DNA of 64,000 nucleotides from assembly GCA_044238935.1 (NCBI GenBank), contig JBIICI010000001.1, forward strand, positions 68,441 through 132,440, in the 5' to 3' direction. The position numbers were made by a program, and so were the translations under genes. This document shows positions 1 through 64,000 of the stretch, piece after piece. How positions within the stretch are numbered: the first letter of the stretch is position 1; the number at the start of each line of letters is the position of its first letter. Origin of the DNA: Gemmobacter sp. (GTDB lineage: Bacteria > Pseudomonadota > Alphaproteobacteria > Micavibrionales > Micavibrionaceae). The notes beneath the pieces are model-generated. The model was not told the origin of the DNA and searched no databases. It saw only the letters and a program-made list of their open reading frames with translations.

Positions 1-1639
1 CGATTTTTTCAAAATCTAAAATATCATTCAGGAGGGAGAGCATTGCATCACACGAATCTTGCATTGTTTGCGCATAACCCGTTTGCTCACGCGTCAAGCT
101 AGTGCCCATCATCAGCTTTAGCATCCCCATGATGCCATTCATCGGTGTTCGAATCTCATGACTAACAACGGCTAAGAAAGCAGATTTTGCTTGGTTAGCT
201 TGGTCAGCCATTTCTTTTGCTAGACGCATTTCTTCGGTAATTTTTGCATCGCGCTCACGCAATGTTGCCATGACTTTTCGTTCATGTTCGATGACTTTTA
301 ATAAACGATCATGTTCAGATTGATGCTTGTGACGATTCAGTGCCTCTGAAATTTCGTCTTCGTGAATTTGCTGACTGTGAATCCGTTGTGATCCAACAAT
401 ATTATCCTTAGATTTTAAAATAATCGCATACAGAATTAATATAAAATATGCGATATTCCCAATCCAAAAGCTGTTTAAAAAGACAGGCAGGGGTTGTATC
501 CAGCCCAATAAAGCAAATTGCTGAATCATAAATCCCAATAATAAACAGGTATGCGCAACCGCCCAATAAATTTTCCCATTCACAGATTTGATATTGGCCG
601 TGATTGGAATGATAATACAGGCGCTATACACAACCCAATAAGATAATGAAAACACCCAAGTCGGCAGGGTATGACTGCCCCCAAAGAATAAAAGAGGCAG
701 AATCAATGCCACCAATATAAAGGTCAGTAATCCATGAATAATATTTTTTTCTTTTAGCCTGAATCTTTTCATTTCCAAAAAAGATCGTGTGGCCATGATA
801 CAAAAAATAAGCATGGCACTATTGATAAAAGGCCATGACATATTGATGAACTGTGCCTGCCCAAATGTCGTGCCGCTGGCCAAGGGATAATATAAAAACA
901 ACGCCAAGAAATAAGCGGCCACCCATAACCCCACATCAAGCTGTTGAATCATGTATAAAATAAAAAATACCCCCATCGCCATAAACAGAAAATGCCCAAA
1001 GAACCATGAAAATGATTCTGTGTTTTGTCTGGAATCGATATAATTTTTAAGGGAATAAATCTGGGGGTTTAAAGAGATCATTGATCTGTTATCAGGATCA
1101 ACAAAGAAAATAAGCAATTGTGATTTATAGGGTGCAATTTCTATTTTCAATGCGCCATGCTGAAATAGATTGTCTTTATATTCTGCTGTCTTCCGTGAAT
1201 CATACAGAATTTTCTGTGTACTGGCATTATACGCCAACAAGCGCTCAATACGTCCGAACTGACCATTTTCTGCATTGCCAAAATTAAGAATCCAATCTTT
1301 TACATCACTGTTGTTTTTAACAGGAACAATAAGCCAAAACGGGACACCTGATTTCGATGATCGGTAATGGGATTGTGTGTATTGATCGCCTAAGTTTTTT
1401 GTTTTGTACAGATCAATAATATTTTTTAAACTATACTGATATTCTGGGTCATATTTAACATAGGATAAACCTAAAAAATTTATCTGATCTGTTGTGTTTT
1501 GTAAAATACTGATTGATGATGTTGGGCGCTGGTCTTGTGCGAAGCTATAAAAAGAACAAAAAATTAGAACAAGAGCCACCATCCCCAAAATGAGAGGTTT
1601 TATATTAAAGGAGTGCGATGATCGTTTTGCTGATCCCAT
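1..1639 (-). CDS. Sensor histidine kinase, 7TMR-DISM-like architecture (N-terminal part; the C-terminus runs off the left edge)
   Basis: Absent from the ORF track because it has no stop in the window. My translation of the minus strand from the ATG at 1639 stays open to position 1. It shows a signal-like N-terminus ([35 protein letters not shown]), a ~190-aa extracytoplasmic part, a block of about 7 hydrophobic helices, a charged coiled-coil linker, then the HisKA H-box ...[27 protein letters not shown]... Confidence 0.8.
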
Positions 1640-1703
1640 ATATCATGAATGTATGTTGCGTGTTTAGATTACGCCATCATGACATGATAATATTTATGAA
1701 TCC

Positions 1704-2681
1704 TTAAGCCACAGACAACCAAAGCGTGACCCATTCCCCGTGGGTAATGCGATGTTTCTCAATTAATCCTTGTGCCTTATGGGCATCCAAGACCATTTCA
1801 GCCTGTTCCATGAGTAAACCTGATAAAATCACATGCCCCTGTGGCGCAAGAGATTGTTTCAAATCAGGCGCCATCATCACCAAAGGCCGCGCCAAAATAT
1901 TTGCAATGATTAAATCATACGGGGCATATTGCCGCGATAAAGCCGTATGATACCCATCACCTGCCGCAAATATAATATCATCATCCTGCAGATCCGTCAT
2001 GGATATATTTGCGGCTTTGTGCAAATTCGCAACGCGGATTGATTCCTCATCAATATCAATCCCGATAATGGGGTTTTTCAACGCGTCTTTATCACATAAA
2101 TGCCATGCAGCAATGGCCAAAATCCCAGATCCTGTGCCCATATCTAAAATAGATGTCACTGCATTATTTTTAAACACAAAAGACAGCATTTCCAAACATC
2201 CCCGTGTTGTGCCATGTTCGCCTGAACCAAAGGCTGTGGCGGCATCAATTTGCAAAGGGATATAATTCGCAGGAACAGATTCGGTATAATGCGAGCCAAA
2301 AATAAAAAAAGGCTCAACGACAAAAGGGGGGAATGATTGATAGGATTCCGCCAACCAATCTTTTTCAGGGACTTTTTCAATCAACAGATCAGGCATCCCC
2401 CATTGTAAATCATCCAATATTGGCTGTAATCTGGATTGAATAAAATCAATTTGGGGGGCATAGCCAAAATACCATTCAATTTTCCATGCATGATCTTCTA
2501 AACTAGCGGGGATGACATGCCCCTCCTTCGTTTGGGCGCGTAACAATGTGGTGGCGTACGCCTCTTCTTCAAAAACAACTGAGATTTTGGCGGCATCGTC
2601 CTCAAGATAATGCGCAGGCAATTCAAAAGACACACAAAAATAATCCGTCGGATTTTCATCATTATATAAAATATTATTCAT
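1704..2681 (-). CDS. prmA: Ribosomal protein L11 methyltransferase
   Basis: 325-aa ORF with FGSGEHGTTRGCLEML and the AdoMet-binding block DMGTGSGILAIAA, both typical of PrmA. Confidence 0.9.
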   Translation of the reverse strand: MNNILYNDENPTDYFCVSFELPAHYLEDDAAKISVVFEEEAYATTLLRAQTKEGHVIPASLEDHAWKIEWYFGYAPQIDFIQSRLQPILDDLQWGMPDLLIEKVPEKDWLAESYQSFPPFVVEPFFIFGSHYTESVPANYIPLQIDAATAFGSGEHGTTRGCLEMLSFVFKNNAVTSILDMGTGSGILAIAAWHLCDKDALKNPIIGIDIDEESIRVANLHKAANISMTDLQDDDIIFAAGDGYHTALSRQYAPYDLIIANILARPLVMMAPDLKQSLAPQGHVILSGLLMEQAEMVLDAHKAQGLIEKHRITHGEWVTLWLSVA

Positions 2682-2691
2682 AGGCTGGAGC

Positions 2692-3990
2692 TTATGCTGA
2701 AATGCCTAAAAAGTCAATCTGACATTGCATTTCTTCGTTGCTAAAAGGGTAATCCGTACCTGCGCGCGGGTAAATCAGGTCTTTGTGTGGGATGCGCGCC
2801 ATTTCTTGCTGTAGCTTAAGCGCTAAGCGCATCGGCAGCCCTGCCTTCCACGTCACAGCCACAATCGATTTTGCCGATTGCGCGGCAAAGATGGTCTCAA
2901 TCCCCTTTTGGGAAAACCCACCCATCACAGCAATACAGGCTTGCACAAATTCATAATCACGCATGCCTAAAGCATCGGCAACAAAATCCGCGTTTAACAC
3001 GCCCTCTGATTTCAGCTTTCGGGCGCGTTGTAACAGGCTTTGTGGTGTTTGTGGTTCAATGTGATTTTGGTGATCTGTGGCATATTGCAGGCGACGTTCA
3101 ATTTTATCCCCCATTTCTTTTAAGGTTTCATCTTCTAAAACCCCGCTTTTTTCCAATAATTGCCGCACAGTTCTACCTGCAAATTCAAAGAGCAAGGAAG
3201 CAGCCTCAGGCGGTAAAGATTGACGTTTTGCCAAAGATTTCTGCCATTCTGGGGTTGTCTTTGATTTCTGAATAATGATCTGCAACAATTCCATGCTTAA
3301 AAACGCATTTTCATTTTCAATCAAACGGCGACCTGCTTTGGCATCATTCGTATCAATAATGGCTGTACTGACGGAATCGCTCACTATTTTACGGCTGGCA
3401 ATGGCTTGGATCACCCAACTGGCAGGGTGTGAGGATAAAATATCCAACAAAGCCTGATCATCTAACGCCACACAGAACCGCAAAATAGGCTCAGAAACGG
3501 CTTTTTCAACGTCTTTTGCTAATTTCGAGGCAATTTCTGGCGGCGTACATGTATAATCTTTGAGCGTAGAAGAAAGCGCAATCCGAATTTTTAACACTTC
3601 ATCTAATGCCAAAGAACTCAGTGCCTGCACAGCATACGCATAGAGATGGCTTTGTTGGTCACGGGATAGATCAGGCAAAAGCTCCAGCAACCGTCTTGCC
3701 AGCGTAAAGCGAACATATTCGCTTTTATCCTGTGCCAATAATGGGCTGGCATGAAGAGGGGTGGAGGGGTTACCTGCAACTTCTTTACGCACACGCGGAT
3801 CTGGATCTTCTTGCGCTAAATAATATAAAATTTCACGGCTGGTCTGACTGTCGCGCGCCAAGCTGATGCGCGATTTTACATGATCATGTTTCAGTTTTTC
3901 TTTTTGGATTTGATAGGCATCACTGTTTCTATCAGATGATGGATCACCTTTTTTATTCGGATTTATAAAATCAAAGAATTTTTGGAACAT
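2692..3990 (-). CDS. DUF2336-like helical-repeat protein (conserved alphaproteobacterial hypothetical)
   Basis: 432-aa ORF with a HEAT/ARM-like N-terminal half (..YYLAQEDPDPRVRKEVAGNP..). The C-terminal block ..FVQACIAVMGGFSQKGIETIFAAQSAKSIVAVTWKAGLPMRLALKLQ.. resembles DUF2336 proteins as I recall them. Confidence 0.45.
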   Translation of the reverse strand: MFQKFFDFINPNKKGDPSSDRNSDAYQIQKEKLKHDHVKSRISLARDSQTSREILYYLAQEDPDPRVRKEVAGNPSTPLHASPLLAQDKSEYVRFTLARRLLELLPDLSRDQQSHLYAYAVQALSSLALDEVLKIRIALSSTLKDYTCTPPEIASKLAKDVEKAVSEPILRFCVALDDQALLDILSSHPASWVIQAIASRKIVSDSVSTAIIDTNDAKAGRRLIENENAFLSMELLQIIIQKSKTTPEWQKSLAKRQSLPPEAASLLFEFAGRTVRQLLEKSGVLEDETLKEMGDKIERRLQYATDHQNHIEPQTPQSLLQRARKLKSEGVLNADFVADALGMRDYEFVQACIAVMGGFSQKGIETIFAAQSAKSIVAVTWKAGLPMRLALKLQQEMARIPHKDLIYPRAGTDYPFSNEEMQCQIDFLGISA

Positions 3991-4107
3991 GGTTTCTTTA
4001 TTTTATTTTCATATTTAAGATTATTTTACTGGAAAAATGATTCTTTTTTTGCTATGGTGTTTCTACACTAAAAACATAAACATATCGTAAATTGGACACT
4101 GAAATAT

Positions 4108-4797
4108 ATGAGCGACTCTGATCAAAACCGCCTGAAATGGACCGACGAACGCATTGATGCCTTACAAAAATTGTGGTTAGAGGGCAAAACAGCGGCTGAA
4201 ATCGCAAAAATATTGGGCGGTGTCACACGAAATGCCGTGATCGGTAAGGCACATCGCCTGAATTTAGCAGGGCGCACTGTCCCCACAACCTTAATGAAGG
4301 ATGCAGATCCGCATAAAAAACCTGCTGTCAAGGCGGTTGAAAAATCTGTAAAATCAGCGGTGGCAAAGAAATCAACGCCAAAGACTGTTTTAAAAACAGC
4401 GGAAAATTTTAATGATACGCCGATACCGTCAAAAGTTGAAACTCAAGCGAAAAGAGAGGCAAAAAATCGCGCCCTTCTCCAAGAACGTCAAGATCATTTA
4501 GACATGGCCTTAGAACAGGTTCGTGCCATGCCTGCACTGAAAAAAATCAGCCCTGCCAATGATGATGGCGATGAAGCAAGTAAAATTGGACAATATAAAT
4601 TAATTGATCTGAAAGATTGCATGTGCCGTTGGCCCTATGGTGATCCCAAAACAGATCAATTCAGTTTTTGTGGCGATAAAATTGTATCGGGTACGCCGTA
4701 CTGTTCCAAACATGCCGCAAAAGCCTATCAAACAATTTCCAAAAACCGCGCCCTGAAAATGGACGAAAATCTGTATGAGAAAAAAGGCATTGCATAA
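4108..4797 (+). CDS. gcrA: Cell-cycle transcriptional regulator GcrA
   Basis: N-terminus W-TDERIDALQKLWLEGKTAAEIAKILGGVTRNAVIGKAHRLNL and Cys-containing C-terminus CRWPYGDPKTDQFSFCGDKIVSGTPYCSKHAAKAYQ are GcrA hallmarks. Confidence 0.9.
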   Translation: MSDSDQNRLKWTDERIDALQKLWLEGKTAAEIAKILGGVTRNAVIGKAHRLNLAGRTVPTTLMKDADPHKKPAVKAVEKSVKSAVAKKSTPKTVLKTAENFNDTPIPSKVETQAKREAKNRALLQERQDHLDMALEQVRAMPALKKISPANDDGDEASKIGQYKLIDLKDCMCRWPYGDPKTDQFSFCGDKIVSGTPYCSKHAAKAYQTISKNRALKMDENLYEKKGIA

Positions 4798-5014
4798 AGC
4801 AATGTCTTGTTAATCCAGCACCAAGAATTGTCATGCCGTGTGGGGGCATGACGGCGGTGGGGGAAAAGCACAACCCGCGTCACCACCTTCCCTATAAATC
4901 GATCCATGCAACAAGGTCGACCTAACGCGCAATCTCAGGGATCATGAAAGAATTATAGATGATTGGATCACATCCAGCATAATCACCTTTTATTCACCTA
5001 ACGATATGTCACTA

Positions 5015-8002
5015 TTATCCGCCATCACCCTCTTGTTTTGGAGGCTGTGCTGCTTTTTTAGCATTTATTTGGCCTAAAGACGTGGTTGTCTCCCCCCCAG
5101 CTCTATAGACACTTTGCAGACTATTCCCCAGCGTATTCCCAATCATGCTGCCCCCTAATGTTGCATATCCAATCATATTTTGCGCAGGGTCTTCTGCACC
5201 GGCACCAAATGTTTGCACGGAATTCCCCATCCAACGCAAAATATTATTCGGGATCATATCAATCATTTTAAACGATGCCATCGCCATCATGTAAGAGATC
5301 AGGGCAAATAAGATAAGATAAAAGAAATTATCAATGCCGTTGCCTAAATTTGCAAGACTTGCCTCCAGATCAGCCGTATTTTTGATATTTGCAACATTTG
5401 AGATTGTTTGGGCAGCCCCCGTTGCGGCATTGCTAACGCCACCACTATCTTGTGCGCCGAAAATACCGCCCGTTACGGAATCCCAGATTAAATTTAGAAT
5501 ATCCATTTGTGCGGCAAAAATTGTAATGCCTGCGATTAAACCAAAAATCGTTAAAATCGGGCGTAAGAATATTTCAAAGATTAAGAAATATCCCCCCATC
5601 GCGGCACTTCCCGGTAAGCCATCCCCGTCAATACGAATATGTGCCAATGCCCATAAGGGGACACCCACCATGGCCTCAAACAATCCCTTGACCCATCGTG
5701 CCGCCGCAAAAAAGAAATAAAGGAAGGGTAAAAACGGCACAATATACGCCAATGTAAACCCTGCCCCCAATCCCATCCCTGCGATCGTGACTAAGATACC
5801 AGCAACGGTTATGCCTGCACCCCCAAAGGCCATAATCTGACCCTGACCACTTAAATTACCCAAACCAGAAACCCCTGCAAGGACAAAAGAACCAAATACA
5901 TCAACAATCGTACTTTCAATCAAAGCCTGACCAATCGCGGTAAGACGGGCAATCGGATGCTTGTCTTGGTTTTTACGAATATCCAACATTCCATTCACAC
6001 CAAATAACCGTGCAACAAAATCCTTGATTGAATTCCCCGTTTCTTCTTGTTTCCCCTGCGTCAACCATGATTGATAGACTTCGTTCAGCATTTTTGCCAC
6101 CTGAAGCTCATGATTTTGCACTTTACTGGGCTCATTTTTAAAGTTTGTGGGGGTAAATTGTTCCGCCGCAGATCCTGCGGCATCATGATTTGCCCGTTCC
6201 TCCGCAATTTTTTTCATGATCAAAGGATAAGCATCAGGCTGTGGTAAATTATAGGCCGCCTTGATAAACGTACCGTTTAATTCAGATATTTTATTATACC
6301 ATGTTGCCGCCCCTGCCCAACCATTAATCTGAACATCAGGTAAATCATTAATCAGATTGGCTTTCATGGCCTGTTTAAATAATCCGGGGAAAGGACCATA
6401 AGACATTGATTGTTTTTCTGGCGTCTTATAAATAGGTTTATTTTCAGCATCATAATGATCAAAATTTTGTAATTCATACTGACATTGAACAGATTGTGGC
6501 ACACCTTGTAAATAATCTTGGTATAAATTTACAAAACATTCCCTTGCCGCATTATGATATTGCAGGGGGAATCCTTTGTTTTTATCAAAATCCGCTAAGG
6601 GATAATATCGATTGACCACGTTCATCGCATTAAAATGCGTAAACGGATCTGTCCACATGGAAATAATCATATTATAATAGCCGTTCAAAATGACTTTTGC
6701 GCCTTTATGCTTATTAAAATCCAGCGTGTTCATTTTTAAACTCAGCTCGCCACACTCTGGCACAATTTTCCCCATATATTTGCTGTTGGGATCAAGATGC
6801 CCAAAAACAATGTGGATATTATTTTTCTGCCCTGTAAAGGCTAATAATTCCTCAAAATCCTTAAACGTAGAAATTGATGCAGCACTGGCTTTGCCTGATT
6901 GCGGATCATATTGCGGATCGGTCAGTAATAAATAATCTTGCGCGCCCAAAGATTGCGTATTTTGCGTGGGGCGCACGGCATAGGCCTTGATTTGTTTTTT
7001 ATCGCCATAAATACGCTCTTGCGCGACTTTACAAGTATGTGCAATTTGCGTGAAGGCAACAAAACTCTTTACCCGTGGCGCATCAGGTTCTGTAATCATT
7101 TTTGATGGCTCAACTAAGAATTTGTTTGAACCATATAATGGGTCTTTGATATTGGCGTTGTATAAGGTATTGGTAAAGGTAATCCAGCCATTTGTTGCAA
7201 AACTAGATCCCAATTTAGCGGCATAAAGGGTAATATATTGCCCCGAATTCATACCATAGGCAACAGGGATCAATAATCCAATCCCAAAGACAATCCGAAT
7301 GGGTGCCCATACCGTGTTAAAACGCTTTCCAAATGGTGTGCCTGTTTGTGCCGTTTCAACAACAACAACGACCATATAATATAAGAAAATAATGGCGGCA
7401 ACAATCAGTAACCCCTTGGAATAAAAATGGAAAATACTATGCAGCGCCGTATGATACGCCGATGGAAAAGCACCATCGCCCAGCGCCCCCACACGTCCTC
7501 CATCACCACGCGGCAAACAGGCAATATTTTGTTCAACACATGAACCAAATAAATGCGGCAATCCAAAAACCCGATCCAACATAATAAAGGCAATATCCTG
7601 TGTGGGGGCTTTGGTTTTAAAAAACTGGAAAATCGATGGGTCAACAACCCCCGTTGTCGATGCCGCCATGGCCGCCCCAGAAATAAGGGAAGACAGCAAA
7701 ACCAAGAACTGACCCGCCAGCATGACAATACCAAATAAAATTGTATAAAAGACAATAATTTGATCAATATGCTGACGATCATGTTTCAAATTGCGCCATG
7801 CTTGGCTGACAACATGATGCACCGAATATTGCGCAAAATTTTCCTGTAATAAATACGGATGCCCCTCAGGCAATAAACGGATCATGCGAAAAACCAACGC
7901 CATAAAAAAAGCGATATACGCAAACCCAGACGCCGTTAAATCTCTGACCCGTGGTAAGATCTGAGGAAGAAGAACGAATTTTAAAATTTGTTTCTTTTGC
8001 AT
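5015..8002 (-). CDS. Large polytopic membrane protein, DotA/TraY-like (paralogue B, 995 aa)
   Basis: TM clusters at both ends flank a ~400-aa soluble centre. Motifs: ETAQTGTPFGKRFNTVWAPIRIVFGIGLLIPVAYGMNSGQYITLYAAKLGSSFATNGW, IVFGHLDP, FEAMVGVPLWALAHIRIDGDGLPG, FKMIDMIPNNILRWMG. Alignable along its whole length with the upstream 1061-aa gene. The family call rests on my recollection of DotA/TraY architecture and motifs. Confidence 0.6.
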   Translation of the reverse strand: MQKKQILKFVLLPQILPRVRDLTASGFAYIAFFMALVFRMIRLLPEGHPYLLQENFAQYSVHHVVSQAWRNLKHDRQHIDQIIVFYTILFGIVMLAGQFLVLLSSLISGAAMAASTTGVVDPSIFQFFKTKAPTQDIAFIMLDRVFGLPHLFGSCVEQNIACLPRGDGGRVGALGDGAFPSAYHTALHSIFHFYSKGLLIVAAIIFLYYMVVVVVETAQTGTPFGKRFNTVWAPIRIVFGIGLLIPVAYGMNSGQYITLYAAKLGSSFATNGWITFTNTLYNANIKDPLYGSNKFLVEPSKMITEPDAPRVKSFVAFTQIAHTCKVAQERIYGDKKQIKAYAVRPTQNTQSLGAQDYLLLTDPQYDPQSGKASAASISTFKDFEELLAFTGQKNNIHIVFGHLDPNSKYMGKIVPECGELSLKMNTLDFNKHKGAKVILNGYYNMIISMWTDPFTHFNAMNVVNRYYPLADFDKNKGFPLQYHNAARECFVNLYQDYLQGVPQSVQCQYELQNFDHYDAENKPIYKTPEKQSMSYGPFPGLFKQAMKANLINDLPDVQINGWAGAATWYNKISELNGTFIKAAYNLPQPDAYPLIMKKIAEERANHDAAGSAAEQFTPTNFKNEPSKVQNHELQVAKMLNEVYQSWLTQGKQEETGNSIKDFVARLFGVNGMLDIRKNQDKHPIARLTAIGQALIESTIVDVFGSFVLAGVSGLGNLSGQGQIMAFGGAGITVAGILVTIAGMGLGAGFTLAYIVPFLPFLYFFFAAARWVKGLFEAMVGVPLWALAHIRIDGDGLPGSAAMGGYFLIFEIFLRPILTIFGLIAGITIFAAQMDILNLIWDSVTGGIFGAQDSGGVSNAATGAAQTISNVANIKNTADLEASLANLGNGIDNFFYLILFALISYMMAMASFKMIDMIPNNILRWMGNSVQTFGAGAEDPAQNMIGYATLGGSMIGNTLGNSLQSVYRAGGETTTSLGQINAKKAAQPPKQEGDGG

Positions 8003-8019
8003 CTTTTATCTCATCTAAC

Positions 8020-11000
8020 TTAAGGTGTTTCGTCTTTTGGTGGCGCTTTTTTTATAGATCCACTGCTAATAGGGCTACCACCATTATTAGGCGGAGGGTC
8101 ACCCCCTGTTTCTTCTGGTGAGCCACTAGTAGGAGATGGCTTCTTAGCAGGTGGTGTGGACGCAGATGGTTGAGGATTTGATTGTTGAGGCTGAGGCTGG
8201 TTACCACCTTGATTTCCGCCGCCTTGTCCACCACCACCAGAACCAGCTTGGTTACCGTCGCCCCCTTGTTGTTGGTCACCCTGTTTTTTATCCTTTGGTG
8301 ATGTTAGTGAAGGAGGTTCAGGGGGCGCAGTTAATCTTCCAAGCAATGTTCCCACTGCTCCGCCTGAGTCGTGGACGATCTCAGATAATTCAGTCATATG
8401 CGTTCCAACCCCCCCTGCGATATAGGTGGTGCTGATATTCATCGGGTCTTCGATCTGATTTAGATCATTAAAGGTTTCCACACCAGCCCCCATCCAACGC
8501 ATAATATTTTGAGGGATCATATCAATTAATTTAAAGCTGCTATTGCCCAACATATACATTAAAACCGCATACATACAGGTAATCGCAAATTCATCAAATT
8601 TCCCACGCGCTGAATAGGCTGTGTTTTGCAGCTGATTGACAAATTTACCCGTATCAAAATCCTTGCCTTTGTTTAGGGCTGTTGCAATATCCCCAACCGC
8701 ACTTGCGCTTGCCTGCGCACCCCCTGAATTGTTGGATGCATTCAACATTTCATTGGCGATAATCGGGAATAAATCATGCATAATCCGTGCGGAGGCAGAA
8801 AAAATGCTCAAGGATGCAATCAAGCCAAACACAATGAGAATCGGCCGCAAGAAAACTTCAAAAATTAAATAATAGCCCATAATCCCCGAACTTCCGGGAA
8901 GGCCGCCACTATCGTTCGATTCTAATTTCAAATGCGCCAATGCCCATAGGGGCACACCGACCATGGCCTCAAAAATCCCCTTGACCCATCCCCCAACAGC
9001 AAAGAAAAAGAAAACAAACGGCATGAAGGGAATAACATATCCCAAAATAACGCCTGCGGTTAGACCCATCAAAGCAAAAACGGAAACCGCCCCTCCCAAC
9101 GCGCCTAATATAGGCATAGCGGAGGCCAGAAGAGGTTGCGAAGCGCCCCATTGAGAGAAAAAAGCAGACCCACCTTGAGCAAAGACAGAAATACCCAGAT
9201 TACGCACAGATGTTTCAACCATACTACGTCCTGCGGCGCTAAGATGTGATAAAGGATGCACATCATCCATATCAATCAAATCCATCAATCCTGATGTTCC
9301 CATCATCATATTTAAAACGGCTAAAAGCGTGTTTGATTCACGATTTTTCTCTCGATCAGATTGCATAGATTGAATCAATTGCGTCCATTCATCGGCAGCC
9401 GATTGCAAAACTTTTTTAATTTCATGATCAAATTGAAAATCATCGCCTTGATTATGCCCTGCCTCATCATTTTTTTGTGACGTGGTGCTGTTGGCCTGTG
9501 TGTTATTTTTACGCACAAAAACATCCGGTTTCCGGCTTACGGTGGGGGCATTATAAACAGCCCCAATCAACGCCCCATTATATTCAGAAACCGTATTATA
9601 CCAAATGCCTGCACCACCCCAACCATATTTTTGCAATGAACCTTGGGGGTATTGCGCGCCATACGCCCCATTTTTTTTCCAGCTATCCAATAATGATTTT
9701 TCTGCGACCTTTAGCTGATCAATGATGGTTAATTCCATATCAGAAATCAAAGATGTCGAAATATTTGGTGATGATGGATTATTATTCTTCCTGTTATAAG
9801 GCAAGAGTTTTTCATTCAGATATTCTGCGTATTGAAGTAATTTTGGATTATTATACCATAGATTCACAATCATTTGGAAATAGGCCGTTTCAATGACTTC
9901 TACGGCTTCTAATCGAAATTTTGATCGACGATGAATCACTAGCTCCCCACAATGTGGGTAAATGCCGGCTCTTGCATTTGAATATCGTACGGGGTCTAAA
10001 TGCCCAAAAACAATTCTAACATTTTCGCTCCCGACATTCAGGGCAAGGGCTTTTTTCCAAAAATCCCCTCCTGCCCCTGCAGGGATTTCTAAGAAATTAA
10101 CTTTATCATTGGATTTTTGGCCTCCTCCATTGATCCAATGATTTTGCCGCAGCACATAAGGCTTGATCTGACGGCCTTTGACATTGCCTGTGAATTCCTC
10201 ACTATAGGCACGCTGATGCGCAATTTGGCATGTTTTTGCAACCGCCATAAATTGTCCCAACGACGCCAAAGGTGGAATCGATTTAATTGGGGCAACAATT
10301 TTTAAGCCTTGATTTTTATTATTCCCTGCCTGTGCCGCTGTGCTTTCCGCACCGGGTAATAAATGATTATGCGCCCCGAAATAATACCAACCATTCGTGG
10401 CAAAACCTGATCCCCATTTTGCCGCATATAAAACGATAAATTGCGCGGAATTTAAACCATAAGCAACGGGCACCAATAAACCAATGGCAACAACCAATCG
10501 AATAGGCGCCCAAGTTCCTGAAAAACGCTGACCAAAGGGTGTACCTGATTGAGCCGTTTCTGCGATTACCACAACAATGTAATACAAAAAGATCATCACC
10601 GCGACAGCCAAAAGCGCATATGAATAAAAGCCCAGCAATTTCTGTAAACCCTGCTGAAATGGCGGAATTTTTGAGACTGAGGCAGGCGCATCCAAAGAGC
10701 CAAAGATACCGGGAATACCAAAAACACGATCCAACATCCGCAAGGCGATGTCTTCTTTTGGGTATTGTGTATGAAACATACTGGTCAATCCAGCATTCCC
10801 TGTGCCGGTAAGCCCTGCCGCATGTGCGGTTTCAAAAACCCATCCCATCAGAATCAACGCGATTTGACCAAAAATCAAGGCAAAGGCCAAAACAATGACA
10901 CCGAACATTAAAATTTGATCAATATGATGCCGATCCCATTTTAAATTTTTCCATGATTGGGCAATCACATGGCGAATGCCAAATTGCCCTATTGAATCAG

Positions 11001-11205
11001 CACGGCCATATATATGATTGCGCGGTAATAAGCCCACACTGATCAGCAACCACGCCATTAAATAGGCAAGCTGTGAAAAACCAACACCAAACAGATTATG
11101 CAATCTTGGCAATAGCGCAGGCAACAAAATATACCGCGCAACATCACCGCCTTTAATCTTAAAGGGTATAGAAGAAATAGTGTGCTTCCCTGCTTTTATG
11201 GTCAT
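8020..11205 (-). CDS. Large polytopic membrane protein, DotA/TraY-like (paralogue A, 1061 aa) with a G/Q/N/P-rich C-terminal tail
   Basis: Same architecture and motifs as paralogue B (ETAQSGTPFGQRFSGTWAPIRLVVAIGLLVPVAYGLNSAQFIVLYAAKWGSGFATNGW; IVFGHLDP; FEAMVGVPLWALAHLKLES; FKLIDMIPQNIMRWMG). It carries an extra ~110-aa low-complexity tail (..GDQQQGGDGNQAGSGGGGQGGGNQGGNQPQPQQSNPQP..). Confidence 0.6.
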   Translation of the reverse strand: MTIKAGKHTISSIPFKIKGGDVARYILLPALLPRLHNLFGVGFSQLAYLMAWLLISVGLLPRNHIYGRADSIGQFGIRHVIAQSWKNLKWDRHHIDQILMFGVIVLAFALIFGQIALILMGWVFETAHAAGLTGTGNAGLTSMFHTQYPKEDIALRMLDRVFGIPGIFGSLDAPASVSKIPPFQQGLQKLLGFYSYALLAVAVMIFLYYIVVVIAETAQSGTPFGQRFSGTWAPIRLVVAIGLLVPVAYGLNSAQFIVLYAAKWGSGFATNGWYYFGAHNHLLPGAESTAAQAGNNKNQGLKIVAPIKSIPPLASLGQFMAVAKTCQIAHQRAYSEEFTGNVKGRQIKPYVLRQNHWINGGGQKSNDKVNFLEIPAGAGGDFWKKALALNVGSENVRIVFGHLDPVRYSNARAGIYPHCGELVIHRRSKFRLEAVEVIETAYFQMIVNLWYNNPKLLQYAEYLNEKLLPYNRKNNNPSSPNISTSLISDMELTIIDQLKVAEKSLLDSWKKNGAYGAQYPQGSLQKYGWGGAGIWYNTVSEYNGALIGAVYNAPTVSRKPDVFVRKNNTQANSTTSQKNDEAGHNQGDDFQFDHEIKKVLQSAADEWTQLIQSMQSDREKNRESNTLLAVLNMMMGTSGLMDLIDMDDVHPLSHLSAAGRSMVETSVRNLGISVFAQGGSAFFSQWGASQPLLASAMPILGALGGAVSVFALMGLTAGVILGYVIPFMPFVFFFFAVGGWVKGIFEAMVGVPLWALAHLKLESNDSGGLPGSSGIMGYYLIFEVFLRPILIVFGLIASLSIFSASARIMHDLFPIIANEMLNASNNSGGAQASASAVGDIATALNKGKDFDTGKFVNQLQNTAYSARGKFDEFAITCMYAVLMYMLGNSSFKLIDMIPQNIMRWMGAGVETFNDLNQIEDPMNISTTYIAGGVGTHMTELSEIVHDSGGAVGTLLGRLTAPPEPPSLTSPKDKKQGDQQQGGDGNQAGSGGGGQGGGNQGGNQPQPQQSNPQPSASTPPAKKPSPTSGSPEETGGDPPPNNGGSPISSGSIKKAPPKDETP

Positions 11206-11292
11206 AGCTCCCCTAATATTATTTCTATAAAAATAGAAGTAATTTTATCTATTGTCCCCATAATACCACACTCCATCTATCAAACGCCATTT

Positions 11293-12873
11293 TTATTTCA
11301 CAGCAGGATTTAATAGATCCGTAGGCAGGCTTTCAATCTCATCCTCTGGCTTTGCTAAAAGGGGCTGTTCGATTTTCTCTCTCCGCCCCCCTTGTTTAGA
11401 GGCAGGATTTGTCAAGGCAGGATCTAAGCGATGCGCTTTGTTTCGGGCGGCTGTTTCATCAGCCGTGCTAAAAACCACAACACGGGGGCGCAACAAAAAC
11501 ACAAGCTCTAAGTTTCGTGTTGTACTGGTGCGGCTATTCGGTAAAAATGGGCGCATAAAACCTAATCCCGTACTATCAAACGCATCACTTTCACGAACAA
11601 GCCCTGCAATCAACGCGGAATCCCCTGGGCGAACACGAATTTGCGTTTGTACCTCACGTTCGGTTGTTTTGGGTAACTGAACGCGGTTTGCACCACCGCC
11701 AACTGTTGAAAAATCAAAATCTTCGATACTGGATACATCCGTCAATAAAATGTCTAAATCTGCATAAATTGTTGAATTATCCCATGCACTGCCAATCGAA
11801 ATTGTAAATCCCGTATCCACCGTATCTGTTGTAACGGCTGTGGTGGATTGACCATTATCAATCGTTTCAGCCAATTCAGAAACATAATTTTCAGTATCGG
11901 CAACGCGCAATCTGGCTTTTGATCCTGATAAGACTGAAACTTGCGGCTGTGAAATCGTTTTAACAGCGCCGTAACGGGATAAGAATTCCACAACTTCCGT
12001 GGGGGTCAACGCCCCCGTGCTGCTAATAATATTTTTGGTTGTTGGCAATCCGATACTGACCGGATTTGTGAAATCAGAATTGACACCGCCTTTAAAGTTC
12101 AAGCCTGTTTGAAATTTCCCAAATTTTCCAAACTGATCCCACTTCACCCCTGAGGAATTGCCGCTATTTAAGCCGACCTCCCAGATATAGGTTTCAAAAA
12201 CAATAAGCGCTGTACTGGTTCGCATGCGTTGGAAATAATTTTCTGCCAATTCTGCGGTTCGGTTTGTGGCTTGGTAAATTAATGTTCGTGTGGATTGATC
12301 AATCACGGGCGCCGTACCAGTAACGGCCTGCAGACCTGTGGCAATATTTGTGATATAATTCGTATCAGAGCTAATGGGTGGGATCTTGACTGTAAATGTT
12401 TGCGTATCACGAACAACAATCGTCCCATCTTCGTTAGAACAATATAAATTCGCTAAACCACAAACGCGGCTCACGACTTTATTGATTGATCCCTTCAGAT
12501 TGCTCACGGTAATCGTCCGTGTAAGGGCTGCGTTTGTTTCAAACGCTAATGAAATATCATAATCCGCCAAGATTAATTGTAATGCCCCCGCAACGGTTTC
12601 ATTGCGTAATTCAAATGGCCCCACTGTTTCAGAGGGCAAGGGATCATTATTCGCCTGTAACGGAATTAAAACATCATCCCCTAAGGGCAAATACATAACA
12701 CTGTCAGGACGCTCATTAATAGCTTCCTTGCGCTCTTGCGCTTGGGCAGGGGTTGGAATATCGGCGTTACGCGCACCGGGTACATCGGCCTGTACGCATC
12801 CATTCAAGCCTATTAAGGCCATGCAGACAAGCATTATAAAAGACGAAAAATTAAACTTCATTTTCTTATCCAT
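11293..12873 (-). CDS. Outer-membrane lipoprotein secretin, type IVb pilus (PilN/TcpC/BfpB-like) class
   Basis: Signal peptide with lipobox (..MALIGLNG-C). C-terminal secretin domain: ..VQTQIRVRPGDSALIAGLVRESDAFDSTGLGFMRPFLPNSRTSTTRNLELVFLLRPRVV. An alternative ATG at 12861 is possible. Confidence 0.75.
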   Translation of the reverse strand: MDKKMKFNFSSFIMLVCMALIGLNGCVQADVPGARNADIPTPAQAQERKEAINERPDSVMYLPLGDDVLIPLQANNDPLPSETVGPFELRNETVAGALQLILADYDISLAFETNAALTRTITVSNLKGSINKVVSRVCGLANLYCSNEDGTIVVRDTQTFTVKIPPISSDTNYITNIATGLQAVTGTAPVIDQSTRTLIYQATNRTAELAENYFQRMRTSTALIVFETYIWEVGLNSGNSSGVKWDQFGKFGKFQTGLNFKGGVNSDFTNPVSIGLPTTKNIISSTGALTPTEVVEFLSRYGAVKTISQPQVSVLSGSKARLRVADTENYVSELAETIDNGQSTTAVTTDTVDTGFTISIGSAWDNSTIYADLDILLTDVSSIEDFDFSTVGGGANRVQLPKTTEREVQTQIRVRPGDSALIAGLVRESDAFDSTGLGFMRPFLPNSRTSTTRNLELVFLLRPRVVVFSTADETAARNKAHRLDPALTNPASKQGGRREKIEQPLLAKPEDEIESLPTDLLNPAVK

Positions 12874-13345
12874 CTTTCTTTGTTAACAAATTTTGGCGAC
12901 GCTGCCGCATCACCAGCAATCGTTCAACTGTTTGAATTAATCTATCTTTTTCAACAGGTTTCATTAAAATAGCGCTTGCCTTCAACTTACTCATGCGTTC
13001 CAATAAATCAGGATTTTGATCCCCTGTCATAAAAATAACATCACTATCGACCTTGCGCAAAATAATTTGTCGTACAAATTCAAAACCATCCATAGGTTCC
13101 ATGCGGACATCAACAATCATAATATCCACGGGAGGGACAGAATCACTATGATTCGCGTCTGAATATTGATTGATAAAATCCAGCGCGGCTTTTGCATTAT
13201 TTTGTTCGGTCACCAAAACATCCCCCCATTCGCCTTTCCATTGGGCTTTTTGAAGATAACGGCTGGTTTGCATACGGACAAAATCATTATCCTCAACAAT
13301 CATAATATGAATCGGTGTATTGACAGACGACATGATGGCGATCAT
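12866..13345 (-). CDS. Stand-alone response-regulator receiver (CheY-like, no output domain)
   Basis: 159 aa. Acidic pocket IMIVEDND, phospho-acceptor in DIMIVDVRMEPMDG, T in IFMTG, K in LMKP. The stop (12866-12868) overlaps or abuts the secretin start. Confidence 0.85.
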   Translation of the reverse strand: MIAIMSSVNTPIHIMIVEDNDFVRMQTSRYLQKAQWKGEWGDVLVTEQNNAKAALDFINQYSDANHSDSVPPVDIMIVDVRMEPMDGFEFVRQIILRKVDSDVIFMTGDQNPDLLERMSKLKASAILMKPVEKDRLIQTVERLLVMRQRRQNLLTKKDG

Positions 13346-13422
13346 AGAAAAAATATATTAACACTTTATTATGGCAGTGTTTGTAAAAGGAATAAAGGAC
13401 TATTTCAATATCAAAGGGTATC

Positions 13423-13926
13423 ATGGTTATTTTCAGTGTCTTATGCCTATCCATTGCATTAATATGTTTAATATATCTAACAATTATTGATTTACGGCAT
13501 TATTTGCTGCCGGATATTTACACGCTTCCCTTTGGGCTAAGCGGGTTTTTATTTCATGCGATCCATAATTTTCAATTTATCTCTTTTGAGAACCTCGCAA
13601 ATGGATTGTTATTAGGCATGGGGCTGCTGGGGATTATTCGATTTCTAGCGAATCTTGCCTATGGTCGTGATACTTTGGGATTAGGTGATGTCAAATTAAT
13701 GGCCATGGCAGGGTTATGGATTGGATATTACGCCATGCCTCTTGCGCTTATCATTGGCGCGATTGCCGCGATTATTCACGGTTTTGGAATGGCTCTATAC
13801 CAATATTCCCGTCAAAAATCTTGGCCACAGCTCAATCAACTCATGATCCCCGCAGGACCAGGATTAATTTTTGGTATTCTCACCGCTGGATTAGGGATTT
13901 ATTTTCAGATTCCTTTGTTCTTGTAA
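13423..13926 (+). CDS. Short A24-family prepilin peptidase (CpaA/TadV/PilU-like, no methyltransferase domain)
   Basis: 167 aa and polytopic. First catalytic Asp region is IIDLRHYLLPD; the second lies in the GxGD motif LGLGDVKLMAMAG. Confidence 0.8.
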   Translation: MVIFSVLCLSIALICLIYLTIIDLRHYLLPDIYTLPFGLSGFLFHAIHNFQFISFENLANGLLLGMGLLGIIRFLANLAYGRDTLGLGDVKLMAMAGLWIGYYAMPLALIIGAIAAIIHGFGMALYQYSRQKSWPQLNQLMIPAGPGLIFGILTAGLGIYFQIPLFL

Positions 13927-13953
13927 TTTTTCATTGGAAAAACATCATTACAA

Positions 13954-15027
13954 TCAACAGGCAGAAAACCCGTAATGATCTAACCAGCGTGTATCCGATT
14001 CAAAAAAGGTACGCAAATCGGGGATACCGTATTTCAGCATTGCAATACGTTCAATCCCCATACCAAAGGCAAAACCTTGCCATTCATTGGGGTCAAGGCC
14101 GCAATTGCGGATGACATTTTCGTGCACCATGCCGCACCCCAAAATCTCCATCCAGCCCTCACCTGCGCCAATCTTAAAGCCACCATCTTTGCGTGAACAG
14201 CCAATATCCATTTCTGCGCTGGGCTCAGTAAAGGGGAAAAAGCTAGGGCGAAAACGCAAAGGAACATTTTCTGTTTCAAAAAACGCATCAATAAATGTTT
14301 GTAAACATCCCTTTAAATGCCCCATATTGACGTTTTTATCGATATAAAGCCCCTCCATTTGATGGAACATCGGTGTATGTGTCATATCATAATCAGAACG
14401 ATAAGTACGCCCCATGGCCATGATTTTAAACGGTGGTTGACCGCTTTGCATTGTTCGGATCTGAACAGCAGATGTATGCGTACGCAACAGACGTTTTACA
14501 AAATCAGGGTTTATCTCTGCATCACTTTCCTGCGCTGCGTCAGGCAAGTAAAAAGTGTCATGCATTTCACGGGCGGGATGCCCAATAGGGAAATTCAAAG
14601 CGGTGAAATTATGATAATCATCCTCAATATCAAAGCCTTCGACCAATTCAAATCCCATGGCGCTGAAAATTTGATACAGCTCATCCATGACATGATTGAT
14701 GGGGTGAATCTTGCCCTGCCGCATGGGGCGCGGCGTTAATGTAACATCCAATGTTTCTGTACGCAATTTTTCATCCAGATGTACGCGTTGTAAAATATGA
14801 TCGCGTTCGTCAATGGCTTGGGTTAATTTTTGTTTTAACTGATTGATAAATTGACCAAATTCTTTTTTTTCATCGGCTGTCAGATTGGCCATATCTTTCA
14901 TGGCTTCGGTTAAAAATCCCTTTTTACCTAAGCACTGTACGCGTAAATCATTTAAAATTTTCAAATCCGGCGCAGCATGAATCGCGGTCAATAGATCACG
15001 AACTTGTGTTTCCAAAGAATGGCTCAT
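13954..15027 (-). CDS. pheS: Phenylalanine--tRNA ligase alpha subunit
   Basis: 357 aa with class II motifs (..FRPSFFPFTEPSAEMDI.., ..GFAFGMGIERIAMLKYGIPDLR..). Confidence 0.95.
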   Translation of the reverse strand: MSHSLETQVRDLLTAIHAAPDLKILNDLRVQCLGKKGFLTEAMKDMANLTADEKKEFGQFINQLKQKLTQAIDERDHILQRVHLDEKLRTETLDVTLTPRPMRQGKIHPINHVMDELYQIFSAMGFELVEGFDIEDDYHNFTALNFPIGHPAREMHDTFYLPDAAQESDAEINPDFVKRLLRTHTSAVQIRTMQSGQPPFKIMAMGRTYRSDYDMTHTPMFHQMEGLYIDKNVNMGHLKGCLQTFIDAFFETENVPLRFRPSFFPFTEPSAEMDIGCSRKDGGFKIGAGEGWMEILGCGMVHENVIRNCGLDPNEWQGFAFGMGIERIAMLKYGIPDLRTFFESDTRWLDHYGFSAC

Positions 15028-15038
15028 GGTTTTTATCC

Positions 15039-16682
15039 TTATATTTTATCTTTGATCACTAACAAAGCAGGTTTCGTTGCTTTTGGATCCATTTTATGGA
15101 ATTGATATTCAAAGCCCTGATGTTCGGGTCGTGATAAAATCGCCGTAATGGCATCTTTTAAGCTGCCATTATAGGCTTGGTTTGTATCAATCACGACTTG
15201 TTTTTTAGAATCCCAATAAAAAACCAGCCCTTCTTCTGCGCTCCATTGATTTAAGACTTCTTTTAAAAGCTCGCCATTCATGGCTTTCCATTTTCCTTGT
15301 GGCAAGGATTCTTTTTCAGAAGCAACAACAGGAATCTTGACGATTTCTTGTGATTGCACCTGAATATTAGACACATCCCGAACAGGGGCATTTAAGGTCA
15401 CAGAATCTGTATAAAGTCGGGTAATTTGCACCGTTTTACCCACAATATTGACCGATAAGTCCAAGGGTTCTAGCATTTGTTTTAACAAAGTTGGCCATGC
15501 CTGACCGCCCTTCCATGACACATTATGTTTTAGGTTAATCCCCTTTTCAAACGCCCATGGATAAGACGGCGGAATAATTTGTGACAACGCAATCACCAAG
15601 GGAATATCACTCCCAAAACCATTGACCGTTTCATAAACAATATCAGACACAGGCGCGATATTTGTGCCTTGCGCGGATATTGACGCCCCTGAATTCAGCG
15701 GTTCAATCTGTACGCCAATTGGTGCAACAGCAGGCATGGCATTAAGACCCGTCACATTAACCCCCTGTACGTCAGACGATTTCAATGGATACGGATTAAT
15801 ACGCCCCTTATATACTGGTTGTACGGGCGCGGGATTATTTTTAACAATCACGGGCGTATCGGTCGATACAAAAGGCGCGACCACAAAATTCTTTGTTTTA
15901 CCAAATCCTTTTTTAATCCCCCCGAAAAAACGCCCGAAAATCGATTCTTTATCCGCATTTGTATTCTGCGCATCAGATAAAGTGCGAGAGGTCACATCAA
16001 AATTTTCTTGTTTAATTGCGCTTGGTTGCGCCTGTCTTATAATAGGCTGAGGATTATTTTGGGCATTCAGCGTATTCATCCGCATAGAAGCAGGCGATTT
16101 CTGTGTTGATTGATTATACAGGCTGCTTTCATTTTGTAATGCCGCAACAGGATCTTTGACAATCGGAACTGGCATCGTTGAGGCTTTTAACGGTGTGGAT
16201 TCCTGTTGAATTTGATTTTGGGCATTTTGTAATTTTTGTTCAATGGACTGCAAGCTTTGATCGATAGGTGTTGGTGTTGGCGTTCCCGATGCTCTGGCTG
16301 CCGCAATAGGATTCGGAACAGCAGGGGCATCCCCTTTAAACTGCTCAATATCTTTATATAAGGGGGGCAAAGATTGCGTTGGCACAATATTTTTGACAGA
16401 TGGTGACGGCGCCGAAGATACAGATGTCTTCGCAACAGGCTCAAGCGGAATGGCAACCACGGGCGATGGATAAGGCGAGGCAGGCATGACAGGCGCAATA
16501 TTCTCAGATGATCTCTGTGACTGTCCTTGTGCCTGCATTTGTGATTGCGGTTGTTGTTGGTTTTGGGATTGCGCTGCTGGTTTTGACCATTCAAACCCAG
16601 CCTTTGCCGCGGAAAAAGGGAGAGCAAAACTGCATAAAAACACAGCAGCAGACATATAAAAATGAATTGTTTTTTGTGTCAT
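15039..16682 (-). CDS. Secreted Q/P-rich protein with two C-terminal TcpQ/PilL-like modules (possible secretin accessory protein)
   Basis: Start moved to the ATG at 16682, which gives a clean signal peptide (MTQKTIHFYMSAAVFLCSFALPFSAAKA). About 330 aa of Q/P/S/N low complexity follow. Then come ..IPLVIALSQIIPPSYPWAFEKGINLKHNVSWKGGQAWPTLLKQMLEPLDLSV.. and ..WKAMNGELLKEVLNQWSAEEGLVFYWDSKKQVVIDTNQAYNGSLKDAITAILS.. The domain call is from memory. Confidence 0.4.
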   Translation of the reverse strand: MTQKTIHFYMSAAVFLCSFALPFSAAKAGFEWSKPAAQSQNQQQPQSQMQAQGQSQRSSENIAPVMPASPYPSPVVAIPLEPVAKTSVSSAPSPSVKNIVPTQSLPPLYKDIEQFKGDAPAVPNPIAAARASGTPTPTPIDQSLQSIEQKLQNAQNQIQQESTPLKASTMPVPIVKDPVAALQNESSLYNQSTQKSPASMRMNTLNAQNNPQPIIRQAQPSAIKQENFDVTSRTLSDAQNTNADKESIFGRFFGGIKKGFGKTKNFVVAPFVSTDTPVIVKNNPAPVQPVYKGRINPYPLKSSDVQGVNVTGLNAMPAVAPIGVQIEPLNSGASISAQGTNIAPVSDIVYETVNGFGSDIPLVIALSQIIPPSYPWAFEKGINLKHNVSWKGGQAWPTLLKQMLEPLDLSVNIVGKTVQITRLYTDSVTLNAPVRDVSNIQVQSQEIVKIPVVASEKESLPQGKWKAMNGELLKEVLNQWSAEEGLVFYWDSKKQVVIDTNQAYNGSLKDAITAILSRPEHQGFEYQFHKMDPKATKPALLVIKDKI

Positions 16683-16793
16683 GTTTTCAATTACCCTTAT
16701 TCTTAAGACCCGAAACCTTAATGTTCGGGCACAGTATGCAAAATATTCCAATGAATATCAATTGTTTTTGTGATGGTTTTGTCTTGTGATCTT

Positions 16794-17765
16794 CTATCCC
16801 GTAACAATGCGCCCTGGATAGTGGGATAAACGATGCAACACATCATCCAGCTGGTCTAAACTTTGGAAATGAATCGATAATGCGCCTTGGTTCGGAGCGC
16901 CCTTTAACTCAATATCAACCTTCATCCCCAATGCCATAGAAACCTCATGTTCTAATGCCAAAATATCATCTGTTTTTTCAATAGAAAACTCTTTGTTATG
17001 GGAATTTTTTGCGCTCTTTTTAGGCAATGATGATGATGGTTTATCCGCTGCAACCATATGTTCCACTTGGCGAACACTTAACCCTTTTTCAATAATTTGC
17101 GCCGCAATATCTGCTGCATTCTCAACATGGATTAAGGCACGCGCATGCCCTGCTGAAATTTTTTGCGTTACCAACAATTCTAAAATAGCATCGGGCAATA
17201 ACAACAGACGCAATGTATTCGCAATATGGGGACGGCTTTTGCCAATGATTTTGGCGACTTGATCTTGGGTATAATCAAAGTCATCCATCAGGCGTTTATA
17301 TCCCCTTGCCTCCTCCACATGATTTAAATCTTCGCGCTGTAGATTTTCAATTAGAGCCAATTCAAAAGCGGTTTTATCATCCAAATCTTTGATCACAACA
17401 GGAATTTCATGCAATCCCGCCAATTGTGACGCACGCCAACGACGTTCCCCTGCAATAATCTGATAGGGCTGTTTTTCCCCTGCAACAGATCGAATTAAAA
17501 TTGGCTGTAACACACCATGTTGCGCGATTGAGTCGGCCAACATAGACAATGCCTCAGGGTCAAAATGCGTGCGGGGCTGTGTGGGGTCAGGTGCCATTTG
17601 ATCAATCGGCAAAATTTTGCGACTGATTATTTGTGTGGTTGATTGATCTTGAGTGCTTGGTGTCGATGCTGATTCAACACCGATTCTCTCCCCCTCATCA
17701 TCTTCGAACAAAGCGGATAATCCACGCCCTAGGCCTCTTTTGCGATTTTGTATCGTTGTGCTCAT
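16794..17765 (-). CDS. parB: Chromosome partitioning protein ParB
   Basis: 323 aa with ParB box ..IIAGERRWRASQLAG.. and an HTH region ..YTQDQVAKIIGKSRPHIANTLRLL.. Confidence 0.92.
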   Translation of the reverse strand: MSTTIQNRKRGLGRGLSALFEDDEGERIGVESASTPSTQDQSTTQIISRKILPIDQMAPDPTQPRTHFDPEALSMLADSIAQHGVLQPILIRSVAGEKQPYQIIAGERRWRASQLAGLHEIPVVIKDLDDKTAFELALIENLQREDLNHVEEARGYKRLMDDFDYTQDQVAKIIGKSRPHIANTLRLLLLPDAILELLVTQKISAGHARALIHVENAADIAAQIIEKGLSVRQVEHMVAADKPSSSLPKKSAKNSHNKEFSIEKTDDILALEHEVSMALGMKVDIELKGAPNQGALSIHFQSLDQLDDVLHRLSHYPGRIVTG

Positions 17766-17787
17766 GTTTATATCGATCCTTTAAATG

Positions 17788-18603
17788 TTATGCGGCAATA
17801 TCTAATGGGTCTTTTTGTAATTTTTTGGTACGCTTTTCTTGTTTTATGACTTCGCTGGCTAATTTAATATATGCCTTTGATCCCGCACATTTCATGTCAT
17901 AGACAATGGCAGGCAAGCCAAAACTGGGGGCTTCAGAAACACGAACGTTGCGGGGAATCACCGTTTTATAAACCAAGTCCCCAAAATGTTCACGCACATC
18001 ATTGGATACCATGCCGGATAATTTGTTCCGTTGATCAACCATTGTCAATAAAATGCCTTGTAACTCCAAATCAGGGTTAAAATGTTTCTTAACCCGTGCA
18101 ATGGTGCGCGTCAGATGACTTAGCCCCTCCAACGCATAAAATTCACATTGCAGGGGGACAATAACAGATTGTGCGGCAATAAAGGCATTTAAGGTCAAAA
18201 GATTTAATGAGGGGGGGCAATCAATAATCACATAATCATAGCCCTGATCACTTGCGGCAAGGGCTTGCTGTAAACGATATTCCCGTTTTTCTTCATTAAT
18301 CAGTTCAATTTCTGCCCCTGATAAATCAATACAAGACGGCGCGACATGCAAACGGGGAATCTTTGTTTCTTGGGTAATCTCTTTTAAGCTGACTTCATGA
18401 AACAAGACATTGTAAATACTGAATTCTAAATCCGCGCGCTTGATACTGAATCCTGTGGAGGCGTTGCCTTGTGGATCAAGATCAATCAATAATGTCTTTT
18501 TGCCCGTTGCACTCAATGCTGTGGAGAGATTCACAGCCGTTGTCGTCTTTCCAACGCCACCTTTTTGATTGGCAATCGCGATAATTCTGGTTTTTGATGT
18601 CAT
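17788..18603 (-). CDS. parA: Chromosome partitioning ATPase ParA (Soj)
   Basis: 271 aa with deviant Walker A IAIANQKGGVGKTTTAVNL and Walker B YDYVIIDCPPSL. Confidence 0.92.
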   Translation of the reverse strand: MTSKTRIIAIANQKGGVGKTTTAVNLSTALSATGKKTLLIDLDPQGNASTGFSIKRADLEFSIYNVLFHEVSLKEITQETKIPRLHVAPSCIDLSGAEIELINEEKREYRLQQALAASDQGYDYVIIDCPPSLNLLTLNAFIAAQSVIVPLQCEFYALEGLSHLTRTIARVKKHFNPDLELQGILLTMVDQRNKLSGMVSNDVREHFGDLVYKTVIPRNVRVSEAPSFGLPAIVYDMKCAGSKAYIKLASEVIKQEKRTKKLQKDPLDIAA

Positions 18604-18634
18604 CTTTTTCGCTCTTTTTTAAATTTTCTGAAAG

Positions 18635-19258
18635 TCACGCCAGTGTAGCGTTTTTCGGTAGCAAAACACAAGAAGAGATCCTAATAATTTTTGCATCTGC
18701 ATGGGTTTGGCTATCAAATAATGTATATTCTAAAGCATAAGACTGCATCGCTTCATCAATTTCGATTTGAAAATTTGCACCTTTTAATAATAAAAACTGT
18801 ACAGAATACTTTAAATTCAACGGCTGAACATAATCCAAGATCGATAGAACAGAGGAAAACGCACGCGCGGTGATCAGAATCCTTACCTCATCAACGCATG
18901 TAAAGTCACGCACAAAATCTTCGATTCGCTGATTATGAACATGTATGCTGGCCTTCGTTTCACGTGAAACGGTTTTTAGAAAACTGCATTTGCGCTCATC
19001 TGATTCAATACAGTGAATATCTAAATCTGGATTGGTGATTTTTAAGGGTAAAGCTGGGAAGCCGCCCCCACTGCCTAAATCCAAAATTACATCAAAATCC
19101 ATTTGCGCCAAAATGGGATTTAGCTGCACCGAATCATCCCAATGGCGCTGCGCCCAAACATCTAATGTATTTTTTGAAACCAAATTAATTTTAGCCTGCC
19201 ATTTTTTAAGCAGCGCACCATAAATTTGTTTTTGTGTTTCATGTGAAACAATATTCAT
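18635..19258 (-). CDS. rsmG: 16S rRNA (guanine527-N7)-methyltransferase
   Basis: 207 aa with AdoMet motif ILDLGSGGGFPALPL, in the conserved mnmG-rsmG-parA-parB order. Confidence 0.9.
   Translation of the reverse strand: MNIVSHETQKQIYGALLKKWQAKINLVSKNTLDVWAQRHWDDSVQLNPILAQMDFDVILDLGSGGGFPALPLKITNPDLDIHCIESDERKCSFLKTVSRETKASIHVHNQRIEDFVRDFTCVDEVRILITARAFSSVLSILDYVQPLNLKYSVQFLLLKGANFQIEIDEAMQSYALEYTLFDSQTHADAKIIRISSCVLLPKNATLA
18956..18971. other. parS centromere-like site (perfect 16-bp palindrome CGTTTCACGTGAAACG)
   Basis: Read directly from the sequence. The 14-bp core GTTTCACGTGAAAC matches the canonical parS consensus tGTTTCACGTGAAACa. It lies inside rsmG, next to parAB. Confidence 0.75.
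19235..19250. other. parS-like site (TGTTTCATGTGAAACA, 15/16 match to consensus)
   Basis: Read directly from the sequence. It overlaps the first codons of rsmG (MNIVSHET). Confidence 0.6.
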
Positions 19259-19260
19259 TG

Positions 19261-21159
19261 CTATGCAGCCACTTCTGAACCAATGTTTGACCGATGATCT
19301 TTGCGTATATATCGCAATAACGCCGTTAATGCCGTAGGCGTAACACCCGGAATACGCCCTGCCGCGCCCAATGTTTCAGGGCGCACTTGTTCTAATTTCT
19401 GGCAAATTTCATTGGATAGACTACCAATCTCACGAAAATTAAGATCAGCAGGAATAATCAAGCTCTCGTCCCTTTGAAAAGCCTTAATATCTGCATCTTG
19501 GCGGTCTGCATAGCCAGCATAGAGCGAATCAATAGAAACTTGTTCTTGGATCGCAAAATCCGTCTCTTGCAGCTCAGGCCAAACACGCGCAACGTCATTC
19601 CATGTAATATCCGGATAACGCAATAAATCAAACGCACTACGTCGACGTCCATCTTGGTTAATCGCAATCCCGTGATCCCCCAATTCTTTCGGGGTTGCCT
19701 GTAGGGCATGCATTTTATCCCGCGTGATATCCAACGCCACTTTCTTGGCTTGCCACACAGCCCAACGATCATCGCGGATCAACCCAAATGTGCGCCCTAA
19801 ATCCGTTAAACGCTGATCTGCATTATCGGCGCGTAACATAAGACGATATTCGGCGCGGCTGGTGAACATTCGATAAGGCTCTTTCGTGCCTTTTGTAATC
19901 AGATCATCAATCAACACCCCAATATAGGCCTGTGCGCGCGAAATAACAAAAGGAATCACTTGATCGCGTTTAGAAGCCTCTTTTTGTGCTAACAAAGCCG
20001 CATTCGCACCGGCAACAAGCCCTTGAGCACCAGCTTCTTCATATCCTGTTGTGCCGTTAATTTGTCCGGCCAAGAATAATCCATTGATCTTCTTTGTTTC
20101 TAATGTATTTTTTAAGTTACGCGGATCAACATAATCATACTCAATCGCATAAGCCCATTGCATGATTTCAACATTTTCTAAACCTTTGATACTGCGTAAC
20201 ATTGCATCCTGAACATCAATCGGCATGGCGTTTGAGATCCCATTTGGATAGACGGTATGGTCATTCAACCCCTCAGGCTCTAAGAAAATTTGATGGCGTT
20301 CTTTGTCAGCAAAGCGGACAACCTTATCCTCAATCGATGGACAATAACGCGGCCCTGTCCCCTCAATTAATCCTGCATAAACAGGCGTTAAATGCAGATT
20401 ATCGCGAATAATCTGATGCGTTTTTTCACTGGTATAGGTGATATAACAGGCAATTTGTGGCGTCGTAATAGATTGATTCATATAGGAAAAAGGCACAGGC
20501 ACGGGATCACCTTGCTGCTCCTCAAGGATTGACCAATTAATAGTGCGTCCATCCAATCGCGCAGGTGTTCCTGTTTTTAAGCGTCCCATATCAAAAGCAA
20601 GGCGCTGCAGCGTTTCGCCCATACCAACGGAGGCCTGCTCTCCGATGCGTCCTGCTGGGGTGCGTTCATTGCCACGATGAATGACACCGCGTAAAAATGT
20701 ACCCGATGTCAACACAACCGCGCGTGTTTTATAGATTTCACCTGATTCGGTTTGGATACCACAAATGGACTGCTGATCATCAAGAATAAAATCATGGGCA
20801 GCGCCCTCAATAATTTGTAAAGTCGGCAGCTCTGCCAATAAATCTTGCACAGCTTGGCGGTACAGCGCGCGGTCAGCTTGGGCACGGGGGCCACGCACCG
20901 CAGGGCCTTTTGAGGCATTAAGCATGCGAAACTGAATCCCTGCGCGGTCAATGGCTTTACCCATCACGCCATCCAGCGCATCAATTTCACGCACCAAATG
21001 CCCCTTCCCCAAGCCCCCAATAGCAGGATTACACGACATAATACCAACAGTGTCGCGCTTATGCGTTAACAAAGCTGTCTTTGCCCCCATACGCGCGGCG
21101 GCGGCGGCGGCTTCTGTTCCTGCGTGTCCACCACCAATGACAATAACATCAAATTCCAT
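19261..21159 (-). CDS. mnmG: tRNA uridine 5-carboxymethylaminomethyl modification enzyme MnmG (GidA)
   Basis: 632 aa with FAD-binding N-terminus [16 protein letters not shown] and conservation along the full length. Confidence 0.95.
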
Positions 21160-21242
21160 TATTCATCCTTGCGTTAAATTTTAATCGCTCTATGCTTTTT
21201 ATATACAGCAAATCAATTCAAAAGCACAAATATTTTATATAT

Positions 21243-21890
21243 TTAAGAGGCTTTAAACAAATCTGTGCCAATTCGAACATAGGTTGCCCCCTGCTCAATC
21301 GCCGATTCAAAATCGCTCGACATGCCCATGCTCAAGTGCGACACGCCTAAATCATTCGCATGATCTTGCATTTTTTTGAAATAAGGCACAGGATTCTCAT
21401 CAACGGGCGGAATTGCCATTAAACCCATAATAGGCAACTGCAAATCAACTGTGCAATATTGATAAAATGCCCGTAAATCTGCGGGCATGATTCCAGATTT
21501 CTGAGGCTCTTGCCCAATATTGACCTGAATAAAACCTGATATTTTCTTATTTTGCTGTATGATTTCTTGGGCTATTTTTTGGGCTAATGATGGGCGATCA
21601 ATGGTTTGAATGACGTCAAACAAGGAAACAGCTTGTTTAACCTTATTGGTTTGTAATGCACCAATCATATGTAATGTCACAGGGGGTCCGTCATAATTTT
21701 GCCAATGCTCGATGGCTTCTTGGACTTTATTCTCACCAAAATCTTTTTGTCCCAAATTGATCAATTCTTGAATAGAGTCTATCGATTGGTTTTTGCACAC
21801 GGCAATTAAGGACGGTGTTCGGGATAGATGCGCCGATGCGGATTGAATTTTTGTTTGAATATGTTGAAAATTGCGCGCCAAAAAAGACAT
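21243..21890 (-). CDS. YggS-family pyridoxal-phosphate homeostasis protein
   Basis: 215 aa with ..LIAVCKNQSIDSIQELINLGQKDFGENKVQEA.. and C-terminal ..LSMGMSSDFESAIEQGATYVRIGT.. Confidence 0.85.
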   Translation of the reverse strand: MSFLARNFQHIQTKIQSASAHLSRTPSLIAVCKNQSIDSIQELINLGQKDFGENKVQEAIEHWQNYDGPPVTLHMIGALQTNKVKQAVSLFDVIQTIDRPSLAQKIAQEIIQQNKKISGFIQVNIGQEPQKSGIMPADLRAFYQYCTVDLQLPIMGLMAIPPVDENPVPYFKKMQDHANDLGVSHLSMGMSSDFESAIEQGATYVRIGTDLFKAS

Positions 21891-21908
21891 AAATTAATTC
21901 ACAGATGA

Positions 21909-23195
21909 TCAAAAATTAATCTGCGTCCCTAATAACAAGGATGTGGCATCTTTTTTGCTTTGTGCCTGCATCGTATGCTCCGTATAATTCAAAGATCCGC
22001 GAAAGCTCATACCGGGACCATATGTATAGGTCAATCCCCCCGAATAACGATCTGTATCCAATTTCCCTGCATTTTTACCGTAATAGGCACTAATATCTTG
22101 GGCGTTTTTATAATAGGATGTGCCGACTTTCAAATATCCTGTTTTATAATCCGCACCGACAACGGTTGTTTTGCTTTTTGCGCCTTGATCAATGCCTAAA
22201 TTATCCTCCTGATAGCTTGTCCCAAAGCCAAAAGGGCCATATTCGCTATCAAACCCTAGATTCCATGCGGTGCGATCATCGCGCCGCGCCAAAATCTGCT
22301 CCCCTGCGCTTAATAGATTATCATTATTTGCATCAATAAAGCTGATATTTTGCTGTGCTTCTAAGGCGTTAAAGGCCAATCCAGCGCCCATTTGATAGGA
22401 TAATTTTTGCAATTCCCCCTCATATCGCAAGGCAACTTCGTAAGCGCTGCCAAAATCGCCTGATTCGTTATCAGCGCGCACGCCTTCTAAGTTCCGATTA
22501 TCATCATCATTTTCAGGGACATAAGATATGGCCGCCTGTGCCCCTGAAATTTTGGGGGTGATATAGGTTAATTTATTCGCCCATCCCGTGATGGCATGAT
22601 CATAATCATACCCTGCGGTGACCCCTGCATTATAGCTTGTTGCGCCTGTAAAGGCATTGGAAACCACAATATCATCACCGCCGCCATCGGCTGCGAAAAC
22701 ATTCAAATTTGTACCAGCTTGAATGGCACTTAAGGAATTCAGGGTCGAAACTCGTCCGCCGATCACGGCATAATTGACAGGGTTAATATATTGGCGCAAT
22801 CCATCAATATTATTATCCGACGATGGAGCGGCAACTTGCATCAAATACGCAGCGCCATCTTCTGCACCCGCATTCACGCGCCCCCAATCGCCTGAGAAAT
22901 AAGCATAAGATTCCTGAACATCAAAAGAATCATCGGCATCGGCCTCAACTTCGGCATGATACCCTACCGTAAGGCCATTATCTAAAGCCGATTCCCCATT
23001 AAAATGAATTTCTGTATTTTGTTGCCAATCAGTGCTTCGTGCCTTGGCATTCGGGGCGTGGTCTTGGTTTGTTTGGGTTAAATATCCATTGTAAAACCCA
23101 CCCAAAGACAGATCAACGCCTTTATCTTCCGCGTACGCAGACAATGACAAAAGCGTGAAAACCGTAAAAAATGATCCTAAAATAAAATAACGCAT
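21909..23195 (-). CDS. Outer-membrane porin (beta-barrel)
   Basis: Start moved to the ATG at 23195, giving signal peptide MRYFILGSFFTVFTLLSLSAYA. The sequence has an alternating amphipathic, G/Y/D/N-rich pattern and a terminal aromatic residue (..LLGTQINF). Confidence 0.65.
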   Translation of the reverse strand: MRYFILGSFFTVFTLLSLSAYAEDKGVDLSLGGFYNGYLTQTNQDHAPNAKARSTDWQQNTEIHFNGESALDNGLTVGYHAEVEADADDSFDVQESYAYFSGDWGRVNAGAEDGAAYLMQVAAPSSDNNIDGLRQYINPVNYAVIGGRVSTLNSLSAIQAGTNLNVFAADGGGDDIVVSNAFTGATSYNAGVTAGYDYDHAITGWANKLTYITPKISGAQAAISYVPENDDDNRNLEGVRADNESGDFGSAYEVALRYEGELQKLSYQMGAGLAFNALEAQQNISFIDANNDNLLSAGEQILARRDDRTAWNLGFDSEYGPFGFGTSYQEDNLGIDQGAKSKTTVVGADYKTGYLKVGTSYYKNAQDISAYYGKNAGKLDTDRYSGGLTYTYGPGMSFRGSLNYTEHTMQAQSKKDATSLLLGTQINF

Positions 23196-23486
23196 GCCCA
23201 CAGCATACACAAAGCCACACTGAAAAATCAAGTCCATGATTCAAGTGGGGCTTTGTTTTTGCGGTCGAGTTACAACATAAAACACCAATAACCTCCTATA
23301 TTTTTTCCAAAACAAACCAATAATTTCCAAATTCTGCCTTATTTATTTCACACGCATTATTTTTATTATCAAAAACTTGACACAACTTAAAACTACCAGA
23401 AAAGCAATCTAAAATATATTTGGGACAGCCCCCAAAATATTTATGATATCTTACTCAAGTCTTTAAGAAAAAATCCTATCTAAAGT

Positions 23487-23822
23487 TCACCAGACCCTCT
23501 TTTTAGGACTGATTGGAACAACAGAAATATTAATAATAACATCTCTATCATCCTCATCTGAAGCTCTATTTTTTTTTCGATGGCCACAATCAACGCATTC
23601 ATGCTCTATAATGTAACTATCTCGTTTTATCTCTACTCCTACCGGCTTCATTAGTCCTCCACAGTCAGCCGACCTATCCCCAGGATTGATATCGACATGC
23701 TTGCTGTACAAACATTTTGAACAATGGTTGGTATAGCCATTACCTATATTGTGATGCCCACAATTATTACAGATAAAGTCCTCGGTCTTTCTCAAAAATT
23801 TTTTACCCAATTTATTTTCCAT
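23487..23822 (-). CDS. RNHCP-domain zinc-ribbon protein
   Basis: 111 aa with CxxC pairs (CNNCGHH.., NHCSKCLYSKHVD, CVDCGH) matching the RNHCP-domain pattern. The gene sits in an AT-rich spacer. Confidence 0.6.
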   Translation of the reverse strand: MENKLGKKFLRKTEDFICNNCGHHNIGNGYTNHCSKCLYSKHVDINPGDRSADCGGLMKPVGVEIKRDSYIIEHECVDCGHRKKNRASDEDDRDVIINISVVPISPKKRVW

Positions 23823-23991
23823 ACATTAACCTAGAATGTATTTTTCAGATTAATATATCTGCCACAATAGAGACGCTGATGTCAAGCTAGACATCAGAAG
23901 CCCCCTAAATATAAAAAAGCACGCACGTTACAAAGTTTGCAAAACTTGATTCTGCGTGAATATTATTTTCATACATTACTAAATTGTACGC

Positions 23992-24312
23992 TTAAGCCGC
24001 GTCTGTAATCCAAGCCGCCAAGGCTGTTTTAGACAGAGCCCCCACTTTTGTATCCACCAATTTTCCGCCTTTGAACAACATCAAGGTTGGAATACCGCGC
24101 ACACCATATTGTGTGGGCGTACTAGGGTTTTCATCAATATTTATTTTTGCAATCGTGACTGATGATGCCATTTCATTGGCGACTTCATCCAAAATCGGTG
24201 ACAAGGCACGGCAAGGGCCACACCATTCTGCCCAGAAATCAACAATAACGGGCTTATCCGCATTTTCGATGGTGCTTTGAAAATCTTGATCAGTTAATTT
24301 TATCGTTGTCAT
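23992..24312 (-). CDS. trxA: Thioredoxin
   Basis: 106 aa with active site WAEWCGPCR. Confidence 0.95.
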   Translation of the reverse strand: MTTIKLTDQDFQSTIENADKPVIVDFWAEWCGPCRALSPILDEVANEMASSVTIAKINIDENPSTPTQYGVRGIPTLMLFKGGKLVDTKVGALSKTALAAWITDAA

Positions 24313-24398
24313 GGAAAAACCTCTTTCTTTATACTAAAATCATTTATACTATATGGGTGAATCCAATTAAAAATCAAGCGAAAGAGAGCGTATCAATC

Positions 24399-25055
24399 AT
24401 GCAATCCACAAAAATTGCACCCTCTATTTTATCCGCCGATTTTGCGGCCTTGGGAAAGGCTGTACGGGATCTGGATCACGCAGGGGCGGATTATATTCAC
24501 ATTGATGTGATGGACGGGCATTTTGTGCCAAACTTAACCTTTGGCGCACCGATTATCAAAGCCTTACGTCCGCACACGCAAAAAATATTTGACGTGCATT
24601 TAATGATTGCACCCGTTGATCCCTTGATTGATGATTTTATCAATGCAGGGGCGGATATTATCACCTTTCACCCCGAAGCCAGCCCCCATTATCACCGCAC
24701 CTTACAACGGATTCGTCAAAGAAATATCAAAACGGGCTTGGCGCTCAATCCCGCAACGCCGCTTTGTGTTCTTGATCATGTTTGGGATATGCTGGATATG
24801 GTTTTGATCATGACCGTAAATCCCGGTTTTGGTGGACAAAGTTTTCTTGATCTTACCGATAAAATTCGTACCCTCAAATCAAAAATTGATCAAAATGGGC
24901 GGGCAATTGACATCCAAGTTGATGGCGGCATCACCCCACAAAATGCACGCGCCTGCAAAGAAGCCGGTGCCAATATTTTGGTTGCAGGCACCGCCATTTT
25001 CAAAGATGGGGAAGCACAGTACGCAAACCATATTCAATCCTTACGCGACGCATAG
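24399..25055 (+). CDS. rpe: Ribulose-phosphate 3-epimerase
   Basis: Start moved to the ATG at 24399 (MQSTKIAPSILSADF..). Motifs: HIDVMDGHFVPNLTFG and MTVNPGFGGQSF. Confidence 0.92.
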   Translation: MQSTKIAPSILSADFAALGKAVRDLDHAGADYIHIDVMDGHFVPNLTFGAPIIKALRPHTQKIFDVHLMIAPVDPLIDDFINAGADIITFHPEASPHYHRTLQRIRQRNIKTGLALNPATPLCVLDHVWDMLDMVLIMTVNPGFGGQSFLDLTDKIRTLKSKIDQNGRAIDIQVDGGITPQNARACKEAGANILVAGTAIFKDGEAQYANHIQSLRDA

Positions 25056-25073
25056 AAAATTAAAATAAAAACC

Positions 25074-26765
25074 ATGAAACAAAAAATGCCCAAAGCAACA
25101 AAAGAGATCGATCTGAAAATCAGCTGGAAACAGAAAATGCAATCGATATTGAGTCGATTGAACGAAGGATGCTGCCGTTTTCCTTTTTATCATTGGATGA
25201 TGGGGCGCGGAAATATCCCTGCACAATTTTTGTTTTACCCCAATGATGGCCGCCAAGGCGACGCAGGGCGTGGGCGTTGGTTATGCAACAATGCCTTTGA
25301 TATGGATGGCGAACAATTAACATGGGTCAAGGGGGAATGGTTGCATGATGTGAACAAAGCCCCCTTATCGCATGGATGGTGTGACCATATTCATGGCTTT
25401 GCATGGTTGCGTGATTTGAAAGCCTTAGGCGGTGAAACAGCCCGTCAACAAGCCCGATTAATGATCGAAGATTGGATGCAGGTGAATAATCATTGGGATC
25501 CTTTGGTCTGGCACGCAGGCAGCGCTGGAAAACGGATTTTTAACTGGATCACGCAATATAATTTTTATGGCGCCAGCGCATCCGACGAGTTTCGGGATAA
25601 TTTGATCGCCAGTATTATGCGCCAAGCACGCCATATTAGTCGCTCTTTGAATGGCTCTTTATGGGGAATGGATGCGCTGTATGCCGCGGCAGGATTAATC
25701 ACGACAGGCGCCGTTTTCGAAGGGTGCGAACAATGGGTGGATCAAGGCGCCCGTTTTTTCACCAAACAAGCCGATCAGTTTATTTTAGAAGATGGACTGC
25801 CGAAAAGCCGCAATATACAGCATCTCTATCGTGCATTACGATTAATGAATGATTGCAGATTGATTTTACTACAAAGCAGCTATCCCGCGCCTATGGCATG
25901 GGATCCTATTTTCGAAAGGGGTCTGAATGCATTGCGCGCTTTGTTGTTGCCCGATGATAAATTACCCACCCTAAATGGCACACAAGAGGGCACAGCAGAA
26001 AGTTTTCGACGATTCAACGCACAATTTTCCCATCGCAGCAAACCTATTTTTTCCTTCCCGAATGGCGGTATGGAAAAAGTCCATCAGGGCAAAACAATCC
26101 TATGGGTTAATCGGGGGGATGTCGCCCCTTGGCCACAAGATATACATGCCCATGCCGCGCCCTTGGCGTTTGAGATGATGTATAACAAAGACCGTCTTTT
26201 TGTATCCAGCGGCACGCACCCTGTTTCAACAGAATGGGCGGAGGAAACACGGCAATCAAAATCTCATAACATGGTCACACTCAATGATCAAAATGCCTAT
26301 GATATTCGCCCTGATGGGCATATTAGCCGTCGTCCGTCTAAATTATGGTTACGCCGCACCGAATCCGATGACGGTGTTTTAATTCACGGGCATCATTCAG
26401 CCTATGAGCCTGTCAATGGCTATAGCCTTGATCGGTTTTTATTTGTCAATCAAGAGGGCGAAGATATTCGGGGAGAAGAGCGCTTTTCGCACGTCACAGA
26501 TACGCCACAACCACAAATGATTGTAGCAACATTTCATTTGCATCCTCGTGCGCTGGTGTCTTTGGTCAAAGATGATTCTGAGGCCATTATTAAGCTCCCC
26601 AGCGGTTCAGGATGGCGGTTTTATAAATCGGCTGGCAAACTCAGTATCGAAGATAGCCTCTATATTGGTCAGGGCTGTCATATTCGGAAAACAAAAAAAT
26701 TAGTGATCCGCGCAAAATTAGAAACAAAAGAAGCCAGCCTTAAATGGGCGCTGAAAAAAGAATAG
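25074..26765 (+). CDS. Heparinase II/III-family protein
   Basis: 563 aa. HAHAAPLAFEMMYNKDRLFVSSG and SHNMVTLND resemble the conserved His/Asn blocks of alphaproteobacterial heparinase II/III-like proteins. Confidence 0.6.
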   Translation: MKQKMPKATKEIDLKISWKQKMQSILSRLNEGCCRFPFYHWMMGRGNIPAQFLFYPNDGRQGDAGRGRWLCNNAFDMDGEQLTWVKGEWLHDVNKAPLSHGWCDHIHGFAWLRDLKALGGETARQQARLMIEDWMQVNNHWDPLVWHAGSAGKRIFNWITQYNFYGASASDEFRDNLIASIMRQARHISRSLNGSLWGMDALYAAAGLITTGAVFEGCEQWVDQGARFFTKQADQFILEDGLPKSRNIQHLYRALRLMNDCRLILLQSSYPAPMAWDPIFERGLNALRALLLPDDKLPTLNGTQEGTAESFRRFNAQFSHRSKPIFSFPNGGMEKVHQGKTILWVNRGDVAPWPQDIHAHAAPLAFEMMYNKDRLFVSSGTHPVSTEWAEETRQSKSHNMVTLNDQNAYDIRPDGHISRRPSKLWLRRTESDDGVLIHGHHSAYEPVNGYSLDRFLFVNQEGEDIRGEERFSHVTDTPQPQMIVATFHLHPRALVSLVKDDSEAIIKLPSGSGWRFYKSAGKLSIEDSLYIGQGCHIRKTKKLVIRAKLETKEASLKWALKKE

Positions 26766-26902
26766 GCGTGGTAAAAACCCATAATTTTTAGATGATTTTT
26801 AGAGGGCTTTTATCAATCTTATCCTTGCCTTTCGCAAAAGACTGTGTTAAGGCATAGCATTATATTTCAATTTTTATACCAGAAACAAAGGATATTTGAC
26901 CT

Positions 26903-27448
26903 GTGTTTGATCTGAAAATTTCAGAAAGATCAAAGCGATATGCGCAAGCAAGCTTGAAAGCGACGCCCTCTGATTTCTTAGGCACTCTAGAATCAGAAAT
27001 ATCTTCTTTTATTGAAATTCTTACGCAGCATGATGATCTCTTGACTGTGTTCAATTCGCCTATTTTTACAAAAGGTGATAAATTACATATACTGCAAAAT
27101 ATTTCTAAAAAAGCCGGCTTTTCAACGCATTTTTATAATGGCTTTTCGCTTTTTATCCAAAAAGGACGTGCGGCAGATTTATTGGAAATTTCACATGCCT
27201 TCATCAGGCTATGTTCCCAACAACGAGGTGAAATTCTTGTATCTTTACAATCTGCATATCCCATCAGTGCCGCTGATCAAGAAAAAATCAAAAGCGCCAT
27301 CACGCACTCAACGGGGCATAAACCTATTATTCGTACTAAAATATCCCCTGATTTACTGGGGGGGATACGCCTCAAGGTTGGATCAATTTTAATTGACGAT
27401 ACAATCAAGGGGAAATTAGACAAATTGCAACGTGAAATCTTTGCATAG
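26903..27448 (+). CDS. atpH: F0F1 ATP synthase subunit delta (OSCP)
   Basis: 181 aa with a GTG start. It sits immediately upstream of atpA and ends ..LLGGIRLKVGSILIDDTIKGKLDKL.. Confidence 0.8.
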   Translation: MFDLKISERSKRYAQASLKATPSDFLGTLESEISSFIEILTQHDDLLTVFNSPIFTKGDKLHILQNISKKAGFSTHFYNGFSLFIQKGRAADLLEISHAFIRLCSQQRGEILVSLQSAYPISAADQEKIKSAITHSTGHKPIIRTKISPDLLGGIRLKVGSILIDDTIKGKLDKLQREIFA

Positions 27449-27504
27449 ACAACATAAATTTATTATTTTATATAGACTTTTAAATAAAAAATAGGAAAAG
27501 AAAC

Positions 27505-29043
27505 ATGAAAATAAATGCTTCTGAAATCTCTGAAATACTAAGCCAGCAAATCGCAGGCTTTAGCGAAAAACTCAATGTCGCAGAGATCGGTCAAGTTTTA
27601 TCCGTTGGTGACGGTGTTGCACGCGTTTACGGTTTGGAAAATGTCCAAGCTGGGGAAATGGTTGAATTCGCCTCAGGGATCAAAGGCATGGCCTTAAACC
27701 TTGAATCTGACAATGTGGGTGTGGTTATTTTTGGTGATGACCGCTATGTGAAAGAAGGAGAAGTTGTCCGCCGTACAGGTGAGATTGTTCAAGTTCCTGT
27801 CGGTGAAGGTCTGTTAGGACGTGTTGTTGATGCATTAGGAAACCCCATCGATGGCAAAGGTCCTATTCAAAATCCACAATATCGCCGTGTCGAAGTCAAA
27901 GCACCCGGTATTATGCCCCGTAAATCCGTGCATGAGCCTGTTCAAACAGGGATCAAGGCGATTGACGCGCTTGTTCCGATTGGTCGTGGGCAACGTGAAC
28001 TGATTATTGGGGATCGCCAAACTGGAAAAACAGCCGTTGCGATTGATACAATTTTAAATCAAAAAGCCATTAATCAATCCGCCGATGCGTCAAAGCATCT
28101 ATATTGTGTGTATGTTGCGATTGGTCAAAAACGCTCAACTGTTGCGCAATTGGTCAAGGAATTAGAAGAACAAGGCGCGATGGCCTATACCACAATCATC
28201 GTGGCAACAGCCTCTGATTCTGCACCGATGCAGTTTTTAGCCCCCTATACAGGGTGCACCATTGGTGAATGGTTCCGCGATAATCAAAAACATGCGATTG
28301 CCATTTATGATGATTTATCCAAACAGGCTGTGGCGTATCGCCAAATGTGTTTATTGTTGCGTCGCCCTCCCGGTCGTGAGGCCTATCCGGGGGATGTTTT
28401 CTATATTCACTCTCGCTTGCTTGAGCGTGCGGCTAAATTAAATGATGAACATGGAAATGGGTCATTGACCGCGTTGCCTATCATTGAAACACAGGCTGGT
28501 GACGTTTCTGCCTATATCCCAACAAACGTGATCTCGATCACAGATGGTCAGATTTTCCTTGAGACTGGATTGTTCTATAAAGGGATTCGCCCAGCGATTA
28601 ATGTGGGATTATCGGTATCCCGTGTTGGTTCTGCTGCACAGATCAAAGCCATGAAACAAGTTTCAGGATCATTGAAATTAGAGCTTGCACAATATCGTGA
28701 GATGGAAGCCTTCGCACAATTTGCCTCTGATCTTGATCCAGCAACCCAACAATTATTGGCACGCGGCGCACGTTTGACACAATTATTGAAACAACCACAA
28801 TATTCACCGTTAAAAGTCGAAGAGCAAGTTGTTGTTTTATATGCAGGAACACGTGGCTTTGTTGATAAAGTCCCCGTGCAAAAGGTCAATGAATATGAAT
28901 CATATTTATTGAGCGATCTCCGTGCAAATCAGACAGATTTATTATCTCGAATTGCTGATAAAAAAGCCTTAGATGAAAGTTTAGAAACTGAAATCAAAGC
29001 CTATCTAAAAGCATTTAGTGATAATTACACATCATCCCTGTAA
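27505..29043 (+). CDS. atpA: F0F1 ATP synthase subunit alpha
   Basis: 512 aa with Walker A GDRQTGKT and full-length conservation. Confidence 0.97.
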
Positions 29044-29067
29044 GCGTTTTTAAGAGAGATTTTTTCT

Positions 29068-31433
<2,366 letters not shown>

Positions 31434-31469
31434 GATTTTGAGATTAAAAGCGAAAATAGGAATTGCATT

Positions 31470-31919
31470 ATGGTTGATCAAAACGCCAATATTTCGGGCT
31501 CACTGTTTCAGTGTGATTTGATTTCACCTGATGCACGCCTATTTTCTGCGCCTGTGCGCCGCATCTCTCTCCCGACACAGACGGGGATTATTACAATATT
31601 GGCAGGTCACCAGCCTGTTTTATTATCCTTATCTGCAGGGGTGGTATCAATTGAAACCGAAGATACAAAAATTGATTATTTCATCACAGGCGCTTTTGCG
31701 GATATTAACGCCACACAATGCACACTATTAGCCGAAGAAGCGATTGATATTCATCTGATTAACAAAGAAGAAACTCAAAAACGAATCAAAGAATTAAAAG
31801 AAGATCTGATGATTGCTGATAGCGCGTCAGAATCAAATCGATTGCGTCAGTCCATCATGACAGAAAATGCACGTTTAATGGCGTTAAATCATGAATATAG
31901 CTATGGTTTAATTGTATAA
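31470..31919 (+). CDS. atpC: F0F1 ATP synthase subunit epsilon
   Basis: 149 aa. Position after atpD and the beta-sandwich N-terminal pattern (..ILAGHQPVLLSL..) support the call. Confidence 0.88.
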   Translation: MVDQNANISGSLFQCDLISPDARLFSAPVRRISLPTQTGIITILAGHQPVLLSLSAGVVSIETEDTKIDYFITGAFADINATQCTLLAEEAIDIHLINKEETQKRIKELKEDLMIADSASESNRLRQSIMTENARLMALNHEYSYGLIV

Positions 31920-32045
31920 ATAGAAACACGCTCTATTTATATTTATACAATTATCTATGATAATAGCCAATTCTGTGATATGGGCATATCATATGAATTG
32001 TATGAAAAATAATAAGACCCATAATTTTAAGAAAGAAAAAGTGTA

Positions 32046-33488
32046 ATGCATTTTACCCTTGTTATTTTAGGACGCCCAAATGTTGGGAAATCGTTGTTAT
32101 TTAATCGTCTGATCGGCAAAAAAATGGCGATTGTTGAGGATACACCCGGTGTCACACGGGATTGGCGTGAAGCAGAGGGACATTTATTTAATCGCCCTTT
32201 ACGCGTCATTGATACAGCAGGATTGGAAGAAGCCTTTGATGATTCCATCGCAGCCCGTATGCGCCGCCAAACTGAAAAAGCCTTGGAAATCGCCGATGCC
32301 GTTTTATTTATGATTGACGGACGCGCCGGCGTAACCCCGTTGGATGAACATTTCGCCAGTTGGGTCAGAGGGCGCAATATCCCCGTCTTATTAGGAGTCA
32401 ATAAATGTGAAAATGATCGCGCAACAATGGCGGGCGTTGCGGAATCTTATGCTTTAGGGTTGGGTGATCCCATCATGTTATCTGCCGCACATGGTATTGG
32501 ATTGGATCAGCTTTATGATGCCCTAACCCCCTATTACCCTGACTATTTAACAGGTGATACGGATGAAGACGATGATCAAACAGACTCAGATGATGATTTC
32601 ATTGCCTTTGATGCGATCGAAGGGGATGATGATTTTGTCTTTGACGCCGATGATGTGGGTGTGGAAATTGAAGAAACCGAAAAACCTATAAAATTGGCAA
32701 TTGTTGGTCGTCCGAATGTGGGGAAATCCACCCTGATGAACGCGCTTTTACAAGAAGACCGCGTCATGACAGGCGCAGAGGCAGGCATTACGCGTGATGC
32801 CATTGCCGCCCATTGGGTGTATAAAGACCGCGAATTCCGTCTGGTCGATACAGCAGGCATGCGCAAAAAAGCCAAAGTTCACAATTCAATTGAGCGTCTA
32901 TCCGTTGATGACACATTGCGTGCGATTCGATTAGCCCAAGTTGTTGTTTTGGTCATTGATGCGAACAGCCCGCTTGAGAAACAGGATCTGAGTATCGCTG
33001 ATCATATTTTACAAGAAGGCCGCGCCTTGATCATTGCCATTAATAAATGGGATACGATTGAGGATAAAAAAGGCACATTAGATGCCATTCAATATCGTTT
33101 ACAACATGGATTAGCCCAAGTTGAAAATATTCCATTGGTTGCCATGTCTGCCTTGACGGGGAAAAATATCCATAAAATTATGGATCACGCCCTATCAATT
33201 TATAAAATTTGGTCATCTCGTGTGCGAACAGGTGGATTAAATCGTTGGTTACGCGGCATGGAATCACGCCACCCTGCCCCCATGGTGCATGGTCGTCCCA
33301 ATCGCTTGCGCTATATCGCACAAATCAAAACAAAACCACCAACATTTATTGTTTGGTGTTCTCGCCCTGATGATTTACCCGAAACCTATAAACGATATTT
33401 AATGAATCATCTGCGCAAAGATTTCGATTTAAACGGCATTCCGCTGCGCATTATTGCCCGTACATCGAAAAATCCTTACGTTAAATAG
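32046..33488 (+). CDS. der: Ribosome-associated GTPase Der (EngA), with an acidic inter-domain insert
   Basis: 480 aa with two G domains (GRPNVGKSLLFN, GRPNVGKSTLMN) and a KH-like C-terminus. A D/E-rich linker (..TGDTDEDDDQTDSDDDFIAFDAIEGDDDFVFDADD..) separates the two G domains. Confidence 0.95.
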   Translation: MHFTLVILGRPNVGKSLLFNRLIGKKMAIVEDTPGVTRDWREAEGHLFNRPLRVIDTAGLEEAFDDSIAARMRRQTEKALEIADAVLFMIDGRAGVTPLDEHFASWVRGRNIPVLLGVNKCENDRATMAGVAESYALGLGDPIMLSAAHGIGLDQLYDALTPYYPDYLTGDTDEDDDQTDSDDDFIAFDAIEGDDDFVFDADDVGVEIEETEKPIKLAIVGRPNVGKSTLMNALLQEDRVMTGAEAGITRDAIAAHWVYKDREFRLVDTAGMRKKAKVHNSIERLSVDDTLRAIRLAQVVVLVIDANSPLEKQDLSIADHILQEGRALIIAINKWDTIEDKKGTLDAIQYRLQHGLAQVENIPLVAMSALTGKNIHKIMDHALSIYKIWSSRVRTGGLNRWLRGMESRHPAPMVHGRPNRLRYIAQIKTKPPTFIVWCSRPDDLPETYKRYLMNHLRKDFDLNGIPLRIIARTSKNPYVK

Positions 33489-33492
33489 ACTC

Positions 33493-33520
33493 AAAAAAAA
33501 TCCCGTGTTTAACACGGGAT
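33493..33520 (-). terminator. Intrinsic terminator downstream of flgG (A-tract/hairpin; possibly bidirectional with der)
   Basis: Perfect 8-bp stem ATCCCGTG/CACGGGAT with a 5-nt loop at 33500-33520. On the minus strand it is followed by a T8 run (33493-33500). Confidence 0.7.
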
Positions 33521-33555
33521 AAAAGTTCTTTAGCGATTATTCATTCACATTTCTA

Positions 33556-34341
33556 TTAACGCAGTTGGTTGACGGTGCTCATCATTTCATCACTGGTGCT
33601 AATGACATTTGAATTCATCTCATAAGCACGTTGTGCGGTGATTAGATTTGTAATTTCTTCGACAACATTGACGTTGGAACTTTCAATTGATCCTTGTTGA
33701 ACACGGCCGAAATTCTCACTATTTGGATTGCCTAAGGTTGGGTTTCCTGAGGCCTCAGTTTCAGTTAGAAGATTATTTCCGATGGCTTCTAATCCTGTTG
33801 GGTTTGCAAAATTGGCGACTTGGATTTGCCCTAAATTTTGTAAGGCTGTCTGACCTGATAATTTTGCAAAAACTTGGCCACTTTCGTTAATATCGACGGA
33901 TACAGCATTGGCTGGAATCACAATATTGGGCAACATGCGCATGCCTTGGGAATTGACAATCTCTCCATCTTGATTCACTTGGAACACACCATTTCTGGTA
34001 TAGCCTGTTTCGCCACTGGGCAGTTCGACTTGGAAAAATCCATCTCCGATAATCGCAAGATCCATTGGGTTTTCTGTAACCTGAATGGGACCTTGTTCAT
34101 GGATACGATAAACAGCGGCGGTACGTACACCCAAACCAACCTGTAACCCTGATGGCAAAATATTGCCAACATCAGATCCCGTTGCACCAGGGCGACTTAG
34201 GTTTTGGTATAATAAATCGCGAAATTCTGCGCGGTTTCTTTTAAAACCTGATGTGCTCATATTCGCGATATTATTCGAAATTGTATCGACATTCAGCTGT
34301 TGCGCTAACATGCCTGTGGCACCGATATGAAGTGATCTCAT
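33556..34341 (-). CDS. flgG: Flagellar basal-body rod protein FlgG
   Basis: 261 aa with N-terminus MRSLHIGATGMLAQQLNVDTISNNIANMSTSGFK and C-terminus ..AQRAYEMNSNVISTSDEMMSTVNQLR. Confidence 0.9.
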   Translation of the reverse strand: MRSLHIGATGMLAQQLNVDTISNNIANMSTSGFKRNRAEFRDLLYQNLSRPGATGSDVGNILPSGLQVGLGVRTAAVYRIHEQGPIQVTENPMDLAIIGDGFFQVELPSGETGYTRNGVFQVNQDGEIVNSQGMRMLPNIVIPANAVSVDINESGQVFAKLSGQTALQNLGQIQVANFANPTGLEAIGNNLLTETEASGNPTLGNPNSENFGRVQQGSIESSNVNVVEEITNLITAQRAYEMNSNVISTSDEMMSTVNQLR

Positions 34342-34364
34342 AATATTATATCCTCATTTCTTTG

Positions 34365-35090
34365 TTAAACTTTTGCCAATTCTTGAATCATAGTACGTTG
34401 GCGGTCATGTTCGGTTTTCATTAAATTTTGTGCAGATTCATAATTTCTGGAAACCTCAATCATACGGGTCATTTCTGTGACCGGATTAACATTTGATCCT
34501 TCTAACATGCCATGCTGTACTGTTGTATTCACAGGCAGGTTTGTTCGTTGATCTGTTTTATATAAATTATTTCCAATGGGATCTAATTCTTGATAATTAT
34601 CAAATTCACTGATTCGAATACGCCCATGTCGTCCCACGGCACTGGTGACTGTTCCATCTTCAGAAACGGTGATTGTTCCTTGTGCCTCCGCAGGGATATT
34701 AATCGCGCCGCCGCCGTCCGCAGCCACTAAATCTCCGTCAACGGTAACCATTTGTCCCTGACCATTCACGGCAAAATTTCCGGCTCTTGTATAGTAAAAT
34801 TGACCGTCTTTTCCTTGGATTGTGAAATATCCGGGCCCTTGGACAGCGACATCCAATTGATTGCCTGTTTGAATCATTGATCCTGCGGCATTATTTTGGT
34901 ATTGCCCATAATCCAAAACCATGGATAAGGAATCTTTCATGCCTTCTGGTTTACTGAGATATTCTGAAAATATAACATTTTGACCGCGATAGCCCGTTGT
35001 GGTCATATTGGCAAGGTTATTTGCAATTGTATCCATTTGTTTTGATAAAGCAACTTGCCGAGATAAGCCGATAATGATAGAATTTTCCAC
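34365..35090 (-). CDS. flgF: Flagellar basal-body rod protein FlgF
   Basis: 241 aa with rod-protein N-terminus ..MDTIANNLANMTTTGYR.., located directly upstream of flgG. Confidence 0.85.
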   Translation of the reverse strand: MENSIIIGLSRQVALSKQMDTIANNLANMTTTGYRGQNVIFSEYLSKPEGMKDSLSMVLDYGQYQNNAAGSMIQTGNQLDVAVQGPGYFTIQGKDGQFYYTRAGNFAVNGQGQMVTVDGDLVAADGGGAINIPAEAQGTITVSEDGTVTSAVGRHGRIRISEFDNYQELDPIGNNLYKTDQRTNLPVNTTVQHGMLEGSNVNPVTEMTRMIEVSRNYESAQNLMKTEHDRQRTMIQELAKV

Positions 35091-35181
35091 GTTACCCTCT
35101 TGTGACGTTTTGTGACTTTGAAACTCTTTGCAATTTTCATTGCATATTCTGTGCCAACTTTAATTTGCTCAAAGGATTCTA

Positions 35182-35727
35182 TTGATGTCTGATGCCCCCG
35201 AAAAAAATGATGATGCCGCATCGTTTGATGAAGACAGCAGCAAAAAAGGCAATAAGAAAAAATTGCTCTTATTTATTATCCTGCCGATCTTATTGATTAT
35301 TGGAGCGGGGGCTGCCTTATTTTTTACAGGGATTTTAGGCGGGCATAAAGAAGAAAAAACAGAAGAAACCGCTGCATTAGAAGAGGATTTCGGGACACCC
35401 GTTGTTGAAAAAGAAGAACAGGTGAGTGTTTTTGTTGAAGTTCCACCTATGTTGGTCAATTTAAATACACCCGAAGGGCAGCCGCGTTATTTAAAGCTAA
35501 AAATCCAATTGGAAGTCATGGGACAAGAAAATGCAGATAAAGTCACCGCCATTTTACCGCGCGTTGTCGATCAATTCCAAACCTATTTGCGGGAATTGCG
35601 GGTTAAGGATTTACGTGGATCTTCTGGTTTATACCGTTTGCAGATGGAACTGTTATCCCGTGTGAATGATGCGGCCTATCCCACCGAAGTTAAAGATGTT
35701 TTATTCCAAGAAATTCTATTACAATAA
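35182..35727 (+). CDS. fliL: Flagellar basal body-associated protein FliL
   Basis: 181 aa with a single N-terminal TM helix, then ..VFVEVPPMLVNLNTPEGQPRYLKLKIQLEV.., a typical FliL pattern. Confidence 0.8.
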   Translation: MMSDAPEKNDDAASFDEDSSKKGNKKKLLLFIILPILLIIGAGAALFFTGILGGHKEEKTEETAALEEDFGTPVVEKEEQVSVFVEVPPMLVNLNTPEGQPRYLKLKIQLEVMGQENADKVTAILPRVVDQFQTYLRELRVKDLRGSSGLYRLQMELLSRVNDAAYPTEVKDVLFQEILLQ

Positions 35728-35805
35728 ATAAATCCCTGTTTTGGCAAGGGACTTGCATAAATAATCACCGTAAATAAATTTATAAAGGCATTGAATACAA
35801 ATAAA

Positions 35806-36906
35806 ATGGCTGATGAAATTGAAGAAATGACCGAAGAAGAACGCGCGATGATGGCCGAATGGGAAGCCATGGCGGGCGATGACGCGGACGGTGTAAGCGA
35901 TGCATCTGCTACAGCGGCCTTAGATGATATTGGCGGCACGCGCATTTTAAACCAAGATGAAATTGACTCCCTGTTGGGATTCGAAGATGAAGGGGATGGA
36001 TCACAAGCCACAGGGGTGATGGCGCTTATTAATTCTGCCATGGTGAATTATGAACGCCTGCCCATGTTGGATATTGTCTTTGACCGCTTGGTACGATTAA
36101 TGTCAACCAGCCTTAGAAATCTAACATCCGATAACGTCGAAGTGAGCTTAGACCAAGTATCAACGGTACGCTTTGGGGATTATTTAAATTCAATTCCTTT
36201 GCCGGCTATGTTATCGGTCTTTAAGGCCGAAGAATGGGATAATAACGGCCTGTTGGTGACAGATAGCGCCCTGATCTATTCCATTGTTGATGTGCTTTTA
36301 GGCGGCAGAAAGGGAACACCGTCCATTCGTGTTGAAGGTCGCCCCTATACCACCATCGAAACAAAGCTTGTTGAACGCATGATTCATGTCACTTTGGGGG
36401 ATTTATCATCCGCGTTTGATCCGTTATCCCCTGTCAGTTTTTCATTAGATCGCATGGAAACAAATCCACGATTTTCAACGATTACACAAAGTGGCAATGC
36501 CTGTGTTCTGGCGCGCTTACGCGTGGATATGGGGGATCGTGGCGGGCGTATGGAAATTTTAATTCCCTATGCCACGTTAGAACCCATTCGTGAATTATTA
36601 TTGCAAATGTTTATGGGTGAAAAATTTGGGCGTGATTCCATTTGGGAAACGCACTTAACCCATGAGCTTTATAAAACAGATGTCCAATTACAAGCCATCT
36701 TGGGTGAAATTACCCTGCCCTTACGCGATGTTGTGAATTGGAGAATCGGTACACAGGTGCTGTTAAACACGCGTCTGGAAGATGAACTTGAGCTTCGTTG
36801 CGGACATTTTCCAATGTTTCATGGACCTGTCGGTCAGAAACAAGGCAATATTGCTGTGCGTATCGAAGGATATATCCCACCCCCATCAGATGAAGATGAA
36901 CATTAA
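35806..36906 (+). CDS. fliM: Flagellar motor switch protein FliM
   Basis: Start moved to the ATG at 35806 (the track start is a TTG). The N-terminal LNQDEIDSLLG CheY-binding-like peptide, the middle domain and the position after fliL support the call. Confidence 0.85.
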   Translation: MADEIEEMTEEERAMMAEWEAMAGDDADGVSDASATAALDDIGGTRILNQDEIDSLLGFEDEGDGSQATGVMALINSAMVNYERLPMLDIVFDRLVRLMSTSLRNLTSDNVEVSLDQVSTVRFGDYLNSIPLPAMLSVFKAEEWDNNGLLVTDSALIYSIVDVLLGGRKGTPSIRVEGRPYTTIETKLVERMIHVTLGDLSSAFDPLSPVSFSLDRMETNPRFSTITQSGNACVLARLRVDMGDRGGRMEILIPYATLEPIRELLLQMFMGEKFGRDSIWETHLTHELYKTDVQLQAILGEITLPLRDVVNWRIGTQVLLNTRLEDELELRCGHFPMFHGPVGQKQGNIAVRIEGYIPPPSDEDEH

Positions 36907-37401
36907 ATGCCCTCTACTATCGGAACAATTTTAGATTTCACAATTATTGGTTTGTTGTTAGCAACGATCTTTTTTGCCATGCGTTTGTCAAAAAGCCTCA
37001 ATAATTTTCGTGGCAATCGTGACCAGCTTTCAAAAATGATCCAAGATTTAAACCAAATTATGAGCCAAGCCAGCGCCTCAACTCTGCGGTTAAAAGACAG
37101 CATTGGAAATTCCGAAGATCAATTACGCGGCATGTTATCAAAGGCATCCGGCCTATCCGAAGAATTACAATTTATGATGAGTGCCGCTGATAAAATGGCA
37201 GATCGTTTAGAAAAATTAGTTGACCAAGGCAGGGGGCATAATGCCCCAATTGAGGAAAAAAACAGCATCGTTGATTCAACACCGCGCCCAGCTCAGGAAA
37301 AAATGGATCAAACACATTATGCATCAAAAGCCGAGGCTGAATTGGCCAAAGCGCTAAAGTCGCGCAAAGTTCCATCATCAAAAAAAGATCAGATATTTTA
37401 A
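36907..37401 (+). CDS. Small membrane-anchored coiled-coil protein in the flagellar operon (DUF6468-like)
   Basis: 164 aa. The ATG directly abuts the fliM stop. It has one N-terminal TM helix. The family name is from memory of fliM-downstream genes in alphaproteobacteria. Confidence 0.35.
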   Translation: MPSTIGTILDFTIIGLLLATIFFAMRLSKSLNNFRGNRDQLSKMIQDLNQIMSQASASTLRLKDSIGNSEDQLRGMLSKASGLSEELQFMMSAADKMADRLEKLVDQGRGHNAPIEEKNSIVDSTPRPAQEKMDQTHYASKAEAELAKALKSRKVPSSKKDQIF

Positions 37402-37424
37402 AAAAAAAGTAAGGATTACAAATT

Positions 37425-38150
37425 ATGCGTTTCCGTCTGATACCTGTTTTGATCTTAGTGGCCTTGATGTCCTGTATATTTCGCGCGTCTGAAATTATCA
37501 CGGGATCTTTAAAAAATCCGGGTCAAGCTGTTGCAGAAAGCGATAAAAAAAGCGATTCTAAAAAAGAAGACGCTCAAAAAGAGCCGACGAAAAATACGTC
37601 CGAAAAAGGCTCTGATAAGAAACCCGAAGAAAATAAAGAGCCTGTTGTTGCCAAAACACCCGAAGAAATCCAAAAAGAAAAAGACATATTGAAAAAATGG
37701 AAAGATGCCTCAGATAATCTTGATAGCCATGCAGGGATTGAAAGCCAATTTTACGAAGACTTGCAAGAAACACGCAAACAATTAGAACAGCGCAGCAAGG
37801 ATTTAGACGCGCGCAATGCCTTATTGATCGCCGCAGAAAAAGAAATTGATCAGAAATATGCGGAATTGACGCTATTACGTGATGAAATTAAAGGGTTTTT
37901 AAATAAGCAAAGCGAAGAAGAAAAAGCACGTATCCAAAGTTTGGTCATTATTTACGAAGGCATGAAACCAAAAGACGCCGCCCGCATTTTTGATACAATG
38001 GATTTAGATGTTTTAATTCCCATTTTATCTGGGATTAATGAACGAAAAGCCTCCCCCATCTTAGCCGCCATGAACCCTGAACGGGCACGCACCGTCACAT
38101 CCATGTTAATCGAAGAAAAACAGCTGCCCGATGCAATGAAACCCCAATAA
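37425..38150 (+). CDS. MotE/FlbB-like flagellar protein (MgtE_N-like C-terminal domain)
   Basis: 241 aa with an N-terminal TM or signal segment, a K/E-rich coiled coil, and C-terminal ..YEGMKPKDAARIFDTMDLDVLIPILSGINERKASPILAAMNPERA.. Confidence 0.55.
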   Translation: MRFRLIPVLILVALMSCIFRASEIITGSLKNPGQAVAESDKKSDSKKEDAQKEPTKNTSEKGSDKKPEENKEPVVAKTPEEIQKEKDILKKWKDASDNLDSHAGIESQFYEDLQETRKQLEQRSKDLDARNALLIAAEKEIDQKYAELTLLRDEIKGFLNKQSEEEKARIQSLVIIYEGMKPKDAARIFDTMDLDVLIPILSGINERKASPILAAMNPERARTVTSMLIEEKQLPDAMKPQ

Positions 38151-38179
38151 TTTTGTTGAAATTTTACTGGTTTTGATGA

Positions 38180-39286
38180 CTAATCACACGAAGAAAATGG
38201 GGCGGTTTTTAACCCCTCACAATCTTTGAATAAACGCACAGCACATTTTTTGTATGTACATTTTGATCCACAAATCGAATCTGATTCGCTGTAGTTTTGT
38301 TTTGCTAATGCGTGATCAATCGCCTCTTTCAGCCCTTGGATAAATTTTGAGTTATCCATGACGGTGGATACGCGCGCAAAATGATGGATGCCCATATGCT
38401 CTGCCACTTCACGATATTCATCCTCAATTTCCACCAAGGTTTCAACATGTTCACTGACAAAAGCATGGGGGTAAATCACCACGGCTTTTTGATCGTTAGC
38501 AACTTTTTGTAACGCCTCTTCGGTGGAGGGGCCAATCCATTTTAACGGCCCCACACGGCTTTGATAACAAATTTGCCAATCTAATGGCTGACCTTGGAGT
38601 AAATCCCCAATCCGTAAGGCTAATAAATCCGCCATTTTTTGCGCGCTTTGTTCGCATTGATGTTGATATGGATCACCGGCTTTGATAATTTTTTCAGGTA
38701 ATCCATGCGCTGAAAACAGCATACGCGGCAAAGCTTTTGCCTCCTTTGCCATCGCGCGATATGTTGTTTCAATATGATCCAATGAGGCTTGCAAAAACCC
38801 ATCTGCATAGGGGTAACAGCAAATCAATTTTGTCGGAATTTTCGTCTTTTTATTCTGCATCAAATTTTGCCATTCCTGCACTGATGATCCCGTGGTGGTG
38901 GTTGAAAATTGGGGGTACAGGGGTAATAAAATAATTTGCTCCATTCCATCAGCGATGACTTGGTCAATCACTGCATCTGCCCGTGGGTGCCAATAACGCA
39001 TGGAAACATACACTTTAAAATTCTCAGGCAAAATCGCTTGCAGTGCATCGGCTTGTTTTTGTGTATTGGCAAGCAATGGCGAACAGAATCCTAATTTCGC
39101 ATAGCTTTCCAACGCTTCGGCTTTTGATCGTTTATTTGCAATCAAACTGGCAATTAAAAACCGAATCGGCTTTGGCGCACCAATGATATTTTTATCCATA
39201 AAGAAATTCATCAAAAACGGCTTAATCGACTCCTTACGATCGGGCCCACCAAGGTTTAAGAGGATAATAGCGGTTTTTTTCTGCAT
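38180..39286 (-). CDS. hemH: Ferrochelatase
   Basis: 368 aa with AIILLNLGGPD and LFSAHGLPEK motifs and a Cys-rich C-terminus (C..C....C), possibly an Fe-S ligand set. Confidence 0.9.
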   Translation of the reverse strand: MQKKTAIILLNLGGPDRKESIKPFLMNFFMDKNIIGAPKPIRFLIASLIANKRSKAEALESYAKLGFCSPLLANTQKQADALQAILPENFKVYVSMRYWHPRADAVIDQVIADGMEQIILLPLYPQFSTTTTGSSVQEWQNLMQNKKTKIPTKLICCYPYADGFLQASLDHIETTYRAMAKEAKALPRMLFSAHGLPEKIIKAGDPYQHQCEQSAQKMADLLALRIGDLLQGQPLDWQICYQSRVGPLKWIGPSTEEALQKVANDQKAVVIYPHAFVSEHVETLVEIEDEYREVAEHMGIHHFARVSTVMDNSKFIQGLKEAIDHALAKQNYSESDSICGSKCTYKKCAVRLFKDCEGLKTAPFSSCD

Positions 39287-40320
39287 TATTTTATTTTCCG
39301 TAATGTATTAATAACGTAGTTCACATGCTCAGGATTGGTCAAACGATCAACGCCATGGCCTAAATTTAAAATATGGCGATGGGGATCTAAAGTTTCAAGT
39401 AAGGTTTTTAATCGTGCCTTCAACGCATCACCCCCTGCCAACAGGGCGGCTGGGTCAAGATTGCCCTGCACAGGCATAATCTCTTGCCAAGATTTCATCA
39501 TGTCCACAGGCACATTATGATCACATGCAATCGCTGTAATGCCTGAATTTTGAATGTAATCTTGATATAAAAATCCTGCGCCTTTTGGTAAGCCAATAAT
39601 GGGCATCTTTGGAAATTCAGATTTTATCGCCGCACATATTTTTGCCGCGGGTTTAATCACCCAACGCTGAAATTCTTGTTCATCCAATAGACCTGACCAG
39701 CTATCAAATAATTTAACAGCCTCCACCCCTGCTTTAATTTGGTTTTTTAAATAAAGGATTGTCGCATCAGTTACAAAATCGACAAGCTGTTGGAATTTTT
39801 CAGGATTTTGCATGGCAGCTTGACGGACATAGAGAAAATCTTTGCTTCCCCCCCCTTCCATCATATAGCAAATCACCGTCCACGGCGCACCTGCAAAACC
39901 AATATGGGCGGTTTGATGAAATTCTTCTTTATCCAAAGCCTCACGCACACCACTGACGGTTTGATAGACAGGATTTAAAATCGAATCAAATTGATCATAA
40001 GATAAAATCTCTTTCCAATTATCCAAAGTAATGGGTTTTAAAGAGGGGCCTTTGCCGGATTCAAACCAGACGTCTTGACCCAGCGCGTGGGGGATCACCA
40101 AAATATCACTGAATAAAATCGCCCCATCCATTTCAAAGCGGCGAATCGGTTGCATGGTAATTTCAATGGCGAGTTTTGGATTATACACCATTTCCAAAAA
40201 ACCACCTGCCTCAGTACGCAAAGCCCGATATTCAGGCAAATATCGCCCTGCTTGCCGCATCATCCAAATCGGACGGCGTGCAGGAATTTTTTGGGTTAAG
40301 ACAGATATTAACGGTTTCAT
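39286..40320 (-). CDS. hemE: Uroporphyrinogen decarboxylase
   Basis: Start moved to the ATG at 40320 (MKPLISVL..). Signature RPIWMMRQAGRYLPEY is present. Its stop overlaps the hemH ATG by 1 nt. Confidence 0.93.
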   Translation of the reverse strand: MKPLISVLTQKIPARRPIWMMRQAGRYLPEYRALRTEAGGFLEMVYNPKLAIEITMQPIRRFEMDGAILFSDILVIPHALGQDVWFESGKGPSLKPITLDNWKEILSYDQFDSILNPVYQTVSGVREALDKEEFHQTAHIGFAGAPWTVICYMMEGGGSKDFLYVRQAAMQNPEKFQQLVDFVTDATILYLKNQIKAGVEAVKLFDSWSGLLDEQEFQRWVIKPAAKICAAIKSEFPKMPIIGLPKGAGFLYQDYIQNSGITAIACDHNVPVDMMKSWQEIMPVQGNLDPAALLAGGDALKARLKTLLETLDPHRHILNLGHGVDRLTNPEHVNYVINTLRKIK

Positions 40321-40362
40321 AAGAATTTCAAGATTAGAATGAGGAAAGATTTTAAGGATCAT

Positions 40363-40754
40363 ATCGTATAAAAAATGATTCTTACAATCCCTTAATTACG
40401 CCCTGAAATTTTACAGTCCTTAAATAATATTTAATTTATTTAAAGAAATTGTTGTTCTTTGTAGGGGGTGTGGATAATGGGGATAATTTTTATCCCTGAT
40501 TTTATCCCCAAATTTATCATCTTGAAAAATCCATAGAGTCAAAGAGTTAAAATTTTTATCCCGATCATGGGTGTAAATTTTATCAACGATCCATAAATGT
40601 ATAATCAGCTTCATATTTTGTTTATGAACTGTGTGTAAGATGATCATCGATATACAGGACGATTTATCCCTTGGAAAGGTCACAGGCTTATCCACAAAAC
40701 CGTCCCCAATTTTTTTAAAACCATAATGCAAGATGCGGATCTTAAAATAAGAAT
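40363..40754. other. Probable chromosomal replication origin (Cori-type oriC upstream of hemE)
   Basis: Two perfect DnaA boxes lie in inverted orientation: TGTGGATAA at 40469-40477 and TTATCCACA at 40688-40696. At least 5 TTATCCC-type boxes are present (40478-40486 rc, 40490-40498, 40502-40510, 40556-40564, 40664-40672). There is an AT-rich stretch at 40420-40460, a TTAA-N7-TTAA (CtrA-type) site at 40420-40434, and GANTC sites at 40377-40381 and 40536-40540. Confidence 0.7.
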
Positions 40755-41378
40755 ATGATTTTTCACAAAGACTTTAAACGCCTTCCCACCAATGATTTAT
40801 CCATCATATGGCCACAGGTGCAGAAATATTTTTCTGAATTACCCGATTTAAATCAAGATTTGGTCGTTTTTGGACGAGATGTTGCCTTTTATCCAGATTA
40901 TAAAATCTTGGAAATTGCCTCTCAACAAACATTACCTGCAACGGTTCATTATGTTTTATATCATAAAGAAAAAAATCATTTTGTGCGTTTAGATTGGTCA
41001 ATTGATGCGATTTTATCGTTAAATCAAATTGCCCCCCTGAATTTAAATGATGATAATATTTTAGATTATGTTGAATATTATTACATGACCACCACATCGG
41101 CGCACGGCATGTTAGCATTGATCAATAATATTGACGATATTATTTGGAACGAAGATCCCCCCTTACAGGTGCGCCGTGAAATCATGAAAATGATTATTCC
41201 ATTGACGATTACAGAATTTACCCATGATGGATATTGGATGTTACGCGCAAGCTTTTTACACCGTCAATCTTTGTTCCAAGCAGATTTGAAATTACATTCA
41301 GATGGCACAATCATCAGCTATAATCACGAACTTATCCTTGAGGATTTACCCGTGATGGATATTATTTTGGGGCAATAA
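40755..41378 (+). CDS. Hypothetical protein (origin-adjacent ORF)
   Basis: 207-aa ORF with no motif I recognise. It occupies the position of the conserved hypothetical gene that flanks Cori opposite hemE in Caulobacter and Rickettsia; homology was not verified. Confidence 0.35.
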   Translation: MIFHKDFKRLPTNDLSIIWPQVQKYFSELPDLNQDLVVFGRDVAFYPDYKILEIASQQTLPATVHYVLYHKEKNHFVRLDWSIDAILSLNQIAPLNLNDDNILDYVEYYYMTTTSAHGMLALINNIDDIIWNEDPPLQVRREIMKMIIPLTITEFTHDGYWMLRASFLHRQSLFQADLKLHSDGTIISYNHELILEDLPVMDIILGQ

Positions 41379-41578
41379 TTGTTTAGTTATTCAAATATTT
41401 TTTCAACCTTTTATCAAGCATTTTTTGAACACAAAGGGGTCTGTTAGAAAATCAAGGAACATAATGTTCTTTATCTTTTTTTAGTGCTCTTTAAGGATTA
41501 GAAAGAGAAAAAGATATAGACAAAAATTATTTAATACCTTATGGTGATTTCCTATATAAAATAAGGAGGGAAATTACC

Positions 41579-41923
41579 ATGAGACCAAAAATTATAAAGA
41601 AATTTGGATTAGAATTATCTGTGCAAAGAGTCTATGATTTAGAGAGTAAAAAACGACAGTTTGCTGTTAGTTTTCATTTTAATGAAGCTGGACAAACATT
41701 TATTGGAATTGACAAAAATCTACGAAGTGCAGTAGAGAATTTTACTGAAGCCTGTGTTGTAGGACGCTTTCTAAACAAAGCCCCTATAGACATCTATGAA
41801 ATTTTTTCTTGTAGCGAAGTAGCTGTACCAAGAAACAATATCTTTGGTTATCAAATCCGTAAATTTTTTGGTCTCCCTTACAAAGACCCAAGAGATAAAA
41901 TGAAATTCTTTTATCATTCCTAA
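41579..41923 (+). CDS. Hypothetical protein
   Basis: 114-aa ORF preceded by a strong Shine-Dalgarno (AAGGAGGGAAATTACCATG). It is AT-rich with no recognisable motif. Confidence 0.4.
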   Translation: MRPKIIKKFGLELSVQRVYDLESKKRQFAVSFHFNEAGQTFIGIDKNLRSAVENFTEACVVGRFLNKAPIDIYEIFSCSEVAVPRNNIFGYQIRKFFGLPYKDPRDKMKFFYHS

Positions 41924-41963
41924 AACGAAGAGAAGAACAGACCCCAAGCCTAAAATCTCAACC

Positions 41964-43307
41964 CTATAAAAAAACATCAAATAATAATTTTAAATTTAAT
42001 CCAATAATTACAAAAGCGCATATAAACCCCAGCGCTTTTATCCAAAATGGATTTGCGAATTCGTGCATTTTTGCTTTTTCATTGGTAAAACGCAATAACG
42101 GCCAAATTGCAAATCCTAATTGCATGCTTAATACAACTTGGCTGGCGATAAGCAATTGGGTAATTTTGTCTTCACCAAAAAATCCAATGACAATGACCGC
42201 AGGAATAATCGCAATACAGCGTGTGATAAAACGTCGTAACCATGCAGGGATTTTGAAATTTAAAAATCCTTCCATCACAATTTGCCCTGCTAATGTCCCT
42301 GTTAGCGTAGAATTTTGACCAGAGGCCAATAAGGCCACAGCAAAAATAGTGCTGGCAAGGCCTGCCCCTAATAAAGGGGTAAGAAGTTTATGCGCATCTT
42401 GGATATCCACAATATCTTTGTACCCAGACCAATGAAAGGCGGCGGCAGATAAAATCAAAATAGACGCATTAATGAATAAAGCAAACATCAATGCGATGGT
42501 TGAATCCAATGTTGCAAACTTAATGGCTTCCTTCTTGCCCTCTTTTGTCTGTTTAAAAGCACGTGTTTGCACAATAGATGAATGTAAATATAAATTATGC
42601 GGCATAACTGTTGCACCCAAAATCCCAATCGCAACATAGAGCATTTCAGGATTATGCAAGATTTCTAAATTCGGAATAAAGCCCGATGCAATGGCGTTTA
42701 TATCAGGTTTGGCAAAGATTAATTCAACAACGAAACATCCTGCAATCATTAAAATTAAGCCTAAGACCAAGATTTCAATATAGCGAAATCCTTTTTTTTG
42801 TAAGTACAAAATTACAAAAACATCCAATGATGTTAAAACACAGCCCCAAAGTAAGGGTAGGCCAAATAATAATTTTAAACCAATTGCAGAACCAATCAAT
42901 TCCGCCAGATCACAAGCAATAATCGCAAGTTCACACAGCATCCACAAAAACCAAACAATCGGTTTGGGATAATGATCGCGACAGGCTTGCGCCAAATCAC
43001 GACCTGTGACAATCCCCAATTTTATGCATAAATGTTGTAAAAGAATGGCAATTAAATTTGAAATTAAAATCACGAATAAAAGATTATATCCAAATTGTGC
43101 CCCCCCTGCTAAATCCGTTGCCCAATTCCCCGGATCCATATATCCCACTGCAACCAATAATCCGGGGCCTGCAAAGGCCAGCATTTTTCTAAAAAATGTT
43201 GCGCCATCAGGAACAGGAACGGAGGCATAAACTTCTGATAAGGAATTTTCGCCCTTTTCATGGCGCCATGCTTTTTTAGATAGCGTATCAGAATGCTGAT
43301 CATTCAT
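41964..43307 (-). CDS. mntH: Nramp-family divalent metal (Mn2+/Fe2+) transporter MntH
   Basis: 447 aa with signature ..GYMDPGNWATDLAGGAQFGYNLL.. and a polytopic profile. Confidence 0.92.
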   Translation of the reverse strand: MNDQHSDTLSKKAWRHEKGENSLSEVYASVPVPDGATFFRKMLAFAGPGLLVAVGYMDPGNWATDLAGGAQFGYNLLFVILISNLIAILLQHLCIKLGIVTGRDLAQACRDHYPKPIVWFLWMLCELAIIACDLAELIGSAIGLKLLFGLPLLWGCVLTSLDVFVILYLQKKGFRYIEILVLGLILMIAGCFVVELIFAKPDINAIASGFIPNLEILHNPEMLYVAIGILGATVMPHNLYLHSSIVQTRAFKQTKEGKKEAIKFATLDSTIALMFALFINASILILSAAAFHWSGYKDIVDIQDAHKLLTPLLGAGLASTIFAVALLASGQNSTLTGTLAGQIVMEGFLNFKIPAWLRRFITRCIAIIPAVIVIGFFGEDKITQLLIASQVVLSMQLGFAIWPLLRFTNEKAKMHEFANPFWIKALGFICAFVIIGLNLKLLFDVFL

Positions 43308-43504
43308 AAATTTAGGTTCCTGAGATTTAAGATCTGATTTCGGATTGGATGTGTTTTAATATAGCATAGACATAAATATTTCCAATGACCATTGTAATAT
43401 AGAGATAGAATGGGTTTATTTTGCTTTTCCCCTCTTGCCGATATATACGAATAATGCTAAATCTTAACCATACAGAATTAACCCACCCTATAAGGACATG
43501 ATCC

Positions 43505-44707
43505 ATGAATATCCATGAATATCAGGCAAAAGAACTCTTGAAACACTATGGCGTTGCTGTTCCCGTTGGCTATCCTGCCCTAACGGTTGATGAGGCCGTG
43601 GCCGCTGCCCAAAAACTAACAACCCCTGTTTTTGTGGTGAAATCCCAAATTCATGCAGGCGGTCGTGGGGCAGGGCATTTTAAAAATAATCCCACAGGCA
43701 AAGGCGGTGTTCGCGTTGTTAAATCAGTTGATGAAGTCAAAGCTGCCGCCCAAGAGATGTTAAACCAAATCTTGGTGACCAAACAAACAGGGGCTGAGGG
43801 CAAAGAAGTTCAGCGTTTATATATCGAAGAAGGCTGTAACATTGCCCGTGAACTCTATTGCGGTATTTTACTGGATCGCGCCACATCGCGCGTGACCTTT
43901 ATGGTTTCCACCGAAGGCGGTATGGATATTGAAGAGGTCGCCCATCACCACCCTGAAAAAATTATCAAGGTTGCTATTGATCCTGCCACAGGGATGCAAG
44001 CCTTTCATGCGCGCAAATTAGGCTTTGCTTTGGGATTATCCGAACAAGCCATGAAAAAATCTGTCAAATTTATGTTGGCGATGTATAAAGCCTTTGTGGA
44101 TTTAGATGTGTCTATCTTGGAAGTCAACCCGTTGGTGATTACCGCAGATGAAGATGTCATTGCCCTTGATGCAAAGATGAATTTTGATGATAATGCTTTG
44201 TTCCGTCATCCCAATGTTTTGGCACTGCGTGATATTACAGAAGAAGATGAAAATGAGCGCGAGGCCACAGATAACGAATTATCCTATGTGCGTTTAGACG
44301 GCAATATTGGCTGTATGGTCAATGGCGCAGGCTTGGCGATGGCAACGATGGATATTATTAAACTCAGCGGCGGCGAGCCTGCAAACTTCTTGGATGTTGG
44401 CGGCGGCGCCACCAAAGAACGCGTGACAAAAGCCTTTAAAATTATTCTATCTGATCCCAACGTAAAGGGCATTTTGGTGAATATTTTCGGCGGCATTATG
44501 CGCTGTGATATTATTGCTGAGGGCGTCATTGCTGCTGCGAAAGAAGTGTCCTTAAACGTCCCCTTAGTCGTCAGATTGGAAGGCACAAATGTGGAATTGG
44601 GTAAAGAAATTTTAGCCAAATCAGGCCTACCGATTGTCTCTGCGGATAATTTGGCGGATGCAGCGGTTAAGGTTGTGGCAGCAACAAAACAGGCCATGGC
44701 GGCGTAA
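43505..44707 (+). CDS. sucC: Succinate--CoA ligase (ADP-forming) subunit beta
   Basis: 400 aa with N-terminus [12 protein letters not shown] and ..[18 protein letters not shown].. Confidence 0.97.
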
Positions 44708-44721
44708 AATAGGATTATGAA

Positions 44722-46416
44722 GTGGATCAATCTGCATTAAAAAATCTCCTTCATCAACTTATCGCAAAAGGCGAAAATGAAACGGTTGATTTTAAGAGAA
44801 CAGCCGATACAGATAAGATTGGTCGTTATTTTTCGGCACTTTCTAATGAAGCTAATCTTCAAAATCTTGATACAGCTTGGTTAATTTTGGGGGTTGATGA
44901 TAAAAGTCGTGATCTAATCGGATGTTCGGCTTATCTTGATAATGAGAGTCGTACAGAGCTTAAGAAAAAAATTGCACAAAACTTATCACCACCTTCTATG
45001 AATTTCAGGAATATCCACATTCTTGAAATAGATCAAAAAAAGATCATTTTGCTCTTTGAGATTCCACCTGCTCCTCTTGGCATCCCTGTATTTTGGAAAA
45101 AAGTTGCATATGCGCGTAGTGGCGATAGTATTGATAATCTTTCAATAGGCAAGCAGGATCAAATTCGAAACCAAGAACCAATAGATTGGTCATCTGAAAT
45201 TGTACCTGAGGCAACATTAGAAGATTTAGATGAAGAAGCCGTACAAAAAGCACGACACATTTTCGCTCAGAAAAACCCTAATTTTAATGATAATGATGTA
45301 AAAGATTGGGCAACTCAGATTTTCTTGGATCGTGCCCATCTTACGCGTCAAGGAAAAATCACAAAATCAACTTTACTATTATTGGGAAAAGCAGAATCAT
45401 CATCTTTGCTTTCTCCGCATCCTGCACGAATAACATGGAAATTGGAAGATCACATTCCAGATTATGCACATTTTGATCCTCCGTTTCTTTTATCTGTTGC
45501 TAAACTCTATCAAAAGATCCGTAATCGCCAAATCAGTCTTTTACCAAGAAACCAGCTTTTATCCGTTCAGATACAGCAATATGACCAAAAAGTTATATTA
45601 GAAGCTCTTAATAATTGTATCGCGCATCAGGATTACAGAAAAAATGCTCGTATTATCGTTCATGAAAAACCAGATAAACTGATTTTTATAAATTCTGGAT
45701 CGTTTTTTGATCGACACCCTAATGATTACATAGAGGGAGATTCAATTCCCCTGAAATACCGTAATTCTTTTCTAACAAAATCAATGAGTGTATTAGGGAT
45801 GATTGATACAGTCGGATACGGTATTTATCAAATCCATAAAATACAACGACAACGGCATTTACCGATGCCAGATTATGATTTATCCGAGGCTGACAAGGTT
45901 TCTTTAACAATTTATGGCAATGTAATTGATAGCGCATATAGCCAGCTTTTGATGGAAAATACAGATCTTTCACTCTTGGAAATTATCTCTCTTGATCGGC
46001 TACAGAAAAAAAGACCTATTTCTGCTGAAATGACTGCTCAACTCAAACGTAAAGGGCTTATAGAAGGAAGAAAGCCAAATTTTTATATTGCCCCTTCTAT
46101 TGCTAAAACCAAAGAAGATCGTACGCGATATATGATGGAGCGTTCGATTGATGATAATCACTATAAAAAACTTATTTTAGATTATCTAAAAAAATTCAAG
46201 GCGGCCTCAAAAAATGATTTAGACGACTTTTTAAAGCTAAAAATCAGCGATCGCTTAAATGATGCACAAAAAATAAAGAAAATCGCTAACTTATTAACTA
46301 GCCTAAGGCGTGAGGGCGTAATTTATAATAATGGCAGTAAAAAATACCCATCTTGGAAAATATCAAAAAATGATAAATTGCAGAATAAAAGAGGCGAATT
46401 GCAGAATAAAAAATGA
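44722..46416 (+). CDS. AlbA_2 (Schlafen-type) + HATPase_c_4-like putative DNA-binding regulator ('RecG-like' in many annotations)
   Basis: 564 aa with a GTG start 14 nt after the sucC stop. N-terminal pattern: ..ENETVDFKR..IGRYFSALSNEANL..AWLILGVDD..; central pattern: ..EALNNCIAHQDYRKNARIIVHEKPDKLIFINSGSF.. The C-terminus is basic, possibly a wHTH-like region. Confidence 0.62.
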   Translation: MDQSALKNLLHQLIAKGENETVDFKRTADTDKIGRYFSALSNEANLQNLDTAWLILGVDDKSRDLIGCSAYLDNESRTELKKKIAQNLSPPSMNFRNIHILEIDQKKIILLFEIPPAPLGIPVFWKKVAYARSGDSIDNLSIGKQDQIRNQEPIDWSSEIVPEATLEDLDEEAVQKARHIFAQKNPNFNDNDVKDWATQIFLDRAHLTRQGKITKSTLLLLGKAESSSLLSPHPARITWKLEDHIPDYAHFDPPFLLSVAKLYQKIRNRQISLLPRNQLLSVQIQQYDQKVILEALNNCIAHQDYRKNARIIVHEKPDKLIFINSGSFFDRHPNDYIEGDSIPLKYRNSFLTKSMSVLGMIDTVGYGIYQIHKIQRQRHLPMPDYDLSEADKVSLTIYGNVIDSAYSQLLMENTDLSLLEIISLDRLQKKRPISAEMTAQLKRKGLIEGRKPNFYIAPSIAKTKEDRTRYMMERSIDDNHYKKLILDYLKKFKAASKNDLDDFLKLKISDRLNDAQKIKKIANLLTSLRREGVIYNNGSKKYPSWKISKNDKLQNKRGELQNKK

Positions 46417-46488
46417 ATTATATCGTTGTATATCATATAGTTAAGTCTTTAAATTGCAGAATAAAAGAGGTGAATTGCAGAATAAAAA
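46375..46488 (+). repeat. Direct duplication of a 38-bp segment (1 mismatch), each copy holding two AATTGCAGAATAAAA units
   Basis: Copy 1 is 46375-46412 and overlaps the last codons of the AlbA_2 gene. Copy 2 is 46451-46488 and is intergenic. The four 15-bp units start at 46376, 46397, 46452 and 46473, with 21-bp phasing inside each copy. Confidence 0.85.
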
Positions 46489-46576
46489 CGTCTTAAGTCT
46501 TGCTCTTTTGGATTTATTCCCTTAAGTTATAAGCACATATCTTTTATATAATTTACTGCATTTAAGGATCATCATC

Positions 46577-47458
46577 ATGGCCGTTTTAGTTGGAAAAAAC
46601 ACAAAATTAATTTGCCAAGGTTTTACAGGCGCACAGGGCACGTTCCATTCTGAACAAGCCATTGCCTATGGCACGAATATGGTGGGGGGTGTAACCCCCA
46701 ATAAAGGCGGGACAAAGCATTTGAATTTGCCTGTATTCAATACAGTGCATGAGGCTGTGCATGTCACAGGCGCAAATGCAACGGTCATTTATGTACCGCC
46801 AGCCTTTGCAGCGGATGCAATTTTGGAAGCCATTGATGCCGAAATTGAACTGGCAGTTTGTATCACCGAAGGAATCCCTGCCCTTGATATGGTGCGTGTT
46901 AAACGTGCTTTGCAAGGCTCAAAAACGCGCCTTGTTGGCCCAAACTGCCCCGGTGTGATTACCCCCGGTGAATGTAAAATCGGCATTATGCCCGGTCACA
47001 TCCATAAACGCGGCAGCGTGGGCATTGTTTCCCGTTCAGGCACATTGACGTATGAGGCCGTGGCACAAACAGGCGCGGTCGGCTTGGGGCAATCCACCTG
47101 TATTGGGATTGGTGGCGATCCAGTGAACGGCACGAACTTTATTGATTGTTTGGAATTATTCCTCAATGACCCTGAAACTGAATCCATCTTAATGATCGGT
47201 GAAATCGGCGGTACTGCGGAGGAAGAAGCGGCAGAATTCTACAAAGCATCCAAGATCAAAAAACCCATCGCGGGCTTTATCGCAGGGGCAACGGCGCCTG
47301 AAGGCAAGCGTATGGGACATGCTGGTGCGATCATTTCAGGTGGACAAGGCACAGCAGAATCAAAATTTGAGGCCATGCGCCGCGCGGGATTCGTTGTTTC
47401 CAACAGCCCCGCAGGATTGGGAACAGCGGTGCTGGAAGCCATTAAAAAGGCAGCCTAG
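46577..47458 (+). CDS. sucD: Succinate--CoA ligase subunit alpha
   Basis: 293 aa with ..[35 protein letters not shown].. and the catalytic-His region ..MGHAGAII.. Confidence 0.97.
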
Positions 47459-47485
47459 AGCTTTTTTAAGAAATTCTGTATCCTT

Positions 47486-47522
47486 TCGTCCTGCATTTGA
47501 AAGATTGCAGGACGATTTGTAT
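47486..47522 (+). terminator. Intrinsic terminator after sucD
   Basis: 10-bp stem TCGTCCTGCA/TGCAGGACGA (47486-47495 and 47506-47515), a 10-nt loop, then TTTGTATTT. Confidence 0.7.
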
Positions 47523-47567
47523 TTATGATATAGTCATTCCTAATAAAAAACACAGGGTATTTTTAAA

Positions 47568-48383
47568 ATGAATGATATAGCAGATCTTTTTCCCAATCGT
47601 ACAAAGATTGATGTCCATGCCTTTTTCTTAGGTCAAAGACTGAATCTAAAGAAATTGGAACAATTTCCACGCCTTACAAACTCCCCCTATGTGATTAAAG
47701 CAGGGCAAGATGGATATGCTGTTTTATTGCGTTATGGCGTGGTTGTGTTGTTTGGTTTGAACCCCATCGACCAAGCCCATTTTTTAAAATCAATTGCGGA
47801 TTTTATCATTGATCCGTTTGAAAAATATGGCACGGAAGATGCGGTTTTAACACTTGATCCCAATGTTGATCACGATATTGTACCTGATTTGATGGATTCT
47901 ATACGCTTACCATGCTGGAATTTGGAATATTTACAGCTGGTTGCTGATATTTTGGGGAAAAGCGCCGCACTGACTTATTACGAAGATAGTATGGCGTTGA
48001 CCTTTGATCGATTAGAACCCTTAACAATCAACCTAAAGGCAGGTCTTGCCCCAACGCGCCATGTGCGGAATTTACTGAAACATTTGGGCTATACGCTGGC
48101 GACACAACGGCAAATGATTGCGCATGTTGAAATTGCAGATAAACCGGACTTATTATGGGATCGCCCTAAATTAGAACGGCTCTATTTAAAGCTGGAGGAT
48201 GAATATGAAATCCAAGAACGCTATGAAAAACTCAATAAAAAATTGGATCTTATTTATCGTACCACTGAAACCATGTTAGGCGTACAGCAAGAGCGTAATT
48301 CCATGCGTGTTGAATGGTATATTGTAATTTTAATTGTCATTGAAATTTTATTACATTTAGCCGAAAAATATTTCGGTTTTTGA
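47568..48383 (+). CDS. RMD1/DUF155-family protein
   Basis: 271 aa with a soluble domain and a single C-terminal TM helix (..VEWYIVILIVIEILLHLAE..), as in DUF155 proteins. Confidence 0.55.
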   Translation: MNDIADLFPNRTKIDVHAFFLGQRLNLKKLEQFPRLTNSPYVIKAGQDGYAVLLRYGVVVLFGLNPIDQAHFLKSIADFIIDPFEKYGTEDAVLTLDPNVDHDIVPDLMDSIRLPCWNLEYLQLVADILGKSAALTYYEDSMALTFDRLEPLTINLKAGLAPTRHVRNLLKHLGYTLATQRQMIAHVEIADKPDLLWDRPKLERLYLKLEDEYEIQERYEKLNKKLDLIYRTTETMLGVQQERNSMRVEWYIVILIVIEILLHLAEKYFGF

Positions 48384-48437
48384 TTTTATCGATTGTCATG
48401 CTGTTTTTATCGGTCAGTATATGATAAAATCAAACGC

Positions 48438-49778
48438 ATGAAACGTATCGCCGAACATATTGCTGCTCATACAAGATTGATTCCCGACTATGAAAGCTGG
48501 GCTGAGGTCACAAAGATTTTGGGGTTGACCATTGAAATTACAGGTTTCGGACGCTCTCTTTCTATTGGTTCTCATGTTCATTTAATGCCTGAAAACCGTC
48601 CGAAGGTGACATGCGAAGTCACAGGATTTCGAGAAAATCACGCGATTTTATTGCCCTTTGGATCATTGCAAGGGATTGGTTTAGGCTGCCGTGCCTTTAT
48701 TCAACAGACCCCTCCCACCATTGCACCGTCGCATCAATGGTTGGGGCGTGTTATCAATGCAATGGGGCAACCTATTGATGGATTGGGGGCTTTGGCATCG
48801 GGTGAAAATCCTGTTCCGTTGCGCTCACCGCCGCCCCCTGCAAATGAAAGACAGCGAATCGGAGGGGTTTTAGACTTGGGCGTCCGCAGTGTCAATAATT
48901 TTCTATCAACTTGCCAAGGGCAGCGTATGGGGATTTTCGCAGGATCAGGTGTTGGAAAATCCGTTTTATTATCCATGATGGCACGTTATACACATGCTGA
49001 TGTCGCTGTGATTGGATTGATTGGTGAACGTGGCCGCGAAGTGCAAGAATTTATTGAAGATGATTTGGGCGAAGAGGGGTTGAAACGATCTGTTGTCATT
49101 GTTGCCACAGGGGATGAACCTGCCCTTATGCGGAAACAGGCGGCTTATGCCACGATGGCTGTTGCGGAGTATTTTCGGGATCAGGGGCAAAATGTTTTAT
49201 GCATGATGGATTCCGTGACACGTTTTGCCATGGCACAACGGGAAATTGGTCTGTCTGCCGGTGAGCCCCCAACGTCAAAAGGCTACCCTCCCACAACATT
49301 TGGGGAATTGGCGCAATTATTAGAACGTGCAGGCCCCGGTAAGCGCGGCATGGGCAATATTACCGCGATTTTTTCTGTCCTTGTGGAGGGGGATGATCAT
49401 AATGAACCCATTGCGGACGCTGTTCGTGGGATTATTGATGGTCATATTGTGATGGAACGTCAAATTGCAGATCGGGGGCGCTATCCTGCCATTAATATCT
49501 TGAAATCCGTATCACGGGCTTTGCCGCGGGCTTTGAATGACACTCAAAATGCCCTGATCCGCCGTGCGAAACAAATTTTGTCCACCTATGAGGATATGGC
49601 GGAACTGATTCGCTTAGGCGCTTATCGTAAGGGCACAGATCCTAAGGTCGATGAATCAATTGATCTCTATCCTAAATTAGAAGAATTCCTGACCCAAAAT
49701 AAAGACGACCAAACCACCATCGAAGACGGGTTCAAAAAATTAGCACAGATTTTGAACATGCCCTATGAGCGTGCATAA
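48438..49778 (+). CDS. fliI: Flagellum-specific ATP synthase FliI
   Basis: Start moved to the ATG at 48438 (MKRIAEHI..). Walker A GIFAGSGVGKSVLL, Walker B ..VLCMMDSVTRFA.., T3SS-ATPase-like throughout. Confidence 0.9.
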   Translation: MKRIAEHIAAHTRLIPDYESWAEVTKILGLTIEITGFGRSLSIGSHVHLMPENRPKVTCEVTGFRENHAILLPFGSLQGIGLGCRAFIQQTPPTIAPSHQWLGRVINAMGQPIDGLGALASGENPVPLRSPPPPANERQRIGGVLDLGVRSVNNFLSTCQGQRMGIFAGSGVGKSVLLSMMARYTHADVAVIGLIGERGREVQEFIEDDLGEEGLKRSVVIVATGDEPALMRKQAAYATMAVAEYFRDQGQNVLCMMDSVTRFAMAQREIGLSAGEPPTSKGYPPTTFGELAQLLERAGPGKRGMGNITAIFSVLVEGDDHNEPIADAVRGIIDGHIVMERQIADRGRYPAINILKSVSRALPRALNDTQNALIRRAKQILSTYEDMAELIRLGAYRKGTDPKVDESIDLYPKLEEFLTQNKDDQTTIEDGFKKLAQILNMPYERA

Positions 49779-49781
49779 TCA

Positions 49782-50060
49782 TTAATATGTGGGTATAAAT
49801 GATCCGTTGCTTTTTAGGTGAGGACGTATTCTTTGATCAAAATCAGACAAATCTAAAGATTCTTTGTTGTCTTCAATTTTCTGTTGTGTATTAAGCCCCA
49901 TATAGCATGTCAAAATATTCACATCCTCAAATTGCATAAGTGCGTTAAAGGTGGATGCAATATTATCCTGACCTTCTGCATTTAAAAATTTTCCGACTAA
50001 AATCGCGGCGTTTGTTGGCAATTCTTGTAGTTTTTTTTCATATTTTGCGGCGTTAAACAT
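49782..50060 (-). CDS. Hypothetical protein
   Basis: 92-aa ORF convergent with fliI (3-nt spacer between the stops). No recognisable motif. Confidence 0.3.
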   Translation of the reverse strand: MFNAAKYEKKLQELPTNAAILVGKFLNAEGQDNIASTFNALMQFEDVNILTCYMGLNTQQKIEDNKESLDLSDFDQRIRPHLKSNGSFIPTY

Positions 50061-50129
50061 TTACAGTCTCCCATGATTATTCGTTAGGGTATAAATTTAT
50101 CTGTAAATATAAACCGAATCAAGTGTTTT

Positions 50130-51041
50130 TTAAAAAAGTTGTAAAATCATACAACGTGCGGAACCGCCGCCATGTTTTTCGATTGTATCTAAAGGTGCAG
50201 AAACAATATTATCAATATATAATTTCAGCGTGTCTTTTTGAGGCAATGTTAGGGATTGTTCAGCCTGTTGGGACATTACCAATAATCGTGCACCCTGTGC
50301 ATTTTCAATTTCTAATGCATTCCCACAAAAAGATAGAATTTGATCCATGCTCAGGTCAATAATGATATGGGTTTGCGATAGGCGACCAATAACGCGCTCA
50401 CGATCATCGGGGGCAATTGATTCCGTACATAGCCCCGCATATCCTGTGCCAATATACATGATAACATTCGTATGATAAACCTGCCCACCTGTGTGATCAT
50501 AGGCAGAAAAAGCAATGGTTTCATATCCATAGACTTCCCCCCATTGCGCAAATAAACGCGCATCCAGTCGGGGGGATATACAGCCATAGGCAACACGGTG
50601 AATATGATCAATAATAATCGTGCCCGTGCTTTCTAGGATCTGTCCCTGTTGTTCATAGGTCGATAGATCACCAATGATTTGGTAACGACGATTTAACCAG
50701 TCAATAATAGCAGGACGACGTTCCAAACGACGATTTTCTGCCATCATGGGATATAAAATATACCCGTGATTTATGGGATCATCATGGGTCGATACCCAAT
50801 TATTGGGGAATAAATCATCAGGGCTGTCGGCTTGACCTAAAAAAGTTGTCACATTCGCGCCTGCATTGACCAATGCATCACGGAAATTCCGGAATTCTTG
50901 TCTAGCTTGCTGCTGAATCTTGATAATATCGGCATCATGAACATGATGTTGATAATGATTGCTGGCGGCTGTTTGGGGATTGCAGCCAAAGGCAACGGGT
51001 TCGATCATCAGCAAATCACTGGTGGACTGACGAACGCGCAT
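50130..51041 (-). CDS. Amidinotransferase/arginine-deiminase-superfamily protein (CtlX-like)
   Basis: 303 aa. The C-terminal catalytic-Cys motif ..HGGGSARCMILQLF is typical of the guanidino-group-modifying enzyme fold. Confidence 0.5.
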   Translation of the reverse strand: MRVRQSTSDLLMIEPVAFGCNPQTAASNHYQHHVHDADIIKIQQQARQEFRNFRDALVNAGANVTTFLGQADSPDDLFPNNWVSTHDDPINHGYILYPMMAENRRLERRPAIIDWLNRRYQIIGDLSTYEQQGQILESTGTIIIDHIHRVAYGCISPRLDARLFAQWGEVYGYETIAFSAYDHTGGQVYHTNVIMYIGTGYAGLCTESIAPDDRERVIGRLSQTHIIIDLSMDQILSFCGNALEIENAQGARLLVMSQQAEQSLTLPQKDTLKLYIDNIVSAPLDTIEKHGGGSARCMILQLF

Positions 51042-51046
51042 CGTTT

Positions 51047-52000
51047 TTATGCCACCATGCGTGATGAGCTATGGCTGCGGTTAAACCATTGATAGGTTTG
51101 ATTGAGCCCTTCGGATAAACCAATTTGTGGCATCCATCCTAAGGCACGAATGCGTGATGAATCCATCAATTTTTGTGCTGTGCCATCGGGTTTGGAACGG
51201 TCAAATTTCAAAACGCCTTGATAGCCAACAACCGCTTTGATCAATGCGGCTAAATCACCGATTGGTAAATCATATCCTGCACCAATATTAAGCGGTGCAG
51301 CATCATCATATTTCAACAAAGCCAAATGCACCGCATCCGCCAAATCATCCACATGTAAAAATTCACGACGTGGAACGCCGCTGCCCCAGATTAAAACTTC
51401 TTTTTCGCCACTATGCATGGCTTTGTGCATATTTAACATCATAGCAGGGATCACATGGCTGCGTTCTGATTCGAAACGGTCATATTGACCATATAAATTA
51501 CAGGGCATCACGGATATAAAATTGCAATTATGTTGGGCACGATAGGCTTGGCAGAGTTTAATGCCTGCAATTTTGGCAATTGCATAGGCCTCATTTGTTG
51601 GCTCAAGTGCTCCTGTCAATAATGAATCTTCGGTGATTGGATTGACAGCATTTTTAGGATAAATACAGGATGATCCCAAATACACTAATTTTTCAACCCC
51701 CATATGATGGGCATTATCGATGATATTTTGGGCGATGGCTAAATTATCAAACAAATATTGTGCAGGGTATAGTTGATTATCCAAAATACCCCCCACACGC
51801 CCTGCGGCCATCAAGATAATATCGGGCTTATGATCTTGCATCCACGCCTTTACAGCGGTTTGATCACGCAAATCAAGTTTTGATTTTGATACCGTCAAAA
51901 GTTCAACATCTTCACGCATAAAACGGCGGCACAATGCTTGCCCCACCATACCATGGTGACCTGCAATCCAGATTTTTTTACCTTTAATGAGGAGGCTCAT
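51047..52000 (-). CDS. fcl: GDP-L-fucose synthase
   Basis: 317 aa with Rossmann N-terminus IWIAGHHGMVGQAL, catalytic YAIAK, and a position next to gmd. Confidence 0.9.
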   Translation of the reverse strand: MSLLIKGKKIWIAGHHGMVGQALCRRFMREDVELLTVSKSKLDLRDQTAVKAWMQDHKPDIILMAAGRVGGILDNQLYPAQYLFDNLAIAQNIIDNAHHMGVEKLVYLGSSCIYPKNAVNPITEDSLLTGALEPTNEAYAIAKIAGIKLCQAYRAQHNCNFISVMPCNLYGQYDRFESERSHVIPAMMLNMHKAMHSGEKEVLIWGSGVPRREFLHVDDLADAVHLALLKYDDAAPLNIGAGYDLPIGDLAALIKAVVGYQGVLKFDRSKPDGTAQKLMDSSRIRALGWMPQIGLSEGLNQTYQWFNRSHSSSRMVA

Positions 52001-52054
52001 AGACTTAAAAGAGAACCTTTTTTTGAGTGTATTTCAGAATGAAGCAAGAATAAG

Positions 52055-53080
52055 TTATTTTGACAATAATTTTAAATCAAAATCAACCATTTCTTTTATA
52101 AGATCATGAAAACTATATTGCGGTTTCCATTTTAAAATGTCAAAGGCTTTTGTTGCATTTCCACATAAGAAATGCACATCATTGGCACGATAATGAATTT
52201 TATCAACGATAATGCGCGGTTTATTTGTGGCGATTTCAATGCCGCGCTCTTGTAATCCTGTGCCTTCCCACCGTAAGGGCATGCCTGCATAATCAAAAGC
52301 ATAGGCGATCATATCGCGCACGGAATAGGATTTTCCTGTTGCTAAAACAAAATCATCGGGGTTATCGTGCTGTAAAATGCGCCACATGCCGTCTATATAA
52401 TCTTTGGCGTGCCCCCAATCACGGCGGGCGTCTAAATTCCCAATCGTGACGAAATCTTGCATATTTGATTTGATTCGCGCGATGGCCTTGGTGATTTTTC
52501 GGGTCACAAATTCTTCGCCCCGTAACGCACTTTCGTGATTAAATAAAATACCGTTACTGGCAAATAGACCATAAGCATGGCGATAGGTGACACTCATCCA
52601 ATAGCCATGCAGCTTTGATACCGCATACGGGCTGCAGGGACGAAAAGGCGTGTTTTCATCCTGCGGCGCAGGGACATTGCCGAAAATCTCAGAACTAGAG
52701 GCTTGGTAAAATCGGGTTTGATCAATCATTTTTAACAAACGAATGGCTTCTAACAGATTCGTTGTGCCGCAAACATTGGTTTGTGCTGTTAATATTGGAT
52801 TTTCAAAACTCACTCCCACATGACTTTGTGCCGCAAGATGATAAATTTCATGTGGTTGGATAGAATCCAATATCCGCAACAGCCCTGATAAATCGCCTAA
52901 ATCCCCTGTGTGAAGATGGAAATCAGGGTGCGCTCCTAAATCATTTAATCGTTCGGAATCATGAACCGAAATACGGCGAATCAATCCATGCACTTGGTAT
53001 TGTTTGCGCAGCAAAAAATCAGCCAATAGAGCGCCATCTTGACCATTAACCCCTGTGATAAAGGCGATTTTTTGCGTCAT
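52055..53080 (-). CDS. gmd: GDP-mannose 4,6-dehydratase
   Basis: 341 aa with AFITGVNGQDGALLADFLL, ..QASSSEIFG.. and YAVSKL. Confidence 0.93.
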   Translation of the reverse strand: MTQKIAFITGVNGQDGALLADFLLRKQYQVHGLIRRISVHDSERLNDLGAHPDFHLHTGDLGDLSGLLRILDSIQPHEIYHLAAQSHVGVSFENPILTAQTNVCGTTNLLEAIRLLKMIDQTRFYQASSSEIFGNVPAPQDENTPFRPCSPYAVSKLHGYWMSVTYRHAYGLFASNGILFNHESALRGEEFVTRKITKAIARIKSNMQDFVTIGNLDARRDWGHAKDYIDGMWRILQHDNPDDFVLATGKSYSVRDMIAYAFDYAGMPLRWEGTGLQERGIEIATNKPRIIVDKIHYRANDVHFLCGNATKAFDILKWKPQYSFHDLIKEMVDFDLKLLSK

Positions 53081-53098
53081 GCAAGCAATTTTCCCTAA

Positions 53099-54973
53099 TT
53101 ATTCTTCGTCAATAATCTTTTCGGACTCTTCTTGTGGTGGCGTTGGTTGTTCTTGTATCGCTTGCTTTGGGGCAATTGTGTTCTCTGTATCTAAATCTGA
53201 GGCTTCATCAGCGCTATCCTCCGCATTTGTTTCCTCAGGTGTTTTGACGGGAGCAGGGGTCTGAGGTTTGTTTTTCAAACTTTCCTGTAATTTTTGTTGC
53301 AATGCCAAATCTTCTGCCGCTTGTTTTTCGGCTTTTTCTTGGGCTTTTTTCGCTTGTTTGGCTTTAATTTTATCTTCCTTGGCTTTACGTTTTGCCTCGG
53401 CTTTTTCTGTTTTTGCCTTTAATTCCAGATTCTGAGAAATCATAATCGCGCTGTCAGGCTTTAGAGATCCTTCAAAAAGCGGTGTGTTAAAGGGGCTTAA
53501 GATTCCACTGAAAACCTGATCGCCTGTGCGGAAAATCTTAAGATCTTGTAAGATCACATCATCCATATAATACATGTTTATGTGACCCCGTTTATTGTTC
53601 GAAAGCTCAACGCCCCCAACATGCACGCCTAAGACTTTATCATACGGATCCATAGAAAGATCGCGCTCTTCGGCTGTGAAATCATCGACATAACCTGTAA
53701 TCCCATATTGTAAATGATCAACAATCGTGTCAAAGCGCAAAGATAGATCATTGCTGTTACGAATACGAATGCCTGATTTCGCATTTTTGCTGATAATATT
53801 ATGCCATGTTGTGTTGTGTGGGCTTTCGTAAAATGTTAAGCCATCCCCTTCGTTGGATTCCAATCGGTTAAAGGCGATAATATTATTATGACACTGACGG
53901 TCTAACATGATTCCGCTTCCGTGATTATGGTGGCTGTGATTGTTAAAAATCCAACTATCATTCACTTCACGGGAGATAATAATACCGTGCTTTTTATGCG
54001 TCCCTGTAATATGGTTATAGGCAATGATTAAGCGTTTTGAACGGTCATGGGGGTCAATCCCATAAATAATGTTATTGATATAATTATTGCCGATAATGGC
54101 AATATCTTCGGCTTCGTAACTATAGAATCCGAAATATAAATCTTCGAATGTATTATTAATAACCCATCCTTTGGCAGGAGGAACTTCGGGCTGTGTTTCT
54201 GCGATTTTACTGGTTGATGTATAGCTGATCCCGAATGATTTTGTTCCTGAATAGCCTAAATGCGATATTTTATTATCCGCTAAATAGCTTTCTGATCCGC
54301 CCCATCCGTTGAAAAAAGGTCTGAAATTCTTTTTCTCAACAAAAACAGCAGGTTTGTTTTCAGTGCCAATCCACCCTGCTAAGGTTGAATTGATCAAATA
54401 AAACTTCCCAAAATTACTGATAAACGCACCACGATCTGACCATAGATGAATCGGGCGATCAGCATCGACAATTTGTAAAGACGCCTGCGCCCCAACAATA
54501 ATCGGCATTTTGATATTATAGGCCAGATCCGTTTTTTCCAATAAATTGGGATCATTAACGGTGGCAATCAACGAATCCAACGTATAATTTCCATTGGTGA
54601 TATTGATAAATTGAGGGTAATCTGTGCCTTGGAACTTCGCAAATGCAGGTAAAAAGCGACTGAATGTCATTTCAAAGAAGATTCTGGAGGAGGCCATATA
54701 TTCCAAAAACACAACCCCTTCAGATGGTGCAGGTAATTTTGCGCGCACAGCTTGGGTCGTAAAGCCTGAAATATTGGGCAGCTTTGGTGCTTTTTCAAAT
54801 AAATTCACCGCTGCACTGGTGGTAAGATCGTATTTCTTTTGCGCATGTTCAGGGTCATCTTGGGCGGTTTGTGCTTTGAAATCATAATATTTCTCTAAAT
54901 AGGGTACAGATAGCACCCCTAGGCTACAAAGCGCAACGCAGGAAAAAACAATGATATAACGCTTGATGTTCAT
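53099..54973 (-). CDS. Right-handed beta-helix protein, mannuronan C5-epimerase (AlgG)-like, with a K/A/E-rich C-terminal tail
   Basis: Start moved to the ATG at 54973 (MNIKRYIIVFSCVALCSLGVLSV). The block NNIIYGIDPHDRSKRLIIAYNHITGTHKKHGIIISREVNDSWIFNN contains the DPHD motif I associate with AlgG. The ~120-aa tail reads ..KAKTEKAEAKRKAKEDKIKAKQAKKAQEKAEKQAAE.. Confidence 0.68.
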   Translation of the reverse strand: MNIKRYIIVFSCVALCSLGVLSVPYLEKYYDFKAQTAQDDPEHAQKKYDLTTSAAVNLFEKAPKLPNISGFTTQAVRAKLPAPSEGVVFLEYMASSRIFFEMTFSRFLPAFAKFQGTDYPQFINITNGNYTLDSLIATVNDPNLLEKTDLAYNIKMPIIVGAQASLQIVDADRPIHLWSDRGAFISNFGKFYLINSTLAGWIGTENKPAVFVEKKNFRPFFNGWGGSESYLADNKISHLGYSGTKSFGISYTSTSKIAETQPEVPPAKGWVINNTFEDLYFGFYSYEAEDIAIIGNNYINNIIYGIDPHDRSKRLIIAYNHITGTHKKHGIIISREVNDSWIFNNHSHHNHGSGIMLDRQCHNNIIAFNRLESNEGDGLTFYESPHNTTWHNIISKNAKSGIRIRNSNDLSLRFDTIVDHLQYGITGYVDDFTAEERDLSMDPYDKVLGVHVGGVELSNNKRGHINMYYMDDVILQDLKIFRTGDQVFSGILSPFNTPLFEGSLKPDSAIMISQNLELKAKTEKAEAKRKAKEDKIKAKQAKKAQEKAEKQAAEDLALQQKLQESLKNKPQTPAPVKTPEETNAEDSADEASDLDTENTIAPKQAIQEQPTPPQEESEKIIDEE

Positions 54974-55096
54974 CGAAAAAATACCCAAAAAATTTAAGGT
55001 TGCAAATAATCTCTTTATCTTTCATACAGATAAACAGGGGCAATAGACAAGTTTTTTCTTGCTTTTATCTGTATAAATATTTTACTAAACACTCTT

Positions 55097-56272
55097 ATGC
55101 GTATTAAAAAAAGATCATATCGTTTTTTGGGAATCAGCTTGATGCTTTTGCTGTTTACAGCAATGACAGGGTGTGGATTGTTTCATATGCATAATGCCGA
55201 TGCTTCTGATAATTTACCTGTTTTGATCAATCCTTTTGTTTTAAAACAACCCCCAATTATTCCCCATGATATAAATGATTTCCATTGTGCGGCAGCCCCC
55301 CCTGTGATTCGCGATTTGGAATATTCCAGCGTGTACACAGATCGGTCAGAGGGCGTGTCGAAAGTGGATGAAAAAGCACAAAAACGCTATCGCAAGGAAA
55401 TGAAGCCGATTAGTAAATATGAGGAATATATTGTTCGCCTTGCCAATCGTCATGCCGCAACGGGATTAAACAAAACGCCCTATGGCGATTGTGCCTTACA
55501 ATGGATGGCGGATTGGGCACAGCAAGATGGTTTTTTAGGCCGCAGCAATGAGCTAGGGCAGGCCGTGCGGAAATGGACATTAGGCAGCATCGCCGCAGCT
55601 TATTTACAAATCCAAGAAAAACCACAAATCAATCTTGATACCAGCGCATCAGATCCTGAAAATCAAAATCTGCCATTAAATCAAACAGCGAATCACCATT
55701 TTGTTCAAAAATGGATTCATGATTTGGCATACCAAGTCAAAAAAGATTACTCAACCCACGCCGACGCCAAAAGCCGCAATAACAACCATCTTTATTGGGC
55801 AGCATGGAGCGTGATGGCCTCTTCCATTGCTTTAAATGATCATGATTTATATGATTGGGCGCTAAAAAAAGCGCACCAAGGCATTAACGCCATTACACCA
55901 GAGGGCACATTGCCCTTGGAAATGGCGCGTGAATATCGCGCTTATCATTATCACACATTTGCAATGCTGCCCTTGGTAATGATGGCGGAGGCCTCCACCG
56001 TCAATGGGGCGCATTTATATACGGAAAAAGGCTCACGCCTAAGTTTATTGGCGGATCGTATTTTATCATCCGTCGATAATATCGATTATTTCGAACAGGC
56101 CACAGGCAAAGATCAAGATTTAAAAAGCTGCATGACCCCTGCACAATTTGCATGGCTGCCTGTTTATGCCGCGCGTCACCCTGAAATGGATTTATCCCGC
56201 TTTCAAAACCGCTTCTCCCCCCCTTATTTACGCCGCATTGGTGGGGATATGTCGCTGTTTTTTGGGCAATAG
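55097..56272 (+). CDS. Alginate lyase (AlgL, PL5)-like protein, probable lipoprotein
   Basis: 391 aa with lipobox ..LFTAMTG-C. ..SRNNNHLYWAAWSVMASSIAL.. matches the AlgL NNHSYWAAW signature. Confidence 0.7.
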   Translation: MRIKKRSYRFLGISLMLLLFTAMTGCGLFHMHNADASDNLPVLINPFVLKQPPIIPHDINDFHCAAAPPVIRDLEYSSVYTDRSEGVSKVDEKAQKRYRKEMKPISKYEEYIVRLANRHAATGLNKTPYGDCALQWMADWAQQDGFLGRSNELGQAVRKWTLGSIAAAYLQIQEKPQINLDTSASDPENQNLPLNQTANHHFVQKWIHDLAYQVKKDYSTHADAKSRNNNHLYWAAWSVMASSIALNDHDLYDWALKKAHQGINAITPEGTLPLEMAREYRAYHYHTFAMLPLVMMAEASTVNGAHLYTEKGSRLSLLADRILSSVDNIDYFEQATGKDQDLKSCMTPAQFAWLPVYAARHPEMDLSRFQNRFSPPYLRRIGGDMSLFFGQ

Positions 56273-56462
56273 TATTTGCCCCACCTTGACCCTTCACCAA
56301 AAATCGTCATACCGCACGTGATCCGGTATCTTGTTGATTATCGGGAATCGCCTAAATCAGGGAGATGCCGATCATTGCGTTGATAAGATTTTTATAAAAT
56401 AAATATTTTATACTTGATTTAAAGATCAGTTTTTGGCATAGATCATGTCACCACCTTTTAAA

Positions 56463-56536
56463 GCGGGTGTAGCTTAGTGGTAAAGCTCCAGCCTTCCAAG
56501 CTGGCCATGAGGGTTCGATTCCCTTCACCCGCTCCA
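56463..56536 (+). tRNA. tRNA-Gly (anticodon UCC), CCA encoded
   Basis: Folded by hand. Acceptor GCGGGTG/CACCCGC, D arm GCTT..AAGC, anticodon stem CCAGC/GCTGG with loop CTTCCAA, T arm GAGGG-TTCGATT-CCCTT, discriminator T plus CCA. Length 74 nt. Confidence 0.93.
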
Positions 56537-56622
56537 AATTTCATATTTCCATCTTTACGCACTGTGCAGGATTGTTTATAAAGAATATAGTAGTTTATAA
56601 ACCATAAAAAAGATGAATCCTT

Positions 56623-59160
56623 ATGTCACAATCCCCATTCCCGATCCTTGATAAAAACCTTGACCTTGCTGCGCTGGAGGAAGAGTGCCGCACCTTATGG
56701 CAGGATAGAGGGGTTTATGATTATGACCCCAATTCGTCAAAGCCAACATTTTCGATTGATACGCCTCCGCCTTATGTATCGGCGGCGCATTTGCATGTGG
56801 GGCATGCGATGTCGTACACACAGGCGGAAATTGCCGTGCGTTATAAACGCATGAAGGGGTTTAATATATTTTATCCGATGGGATTTGATGATAACGGGCT
56901 GCCGACGGAACGTTACGTTGAGCAAACCTATAATATTGATAAAAAGAAAATCACGCGCTCAGAATTCCGCAAACTCTGTATGGAGGAGACCGCGCGCGGC
57001 GCAGTGGCGTATGAGAAATTATGGCGTGCCATGGGATTATCCGTGGATTGGTCGTTGCGTTATTCCACTATTGACGATCATTGCCGCCATGTGGCGCAAA
57101 AATCATTCCTTGATCTGTATCATAAAGGATTGGTCAAGCGCGAAAATGAGCCTGTGTTGTGGGATACGCATTTTGAAACTGCCCTTGCGCAAGCGGATTT
57201 AGATACAATCACACGTACAGGAAAAATGGTCGATATCGCCTTTGATGATGGTGCAGGAAACGCGCTGGTGATTTCCACCACACGCCCTGAACTCTTGCCT
57301 GCCTGTGTGGGACTGTTTGTGCATCCTGAAGATAGCCGTTACACGCATTTACACGGCAAAAACGCGATTGTTCCGATTGCAGGGCATTCCGTGAAGATTT
57401 ATACATCCGAAGATGTCGATCCTGAATTTGGGACAGGGTTGATGATGTGCTGTACGTTTGGGGACGGCGAAGACGTTAAGAAATGGAAAGCGCATCATTT
57501 GGAAACGCGCTTTATCTTAACGCCAAATGGGCGTATGAATGAATTGGCAGGCGCGTACGCAGGCTTGCCGATTGTGGAGGCACGTGCGCGGATCATTAAA
57601 GATTTAGATGCCGCAGGGCTGCTCTTGGGTCAAAAACCCGTGCAGCAAAATGTATCCGTGGGGGAGCGATCCGGTGAGCCTGTGGAATTTATCCTTGCGC
57701 CGCAATGGTTTATTCAGGTGATGAATCATAAGGAGTCTTTCCTGAAACGCTCTGCCGAGTTAAAATGGTTTCCCGATTGGATGAAAACGCGTCTGGATCA
57801 GTGGATTGAGGGGTTGAAATATAACTGGAATATCTCCCGTCAACGTTTTTACGGTGTACCGTTTCCGATCTGGTATGTGCAGGAAACTGGCGATGTGATT
57901 GTTGCCCAAGAATCCGATCTGCCGATTGATCCCATGGAATCTGCTCCCCCTGCTTGGGCGGTGGAAAAATATAAGGGGCTGACGATTGTGCCGGAAAGCG
58001 ATGTCATGGATACTTGGATGACCTCCTCCCTATCCCCCTTAATTAACGCCAACTGGACAAATACCCCCAATCGTAAGGGGGATATGAGCATTTACCCGAT
58101 GTCCTTACGCGTACAGGGGTTTGAGATTATCCGCACATGGTTGTTTTATACAATGGTCAAATCCGATTTCCATACCGATTCCCTGCCATGGGAAAATGTG
58201 ATGATTTCAGGCTGGGGATTAAATGAGCAAGGCAAGAAAATATCCAAACGCGATTTGGAAAAATTCACCGATGCCGATGGATATAATCGATACGAGCCGT
58301 ACGCGTTGATTGAAAAATACGGCGCCGATGCCGTACGTTACTGGGCATCCAACAGCCAATTAGGGCATGATCTGAAATTCCTTGAGAAAGACGTCAAAGA
58401 CGGCCGCAAAATCGTGGTTAAACTATGGAATGTCGCGCGGATGGCGTTTATCTATTTGGATGGCTTTAATCCCAAAACCGATCTAATCCCCATATCTGAA
58501 AGATTAGCAGAAGATCAATGGATACTGCACGAACTCTCCAAAGTCAATGCGCGCATGAGCGAATCTTTTGAAGCCTATGATTACGCCACAGGAAAAGAAG
58601 CGTTAAATCGTTATTTCTGGATGGCATACTGCGATGATTATTTGGAACTGATTAAATCCCGTTTCTGGGTCGAGGCAGGGCGCAGCGACCAAGACCGCCG
58701 CAGCGCACAATCCACCTTATATGAGAGTTTGCGCGTGTTATTGGGACTCTTCGCGCCCTATATCCCCTATATCACCGAATCCATCTATCAAAAAGCACAT
58801 TGTTTCGGCGAAAACACACGATCCCTACACCAAACCGCATGGCCGTCTTTGGCCGTGCAGGCAGATGAGGGCACACTAAAAACCGCCGACACGATCCGCA
58901 AAGTCCAAGATATTGCCCGCAAATTACGCTCCGATCAAAAAATCGGCATGGGCACAATGGTGGACTCCCTCACATTCTATGACCCCAACAGCCTGCTAAA
59001 ATCCATTGACCCCAAAATCCTATGCGGCGCGGCACGCTGTACGCATATCGGATTTACCGATCAAGGGATAATCAATGAGGGCGAAGAGTTTGCAGCCACC
59101 CTAAAGGCCTATGAAGACGGCGCTGCACCAACGATGACAAGTATGGTGTCGTTTGGGTGA
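56623..59160 (+). CDS. valS: Valine--tRNA ligase, archaeal/Rickettsia-type
   Basis: 845 aa. HIGH region ..TPPPYVSAAHLHVGHAMSYTQAEIAVRYKRMKGFNIFYPMGFDDNGLPTE.., editing-domain block ..STTRPELLPACVGLFVHPEDSRY.. and ..FGTGLMMCCTFGD.., KMSKS variant GKKISKRD. Confidence 0.88.
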   Translation: MSQSPFPILDKNLDLAALEEECRTLWQDRGVYDYDPNSSKPTFSIDTPPPYVSAAHLHVGHAMSYTQAEIAVRYKRMKGFNIFYPMGFDDNGLPTERYVEQTYNIDKKKITRSEFRKLCMEETARGAVAYEKLWRAMGLSVDWSLRYSTIDDHCRHVAQKSFLDLYHKGLVKRENEPVLWDTHFETALAQADLDTITRTGKMVDIAFDDGAGNALVISTTRPELLPACVGLFVHPEDSRYTHLHGKNAIVPIAGHSVKIYTSEDVDPEFGTGLMMCCTFGDGEDVKKWKAHHLETRFILTPNGRMNELAGAYAGLPIVEARARIIKDLDAAGLLLGQKPVQQNVSVGERSGEPVEFILAPQWFIQVMNHKESFLKRSAELKWFPDWMKTRLDQWIEGLKYNWNISRQRFYGVPFPIWYVQETGDVIVAQESDLPIDPMESAPPAWAVEKYKGLTIVPESDVMDTWMTSSLSPLINANWTNTPNRKGDMSIYPMSLRVQGFEIIRTWLFYTMVKSDFHTDSLPWENVMISGWGLNEQGKKISKRDLEKFTDADGYNRYEPYALIEKYGADAVRYWASNSQLGHDLKFLEKDVKDGRKIVVKLWNVARMAFIYLDGFNPKTDLIPISERLAEDQWILHELSKVNARMSESFEAYDYATGKEALNRYFWMAYCDDYLELIKSRFWVEAGRSDQDRRSAQSTLYESLRVLLGLFAPYIPYITESIYQKAHCFGENTRSLHQTAWPSLAVQADEGTLKTADTIRKVQDIARKLRSDQKIGMGTMVDSLTFYDPNSLLKSIDPKILCGAARCTHIGFTDQGIINEGEEFAATLKAYEDGAAPTMTSMVSFG

Positions 59161-61421
59161 TGAATAGTCGGGTGATGAATAGTGATGGCGCGATAAAGGA
59201 AAGAAAGCACGATAAACTTGATCGTGCAACTCTTGCTGAAAACACCGCAGAGTCAATCGTGAAATTACCCGTGGATGAGATCAGTTTTGTTATTGGGGTT
59301 TATGGCAAATGGGGATCAGGGAAAACATCTTTTCTTAATTTGATCGTTGAGGCATTAAACGGCAAGAGGCGTAAGCCGTTTCAGACTCTAAAAATTAGAC
59401 AAAAAATCCGAAAAATAAAATTCGTCGTTAATTATTTCTTTCATAAGGATTTTTGTAAACGAGTTATAAAATCTGTGCAAGATTGGCACTCAAAACCTGC
59501 TATTATTCATTTTAAACCATGGTTGTTTTCAGATTATGCAGACTCCAAAAAACATGGTGATTTAATCGATCATTTTTTTGATGAACTTAAAAATCAATGT
59601 TTCAAAGGCTTTCACGGGATTGTTTTCTGGAACGGATGGCTGTTTTCAAATTATCAGAAATCAATTTCATCTTTGAATCCATCCTTATTTCTAAAATTTA
59701 GATGGGGATTATTTTTTATTGCCATGTTTTTAGCGATTAACATTATCCCCTTCTTAAAAGAATTTTTTGAATCTTTTATAAACCAAACCTTGGCGATACA
59801 GTTTTTAAATCAGTATGAATTTTTTAAAAAGAGCGTATTTACTCCTTTAGCCATACTAAGTGACCTATCATTAAAAGATATATGCGGCAGTATTGCATTG
59901 GGGCTTTTTTGTATTTGGGGTTTTTGGTTCCTTGAACCCAAATCTCCGGCTGACAATCACGACAGAATCAAAGATTTTCTCAAAAACTCCAAGCGTAAAA
60001 TCGTTGTTATTATTGATGATATTGATCGACTAGAACACACCCAAATCATGGATGTTTTTCGATTGGTCAAGTCCGTAGCAGATTTCCCGAATATGATCTA
60101 TATCCTTGGAATGGATATAGATCAGGTTGCGCATTTATTACAAGAACATTACAAATACCAAAATGGTCGTGAATATATTGAAAAATTTGTGCAATATAAC
60201 CTATCTTTACCCCCTATATATGGAGAAGAACTGCTTGATCTATTTGAAAAAGAACTATCTGATCAAAAAGTTTTTATAGATAAAATAGATCTAAAAGAAA
60301 GATGGGAAGTGGGCAGTGCTCGCAAATATTTACGCAAACGATTAAATAGTTTCACTATTCGCAGCGTTAACCGTTTAGCCAATAAGATTGGATTTGATTA
60401 TCGTGCTATACAGGGTCATGTTGATTTAATTGATTTTATTGTTTTATCTTTTATGCGCGACTATGATCCAGAGATTTTTTGGTTTTTAGAAAAACGCGAA
60501 AGAGGCTTGAGTACAGTAGATAAGTTTTCATATTATCTGCATAACAAAGGACAACAAATAACTTTCTTAGAGTCTTTCCTTGAAGACAATCCTTCTTTCA
60601 AAGCAAAAAATTATATGTATAAAAAAAATTTGGAAGATATTTTTAAATATCTTACCACGGGTCAGCATGTAAATTCTTTTTCACAAAAAAGTGCAGCTTA
60701 TTTCAAATATTTGCCCCCATCCTATTCTATTAATCGATCAACTTTAGAAGAATTAGTTGCGCCTGAAACATTAAAGAATAAAGATGAATTCAAAAGAAAA
60801 TTCCAAAATCTTTGTGATCAATATGAAATGCCGACAGTGGCACATGAGTTAAACCCGATAGTCAAGTCGTTCGTTGAACCCAGCGATAGGCTTGATGAAA
60901 AAAGACGACTGGATTACTATAATTGTCTTCTTTATAGCTTCAAAGAGGCAAAATTTAATTTTGATGGTTTCTTTGTAGGCAATTTCTGTCAAGAATGGAT
61001 GCCTAGTGTCTTGGAAGAAATCCAGCTTGAGACTAAAACACAAGGTTTGTGGATGTACCTAGATTGGTGTCGTATCTTTTCGAAAAACAATAAAATTCCT
61101 ATCTCTGAAACGAAAATAGATGAAGTTAAGAAACTTATTCACCAATCCACGGACGATCTACCAGATGATTATCGTTTTATTGCTTATACAATCCCATGGT
61201 TCTTTAGTGGTTCTGGATTAGATCAATCAGGAATTAAATTAGTTAATGATATTTTAGAGCAGAAAAAAGAGTCTATCATTGAGGCTATAAAAAGAAATCA
61301 TAATTTTAATCTTCCATTTCAAATAAAATCAGACTCTGTGGCAACATCATTTTTTAAAATGCTTAAGCAGGAAGATGACTCTTTAGAAATCATTTTTAGA
61401 GATAAAGAGCCTTGGACGTAG
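59157..61421 (+). CDS. KAP-family P-loop NTPase (membrane-inserted)
   Basis: 754 aa. Walker A GVYGKWGSGKTSFLNL, hydrophobic helices (..WGLFFIAMFLAINIIPF.., ..GSIALGLFCIWGFWFL..) inserted before Walker B KIVVIIDDIDRL, as in KAP NTPases. The start is ambiguous: GTG 59157, ATG 59160 or ATG 59175. Visibly AT-rich. Confidence 0.72.
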   Translation: MMNSRVMNSDGAIKERKHDKLDRATLAENTAESIVKLPVDEISFVIGVYGKWGSGKTSFLNLIVEALNGKRRKPFQTLKIRQKIRKIKFVVNYFFHKDFCKRVIKSVQDWHSKPAIIHFKPWLFSDYADSKKHGDLIDHFFDELKNQCFKGFHGIVFWNGWLFSNYQKSISSLNPSLFLKFRWGLFFIAMFLAINIIPFLKEFFESFINQTLAIQFLNQYEFFKKSVFTPLAILSDLSLKDICGSIALGLFCIWGFWFLEPKSPADNHDRIKDFLKNSKRKIVVIIDDIDRLEHTQIMDVFRLVKSVADFPNMIYILGMDIDQVAHLLQEHYKYQNGREYIEKFVQYNLSLPPIYGEELLDLFEKELSDQKVFIDKIDLKERWEVGSARKYLRKRLNSFTIRSVNRLANKIGFDYRAIQGHVDLIDFIVLSFMRDYDPEIFWFLEKRERGLSTVDKFSYYLHNKGQQITFLESFLEDNPSFKAKNYMYKKNLEDIFKYLTTGQHVNSFSQKSAAYFKYLPPSYSINRSTLEELVAPETLKNKDEFKRKFQNLCDQYEMPTVAHELNPIVKSFVEPSDRLDEKRRLDYYNCLLYSFKEAKFNFDGFFVGNFCQEWMPSVLEEIQLETKTQGLWMYLDWCRIFSKNNKIPISETKIDEVKKLIHQSTDDLPDDYRFIAYTIPWFFSGSGLDQSGIKLVNDILEQKKESIIEAIKRNHNFNLPFQIKSDSVATSFFKMLKQEDDSLEIIFRDKEPWT

Positions 61422-61628
61422 TTATGCTAAGAACCACATTCTTAACGCACGAAATACACTTTATTGTAAACTTCGTATTCTAAAAAAATCCTATGACTAT
61501 CATAAGCGCATAGAAATTTATATCTGAATAAGTCCGGAATTTAAGAAGTTTTTCTTTTAAAAACCCTGATAAAACGGTATATATAGGTCGTTATTTTGAT
61601 AACTTAATTATATAAAGGATAAAGGTCT

Positions 61629-62441
61629 ATGTCAGATTTATTGGTGTATGTTATTGCGGATTATGGTCATTTGCATGATCTGGCTTTTGCGGAAGTCACG
61701 CAAAAATTATACGGAGTTTTGGGGGGGCTGCGGGCGCATGTGAAGGCCTATGCTGTGCCTGCTTTTGATACACAGGCAACGGGTTTTGCTTTGGCGCAAA
61801 CCGCCATAAATAGTCAATTAGGCAAATCACAAAAGTTTTTTGTCAATACAGCGCCCCGTAAGGATGACTTAACCCCTCGCGTTTCCAATTCAGGAGAAGG
61901 CTTGGTTTACGCAAAATTATTCAACGATGTTGAGATTGTCGCGGTTAATAGCGGTTATTCCCTGTCTTTTATCAAAGAGGCCGCCACGGAGATTCGTCAA
62001 ATTAATTGCAATACAGATGGCTCACAATTCCGATCCCGCGATATTTTCCCCATTTCATTCGGGAAGATTTTGCATGGTGATTATTCAGAATTGGGCGAAG
62101 ATGTTCGCGCACATATTCCCGATGTTCCAGAAAATATTGTGTGCTATACAGATGGATATGGGAATATGAAATGTTCGATTGATCCCAAAACATTAGAACC
62201 CTTAAATGGTCAAGATGTGATTATTGAAATCAACGGACGTCAGCAATTGGTGCGTGTGGGACAAGGGATCTTTGGTGTTGCAGATGGTCAATTCTGTTTA
62301 TCCGTAGGATCATCAGGCTGGACATTGCCCAACGGGACAAAACATCAATTTTGTGAGATTGTAAAACGCGGGGGCAATGCAGCCGATGTTTTCAGTACAC
62401 CCCATGGCGGTCGTCCAATTACGATTAAAAAATTGGCGTAA
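61629..62441 (+). CDS. SAM hydroxide adenosyltransferase (DUF62/SAM_HAT)-like protein, divergent
   Basis: 270 aa. ..FRSRDIFPISFGKILHG.. resembles the family FHGRDIFAPVAA block. The C-terminal barrel pattern ..CYTDGYGNMKCSI..VIIEINGR..GVADGQFCLSVGSSGW..EIVKRGGNAADVF.. fits SAM_HAT_C. The DPGVG-type motif is replaced by VNTAPRKDD. Confidence 0.5.
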   Translation: MSDLLVYVIADYGHLHDLAFAEVTQKLYGVLGGLRAHVKAYAVPAFDTQATGFALAQTAINSQLGKSQKFFVNTAPRKDDLTPRVSNSGEGLVYAKLFNDVEIVAVNSGYSLSFIKEAATEIRQINCNTDGSQFRSRDIFPISFGKILHGDYSELGEDVRAHIPDVPENIVCYTDGYGNMKCSIDPKTLEPLNGQDVIIEINGRQQLVRVGQGIFGVADGQFCLSVGSSGWTLPNGTKHQFCEIVKRGGNAADVFSTPHGGRPITIKKLA

Positions 62442-62453
62442 GGCCTGTTATCC

Positions 62454-63542
62454 TTACATAGCATCTTTACGGATACGACCATAAAGCTGTTTTACATCAA
62501 TACTGGGAACGCGATCAAAAACAATATCGTTCCCAGTACACCAATCCTTAAGCGGTGATAGGATGGGATGCAACAAACACCCATTCAGATTTTGCGCCAG
62601 TCTGTTTAAATGTTCCAGATAATGGGGCTGTTCATCAATAACGGCATGTTGAATATATTCCCCCAATAATCGGCAAAAATATTGTGCCTTCAGCACTTCA
62701 TACCACATAAAAAATGAATCTTTTTGTTCAGGCGTAAAATCGCTGCAATAGAGCGTCAGCATTTTATCCTGTATATCCCGCGGCAGGGGCAGCTCGGGAT
62801 GATTGAGTAATGTCACCATATCATACGCCAAGGGGCCAATCATTGCGCCTTGGAAATCCAAAATGCCTGCGCGTTTTAAACCTTTATATCGTTTCAGATA
62901 CATTAAGTTGCCAAAATGAAAATCCCCGTGAATCATACCGATCATTGGCTCAGGCATTGTTTTTTCAATATCACGCCATAATGCATTAAATTCTTCGATC
63001 ATCATATTATCATTCAGACGTCGTCGGATCATGGGGGCATACCAATCAACCAAACGCTGTATGGATTGGCGCAGATGGCTTTTGTGGTACAGTTTTAATT
63101 GTATATGTTCCAGATCAATATTGGATTTCTGACAGATCAGCACATTCAACCCCAGTTCACACAGCTCCATCACATCAATATTATCCTCAAAAGCGGAGAT
63201 AAAATTTATGTTGCCTAAATCCTCTAATAATAAATATCCATTATTTTCATGCATACCTAAAATATCAGGGGTTTTCAGACCGGCCGCATTTAACACGCTA
63301 TTCAGTTTTATAAAATCAGCAATACGATGCGTTTCAATGGATAGGCTGGAATGATCAGGGATAGATTCCATTAAGATCACGGTTTTTAATCTTTTTTGGA
63401 AACGATAATATCGGCGGGTTGGGCAATGATTTTGCAATCGTTCAAACCATGCCGTGGATAAACCATGTTGTGCTAAAAACGCCATGCGTCGTGTTTCGCT
63501 GGCGTTAAAATATTGCTGTGTTTGAAAAAATCGATTTTGCAC
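62454..63542 (-). CDS. Aminoglycoside-phosphotransferase-fold kinase (AmgK/anomeric sugar kinase-like)
   Basis: 362 aa with a GTG start. Catalytic loop IHGDFHFGNLM and metal-binding ..GILDFQGAMIGPLAYD.. Confidence 0.55.
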   Translation of the reverse strand: MQNRFFQTQQYFNASETRRMAFLAQHGLSTAWFERLQNHCPTRRYYRFQKRLKTVILMESIPDHSSLSIETHRIADFIKLNSVLNAAGLKTPDILGMHENNGYLLLEDLGNINFISAFEDNIDVMELCELGLNVLICQKSNIDLEHIQLKLYHKSHLRQSIQRLVDWYAPMIRRRLNDNMMIEEFNALWRDIEKTMPEPMIGMIHGDFHFGNLMYLKRYKGLKRAGILDFQGAMIGPLAYDMVTLLNHPELPLPRDIQDKMLTLYCSDFTPEQKDSFFMWYEVLKAQYFCRLLGEYIQHAVIDEQPHYLEHLNRLAQNLNGCLLHPILSPLKDWCTGNDIVFDRVPSIDVKQLYGRIRKDAM

Positions 63543-63596
63543 AATAGACCATGATAGAAATTAAGTTTTCCAAGGTCGTGATTGAGCAGAAAAATT

Positions 63597-64000
63597 TTAG
63601 GTGGGGCGCTTTTTTACAATGGCTTCAATGGCTTTGATATGTGACGCAGATACAGGCTTTTTGGGCAGACGCGCAAATTCATTTTCACGTCCAAATTCTG
63701 CATTAGCATGTGTGCCAACTGGTGTGTCCCCTAATATCCTAACCAATTCTTGTGCTAAATCACTTTCTTGTGAAACAATACTACCAGAGTTTGTATCTTT
63801 GAGTCCAGTACTTTTTCCATCTTCAGTTGTGTCCTCATGAAGGCATCTATTGATTGCATGTGATAAAATGCCATCAATATGGGGTTTTGTCAGTTCAATT
63901 AAAAAACGGGGATCTTCAACAATCAGCGTGGCTAAGAGTTTTTTGACTTGAGTCGGGTTTTGATCAACCTTATTCAAGGCTTCTGTAATTCGTTGAGACA
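63597..64000 (-). CDS. Hypothetical protein (reading frame stays open to the right edge; N-terminus probably outside the window)
   Basis: The track start at 63977 is a TTG. I read upstream in frame (..SQRITEA-LNKVDQ..) and found no stop before position 64000. No motif recognised. Confidence 0.3.
   Translation of the reverse strand, partial: SQRITEALNKVDQNPTQVKKLLATLIVEDPRFLIELTKPHIDGILSHAINRCLHEDTTEDGKSTGLKDTNSGSIVSQESDLAQELVRILGDTPVGTHANAEFGRENEFARLPKKPVSASHIKAIEAIVKKRPT

Follow-up and report, generated by a model that had tools for sequence, protein, structure and literature searches.

The DotA protein of Legionella and the TraY protein of the IncI1 plasmid R64 (PDB 9ngy and 9nh0) are VirB6-class components of type IVB secretion systems (T4BSS) and belong to the family described by TIGR04346. 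The members of this family follow a common plan, with two conserved N-terminal membrane helices, a large extended domain in the periplasm that bears conserved cysteines, and long hydrophobic helices bundled at the C-terminus. A second group of related systems is formed by the R64 thin pilus (PilL/PilN/PilU) and the pilus of Vibrio cholerae (TcpC/TcpQ), each with a lipoprotein secretin, a short A24 prepilin peptidase, and a TcpQ-domain protein. TraY/DotA proteins, lipoprotein secretins, short A24 peptidases, and TcpQ/PilL-like domains co-occur on IncI1 plasmids.

In this report, we describe a locus within a 64-kb stretch of DNA (the window) that encodes two large proteins, A and B, of the DotA/TraY plan, together with a secretin, a receiver, a short A24 peptidase, and a TcpQ-domain protein. 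Unlike the genes for DotA and TraY, the two DotA-like genes are located outside any dot/icm or tra cluster. A first-pass annotation had proposed that the secretin and the DotA-like proteins constitute a self-contained, stripped-down envelope apparatus. We consider it likely that the locus instead joins two envelope-machine modules that predatory alphaproteobacteria of the Micavibrio type conserve independently and that became adjacent by rearrangement in this lineage only, and it is probably not a new minimal machine. Judged from its genes, the source organism branches deeply next to Micavibrio, which is an obligate predator of bacteria. The gene pairs hemE-hemH and rpe-heparinase are common to the window and the gene list of M. 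aeruginosavorus.

Gene Content of the Window

All five genes of the first-pass annotation were recovered as ORFs with the same coordinates and strands, and the gaps of 17 nt (A-B), 87 nt (secretin-A), and 77 bp (receiver/peptidase) were found to be correct. The proposed overlap was also confirmed, with the receiver stop (12866) overlapping the start of the secretin gene. The features are as follows.

5015..8002, minus strand: DotA/TraY-family paralogue B (995 aa), with several spans of the inner membrane and a large domain in the periplasm; TIGR04346
8020..11205, minus strand: DotA/TraY-family paralogue A (1061 aa), ending in a C-terminal tail of low complexity; TIGR04346
11206..11292, minus strand: secretin-A spacer (87 nt), covered by the terminator scan; probable rearrangement junction
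11293..12873, minus strand: secretin, probably a lipoprotein, start at 12873 or 12861; PF00263; orthologue of the Micavibrio secretin
12866..13345, minus strand: stand-alone CheY-like receiver, translationally coupled to the secretin; PF00072
13346..13422, no strand: receiver-peptidase spacer (77 bp) separating the divergent genes, with presumed promoters
13423..13926, plus strand: short A24 prepilin peptidase (167 aa), without a methyltransferase domain; PF01478
15039..16682 (or 16751), minus strand: secreted TcpQ-domain protein (547 aa), possible T4BSS/pilus accessory; PF10671

The flanks hold the housekeeping genes gcrA, pheS, parAB, rsmG, and mnmG, in agreement with the core-genome context suggested earlier. 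No integrase or IS element was detected in Pfam scans of the window, the GC content shows no anomaly, no relaxase is encoded, and the sole tRNA of the window is at position 56463. The 64-kb window was also searched for genes of a dot/icm or IncI tra cluster (DotB, DotC, DotD, IcmX, etc.), and none were found. The earlier statement that no other T4SS- or T4P-type parts are present stands for the ATPase, platform, and pilin genes, which are absent from the entire 64 kb, but it overlooked the TcpQ gene (15039-16682, minus strand), which is separated from the peptidase gene by pheS alone. The terminator scan predicted no terminator-like hairpin in the secretin-A spacer. A true functional fusion would look much the same, with genes packed very closely, no terminator between them, and a TcpQ gene close by, and this counts against a two-module view.

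DotA-like Proteins A and B

The assignment of the two giant proteins to the DotA/TraY family is supported by the TIGR04346 scores of 228.8 bits for B and 233.4 bits for A (cutoff, 100) and by the fold match to Legionella DotA. The scores against NF033886, the Legionella-type T4SS_DotA equivalog, were 171.9 and 146.8 bits and fall below the 500-bit cutoff. On the basis of these profiles, A and B are best described as members of the DotA/TraY family and not as orthologues of Legionella DotA. The whole-length relationship between A and B, originally noticed by eye, corresponds to 33% identity from end to end (E 2e-162). Hydrophobic helices are clustered at both ends of the proteins, as had been claimed, with a soluble center of ~450 aa between them. 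The central domain contains an invariant Cys pair, and the N-terminus is extended relative to DotA by ~150 aa, with two additional predicted helices. Plasmid TraY is only 21-25% identical to the window proteins. The closest database homologue of A is just 37% identical, the window copies are 35-39% identical to any Micavibrio copy, and B clusters loosely with the paralogues at positions 2/3/4 of the Micavibrio arrays.

The AlphaFold model of B, built with 120 sequences, has a pLDDT of 78.9 and a pTM of 0.78. Legionella DotA (9ngy) was the sole PDB match to this model at E ≤ 0.001 (3.3e-11, probability 1.00), and the alignment covers 1013 columns with a TM-score of only 0.37/0.42 and ~14% identity. 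The model of A, built with 15 sequences, is weak (pLDDT 56.5), and its sole significant PDB match is also DotA 9ngy (E 1.3e-10). The profile of the DotA-like family matched the DotA chain of 9ngy with an E value of 1.6e-30.

Secretin, Receiver, and Peptidase

The secretin was previously placed with the PilN/TcpC/BfpB-type lipoprotein secretins. The secretin and lipoprotein portions of this description are supported by PF00263 (54.8 bits; gathering score, 27.5) and by a lipobox-like LNGC motif at the N-terminus. The PilN portion is not, since the score for PilN (TIGR02520) of 60.8 bits is below both its own cutoff of 287.65 and the score for MshL (TIGR02519) of 108.6 bits (cutoff, 250.2); these two models are the best NCBIfam matches. 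A specific origin of the system in an R64-type thin pilus was also considered and set aside for lack of support, given that MshL outscores PilN. Although the lipoprotein secretin, short A24 peptidase, and TcpQ-domain protein of the R64 and V. cholerae pili are likewise present in the window, the TcpQ gene is found here outside the secretin operon.

The receiver scored 61.9 bits against PF00072 (cutoff, 30.2) and is 41-48% identical to the receivers located 5' of the Micavibrio secretins. The Micavibrio orthologues share the pocket residues E18/D19, D79, T107, and K129 without exception, and the alignment contains two lineage-specific insertions. The short A24 peptidase was identified as such by PF01478 (65.2 bits; cutoff, 26.5). 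It retains the two catalytic Asp contexts (D23 and GLGD at residues 86-89) and is the orthologue of the peptidase from the Micavibrio operon (phmmer, 3.2e-36).

In all six of the Micavibrio-type genomes compared, the A24 peptidase gene diverges from the receiver-secretin pair. The secretin, 58-69% identical to that of the window, is followed by an Ig/ASH-domain protein, a GspE/PilB-type ATPase (T2SSE; PF00437, 269.9 bits), a GspF-like platform protein (T2SSF), and four small proteins, two of which are pilin-like; relatives also have a hybrid histidine kinase gene at the distal end. The Ig/ASH-domain gene occupies the position directly after the secretin where A sits in the window. In M. aeruginosavorus ARL-13 the operon is GMV_1939-1933, whose peptidase, receiver, and secretin are orthologous to those of the window and have the same divergent order and translational coupling, whereas the window lacks every gene 3' of the secretin as well as the hybrid histidine kinase. 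A search of the 64-kb window for homologues of these downstream genes and of the kinase returned none. Because the orthologous trio heads an ATPase/platform/pilin operon in six of six relatives, the secretin is, by homology, probably part of an ordinary though divergent type IV filament system. The TXSScan table lists neither a T2SS nor a T4P for M. aeruginosavorus (both 0), and GMV_1939-1933 was classed as neither (Abby et al. 2016, Table S3). Scans of metagenome contigs with single queries (window A or window secretin) yielded no confirmed relatives.

DotA-like Arrays in Micavibrio-Type Genomes

A GTDB species scan provided 76 genome loci with DotA-like arrays, all from Micavibrio or Micavibrio-type MAGs. 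Of the complete arrays (58 wholly inside the locus), 48 contain three full copies, eight contain four, and none contain two. Legionella has a single DotA, in contrast to the two to four tandem paralogues of the window and Micavibrio-type loci. More than 200 full-length intact copies were found across the whole order, and orthology among them is position-specific. This pattern of sequence relationships points to an ancient duplication. Most arrays are found at one fixed site beside mlaC, mlaA, and lptFG. Within 10 kb of the array, mlaC/mlaA were found at 58 of 77 loci, an ABC-F gene at 57, and lptF at 55; mlaC, mlaA, lptF, and the ABC-F gene are all absent from the window. No secretin, A24, or TcpQ gene was found beside the arrays (0 of 76 loci), and no other T4BSS gene, including homologues of DotB, DotC, DotD, and IcmT, was found within 10 kb of the arrays in the 76 loci.

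The three copies of M. aeruginosavorus ARL-13, GMV_196-198, are each annotated as "putative membrane protein" and belong to the same family and the same order-level clade as A and B. Their context is chromosomal, core-genome, and relaxase-less, as in the window, but they lie by mlaC/mlaA, whereas the two copies of the window are fused behind the secretin. The array of M. aeruginosavorus is ~750 kb from its secretin operon. According to the RNA-seq table for this organism (Wang 2011), GMV_196-198 are transcribed, with attack/attachment expression indices of 11.9/3.9, 4.8/1.7, and 3.6/2.8, respectively. The novelty lies in the array itself, a set of several DotA paralogues conserved within a predatory order's core genome; no paper on it was found, and literature searches for Micavibrio with DotA or Icm turned up nothing relevant.

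Evidence for a Probable Fuller Type IVB System in the Clade

The C-terminal domain of the TcpQ protein scored 39.5 bits against PF10671 (cutoff, 27). The protein has a signal peptide, a low-complexity linker, and two TcpQ-like domains. The search for homologues was hampered by the linker and recovered only two clusters; the single homologue family found is located directly 3' of dotD-dotC-dotB-icmT in the loci L089/L090. These homologues accompany dotDCB-icmT and not pilus genes, as opposed to the TcpQ-domain proteins of the R64 and V. cholerae type IVb pili. In L090 the order is dsbG-like, trbN-like, dotD, dotC, dotB, icmT, and TcpQ. The link between the L090 genome and the window consists of TcpQ homology only, with ~31-34% identity across roughly one third of the TcpQ protein. 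L090 has no housekeeping genes in common with the other loci. Five tandem paralogues by flgK in L090 were tested as possible IcmX-like partners, and they matched neither a PDB sequence nor a protein family.

TXSScan assigned one pT4SSi, a relaxase-less Dot/Icm-type system, to M. aeruginosavorus ARL-13 and to EPB (Abby et al. 2016, Table S3). According to the genome paper of 2011, Micavibrio has no type IV secretion system. The first-pass annotation had named dispersal of a fuller Dot/Icm system as a finding that would count against it. In the clade this is probably the case, given the pT4SSi call and the TcpQ homologues beside dotD-dotC-dotB-icmT, and it applies to the relatives only.

Interpretation of the Locus

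The first module would be composed of the peptidase, the receiver, and the lipoprotein secretin and would represent the head of a divergent type IV filament operon, with the secretin as its outer-membrane pore and the receiver as its phosphorelay input. The second module would be the VirB6-class DotA/TraY pair. On the strength of their homology to Legionella DotA, the paralogues would be expected to oligomerize and form an inner-membrane-anchored chamber that gates a T4BSS channel. The oligomer is probably mixed, since at least two ancient paralogue types have been retained. The arrays are most likely part of a chromosomal, relaxase-less Dot/Icm-type system with its other genes at other loci. 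In the window lineage, the filament operon would have been cut after the secretin and the two-copy DotA array most likely inserted there by rearrangement. The array probably now shares a transcript with the receiver and the secretin. The genome would then carry its own ATPase, platform, and pilin genes, and DotB, DotC, DotO, and DotL, elsewhere.

A different and rather unlikely explanation is that the arrays are orphan channels that operate without any type IV secretion machinery, with either an mla/lpt-linked envelope function or a role as a stand-alone predator-prey conduit. The fixed position beside mlaC, mlaA, and lptFG, the failure to find T4BSS genes in the 10 kb around the arrays, the ~150-aa N-terminal region with two more predicted helices than DotA, and equivalog scores of 172 and 147 bits, far under 500, are compatible with such channels. 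However, TXSScan predicts a Dot/Icm-type system in Micavibrio, and the mla/lpt synteny may reflect neighborhood alone.

We regard as quite improbable the initial proposal of one minimal trans-envelope apparatus, ATPase-less and phosphorelay-controlled, assembled from the receiver, the secretin, and both DotA paralogues, in which a pilus-type gate in the outer membrane would be coupled to a DotA-type channel in the inner membrane. The four same-strand genes are tightly spaced with no predicted terminator, the remaining filament operon is missing from the 64 kb, and both borders of the trio are rearranged in comparison with Micavibrio, although its three genes still come to lie within 12 kb along with the DotA pair and the TcpQ gene. 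The comparison with relatives, where the modules are separate in six of six genomes and at 76 loci, nevertheless fails to support a self-contained apparatus. The proposed check of whether the arrangement is conserved in related genomes gave a negative answer: secretin-DotA adjacency is known only from this organism and a near-identical assembly and is seen at none of the 76 array loci and none of the six secretin loci elsewhere. The 58-69% identity to secretins from full ATPase/platform/pilin operons suggests that the job of the window secretin is unchanged, and no energy source is encoded. The solved Dot/Icm machine has a DotC/D/H-type outer-membrane core and no secretin (Yue 2025), which also counts against a single apparatus. 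The tight fusion, the missing downstream filament genes, and the TcpQ gene alongside leave a very small chance that the secretin was recruited as the outer-membrane exit for a two-paralogue DotA channel, as a receiver-controlled conduit, part type IV pilus and part T4BSS, at predator-prey contact.

It is scarcely credible that an IncI/R64-like conjugative element (TraY, PilN, PilU, and PilL-like genes) once integrated here and left these genes behind as functionless, decaying remnants, since the shared presence of all four protein families on IncI1 plasmids and the match of the L090 order dotC-dotB-icmT to R64 traI-traJ-traK are opposed by the >200 intact copies with position-specific orthology, transcription of the array genes in M. 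aeruginosavorus, a window free of integrase, relaxase, IS element, and compositional anomaly, the 21-25% identity to plasmid TraY, and the better match of the secretin to MshL than to PilN.

Conclusions

With the locus read as two modules side by side, the pairing of secretin and DotA is itself an ordinary, lineage-specific juxtaposition. An epibiotic predator such as Micavibrio has to breach its prey and drain it; a 2025 review on contact-dependent predation names no type IV secretion system in Micavibrio. Three observations suggest that Micavibrio-type predators have a Dot/Icm-like machine on the chromosome, whose DotA channel is unusual and probably built of mixed subunits: the conserved arrays of three to four copies at a fixed core-genome site across the order, the transcription of the array genes in M. 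aeruginosavorus with expression indices that are higher in the attack than in the attachment phase, and the single pT4SSi that TXSScan lists for each of the two M. aeruginosavorus genomes. A role in predation may be envisaged for these genes. Legionella DotA-IcmX was recently shown to be a gate that opens on contact with the target cell, and the DotA-like genes are therefore concrete candidates for the predator-prey conduit.

The Five Genes and Their Setting

The ORF list places the five genes where the first-pass annotation had located them:

5015–8002, minus strand, B, DotA-like protein, 995 aa
8020–11205, minus strand, A, DotA-like protein, 1061 aa
11293–12873, minus strand, secretin (PF00263)
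12866–13345, minus strand, receiver (PF00072)
13423–13926, plus strand, A24 peptidase (PF01478)

The three Pfam families all score above threshold, in agreement with the earlier assignments. The N-terminus of the secretin, MKFNFSSFIMLVCMALIGLNGC, carries a lipobox-like motif, and both catalytic aspartate contexts are kept in the peptidase. No terminator-like hairpin is predicted in the secretin-A gap or the A-B gap. The housekeeping flanks that had been described also hold: the neighbors are origin-proximal genes (gcrA, pheS, parB, parA, rsmG, mnmG, ATP synthase, flagellar genes, hemE/hemH, and sucCD), and there is no anomaly in GC content across the window. The absence of an ATPase, platform protein, or pilin was borne out, since no such gene of pilus or T4SS type was found in the remainder of the 64-kb window.

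A further gene, absent from the earlier gene list, lies on the far side of pheS, the sole gene between it and the peptidase:

15039–16682, minus strand, secreted protein of 547 aa with a C-terminal TcpQ domain

Two TcpQ-like domains and a linker rich in Q, P, and S make up much of this protein's recognizable architecture, and its gene is wedged between parB and pheS.

Several other features of the window were recorded. In a gene-free segment of ~1.07 kb (23238–24305), upstream of a Porin_4 gene (21909–23237), GC content falls to 0.36, its minimum for the first 24 kb, and GC skew is strongly negative. The normally contiguous pair sucC (43505–44707) and sucD (46577–47458) is split by a gene for a 564-aa protein with Schlafen/AlbA_2 and HATPase_c_4 domains (44722–46416, plus strand). 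A eukaryote-type dimethylarginine dimethylaminohydrolase (50130–51041, minus strand; PF19420, 251.9 bits) adjoins genes for a GDP-mannose dehydratase and an epimerase. The start of a 754-aa KAP-family P-loop NTPase (59157–61421, plus strand) overlaps the stop of a class I aminoacyl-tRNA synthetase gene (56623–59160); it is possibly a defense-type gene within a housekeeping setting.

A and B as Members of the DotA/TraY Family

The end-to-end alignment of A with B proposed from the sequence was confirmed, the two being paralogous along their full length (33% identity, E = 2e-162). In both proteins hydrophobic helices flank a soluble center, as had been described; this center spans ~450 residues. 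Pfam gave no match for A or B. The assignment to DotA/TraY stands at the level of the family, with TIGR04346 scores of 233.4 bits for A and 228.8 bits for B (cutoff 100), but not at that of the Legionella-type equivalog NF033886 (146.8 and 171.9 bits; cutoff 500).

A 15-member family profile matched Legionella DotA (PDB 9ngy/9nh0) with E = 1.6e-30; the aligned regions include the conserved pair of membrane helices at the N-terminus and the hydrophobic bundle at the C-terminus. The AlphaFold model of A, built from 15 sequences, is weak (pLDDT 56.5); that of B, from 120 sequences, has a pLDDT of 78.9 and a pTM of 0.78. When these models were compared with the PDB using Foldseek, DotA was the only match at E ≤ 0.001 for either one (E = 1.3e-10 for A and 3.3e-11 for B, probability 1.00, ~1000 aligned columns), with modest TM-scores of 0.33–0.42. 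Plasmid TraY/DotA proteins are 21–25% identical to B. A and B are therefore true yet very divergent members of the family. Legionella DotA, 1048 aa long, assembles into a pentameric chamber anchored in the inner membrane and, with IcmX, builds a closed protochannel that opens upon host contact (Yue et al. 2025). It is the VirB6 equivalent in the 2025 nomenclature review.

DotA-like Arrays in Relatives

In the database, A has no homologue closer than 37% identity, and several of the matches, from uncultured Alphaproteobacteria, carry the name DotA/TraY family protein. When 1.84 billion representative proteins were searched with a profile, 1462 clusters were returned at E < 1e-30. A scan that took a single genome for each GTDB species yielded 246 relatives, and 76 loci were kept. 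These come from Micavibrio aeruginosavorus, Micavibrio sp., MAGs of Micavibrio type that are filed under 'Pseudobdellovibrionaceae' or Bdellovibrionales, and other MAGs whose names go no lower than class, order, or phylum. The rpe-heparinase II/III and hemE-hemH gene pairs are common to the window and the gene list of M. aeruginosavorus ARL-13.

The six-frame ORFs of all kept loci were searched with the window proteins. A tandem array of DotA-like genes is present in every one of the 76 loci, and no homologue of the secretin, A24 peptidase, or TcpQ protein was found within 10 kb of these arrays. Where the array lies fully inside the locus (n = 58), there are three full copies in 48 and four in 8; in the remaining 2 the copies are fragmented, and exactly two intact copies were found in none. 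Best hits across genomes pair position 1 of the array with position 1 and position 2 with position 2, which argues that the duplication is old and that the order has been kept. In a rough NJ tree, A falls close to the clade of position-1 copies, whereas B falls close to that of positions 2/3/4.

The site of the array is also conserved. Within 10 kb, mlaC and mlaA are found in 58/77 loci, lptF in 55/77, and an ABC-F gene in 57/77; none of these genes is in the window. The ARL-13 array (GMV_196–198) adjoins vacJ and ttg2 and is labeled 'putative membrane protein'. Each of the three is transcribed; the expression indices for attack/attachment are 11.9/3.9, 4.8/1.7, and 3.6/2.8.

Secretin Operon in Relatives

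Homologues of the secretin, including that of M. aeruginosavorus, are 58–69% identical and far better conserved than the DotA-like proteins. The gene order was the same in all six contexts examined (M. aeruginosavorus HCB189, three MAGs, and two short contigs).

Gene order of the secretin operon in relatives
Gene 1: A24 peptidase, divergent from the others
Gene 2: receiver, ~125 aa
Gene 3: secretin
Gene 4: ~530 aa, with ASH/Ig-like domains
Gene 5: GspE/PilB-type ATPase, ~610 aa (PF00437, 269.9 bits)
Gene 6: GspF-like platform protein, 406 aa
Genes 7–10: ~330, 177, 245, and 243 aa; N-termini pilin-like in genes 9 and 10
End: hybrid histidine kinase, opposite strand (4/6; the other two contigs stop earlier)

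In M. aeruginosavorus the two ~245-aa proteins at the end of the operon (18405–20023, plus strand, of locus L082) resemble pilins at their N-termini (…ERGN/SxLxxILIAxAL…) but lack the usual Glu5. This operon is classified as neither T2SS nor T4P by TXSScan (Abby et al. 2016, Table S3). The receiver of the window is orthologous to those of the relatives (41–48% identity), with a conserved phospho-acceptor pocket. Compared with the Micavibrio orthologues (123–131 aa), it (12866–13345, minus strand) has 7- and 8-residue insertions and a longer basic C-terminus. The window contains no histidine kinase gene within its 64 kb and no homologue of the proteins encoded downstream of the secretin in relatives.

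Possible Other Components of a Type IVB System

According to the 2011 genome paper, ARL-13 shows no sign of a type III or type IV system. The TXSScan results for ARL-13 and EPB (NC_016026 and NC_020812) are identical: T1SS 3, T2SS 0, T4P 0, Tad 1, flagellum 1, pT4SSi 1, T5aSS 1, and T5bSS 1 (Abby et al. 2016, Table S3), where pT4SSi denotes a relaxase-less MPF-I, i.e., Dot/Icm-type, secretion system. The only homologue family found for the TcpQ protein of the window (loci L089 and L090) lies directly after dotD-dotC-dotB-icmT, on a 2.43-Mb circular contig (ERZ25074695 ctg340539). The TcpQ homologue is preceded by a DsbG-like gene, a gene for an unknown protein of 394 aa, and the following run, in that order.

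Genes preceding the TcpQ homologue on the 2.43-Mb contig
TrbN-like transglycosylase
DotD: PF16816; NF033882, 98 bits, below cutoff 140
DotC/TraI: PF16932, 268.8 bits
DotB: TIGR02524, 382 bits, below cutoff 463
IcmT/TraK: NF038220, 72 bits, above cutoff 40

No homologue of these dot cluster genes was found in the window, the array loci, or the secretin loci. A Dot/Icm-like system spread over several chromosomal loci fits these results best. Opposite the dotDCB-icmT-TcpQ cluster and next to flgK/flgL are five tandem paralogues of 441–592 aa with the motif ARAHKDYHPS (L090, 15392–21515, minus strand; L089, 7859–12251, minus strand), which belong to an unknown family and matched nothing in Pfam, NCBIfam, or the PDB sequences.

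Discussion

The window combines two modules, each conserved across the order on its own; in relatives the secretin module is part of a larger system, and the DotA module most likely is as well. The first-pass annotation had interpreted the five genes as a single stripped-down apparatus; the genes and their core-genome setting stand, but the self-contained unit probably does not, given the contexts in relatives. The two modules are far apart in M. aeruginosavorus, with the secretin operon at 1.51–1.53 Mb and the DotA array at 2.27–2.30 Mb in HCB189, and at GMV_1939–1933 and GMV_196–198, respectively, in ARL-13. Conservation of the five-gene arrangement was not found in any kept array locus or in any of the six secretin contexts (0/6). 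The arrangement was seen again solely in the near-identical assembly GCA_041443025.1, and two metagenome contig scans recovered no relatives.

Most likely, a rearrangement cut the filament operon behind the secretin and moved a two-copy DotA array there from its usual mla/lpt site, the array probably coming under the receiver-secretin promoter. There is a small chance that the secretin and the DotA pair instead form a hybrid machine; in its favor are how tightly the genes are fused, the missing downstream filament genes at this locus, and the neighboring TcpQ gene, whereas the uniqueness of the juxtaposition and a secretin that is unchanged and highly conserved speak against it. The pairing with the secretin appears to have arisen by accident in this lineage, co-option being the less likely alternative.

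We found no papers mentioning DotA-like genes in Micavibrio, and a 2025 review of contact-dependent predation gives no type IV secretion system for this genus. NCBI and JGI records give the DotA-like proteins automatically assigned names, and the pT4SSi call appears nowhere but in a row of a supplementary table. What is new is best described as a putative chromosomal, dispersed Dot/Icm-type system of predatory bacteria in which the DotA genes form multi-paralogue arrays.

Follow-up and report, generated by a model that had tools for sequence, protein, structure and literature searches.

A probable chromosomal replication origin in the spacer upstream of hemE in a sparsely sampled alphaproteobacterium

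Whether the chromosome of a sparsely sampled alphaproteobacterium starts to replicate directly upstream of hemE is the question raised by the 64-kb window analyzed here, that is, the whole stretch of DNA of 64,000 nucleotides. A preliminary description of this DNA had placed a probable, Cori-like chromosomal origin in the spacer beside hemE, and from the arrangement of sequence elements we conclude that this spacer is very likely the DnaA-dependent chromosomal oriC of the organism. The assignment draws on several observations: a box-and-unwinding module in the spacer is conserved in relatives, in other bacteria the core of this module is found at origin sites between dnaA and dnaN and between maf and rho, and the window holds no rival cluster of DnaA boxes. 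The spacer is built like origins across bacteria and is a case of ordinary annotation rather than a new type of element, and our understanding of how origins work is unchanged by it; for this poorly sampled lineage, the assignment supplies the orientation of the replichores, a zero point for coordinates, and a reference for growth-rate (peak-to-trough) estimates. The features discussed below are collected in Table 1.

Table 1. Coordinates of features in and around the proposed origin (positions are those of the window)
Feature	Coordinates	Strand	Remark
hemE (uroporphyrinogen decarboxylase), left flank	39286–40362	-	TIGR01464, 360 bits
Proposed oriC spacer between hemE and 207-aa gene	40363–40754	.	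Sole significant DnaA-box cluster in window; module shared with homologous spacers of relatives
Putative DNA unwinding element (DUE), AT-rich, ≈88–90% A+T	40420–40463	.	Beside tandem boxes
TTAA-N7-TTAA inside DUE	40420–40434	.	Chance-level match, no evidence of CtrA control
103-aa ORF, TTG start, judged non-gene	40420–40731	-	Codon usage, no family match
Single canonical DnaA-trio, TAG on + / CTA on -	40462–40464	+	Only in-frame trio
GC cluster GGGG/CCCC, between boxes and trio/DUE	40465–40468	.	4-bp position, occupied as GGCC/CCCC in dnaA–dnaN modules
Perfect DnaA box TTATCCACA (plus-strand reading TGTGGATAA), DUE-proximal member of tandem pair	40469–40477	-	
8/9 DnaA box TTATCCCCA, abuts perfect box, co-oriented (tandem pair)	40478–40486	-	
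Weak box TTATCCCTG, 6/9	40490–40498	+	
8/9 DnaA box TTATCCCCA	40502–40510	+	
7/9 box TTATCCCGA	40556–40564	+	Within 22-nt repeat of 40473–40494 module
7/9 box TTATCAACG	40580–40588	+	
7/9 box TTACACACA	40630–40638	-	
Weak box TTATCCCTT, 6/9	40664–40672	+	
Perfect DnaA box TTATCCACA, far end	40688–40696	+	Inverted versus 40469–40477, 210 bp between
207-aa protein gene, conserved, right flank	40755–41378	+	Codon score 0.281; same-position homologues L081, L082, L135, L206, L207, L211

The spacer measures 392 bp, with hemE and the gene for a 207-aa protein diverging outwards from it, and hemH is confirmed at 38180–39286, after hemE. The real start of hemE is probably Met15 at 40320, as homologues align from residue 16 onward; if the second Met is the start, the spacer may reach 40321. 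The 207-aa protein is without a Pfam or NCBIfam match, and as the sole query against genome contigs it returned zero matches. An Rfam scan of the window gave a single tRNA and nothing in the spacer. The parB-parA-rsmG-mnmG genes were found at 16794–21159, 19 to 23.5 kb left of the spacer, which agrees with the ≈20 kb put forward in the preliminary description; dnaA, noted there as missing, was not found in the 64-kb window, nor was dnaN. Two parS-like palindromes lie within rsmG, 21 kb left of the spacer (three such matches in the window versus 0.33 expected), and their position beside parAB fits an origin-proximal region.

The 64-kb window contains two perfect DnaA boxes in total, and both are in the spacer, inverted and placed exactly as first described. 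To score box density, 9-mers with zero, one, and two mismatches were given 3, 2, and 1 points, respectively, and the points were summed per 392 bp. The spacer scores 13 and the top 392-bp window (40459–40850) scores 15, versus 8 for the next real window and a maximum anywhere that averaged 7.2 and was never >11 in 500 shuffles preserving local composition. An equally dense cluster elsewhere had been named beforehand as evidence against an origin here, and the window holds none. Where at least three to four boxes above chance are looked for in an oriC, the spacer has two perfect, two one-mismatch, and three two-mismatch boxes. The at least five TTATCCC-type variants said to lie between the perfect boxes are likewise accounted for by five TTATCCC words of the spacer, one on the reverse strand (40480) and four others (40490, 40502, 40556, and 40664); two of these five form full 8/9 boxes, and the whole window has 22 such words, versus 10.7 expected from shuffles. 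A 22-nt piece of the left-end module recurs 90 bp further along the spacer.

In this left-end module, a pair of co-oriented boxes that abut each other is followed by a GC cluster of 4 bp, a single CTA, and ≈40 bp of nearly pure A+T; on the minus strand towards hemE, the module reads TTATCCCCA TTATCCACA CCCC CTA CAA AGA ACA ACA ATT TCT TTA AAT AAA TTA AAT ATT ATT TAA GG. The AT-rich segment previously noted at 40420–40460 belongs to the least stable stretch of the spacer (40406–40459, with the sixth least stable 40-mer in the window), and the putative DUE lies 5 bp from a perfect box, as is looked for in an AT-rich unwinding element beside a DnaA box. Another unwinding candidate, a T7 run 13 bp beyond the 40688 box on its right side, was set aside, being much less AT-rich and at the opposite end from the conserved module. 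A visual impression of sequence homology among DUEs was also unsupported: a DUE-only nhmmer profile built from 19 other maf–rho or hemE modules misses the spacer.

The module invites comparison with the basal unwinding system (BUS), in which DnaA-boxes are followed by a short spacer, DnaA-trios, and then AT-rich DNA (PMC8287927; PMC10721633). The strand on which trios are to be read was taken from a statement on the 5'-tail (PMC8287927), from the Clostridioides difficile example CACC TAC TAC TAT TAC (PMC7561715), and from the dnaA–dnaN modules found here; on this convention, the A-centered triplets TAC AAA GAA CAA CAA beside the boxes are on the wrong strand and were rejected as DnaA-trios. 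Like the Bacillus subtilis system of Richardson, Pelliciari, and Murray (DnaA-boxes 6/7 plus DnaA-trios), the spacer combines tandem boxes with a GC cluster of 4 bp, a first trio (CTA/TAG) on the strand where it is expected, and AT-rich DNA beyond. Its co-oriented box pair, for which at most two and at most four mismatches are allowed, runs from 40486 down to 40469 as TTATCCCCA with one mismatch and TTATCCACA with none. Between boxes and trio, where a gap of at most 16 bp including a GC-rich cluster is expected, stands CCCC, which puts the trio 4 bp beyond the proximal box; measured from the upstream box the distance is 13 bp, the commonest reported spacing (PMC8287927). The core is nearly identical to that of dnaA–dnaN modules of Actinomycetota, lactic acid bacteria, and Saccharibacteria, and the same core recurs in Chloroflexota at sites with neither dnaA nor dnaN found in the vicinity.

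Two differences from the BUS are evident: the spacer does not lie between dnaA and dnaN, and its trio array is short. At least three trios (NAN, 3'-GAT-5' consensus) within 16 bp are the published rule (PMC8287927), whereas on the strand reading TGTGGATAA the longest run of consecutive trios starting within 12 nt is one, and the first run of three, read by eye, begins 38 bp from the box. A single in-frame trio is also what we find in 13 of 19 modules in a maf–rho or hemE context; the shortfall thus weakens the case for a canonical BUS member, and the spacer is still like its class. After the single trio, the strand on which T-centered triplets are the norm shows an A-rich run, CAAAGAACAACAA. 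A reading in which the trio array has been lost with the pan-bacterial anchor of tandem boxes and GC cluster kept, and in which the DUE is opened by something other than trio-guided growth of a DnaA filament, appears unlikely to us. Under that reading, an accessory factor for DUE opening may be involved, with the 207-aa protein as one candidate; its family is always encoded at the origin, or beside dnaN in locus L210.

We next consider conservation. Among 5.8 billion proteins, the best match to hemE shares 57% identity with it, labeled hemE matches derive from "Alphaproteobacteria bacterium" or Micavibrio metagenome-assembled genomes (MAGs), and a hemE search of genome contigs gave ≤48% identity among the matches listed. 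A search for contigs that encode this very hemE yielded a single metagenome contig of 2 kb. In two related loci (L081 and L082), an ≈205-aa gene and a spacer of 360 to 414 bp are followed by hemE-hemH-hemJ-rho, and the far side of L082 carries two DUF6782 genes, DUF299 (PF03618), aroE, and coaE. The ≈205-aa proteins of relatives are homologous to the 207-aa protein (29–30% identity, 38 invariant columns); their presence beside the hemE spacers of relatives indicates that the flanking gene pair is conserved. The right flank of the spacer is rearranged relative to these loci. The spacers themselves have diverged overall (58% mean column identity), but their hemE-proximal ends align as TAATCCCCA-N5-CACA-GC-CTA(CTA..)-AT-rich, and this module occurs in all nine relatives with a readable spacer end; homologous hemE spacers that carry it are those of L081, L082, L084, L135, L142, and L160. 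Four metagenome loci (L206, L207, L208, and L211) were reached through the 207-aa family alignment alone, and all four, each with the hemE-proximal end on the contig, have the module with two to four CTA trios; as they were retrieved by protein and no DNA pattern was used, they provide an independent check of the module. A search of metagenome contigs with the exact 28-nt core returned zero matches.

A 26-nt pattern, TWATCCCCA-N5-CACA-N3-CCTAC, was then scanned over 185,579 reference genomes, with 80 matches kept and the identities of their flanks checked with Pfam. Thirty-two of the 80 are in the gap separating dnaA from dnaN, in each case downstream of dnaA and directed at dnaN; their sources include Actinomycetota, Enterococcus, Lacticaseibacillus, Saccharibacteria, and Polyangiaceae. 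A further 19 are found at the maf–rho spacer or hemE, nearly all in alphaproteobacteria and mainly in Rhodobacterales and Micavibrio-like MAGs. The remaining 29 are located elsewhere and include several from Chloroflexota with clear CTA CTA trios, the rest resembling chance matches in genes. The pattern was built from the window but the context of its matches was unselected, and it follows that sequences of this form are mostly origin unwinding modules; the 26-nt tandem-box core is usable as a cheap cross-phylum search key for such modules.

The Rhodobacterales maf–rho modules (L087–L157) share with the spacer the tandem-box core, which reads TAATCCCCA-TTATCCACA-GGCC-CTA in these modules and is followed by AT- or T-rich DNA, and they occupy the same ancestral neighborhood, with dnaQ-coaE-aroE-maf on one side and rho-mnmE on the other. 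They differ in that hemE and hemH are not adjacent and no boxes lie near their hemE, and once shifted by one base, their trio region is ATA ATC ATC ATC. Among the matches listed in the hemE search of genome contigs, many loci from Hyphomicrobiales (Brucella, Mesorhizobium, Phyllobacterium, and kin) have their best DnaA-box cluster just upstream of hemE; in the Rhodobacterales and Bradyrhizobium loci among the matches listed, the strongest cluster is not upstream of hemE.

From this architecture we infer how initiation at the spacer might proceed. DnaA would occupy the two consensus end boxes (40469–40477 and 40688–40696) and then fill the weaker TTATCCC-type boxes between them, and the tandem pair at 40469–40486 would nucleate a DnaA-ATP oligomer that spreads over the 4-bp GC cluster to reach the plus strand at 40420–40463 and melts the AT-rich element. 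Helicase would be loaded at the opened 40420–40463 segment and forks would leave in both directions, with hemE and the 207-aa gene transcribed outwards from the spacer.

Several other explanations of the spacer deserve consideration. The 103-aa ORF might be a real gene and the box-like motifs its coding sequence: the frame is open over 103 codons and was called once by an automatic gene caller on a metagenome contig. Yet its codon log-likelihood is 0.010 per codon (real genes, 0.222 ± 0.086; antisense ORFs ≥100 aa, no higher than 0.043), it begins with TTG, it has no Pfam or NCBIfam match, and no gene is called in the spacers of relatives. This possibility can hardly be entertained; the preliminary description had likewise dismissed the ORF, and with the spurious gene call removed the spacer is noncoding, as an oriC should be, its sole ORF showing spurious-ORF codon usage and no homologues. 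Equally hard to credit is a chance grouping of boxes in an AT-rich divergent promoter region; AT-rich intergenic DNA does raise the background of TTAT-type words, but shuffles of the spacer block at its own composition gave a mean box score of 1.8 and a maximum of 7 versus the 13 observed, and chance does not account for a module conserved across relatives. Less remote, and still unlikely in our judgment, is that DnaA binds the spacer for regulation or titration (at a DnaA-controlled divergent promoter of hemE and the 207-aa gene, or at a datA/DARS-like element) and that the real origin lies elsewhere, for example beside dnaA. That dnaA falls outside the window, that the skew switch described below is not centered on the spacer, and that promoter-like hexamers are present in the spacer would all suit such a site. 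The hexamers are, however, not enriched (2 versus 2.9 in shuffles), and titration or regulatory sites need no module of tandem boxes, GC cluster, and AT-rich unwinding DNA, let alone one that is kept in relatives and stands at origin locations in 51 of 80 pattern matches; moreover, the mapped alphaproteobacterial origin is linked to hemE and not to dnaA (PMC1914354).

Strand skew provides the main point against an oriC in the spacer. We fitted third-position G/C (GC3) in the 64-kb window to a model in which gene strand and replication side each have their own term. The strand-corrected skew reverses within the window, with the polarity of an origin. The fit is best for a switch at 47.5 kb (log-likelihood gain +10.9; best-fit range 44.7–49.9 kb, 4 to 9 kb right of the spacer), versus a switch at 40.5 kb that is no better than none (-0.5 log-likelihood). 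Among gene bootstraps the median is 47.5 kb and the 95% range, 33.5–63.6 kb, includes the spacer; only 3% fall at 38–42 kb, and 81% at 42–50 kb. Taken at face value, these numbers would put the origin 4 to 9 kb right of the spacer, at ≈44.7–49.9 kb, which we consider very improbable. No DnaA-box cluster is present there (the best 392-bp score is 8, within the shuffle range), the intergenic gaps of 110 to 350 bp are without a perfect box, and four-fold sites give a weak signal, with a gain of only 4.3. The offset itself depends on six ORFs at 40.7–47.5 kb, namely the 207-aa gene, a doubtful 114-aa ORF, mntH, sucC, sucD, and a Schlafen/AlbA_2 gene inserted between sucC and sucD; in the highly expressed sucC and sucD, a skew-like signal can arise from codon preference. 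We therefore regard the GC3 result as compatible with an origin in the spacer but not as support for it. Without strand correction, the cumulative GC skew is lowest at ≈24–25 kb, and this was rejected as an origin signal because the gene strand flips there; the site has no intergenic gap or box cluster, and in the strand-corrected fit a switch placed at 24.3 kb changes the log-likelihood by -13.3 relative to no switch.

How far the proposed origin resembles characterized ones can be gauged first against Cori of Caulobacter crescentus, which lies between hemE and a DUF299 gene; the predicted origins of Rickettsia, Wolbachia, Ehrlichia, and Anaplasma are also linked to hemE (PMC1914354; PMC6393856). 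In the literature searched, no usable experimental mapping of a hemE-linked origin was found for bacteria other than Caulobacter. The origin of Sinorhizobium meliloti is also said to have been mapped beside hemE. The spacer resembles Cori and the hemE-linked origins in being a divergent spacer directly upstream of hemE with a ≈40-bp AT-rich stretch, several DnaA boxes, and parAB and gidAB nearby, and the DUF299-aroE-coaE side is kept in relatives, whose gene order (coaE-aroE-DUF299 ... 205-aa gene, then the spacer, then hemE-hemH-hemJ-rho) is that of the origin neighborhood in Caulobacter, Rickettsia, and Wolbachia. In contrast to Cori, the right-hand gene here encodes the 207-aa protein without a Pfam domain and not DUF299; no DUF299/COG1806 gene is among the annotated genes right of the spacer in the window, and in L082 it stands three genes further on.

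Cori contains two moderate G-boxes (with a T-to-G change) and five weak W-boxes, together with five sites for CtrA, five GANTC sites, and one site for IHF (PMC6393856, PMC4468827). The boxes here are instead of consensus strength (two perfect, two 8/9), and no G-box TGATCCACA is found in the spacer. The exact TTAA-N7-TTAA that had been taken for a CtrA-type site is indeed present, but at chance level: the window has two exact matches versus 4.0 expected, and in shuffles of spacer composition the probability of at least one exact match is 0.075, and of a match with up to one mismatch, 0.69. The spacer holds no further CtrA-type site at one mismatch (Cori has five), and such sites are reportedly unseen in other alphaproteobacterial origins, except perhaps in Rickettsia (PMC6393856; PMC4468827). 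Similarly, the two GANTC sites ascribed to CcrM exist but stand near the background of ≈1.2 per 392 bp (196 per 64 kb), which indicates no enrichment, and a consensus scan of 40300–40800 found the IHF consensus WATCAANNNNTTR on neither strand. The label "Cori-like" thus holds for location and fails for the CtrA, CcrM, and IHF sites, the weak boxes, and the DUF299 flank.

In E. coli oriC, the consensus boxes R1 and R4 stand inverted at the ends around weaker sites, with the DUE outside R1. The spacer differs from it in that GATC is not enriched (4 in the spacer versus ≈2.3 expected, from 378 per 64 kb), there is no family of 13-mer repeats, and mnmG/gidA is 19 kb away rather than adjacent; no box cluster is present in the 83-bp gap upstream of mnmG. 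The layout is nonetheless shared: inverted consensus end boxes bracket weaker ones, the DUE lies outside the R1-like box, and this box reads TGTGGATAA from the DUE side, as it does in E. coli. In this arrangement of two inverted strong end boxes around weaker ones with an outside DUE, the spacer resembles E. coli oriC more than it does Cori.

The gene divergent from hemE across the origin spacer, the proposed chromosomal origin of replication, encodes in this clade a conserved protein of ~205 aa (207 aa in the window) without a Pfam or NCBIfam domain. In comparison locus L210, the family gene lies immediately 3' of a dnaN homologue instead of in the hemE-divergent position, and the family could represent a replication-associated protein. 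On the other side of the spacer (window 40320-40362), the true start of hemE is probably the second Met, whose ATG lies at 40320, since alignments with homologues cover the protein only from residue 16 onward and the N-terminus MKPLISVL...RPIWMMRQAGRY begins with this Met; with that start, the non-coding spacer would measure 434 bp.

The tandem-box core, which consists of two abutting co-oriented DnaA boxes, a GC cluster and CTA followed by AT-rich DNA, is found between maf and rho in loci L087-L089, L094, L097, L127, L131, L132, L140, L143, L145, L149, L152, L157, and L163, for the most part from Rhodobacterales. In L089, maf is followed by aroE-, coaE-, and dnaQ-like ORFs and rho by an mnmE-like ORF. 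There, hemE is not part of the neighborhood but lies at another place and has no DnaA boxes. The origin locus appears to have been retained and the hem genes relocated.

Two parS-like palindromes are found inside rsmG, adjoining parA and parB, ~21 kb from the origin spacer. The window also encodes a cell-cycle sigma-70 cofactor resembling GcrA (E = 1.6e-40, under the curated cut-off), which suggests that the alphaproteobacterial CcrM/GcrA module is present in this genome, although the origin lacks GANTC enrichment. Two large genes of the DotA/TraY family (type IVB secretion) lie side by side, and a secretin-like gene of the MshL/PilN type comes after them; this arrangement hints at a host- or prey-associated lifestyle.

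Features of the window and of comparison loci (L-numbers)
Feature	Location	Strand	Remark
~205-aa family	window 40755-41378	+	divergent from hemE
~205-aa family	L081 4152-4769		
~205-aa family	L082 5029-5640		
~205-aa family	L210 2501-3118		dnaN homologue directly upstream
~205-aa family	L206, L207, L211		
GcrA-like	window 4108-4797	+	
DotA/TraY	window 5015-8002	-	
DotA/TraY	window 8020-11205	-	
Secretin-like	window 11293-12873	-	
parS-like	window 18956-18971		CGTTTCACGTGAAACG
parS-like	window 19235-19250		TGTTTCATGTGAAACA
RNHCP-domain	window 23487-23822	-	
Heparinase II/III-like	window 25074-26765		
flgG/flgF	window 33556-35090	-	
Low-GC stretch	window 41379-41963		585 bp
114-aa ORF	window 41579-41923	+	
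sucC	window 43505-44707		
Schlafen/AlbA_2	window 44722-46416	+	564 aa
sucD	window 46577-47458		
Polysaccharide cluster	window 50130-56272		
754-aa ORF	window 59157-61421	+	

Codon scores (codon log-likelihood per codon) are 0.222 ± 0.086 for real genes and at most 0.043 for antisense ORFs. Between sucC and sucD lies a gene for a Schlafen/AlbA_2 and HATPase_c_4 protein, which, because of its low GC and low codon score (0.063), looks like a foreign insertion dividing the sucCD operon. The 114-aa ORF, which lies in the low-GC DNA separating mntH from the 207-aa gene, scores -0.103 and has no family match; this whole stretch may be non-coding. Both the 754-aa ORF, which occupies a 34% GC stretch (score 0.036, low; no family match), and the small RNHCP-domain gene (-0.206) are atypical in composition.

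The flagellar rod genes flgG and flgF deviate strongly in coding-strand third-position GC skew (-0.31 and -0.17), with neighbors of opposite skew; a local inversion or a separate history is possible. The sugar/polysaccharide cluster encodes GDP-mannose dehydratase, GDP-fucose synthase, an AlgG-like mannuronan epimerase (under cut-off) and an alginate-lyase-like protein, and a heparinase II/III-like protein is encoded separately.

Follow-up and report, generated by a model that had tools for sequence, protein, structure and literature searches.

The window is a 64-kb stretch of DNA that carries both succinyl-CoA synthetase genes on the plus strand with a third open reading frame (ORF) between them. 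The sucC gene at 43505-44707 (plus strand) encodes a full-length beta subunit of 400 residues with ATP-grasp_2 (E = 2.4e-74) and Ligase_CoA (E = 4.9e-38) domains, and its product is 73-75% identical to alphaproteobacterial SucC. The stop codon of sucC (44705-44707) is followed by a junction of 14 nt (44708-44721, plus strand), in which the sequence shows a Shine-Dalgarno-like AGGA at 44710-44713, 8 nt ahead of a GTG start codon at 44722. The ORF that begins there occupies positions 44722-46416 of the plus strand, ends with a TGA stop codon at 46414-46416, and encodes 564 amino acids. It was identified as a prokaryotic Schlafen of the "Schlatpase-HTH" type using Pfam, an AF2 model, and Foldseek. 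A spacer of 160 nt (46417-46576) separates the inserted ORF from sucD (46577-47458, plus strand), which starts with ATG at 46577 and encodes a full-length alpha subunit of 293 residues (CoA_binding, E = 3.4e-30; Ligase_CoA, E = 4.1e-28) that is at most 88% identical to its relatives. The last 88 nt of the spacer (46489-46576, plus strand) contain AAGGA at 46564-46568 ahead of the sucD start codon and hold no terminator. The preliminary description had placed a 564-residue ORF on the same strand, 14 nt past the sucC stop codon and 160 nt before sucD, and all of these positions were confirmed.

No terminator-like site was found on the plus strand between the inserted ORF and sucD, and shuffled sequence folds just as well as the spacer does (z = 0.17). 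A hairpin with a T-rich tail appears after sucD at 47486-47522 (plus strand; stem at approximately 47486-47515), with a minimum free energy of -23.1 kcal/mol and a z-score of -5.2, and is the likely terminator of the unit. The terminator scan and the folding values thus bear out the earlier statement that no terminator occurs until after sucD. The promoter scan returned fewer sites than shuffled sequences, with neither a plus-strand site nor a convincing -35/-10 pair in the spacer, and an Rfam search of the region gave no match. Judged from this anatomy, co-transcription of sucC, the inserted gene, and sucD is plausible.

Residues 18-139 of the inserted protein match SLFN_AlbA_2 (PF04326) with an E-value of 2e-13 and a score of 51.3 bits against a gathering cutoff of 25.3, and residues 310-396 match HATPase_c_4 (PF13749) with an E-value of 1.9e-8 and a score of 34.6 bits against a gathering cutoff of 26. 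Both domains had been named in the preliminary description, and both exceed the Pfam gathering score. The AF2 model has a pLDDT of 77.8. In Foldseek, the protein aligns over its full length with PDB entry 3LMM (E = 3e-19), and further matches are the N-terminal domains of SLFN14, SLFN11, SLFN5, and SLFN12, the ATP domains of histidine kinases, and MecI. The C-terminal part contains two winged-helix-like modules (approximately residues 404-456 and 480-547; 45931-46362, plus strand), as identified from the order of secondary structure elements in the AF2 model and from Foldseek. Each module has the order helix-helix-helix-hairpin, and the local Foldseek matches to MecI (1okr) and 2mh2 have a probability of 1.0 with weak E-values; no Pfam HTH match was obtained for the protein. 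The inserted protein is a Schlatpase-HTH protein, the commonest prokaryotic Schlafen type, and consists of SLFN_AlbA_2, a GHKL ATPase (PF13749), and a winged helix. Searches with the protein gave no match and no family call in NCBIfam, no family call in PADLOC other than a weak partial match to an Argonaute-associated model, and nothing in a PDB sequence search. A RecG helicase was considered and rejected, as no SF2 helicase core (DEAD/Helicase_C) or wedge is present and PF04326 and PF13749 are the only matches. Sources nevertheless name relatives "RecG", which the preliminary description had correctly taken for a misannotation.

The codons for E18-N-E-T-V-D23-F-K25 at 44773-44796 (plus strand) specify the Schlafen nuclease motif Ex4(E/D)xK, which is the catalytic motif as defined in PMC13056530. 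Residues E18, E20, and K25 are shared by 80-81 of 81 homologues, and position 23 is D in the window protein and E in the other homologues. The N-box of the GHKL fold, EALNNCIAHQDY, corresponds to residues 294-305 (45601-45636, plus strand), where E294, N298, H302, and D304 are invariant in all 81 homologues. In RzAgo, the ExxxN pair E314/N318 holds Mg2+ and the gamma-phosphate, according to a bioRxiv preprint (10.64898/2026.05.29.728809); E294/N298 would correspond to this pair, as mapped from the ExxxN pattern alone. Every residue with a published catalytic counterpart is retained in the window protein. Its identity to the homologues is 52.5%, compared with 70% among the homologues themselves. 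Of the 178 positions at which the other homologues do not vary, 29 (16%) are altered in it, compared with 0-5% in any other member. One of these changes, E323I, is unusual, this position being acidic in 79 of 81 homologues. The divergence of the window protein could reflect relaxed constraint.

A 39-nt direct repeat, absent from the preliminary description, occurs at 46374-46412 and 46450-46488 with 38 of 39 bases identical. The two units form a 3′ repeat array (46374-46488, plus strand) with copies of AATTGCAGAATAAAA at 46376, 46397, 46452, and 46473; these four copies all lie within the array, and 0.86 would be expected by chance. The copies of TTGCAGAATAAAA also number four, arranged in two pairs with 21-nt spacing, and the AT-rich box TGTATATCATATAGTTAAG (46427-46445) lies between the two 39-nt units. 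The first unit is translated as the final 12-13 codons of the inserted ORF, which extends 12 codons into the array because its stop codon was lost. At the 3′ flank of the homologues, TGCAGAA appears at 5.6 per kb versus 0.18 per kb elsewhere, and 66 of 72 repeat clusters are located at this flank. The spacings of the homologue repeats are 11-12, 21-22, and 31-33 nt, multiples of approximately 10.7 nt. The core AGA[AG][AT][AG]AA, found from the stop codon to approximately +110, is retained across the motif variants and in the window copy. Inside the family arrays there is a conserved AT-rich box, in many cases accompanied by the motif in inverted orientation, and the homologues hardly vary in their predicted recognition helices. 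No consistent -35/-10 pair could be read across loci within the conserved box. Nearest neighbours agree in motif class in 33 of 50 cases, a count that is inseparable from shared descent.

The 39-nt repeat was also considered as a target-site duplication; this was rejected because the two copies are found together on one side of the gene and because the family typically has such an array. Since such an array is typical at the 3′ flank, the unit that moved would be the ORF together with its array. No earlier description of a phased 3′ array of Schlatpase-HTH genes was found, and a conserved 3′ repeat array is not mentioned in the available portions of PMC13056530 or 10.64898/2026.05.29.728809. 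The array provides a concrete handle on the regulation or triggering of the commonest bacterial Schlafen class.

Position 45394 (plus strand) is polymorphic: three metagenome contigs from different samples lack G45394. The deletion, a 1-nt frameshift outside any homopolymer, divides the gene into ORFs of 236 and 336 amino acids, and P0241, P0242, and P0245 have the shifted terminal peptide GKANHHLCFLRILHE in common. The DNA of L252 and L253, which carry the deletion, is in other respects 99.7-99.8% identical to the window. Between the window and L252, the insert has 2 nonsynonymous and 0 synonymous changes in addition to the frameshift; for sucD the corresponding numbers are 0 and 4. Because natural strains carry a frameshifted copy, the inserted gene appears to be dispensable to the host. 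A foreign and potentially toxic nuclease gene can thus reside in a core TCA operon, and natural strains have already begun to inactivate it. No difference from the window is seen in L252 up to 47529, beyond which the two diverge; the left end of L252 is a mosaic, possibly from recombination or chimeric assembly, and L253 has the normal backbone.

The region between sucC and sucD was compared with 127 other sucC-sucD loci. The gap exceeds 100 nt, and reaches up to 1.66 kb, in 34 of these (approximately 27%), and in the two closest SucD relatives a different unrelated gene is found between sucC and sucD in each. The preliminary statement that the two genes are almost universally adjacent is therefore too strong in this part of the tree, and the textbook expectation should be amended, as the alphaproteobacterial sucC-sucD junction often holds unrelated genes. 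A relative of the inserted gene was found at none of the 127 loci. The GC3 of the inserted gene is 0.252, the lowest of the 47 ORFs in the window (z = -3.4), and its relatives, at approximately 52% identity, come from many phyla and occur also on plasmids and on a few viral contigs. A search of genome contigs with the inserted protein alone gave two remote matches; an alignment query was needed for more. From the GC3 value, the absence at 127 loci, and the wide spread across phyla, the inserted gene is judged to be foreign and horizontally acquired.

The insertion proposed in the preliminary description agrees with these three observations, and the composition, which was to be compared with the flanks, is not host-like. 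That the gene has instead long been an ordinary part of this lineage's sucCD operon is scarcely credible: its presence in all recovered contigs of the organism would be expected, but the reading is already contradicted by its absence from the 127 loci, the outlying GC3, the horizontal spread and restriction-modification (R-M) linkage of the relatives, and the existence of the frameshift allele. The earlier proposal that the insertion is fixed holds in that it is present in every recovered contig of the organism; the gene itself is not uniformly kept. An empty sucC-sucD site could not be demonstrated in close relatives using SucC in genome and metagenome contigs and SucD in a protein database, because nothing closer than 75% (SucC) or 88% (SucD) was available.

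The homologues have a characteristic gene context. In 50 of 83 related loci the homologue (X) is found in a mod-X-res arrangement within a type III R-M system, and an hsdS-X-hsdR arrangement appears in at least 5 loci. Other settings include islands with integrase, Prim-Pol, and AbiE genes, the junction between an MmeI-type gene and a helicase gene, and a position after mnmE; the homologue is always co-oriented with its neighbours. The orthologous group is thus mostly embedded between mod and res, and the preliminary characterization of this architecture as typically a stand-alone gene does not apply to it. In the usual loci the homologue starts 0-12 nt past the mod stop codon, and the upstream DNA that accompanied the window ORF is therefore no longer than 14 nt. 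The 64-kb window contains no R-M genes and no other partner gene adjoins the inserted gene, which may therefore be unable to work like its relatives.

PrrC, which PMC13056530 cites in its refs 35-36, is a latent tRNA-cutting anticodon nuclease whose gene belongs to the EcoprrI type Ic R-M locus. The orthologues of the window gene mostly occupy a similar place between R-M subunit genes (mod-X-res, hsdS-X-hsdR); that a Schlafen-ATPase-HTH orthologue is wedged between mod and res in most genomes hints at a PrrC-like partnership with restriction enzymes. The window protein belongs to a family unrelated to PrrC, with different nuclease and ATPase folds, and the window copy has no R-M partner. Assignment as a PrrC-type anticodon nuclease was rejected, with no PrrC match in Pfam, PADLOC, or NCBIfam and a likeness that is positional only, and a guard-type mechanism as in PrrC could be suggested by analogy only.

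The recurrence of one tight, co-oriented unit at mod|res, hsdS|hsdR, MmeI-type|helicase, after mnmE, and at sucC|sucD, with the array always accompanying the gene, would also be expected if the ORF and array were a small mobile module that inserts itself between codirectional genes using the repeats as recombination sites. This is quite improbable, given that no recombinase, transposase, or integrase domain occurs in the protein, the unit has no flanking target-site duplication, and function alone can explain the R-M linkage.

The explanation considered probable, with moderate confidence, is that a horizontally acquired cassette, the Schlatpase-HTH gene with its own 3′ phased array, was inserted between sucC and sucD and encodes a Schlafen-like effector that the host does not need. 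The cassette would have entered the short sucC-sucD gap of a low-GC alphaproteobacterium, with limits at no more than 14 nt on the left and at the repeat array on the right; elsewhere the same unit normally lies between mod and res of type III R-M systems and sometimes between hsdS and hsdR. The inserted gene would be transcribed from the sucC promoter, with one sucC-X-sucD transcript ending at the hairpin after sucD. The protein would act like characterized Schlafen effectors as a latent growth-arrest or antiphage effector, here without an R-M partner, and the winged-helix tail may bind the TTGCAGAATAAAA repeats, as suggested by their position and phasing.

A different outcome of a single insertion is that the R-M partner was lost and the gene is a useless passenger in decay, the window copy being merely still unbroken. 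The frameshift allele in three contigs from different samples, the alteration of 16% of the family-invariant positions, the loss of the gene's own stop codon with 12 codons of the ORF now in the array, and the absence of an adjoining partner gene are all consistent with decay. The 564 codons are open in DNA of 35% GC at approximately 47% divergence from every relative, an indication that purifying selection acted during most of this divergence. Every residue mappable to published catalytic positions is also retained, and many of the changes are conservative and compatible with AT pressure (R to K, V to I). Decay is thus possible but doubtful relative to the cassette with a retained effector.

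The protein could also be mainly a DNA-binding controller, whose tail on the phased repeats sets the expression of the next gene (res in R-M loci and sucD here). The arrays are located between the homologue gene and the next gene, their spacings in multiples of approximately 10.7 nt are expected for a protein on one face of the DNA, and they contain a conserved AT-rich box and frequently an inverted motif copy. The core AGA[AG][AT][AG]AA is kept across variants together with nearly invariant recognition helices, and "transcriptional regulator" is among the names that sources give to relatives. With the window repeats upstream of sucD, a foreign regulator would therefore gate sucD expression. 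The family-invariant nuclease motif and the ATPase would be superfluous for a simple controller, and the window spacer has no convincing plus-strand -35/-10 pair. Frameshifted strains without the winged-helix part keep sucD intact and under purifying selection, and therefore sucD expression cannot depend on the inserted protein. A simple controller is thus unlikely.

A broader version, that the ORF and phased array form a self-contained sensor-regulator-effector module whose tail reads the TGCAGAA-type repeats and controls the gene behind, here sucD, is put forward tentatively from the sequence features. If so, these repeats would be the first cis partner to be known for the most abundant bacterial Schlafen class, which still has no trigger, and the wiring of the module would have been moved onto sucD, coupling a subunit of a TCA-cycle enzyme to a defense-type switch.

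The closest described system is the Schlatpase or pSlfn HisKinase-HTH class, as presented by Perez Taboada et al. 2026 (PMC13056530) and in the SLFN-pAgo preprint (10.64898/2026.05.29.728809). The window gene shares with it the order of SLFN_AlbA_2, PF13749 GHKL, and C-terminal HTH, the Ex4(E/D)xK motif and GHKL ExxxN pair, and the horizontal spread with links to R-M systems and islands. It differs from the class as described there in its position inside a core metabolic operon with no adjoining defense gene, and as the most divergent member seen, with an ORF that enters its own repeat array. According to PMC13056530, seven systems from four architecture groups, including histidine-kinase-type fusions, were expressed; phage protection was obtained only with the DUF262 fusion and the Ig-like fusion, and no Schlatpase-HTH protein is yet shown there to be protective.

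Two further proteins have a related layout. The best full-length fold match, with the same multidomain layout, is DIP2311 of Corynebacterium diphtheriae (PDB 3LMM, structural genomics), which is only 15% identical, a similarity undetectable by sequence, and has no assigned function. TrlG of Photorhabdus laumondii (PMC7554251), likened to the window protein by its domains, has the AlbA_2 and HATPase_c_4 pair, the RecG misannotation, and a patchy distribution. Unlike the window gene, trlG is one of three genes in a trlR-trlF-trlG unit that is flanked by polA and dsbA (PMC7554251). TrlG, of the same architecture, restrains growth when intact, and Photorhabdus that loses it can grow at 36 °C (PMC7554251).

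The sucC gene occupies positions 43505 to 44707 of the plus strand, and the 564-aa ORF inserted downstream runs on the same strand from a GTG codon at 44722 to 46416. The GTG lies 14 nt past the end of sucC and is preceded by AGGA at a distance of 8 nt. A spacer of 160 nt separates the ORF from sucD, which starts at 46577 on the plus strand. The placement reported in the preliminary description was confirmed on the sequence in all its coordinates. No plus-strand terminator-like site was found between the inserted ORF and sucD, and a strong hairpin is located 3' of sucD (z = -5.2), in agreement with the earlier statement that no terminator occurs until past sucD. The RNA structure of the spacer between the insert and sucD is not above that of shuffled sequence (z = 0.17). 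The proposed co-transcription of the insert with sucC and sucD is plausible from this layout.

SLFN_AlbA_2 (residues 18–139) and HATPase_c_4 (residues 310–396) domains were identified in the product using Pfam, and both exceed the curated cut-offs, which upholds the original domain calls. The same search detected no helicase domain; the name 'RecG' carried by relatives in the sources is therefore a misnomer, as had been proposed for 'RecG-like' annotations. A structural model was obtained with AlphaFold2 using 27 homologues as input (mean pLDDT 77.8). In Foldseek, the best match over the full length of this model is DIP2311 (3LMM, E 3e-19), a protein from structural genomics. Further matches are Schlafen N-terminal domains from human and pig, ATP-binding domains of histidine kinases and, for the tail region, winged-helix repressors such as MecI. 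The insert shares its architecture with the most common prokaryotic Schlafen type of two 2026 papers, named 'pSlfn fused to HisKinase-HTH' in one (PMC13056530) and, in the other, the 'Schlatpase' supradomain carrying a C-terminal HTH of short length (bioRxiv 10.64898/2026.05.29.728809). The published Ex4(E/D)xK nuclease motif reads E18-x4-D23-x-K25 in the insert. In RzAgo, Mg-ATP is held by the ExxxN pair E314/N318, according to the bioRxiv paper, and E294/N298 of the insert would correspond to it by sequence. E18 and K25 are invariant in 80–81 of 81 homologues and E294 and N298 in all 81; position 23 is D in the insert and E in the others. Photorhabdus grows at 36 °C once TrlG, a protein of the same Pfam architecture, is lost, and intact TrlG therefore restrains growth (PMC7554251). 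The inserted gene belongs to an already known kind of protein, and its location is unusual, not unprecedented. As a whole, the preliminary interpretation was upheld in part.

The GC3 of the insert is 0.252 (z = -3.4), the lowest among the 47 window ORFs of at least 150 aa, and its overall GC is the second-lowest. Two plus-strand ORFs of 207 and 114 aa without a Pfam match, upstream of mntH (40755–41923), lie in DNA of ~30–35% GC similar to that of the insert. Low GC alone is thus not unique to the insert, which is set apart by its GC3. No homologue was found at any of 127 other sucC–sucD loci from genomes and metagenomes. The hosts of its relatives include Alpha-, Beta-, Gamma-, and Deltaproteobacteria, Bdellovibrionota, Chlorobi, Acidobacteria, Verrucomicrobia, and Bacteroidota, among others; some relatives are plasmid-borne, and a small number occur on viral contigs. 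The gene has a foreign origin, and the GC3, the absence from these loci, and the relatives across phyla bear out the insertion of a non-metabolic gene into a TCA operon. The protein is 52.5% identical to its homologues, which average 70% among themselves, and 29 of 178 family-invariant positions are changed in it (0–5% in any other member). It is an outlier within this group.

The three best homologues (X) are found in a mod-X-res arrangement with type III restriction–modification (R-M) genes or between an MmeI-type gene and a helicase gene, in islands that carry integrase, Prim-Pol or AbiE genes. The order mod(+)-X(+)-res(+) occurs in 50 of 83 loci and hsdS-X-hsdR in at least 5; at some other loci its neighbour is a different methyltransferase gene, one for a TOTE-type primase-helicase, or a housekeeping gene, for example mnmE. 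The start of X is usually 0–12 nt past the mod stop. The family thus usually occupies a tight position inside an operon, with one gene of the operon on either side. The gene had been called a typical stand-alone accessory or defence-island gene; the islands were recovered, and in this orthologous group the mod-X-res setting, not a stand-alone one, is typical. PrrC is encoded within the EcoprrI locus, a position that recalls the place of the homologues between R-M genes; the insert protein is no relative of PrrC, and the likeness is positional. No R-M gene was found in the 64-kb window, and the window copy is therefore orphaned.

The 39-nt direct repeat at the 3' end of the insert consists of four copies of AATTGCAGAATAAAA, with no further copies elsewhere in the window. 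In homologues from unrelated bacteria, the same short motif is found at the stop codon and shortly past it. In 83 loci, TGCAGAA on the strand of the gene occurs at 5.6 per kb within -80 to +250 vs 0.18 per kb elsewhere, as measured around first-estimate stop codons before their later correction. The variants TGCAGAG, TAAGAAAG/TACGAAAG, and AAGAATAA occur in other loci, and a purine-rich core is common to all. In 52 of 84 loci, a 7-mer is repeated exactly three or more times inside 220 nt, compared with ~4% of control windows. The copy spacings peak at 11–12, 21–22, and 31–33 nt, which is helical phasing, and the clusters are essentially confined to the 3' flank (66/72). With corrected stops, the homologous proteins are 551–552 aa and the array spans the stop to about +110; the window ORF has lost the usual stop, and its last 12 codons lie within its own array. 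When 17 arrays were aligned, they shared a conserved AT-rich box, present in the window at 46427–46445, and showed an inverted motif copy that often precedes the last two direct copies and is absent from the window array. What was transferred is therefore the ORF together with its array, plus no more than 14 nt of left-hand sequence. The array is a candidate binding site of the winged-helix tail. Of all these findings, the phased array shared by the family and the mod-X-res setting of this class of Schlafens most merit further work.

The two 39-nt units are identical at 38 of 39 positions, closer than repeat pairs at other loci, which suggests recent local duplication or homogenisation. A 9-nt direct repeat, TTAAGTCTT, at 46441–46449 and 46493–46501 brackets the second unit, and the related TTAAGT is at 46522–46527. 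The array is greatly expanded in some homologous loci (L243, 7554–7650; L246, 7690–7900; L201, 6342–6400), with nine tandem copies of TTAAGAAAGAAA, more than 10 of TGCAGAA, or six copies spaced exactly 11 nt apart, and can thus grow like a microsatellite.

The near-universal adjacency of sucC and sucD assumed previously is an overstatement for this part of the tree. Among the 127 loci with sucC and sucD both identified, the gap is at most 80 nt in 91, 87 and 98 nt in two, and >100 nt in 34 (maximum 1.66 kb); additional loci have no sucD within the downstream sequence at hand. The junction is less constant than assumed, its occupants are unrelated, and gap GC is below the flanks in every case examined. 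Paracoccus and Phenylobacterium junctions contain same-strand ORFs of ~190 aa, and a 'Rickettsiales' MAG has three small ORFs. In the two loci whose SucD is closest to that of the window (87–88% identity), opposite-strand genes of 550 aa (L089, 4594–6758) and 601 aa (L091, 4983–6788) lie between sucC and sucD. The former has no Pfam match and the latter a weak SLT match; they are mutually unrelated, though the SucC proteins of their hosts are 90% identical. In that lineage the content of the junction is variable.

The window gene's protein cluster includes fragments. Contig L253 (sample 3300042691) matches window 43558–45749 at 99.8% identity and lacks G45394. The same deletion is found in L252 (sample 3300028430), and a third contig encodes the same shifted peptide. 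The deleted base is outside any homopolymer, and its loss breaks the gene into ORFs of 236 and 336 aa. The intact allele is present in the window, one NCBI assembly, and a third JGI sample. L252 is 99.7% identical to the window over 44297–47529, where the insert differs by two non-synonymous and no synonymous changes plus the frameshift, and sucD by four synonymous and no non-synonymous changes. The insertion, which had been described as fixed, is common to all sampled strains; the gene is not uniformly intact and, given the frameshifted allele, is dispensable. At the left end of L252 (1–160; window equivalent 44152–44296), sucC is strongly divergent before 44297; the contig is a recombination mosaic or was assembled chimerically at a conserved coding stretch. 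Past the sucD terminator (L252 3388–3528, beyond window 47529) there is a different ORF, MKQRKNKYYYGSHISEAKFRQLLRCFGLDLNA, which we take to resemble an IS-type transposase N-terminus.

Elsewhere in the window, tRNA-Gly(TCC) (56463–56536) is followed by an archaeal-type valS (56623–59160; NF009687, 1.4e-278) with the highest GC3 of the window (0.523). A KAP-family P-loop NTPase gene (59157–61421; GC3 0.288; PADLOC PifA match at 7e-58) overlaps valS by 4 nt and is the second low-GC defence-type gene directly behind a housekeeping gene in the window. On the minus strand, a gene at 50130–51041 matches a eukaryote-type dimethylarginine dimethylaminohydrolase model (PF19420, 1e-74) and adjoins sugar-nucleotide epimerase and beta-helix genes.
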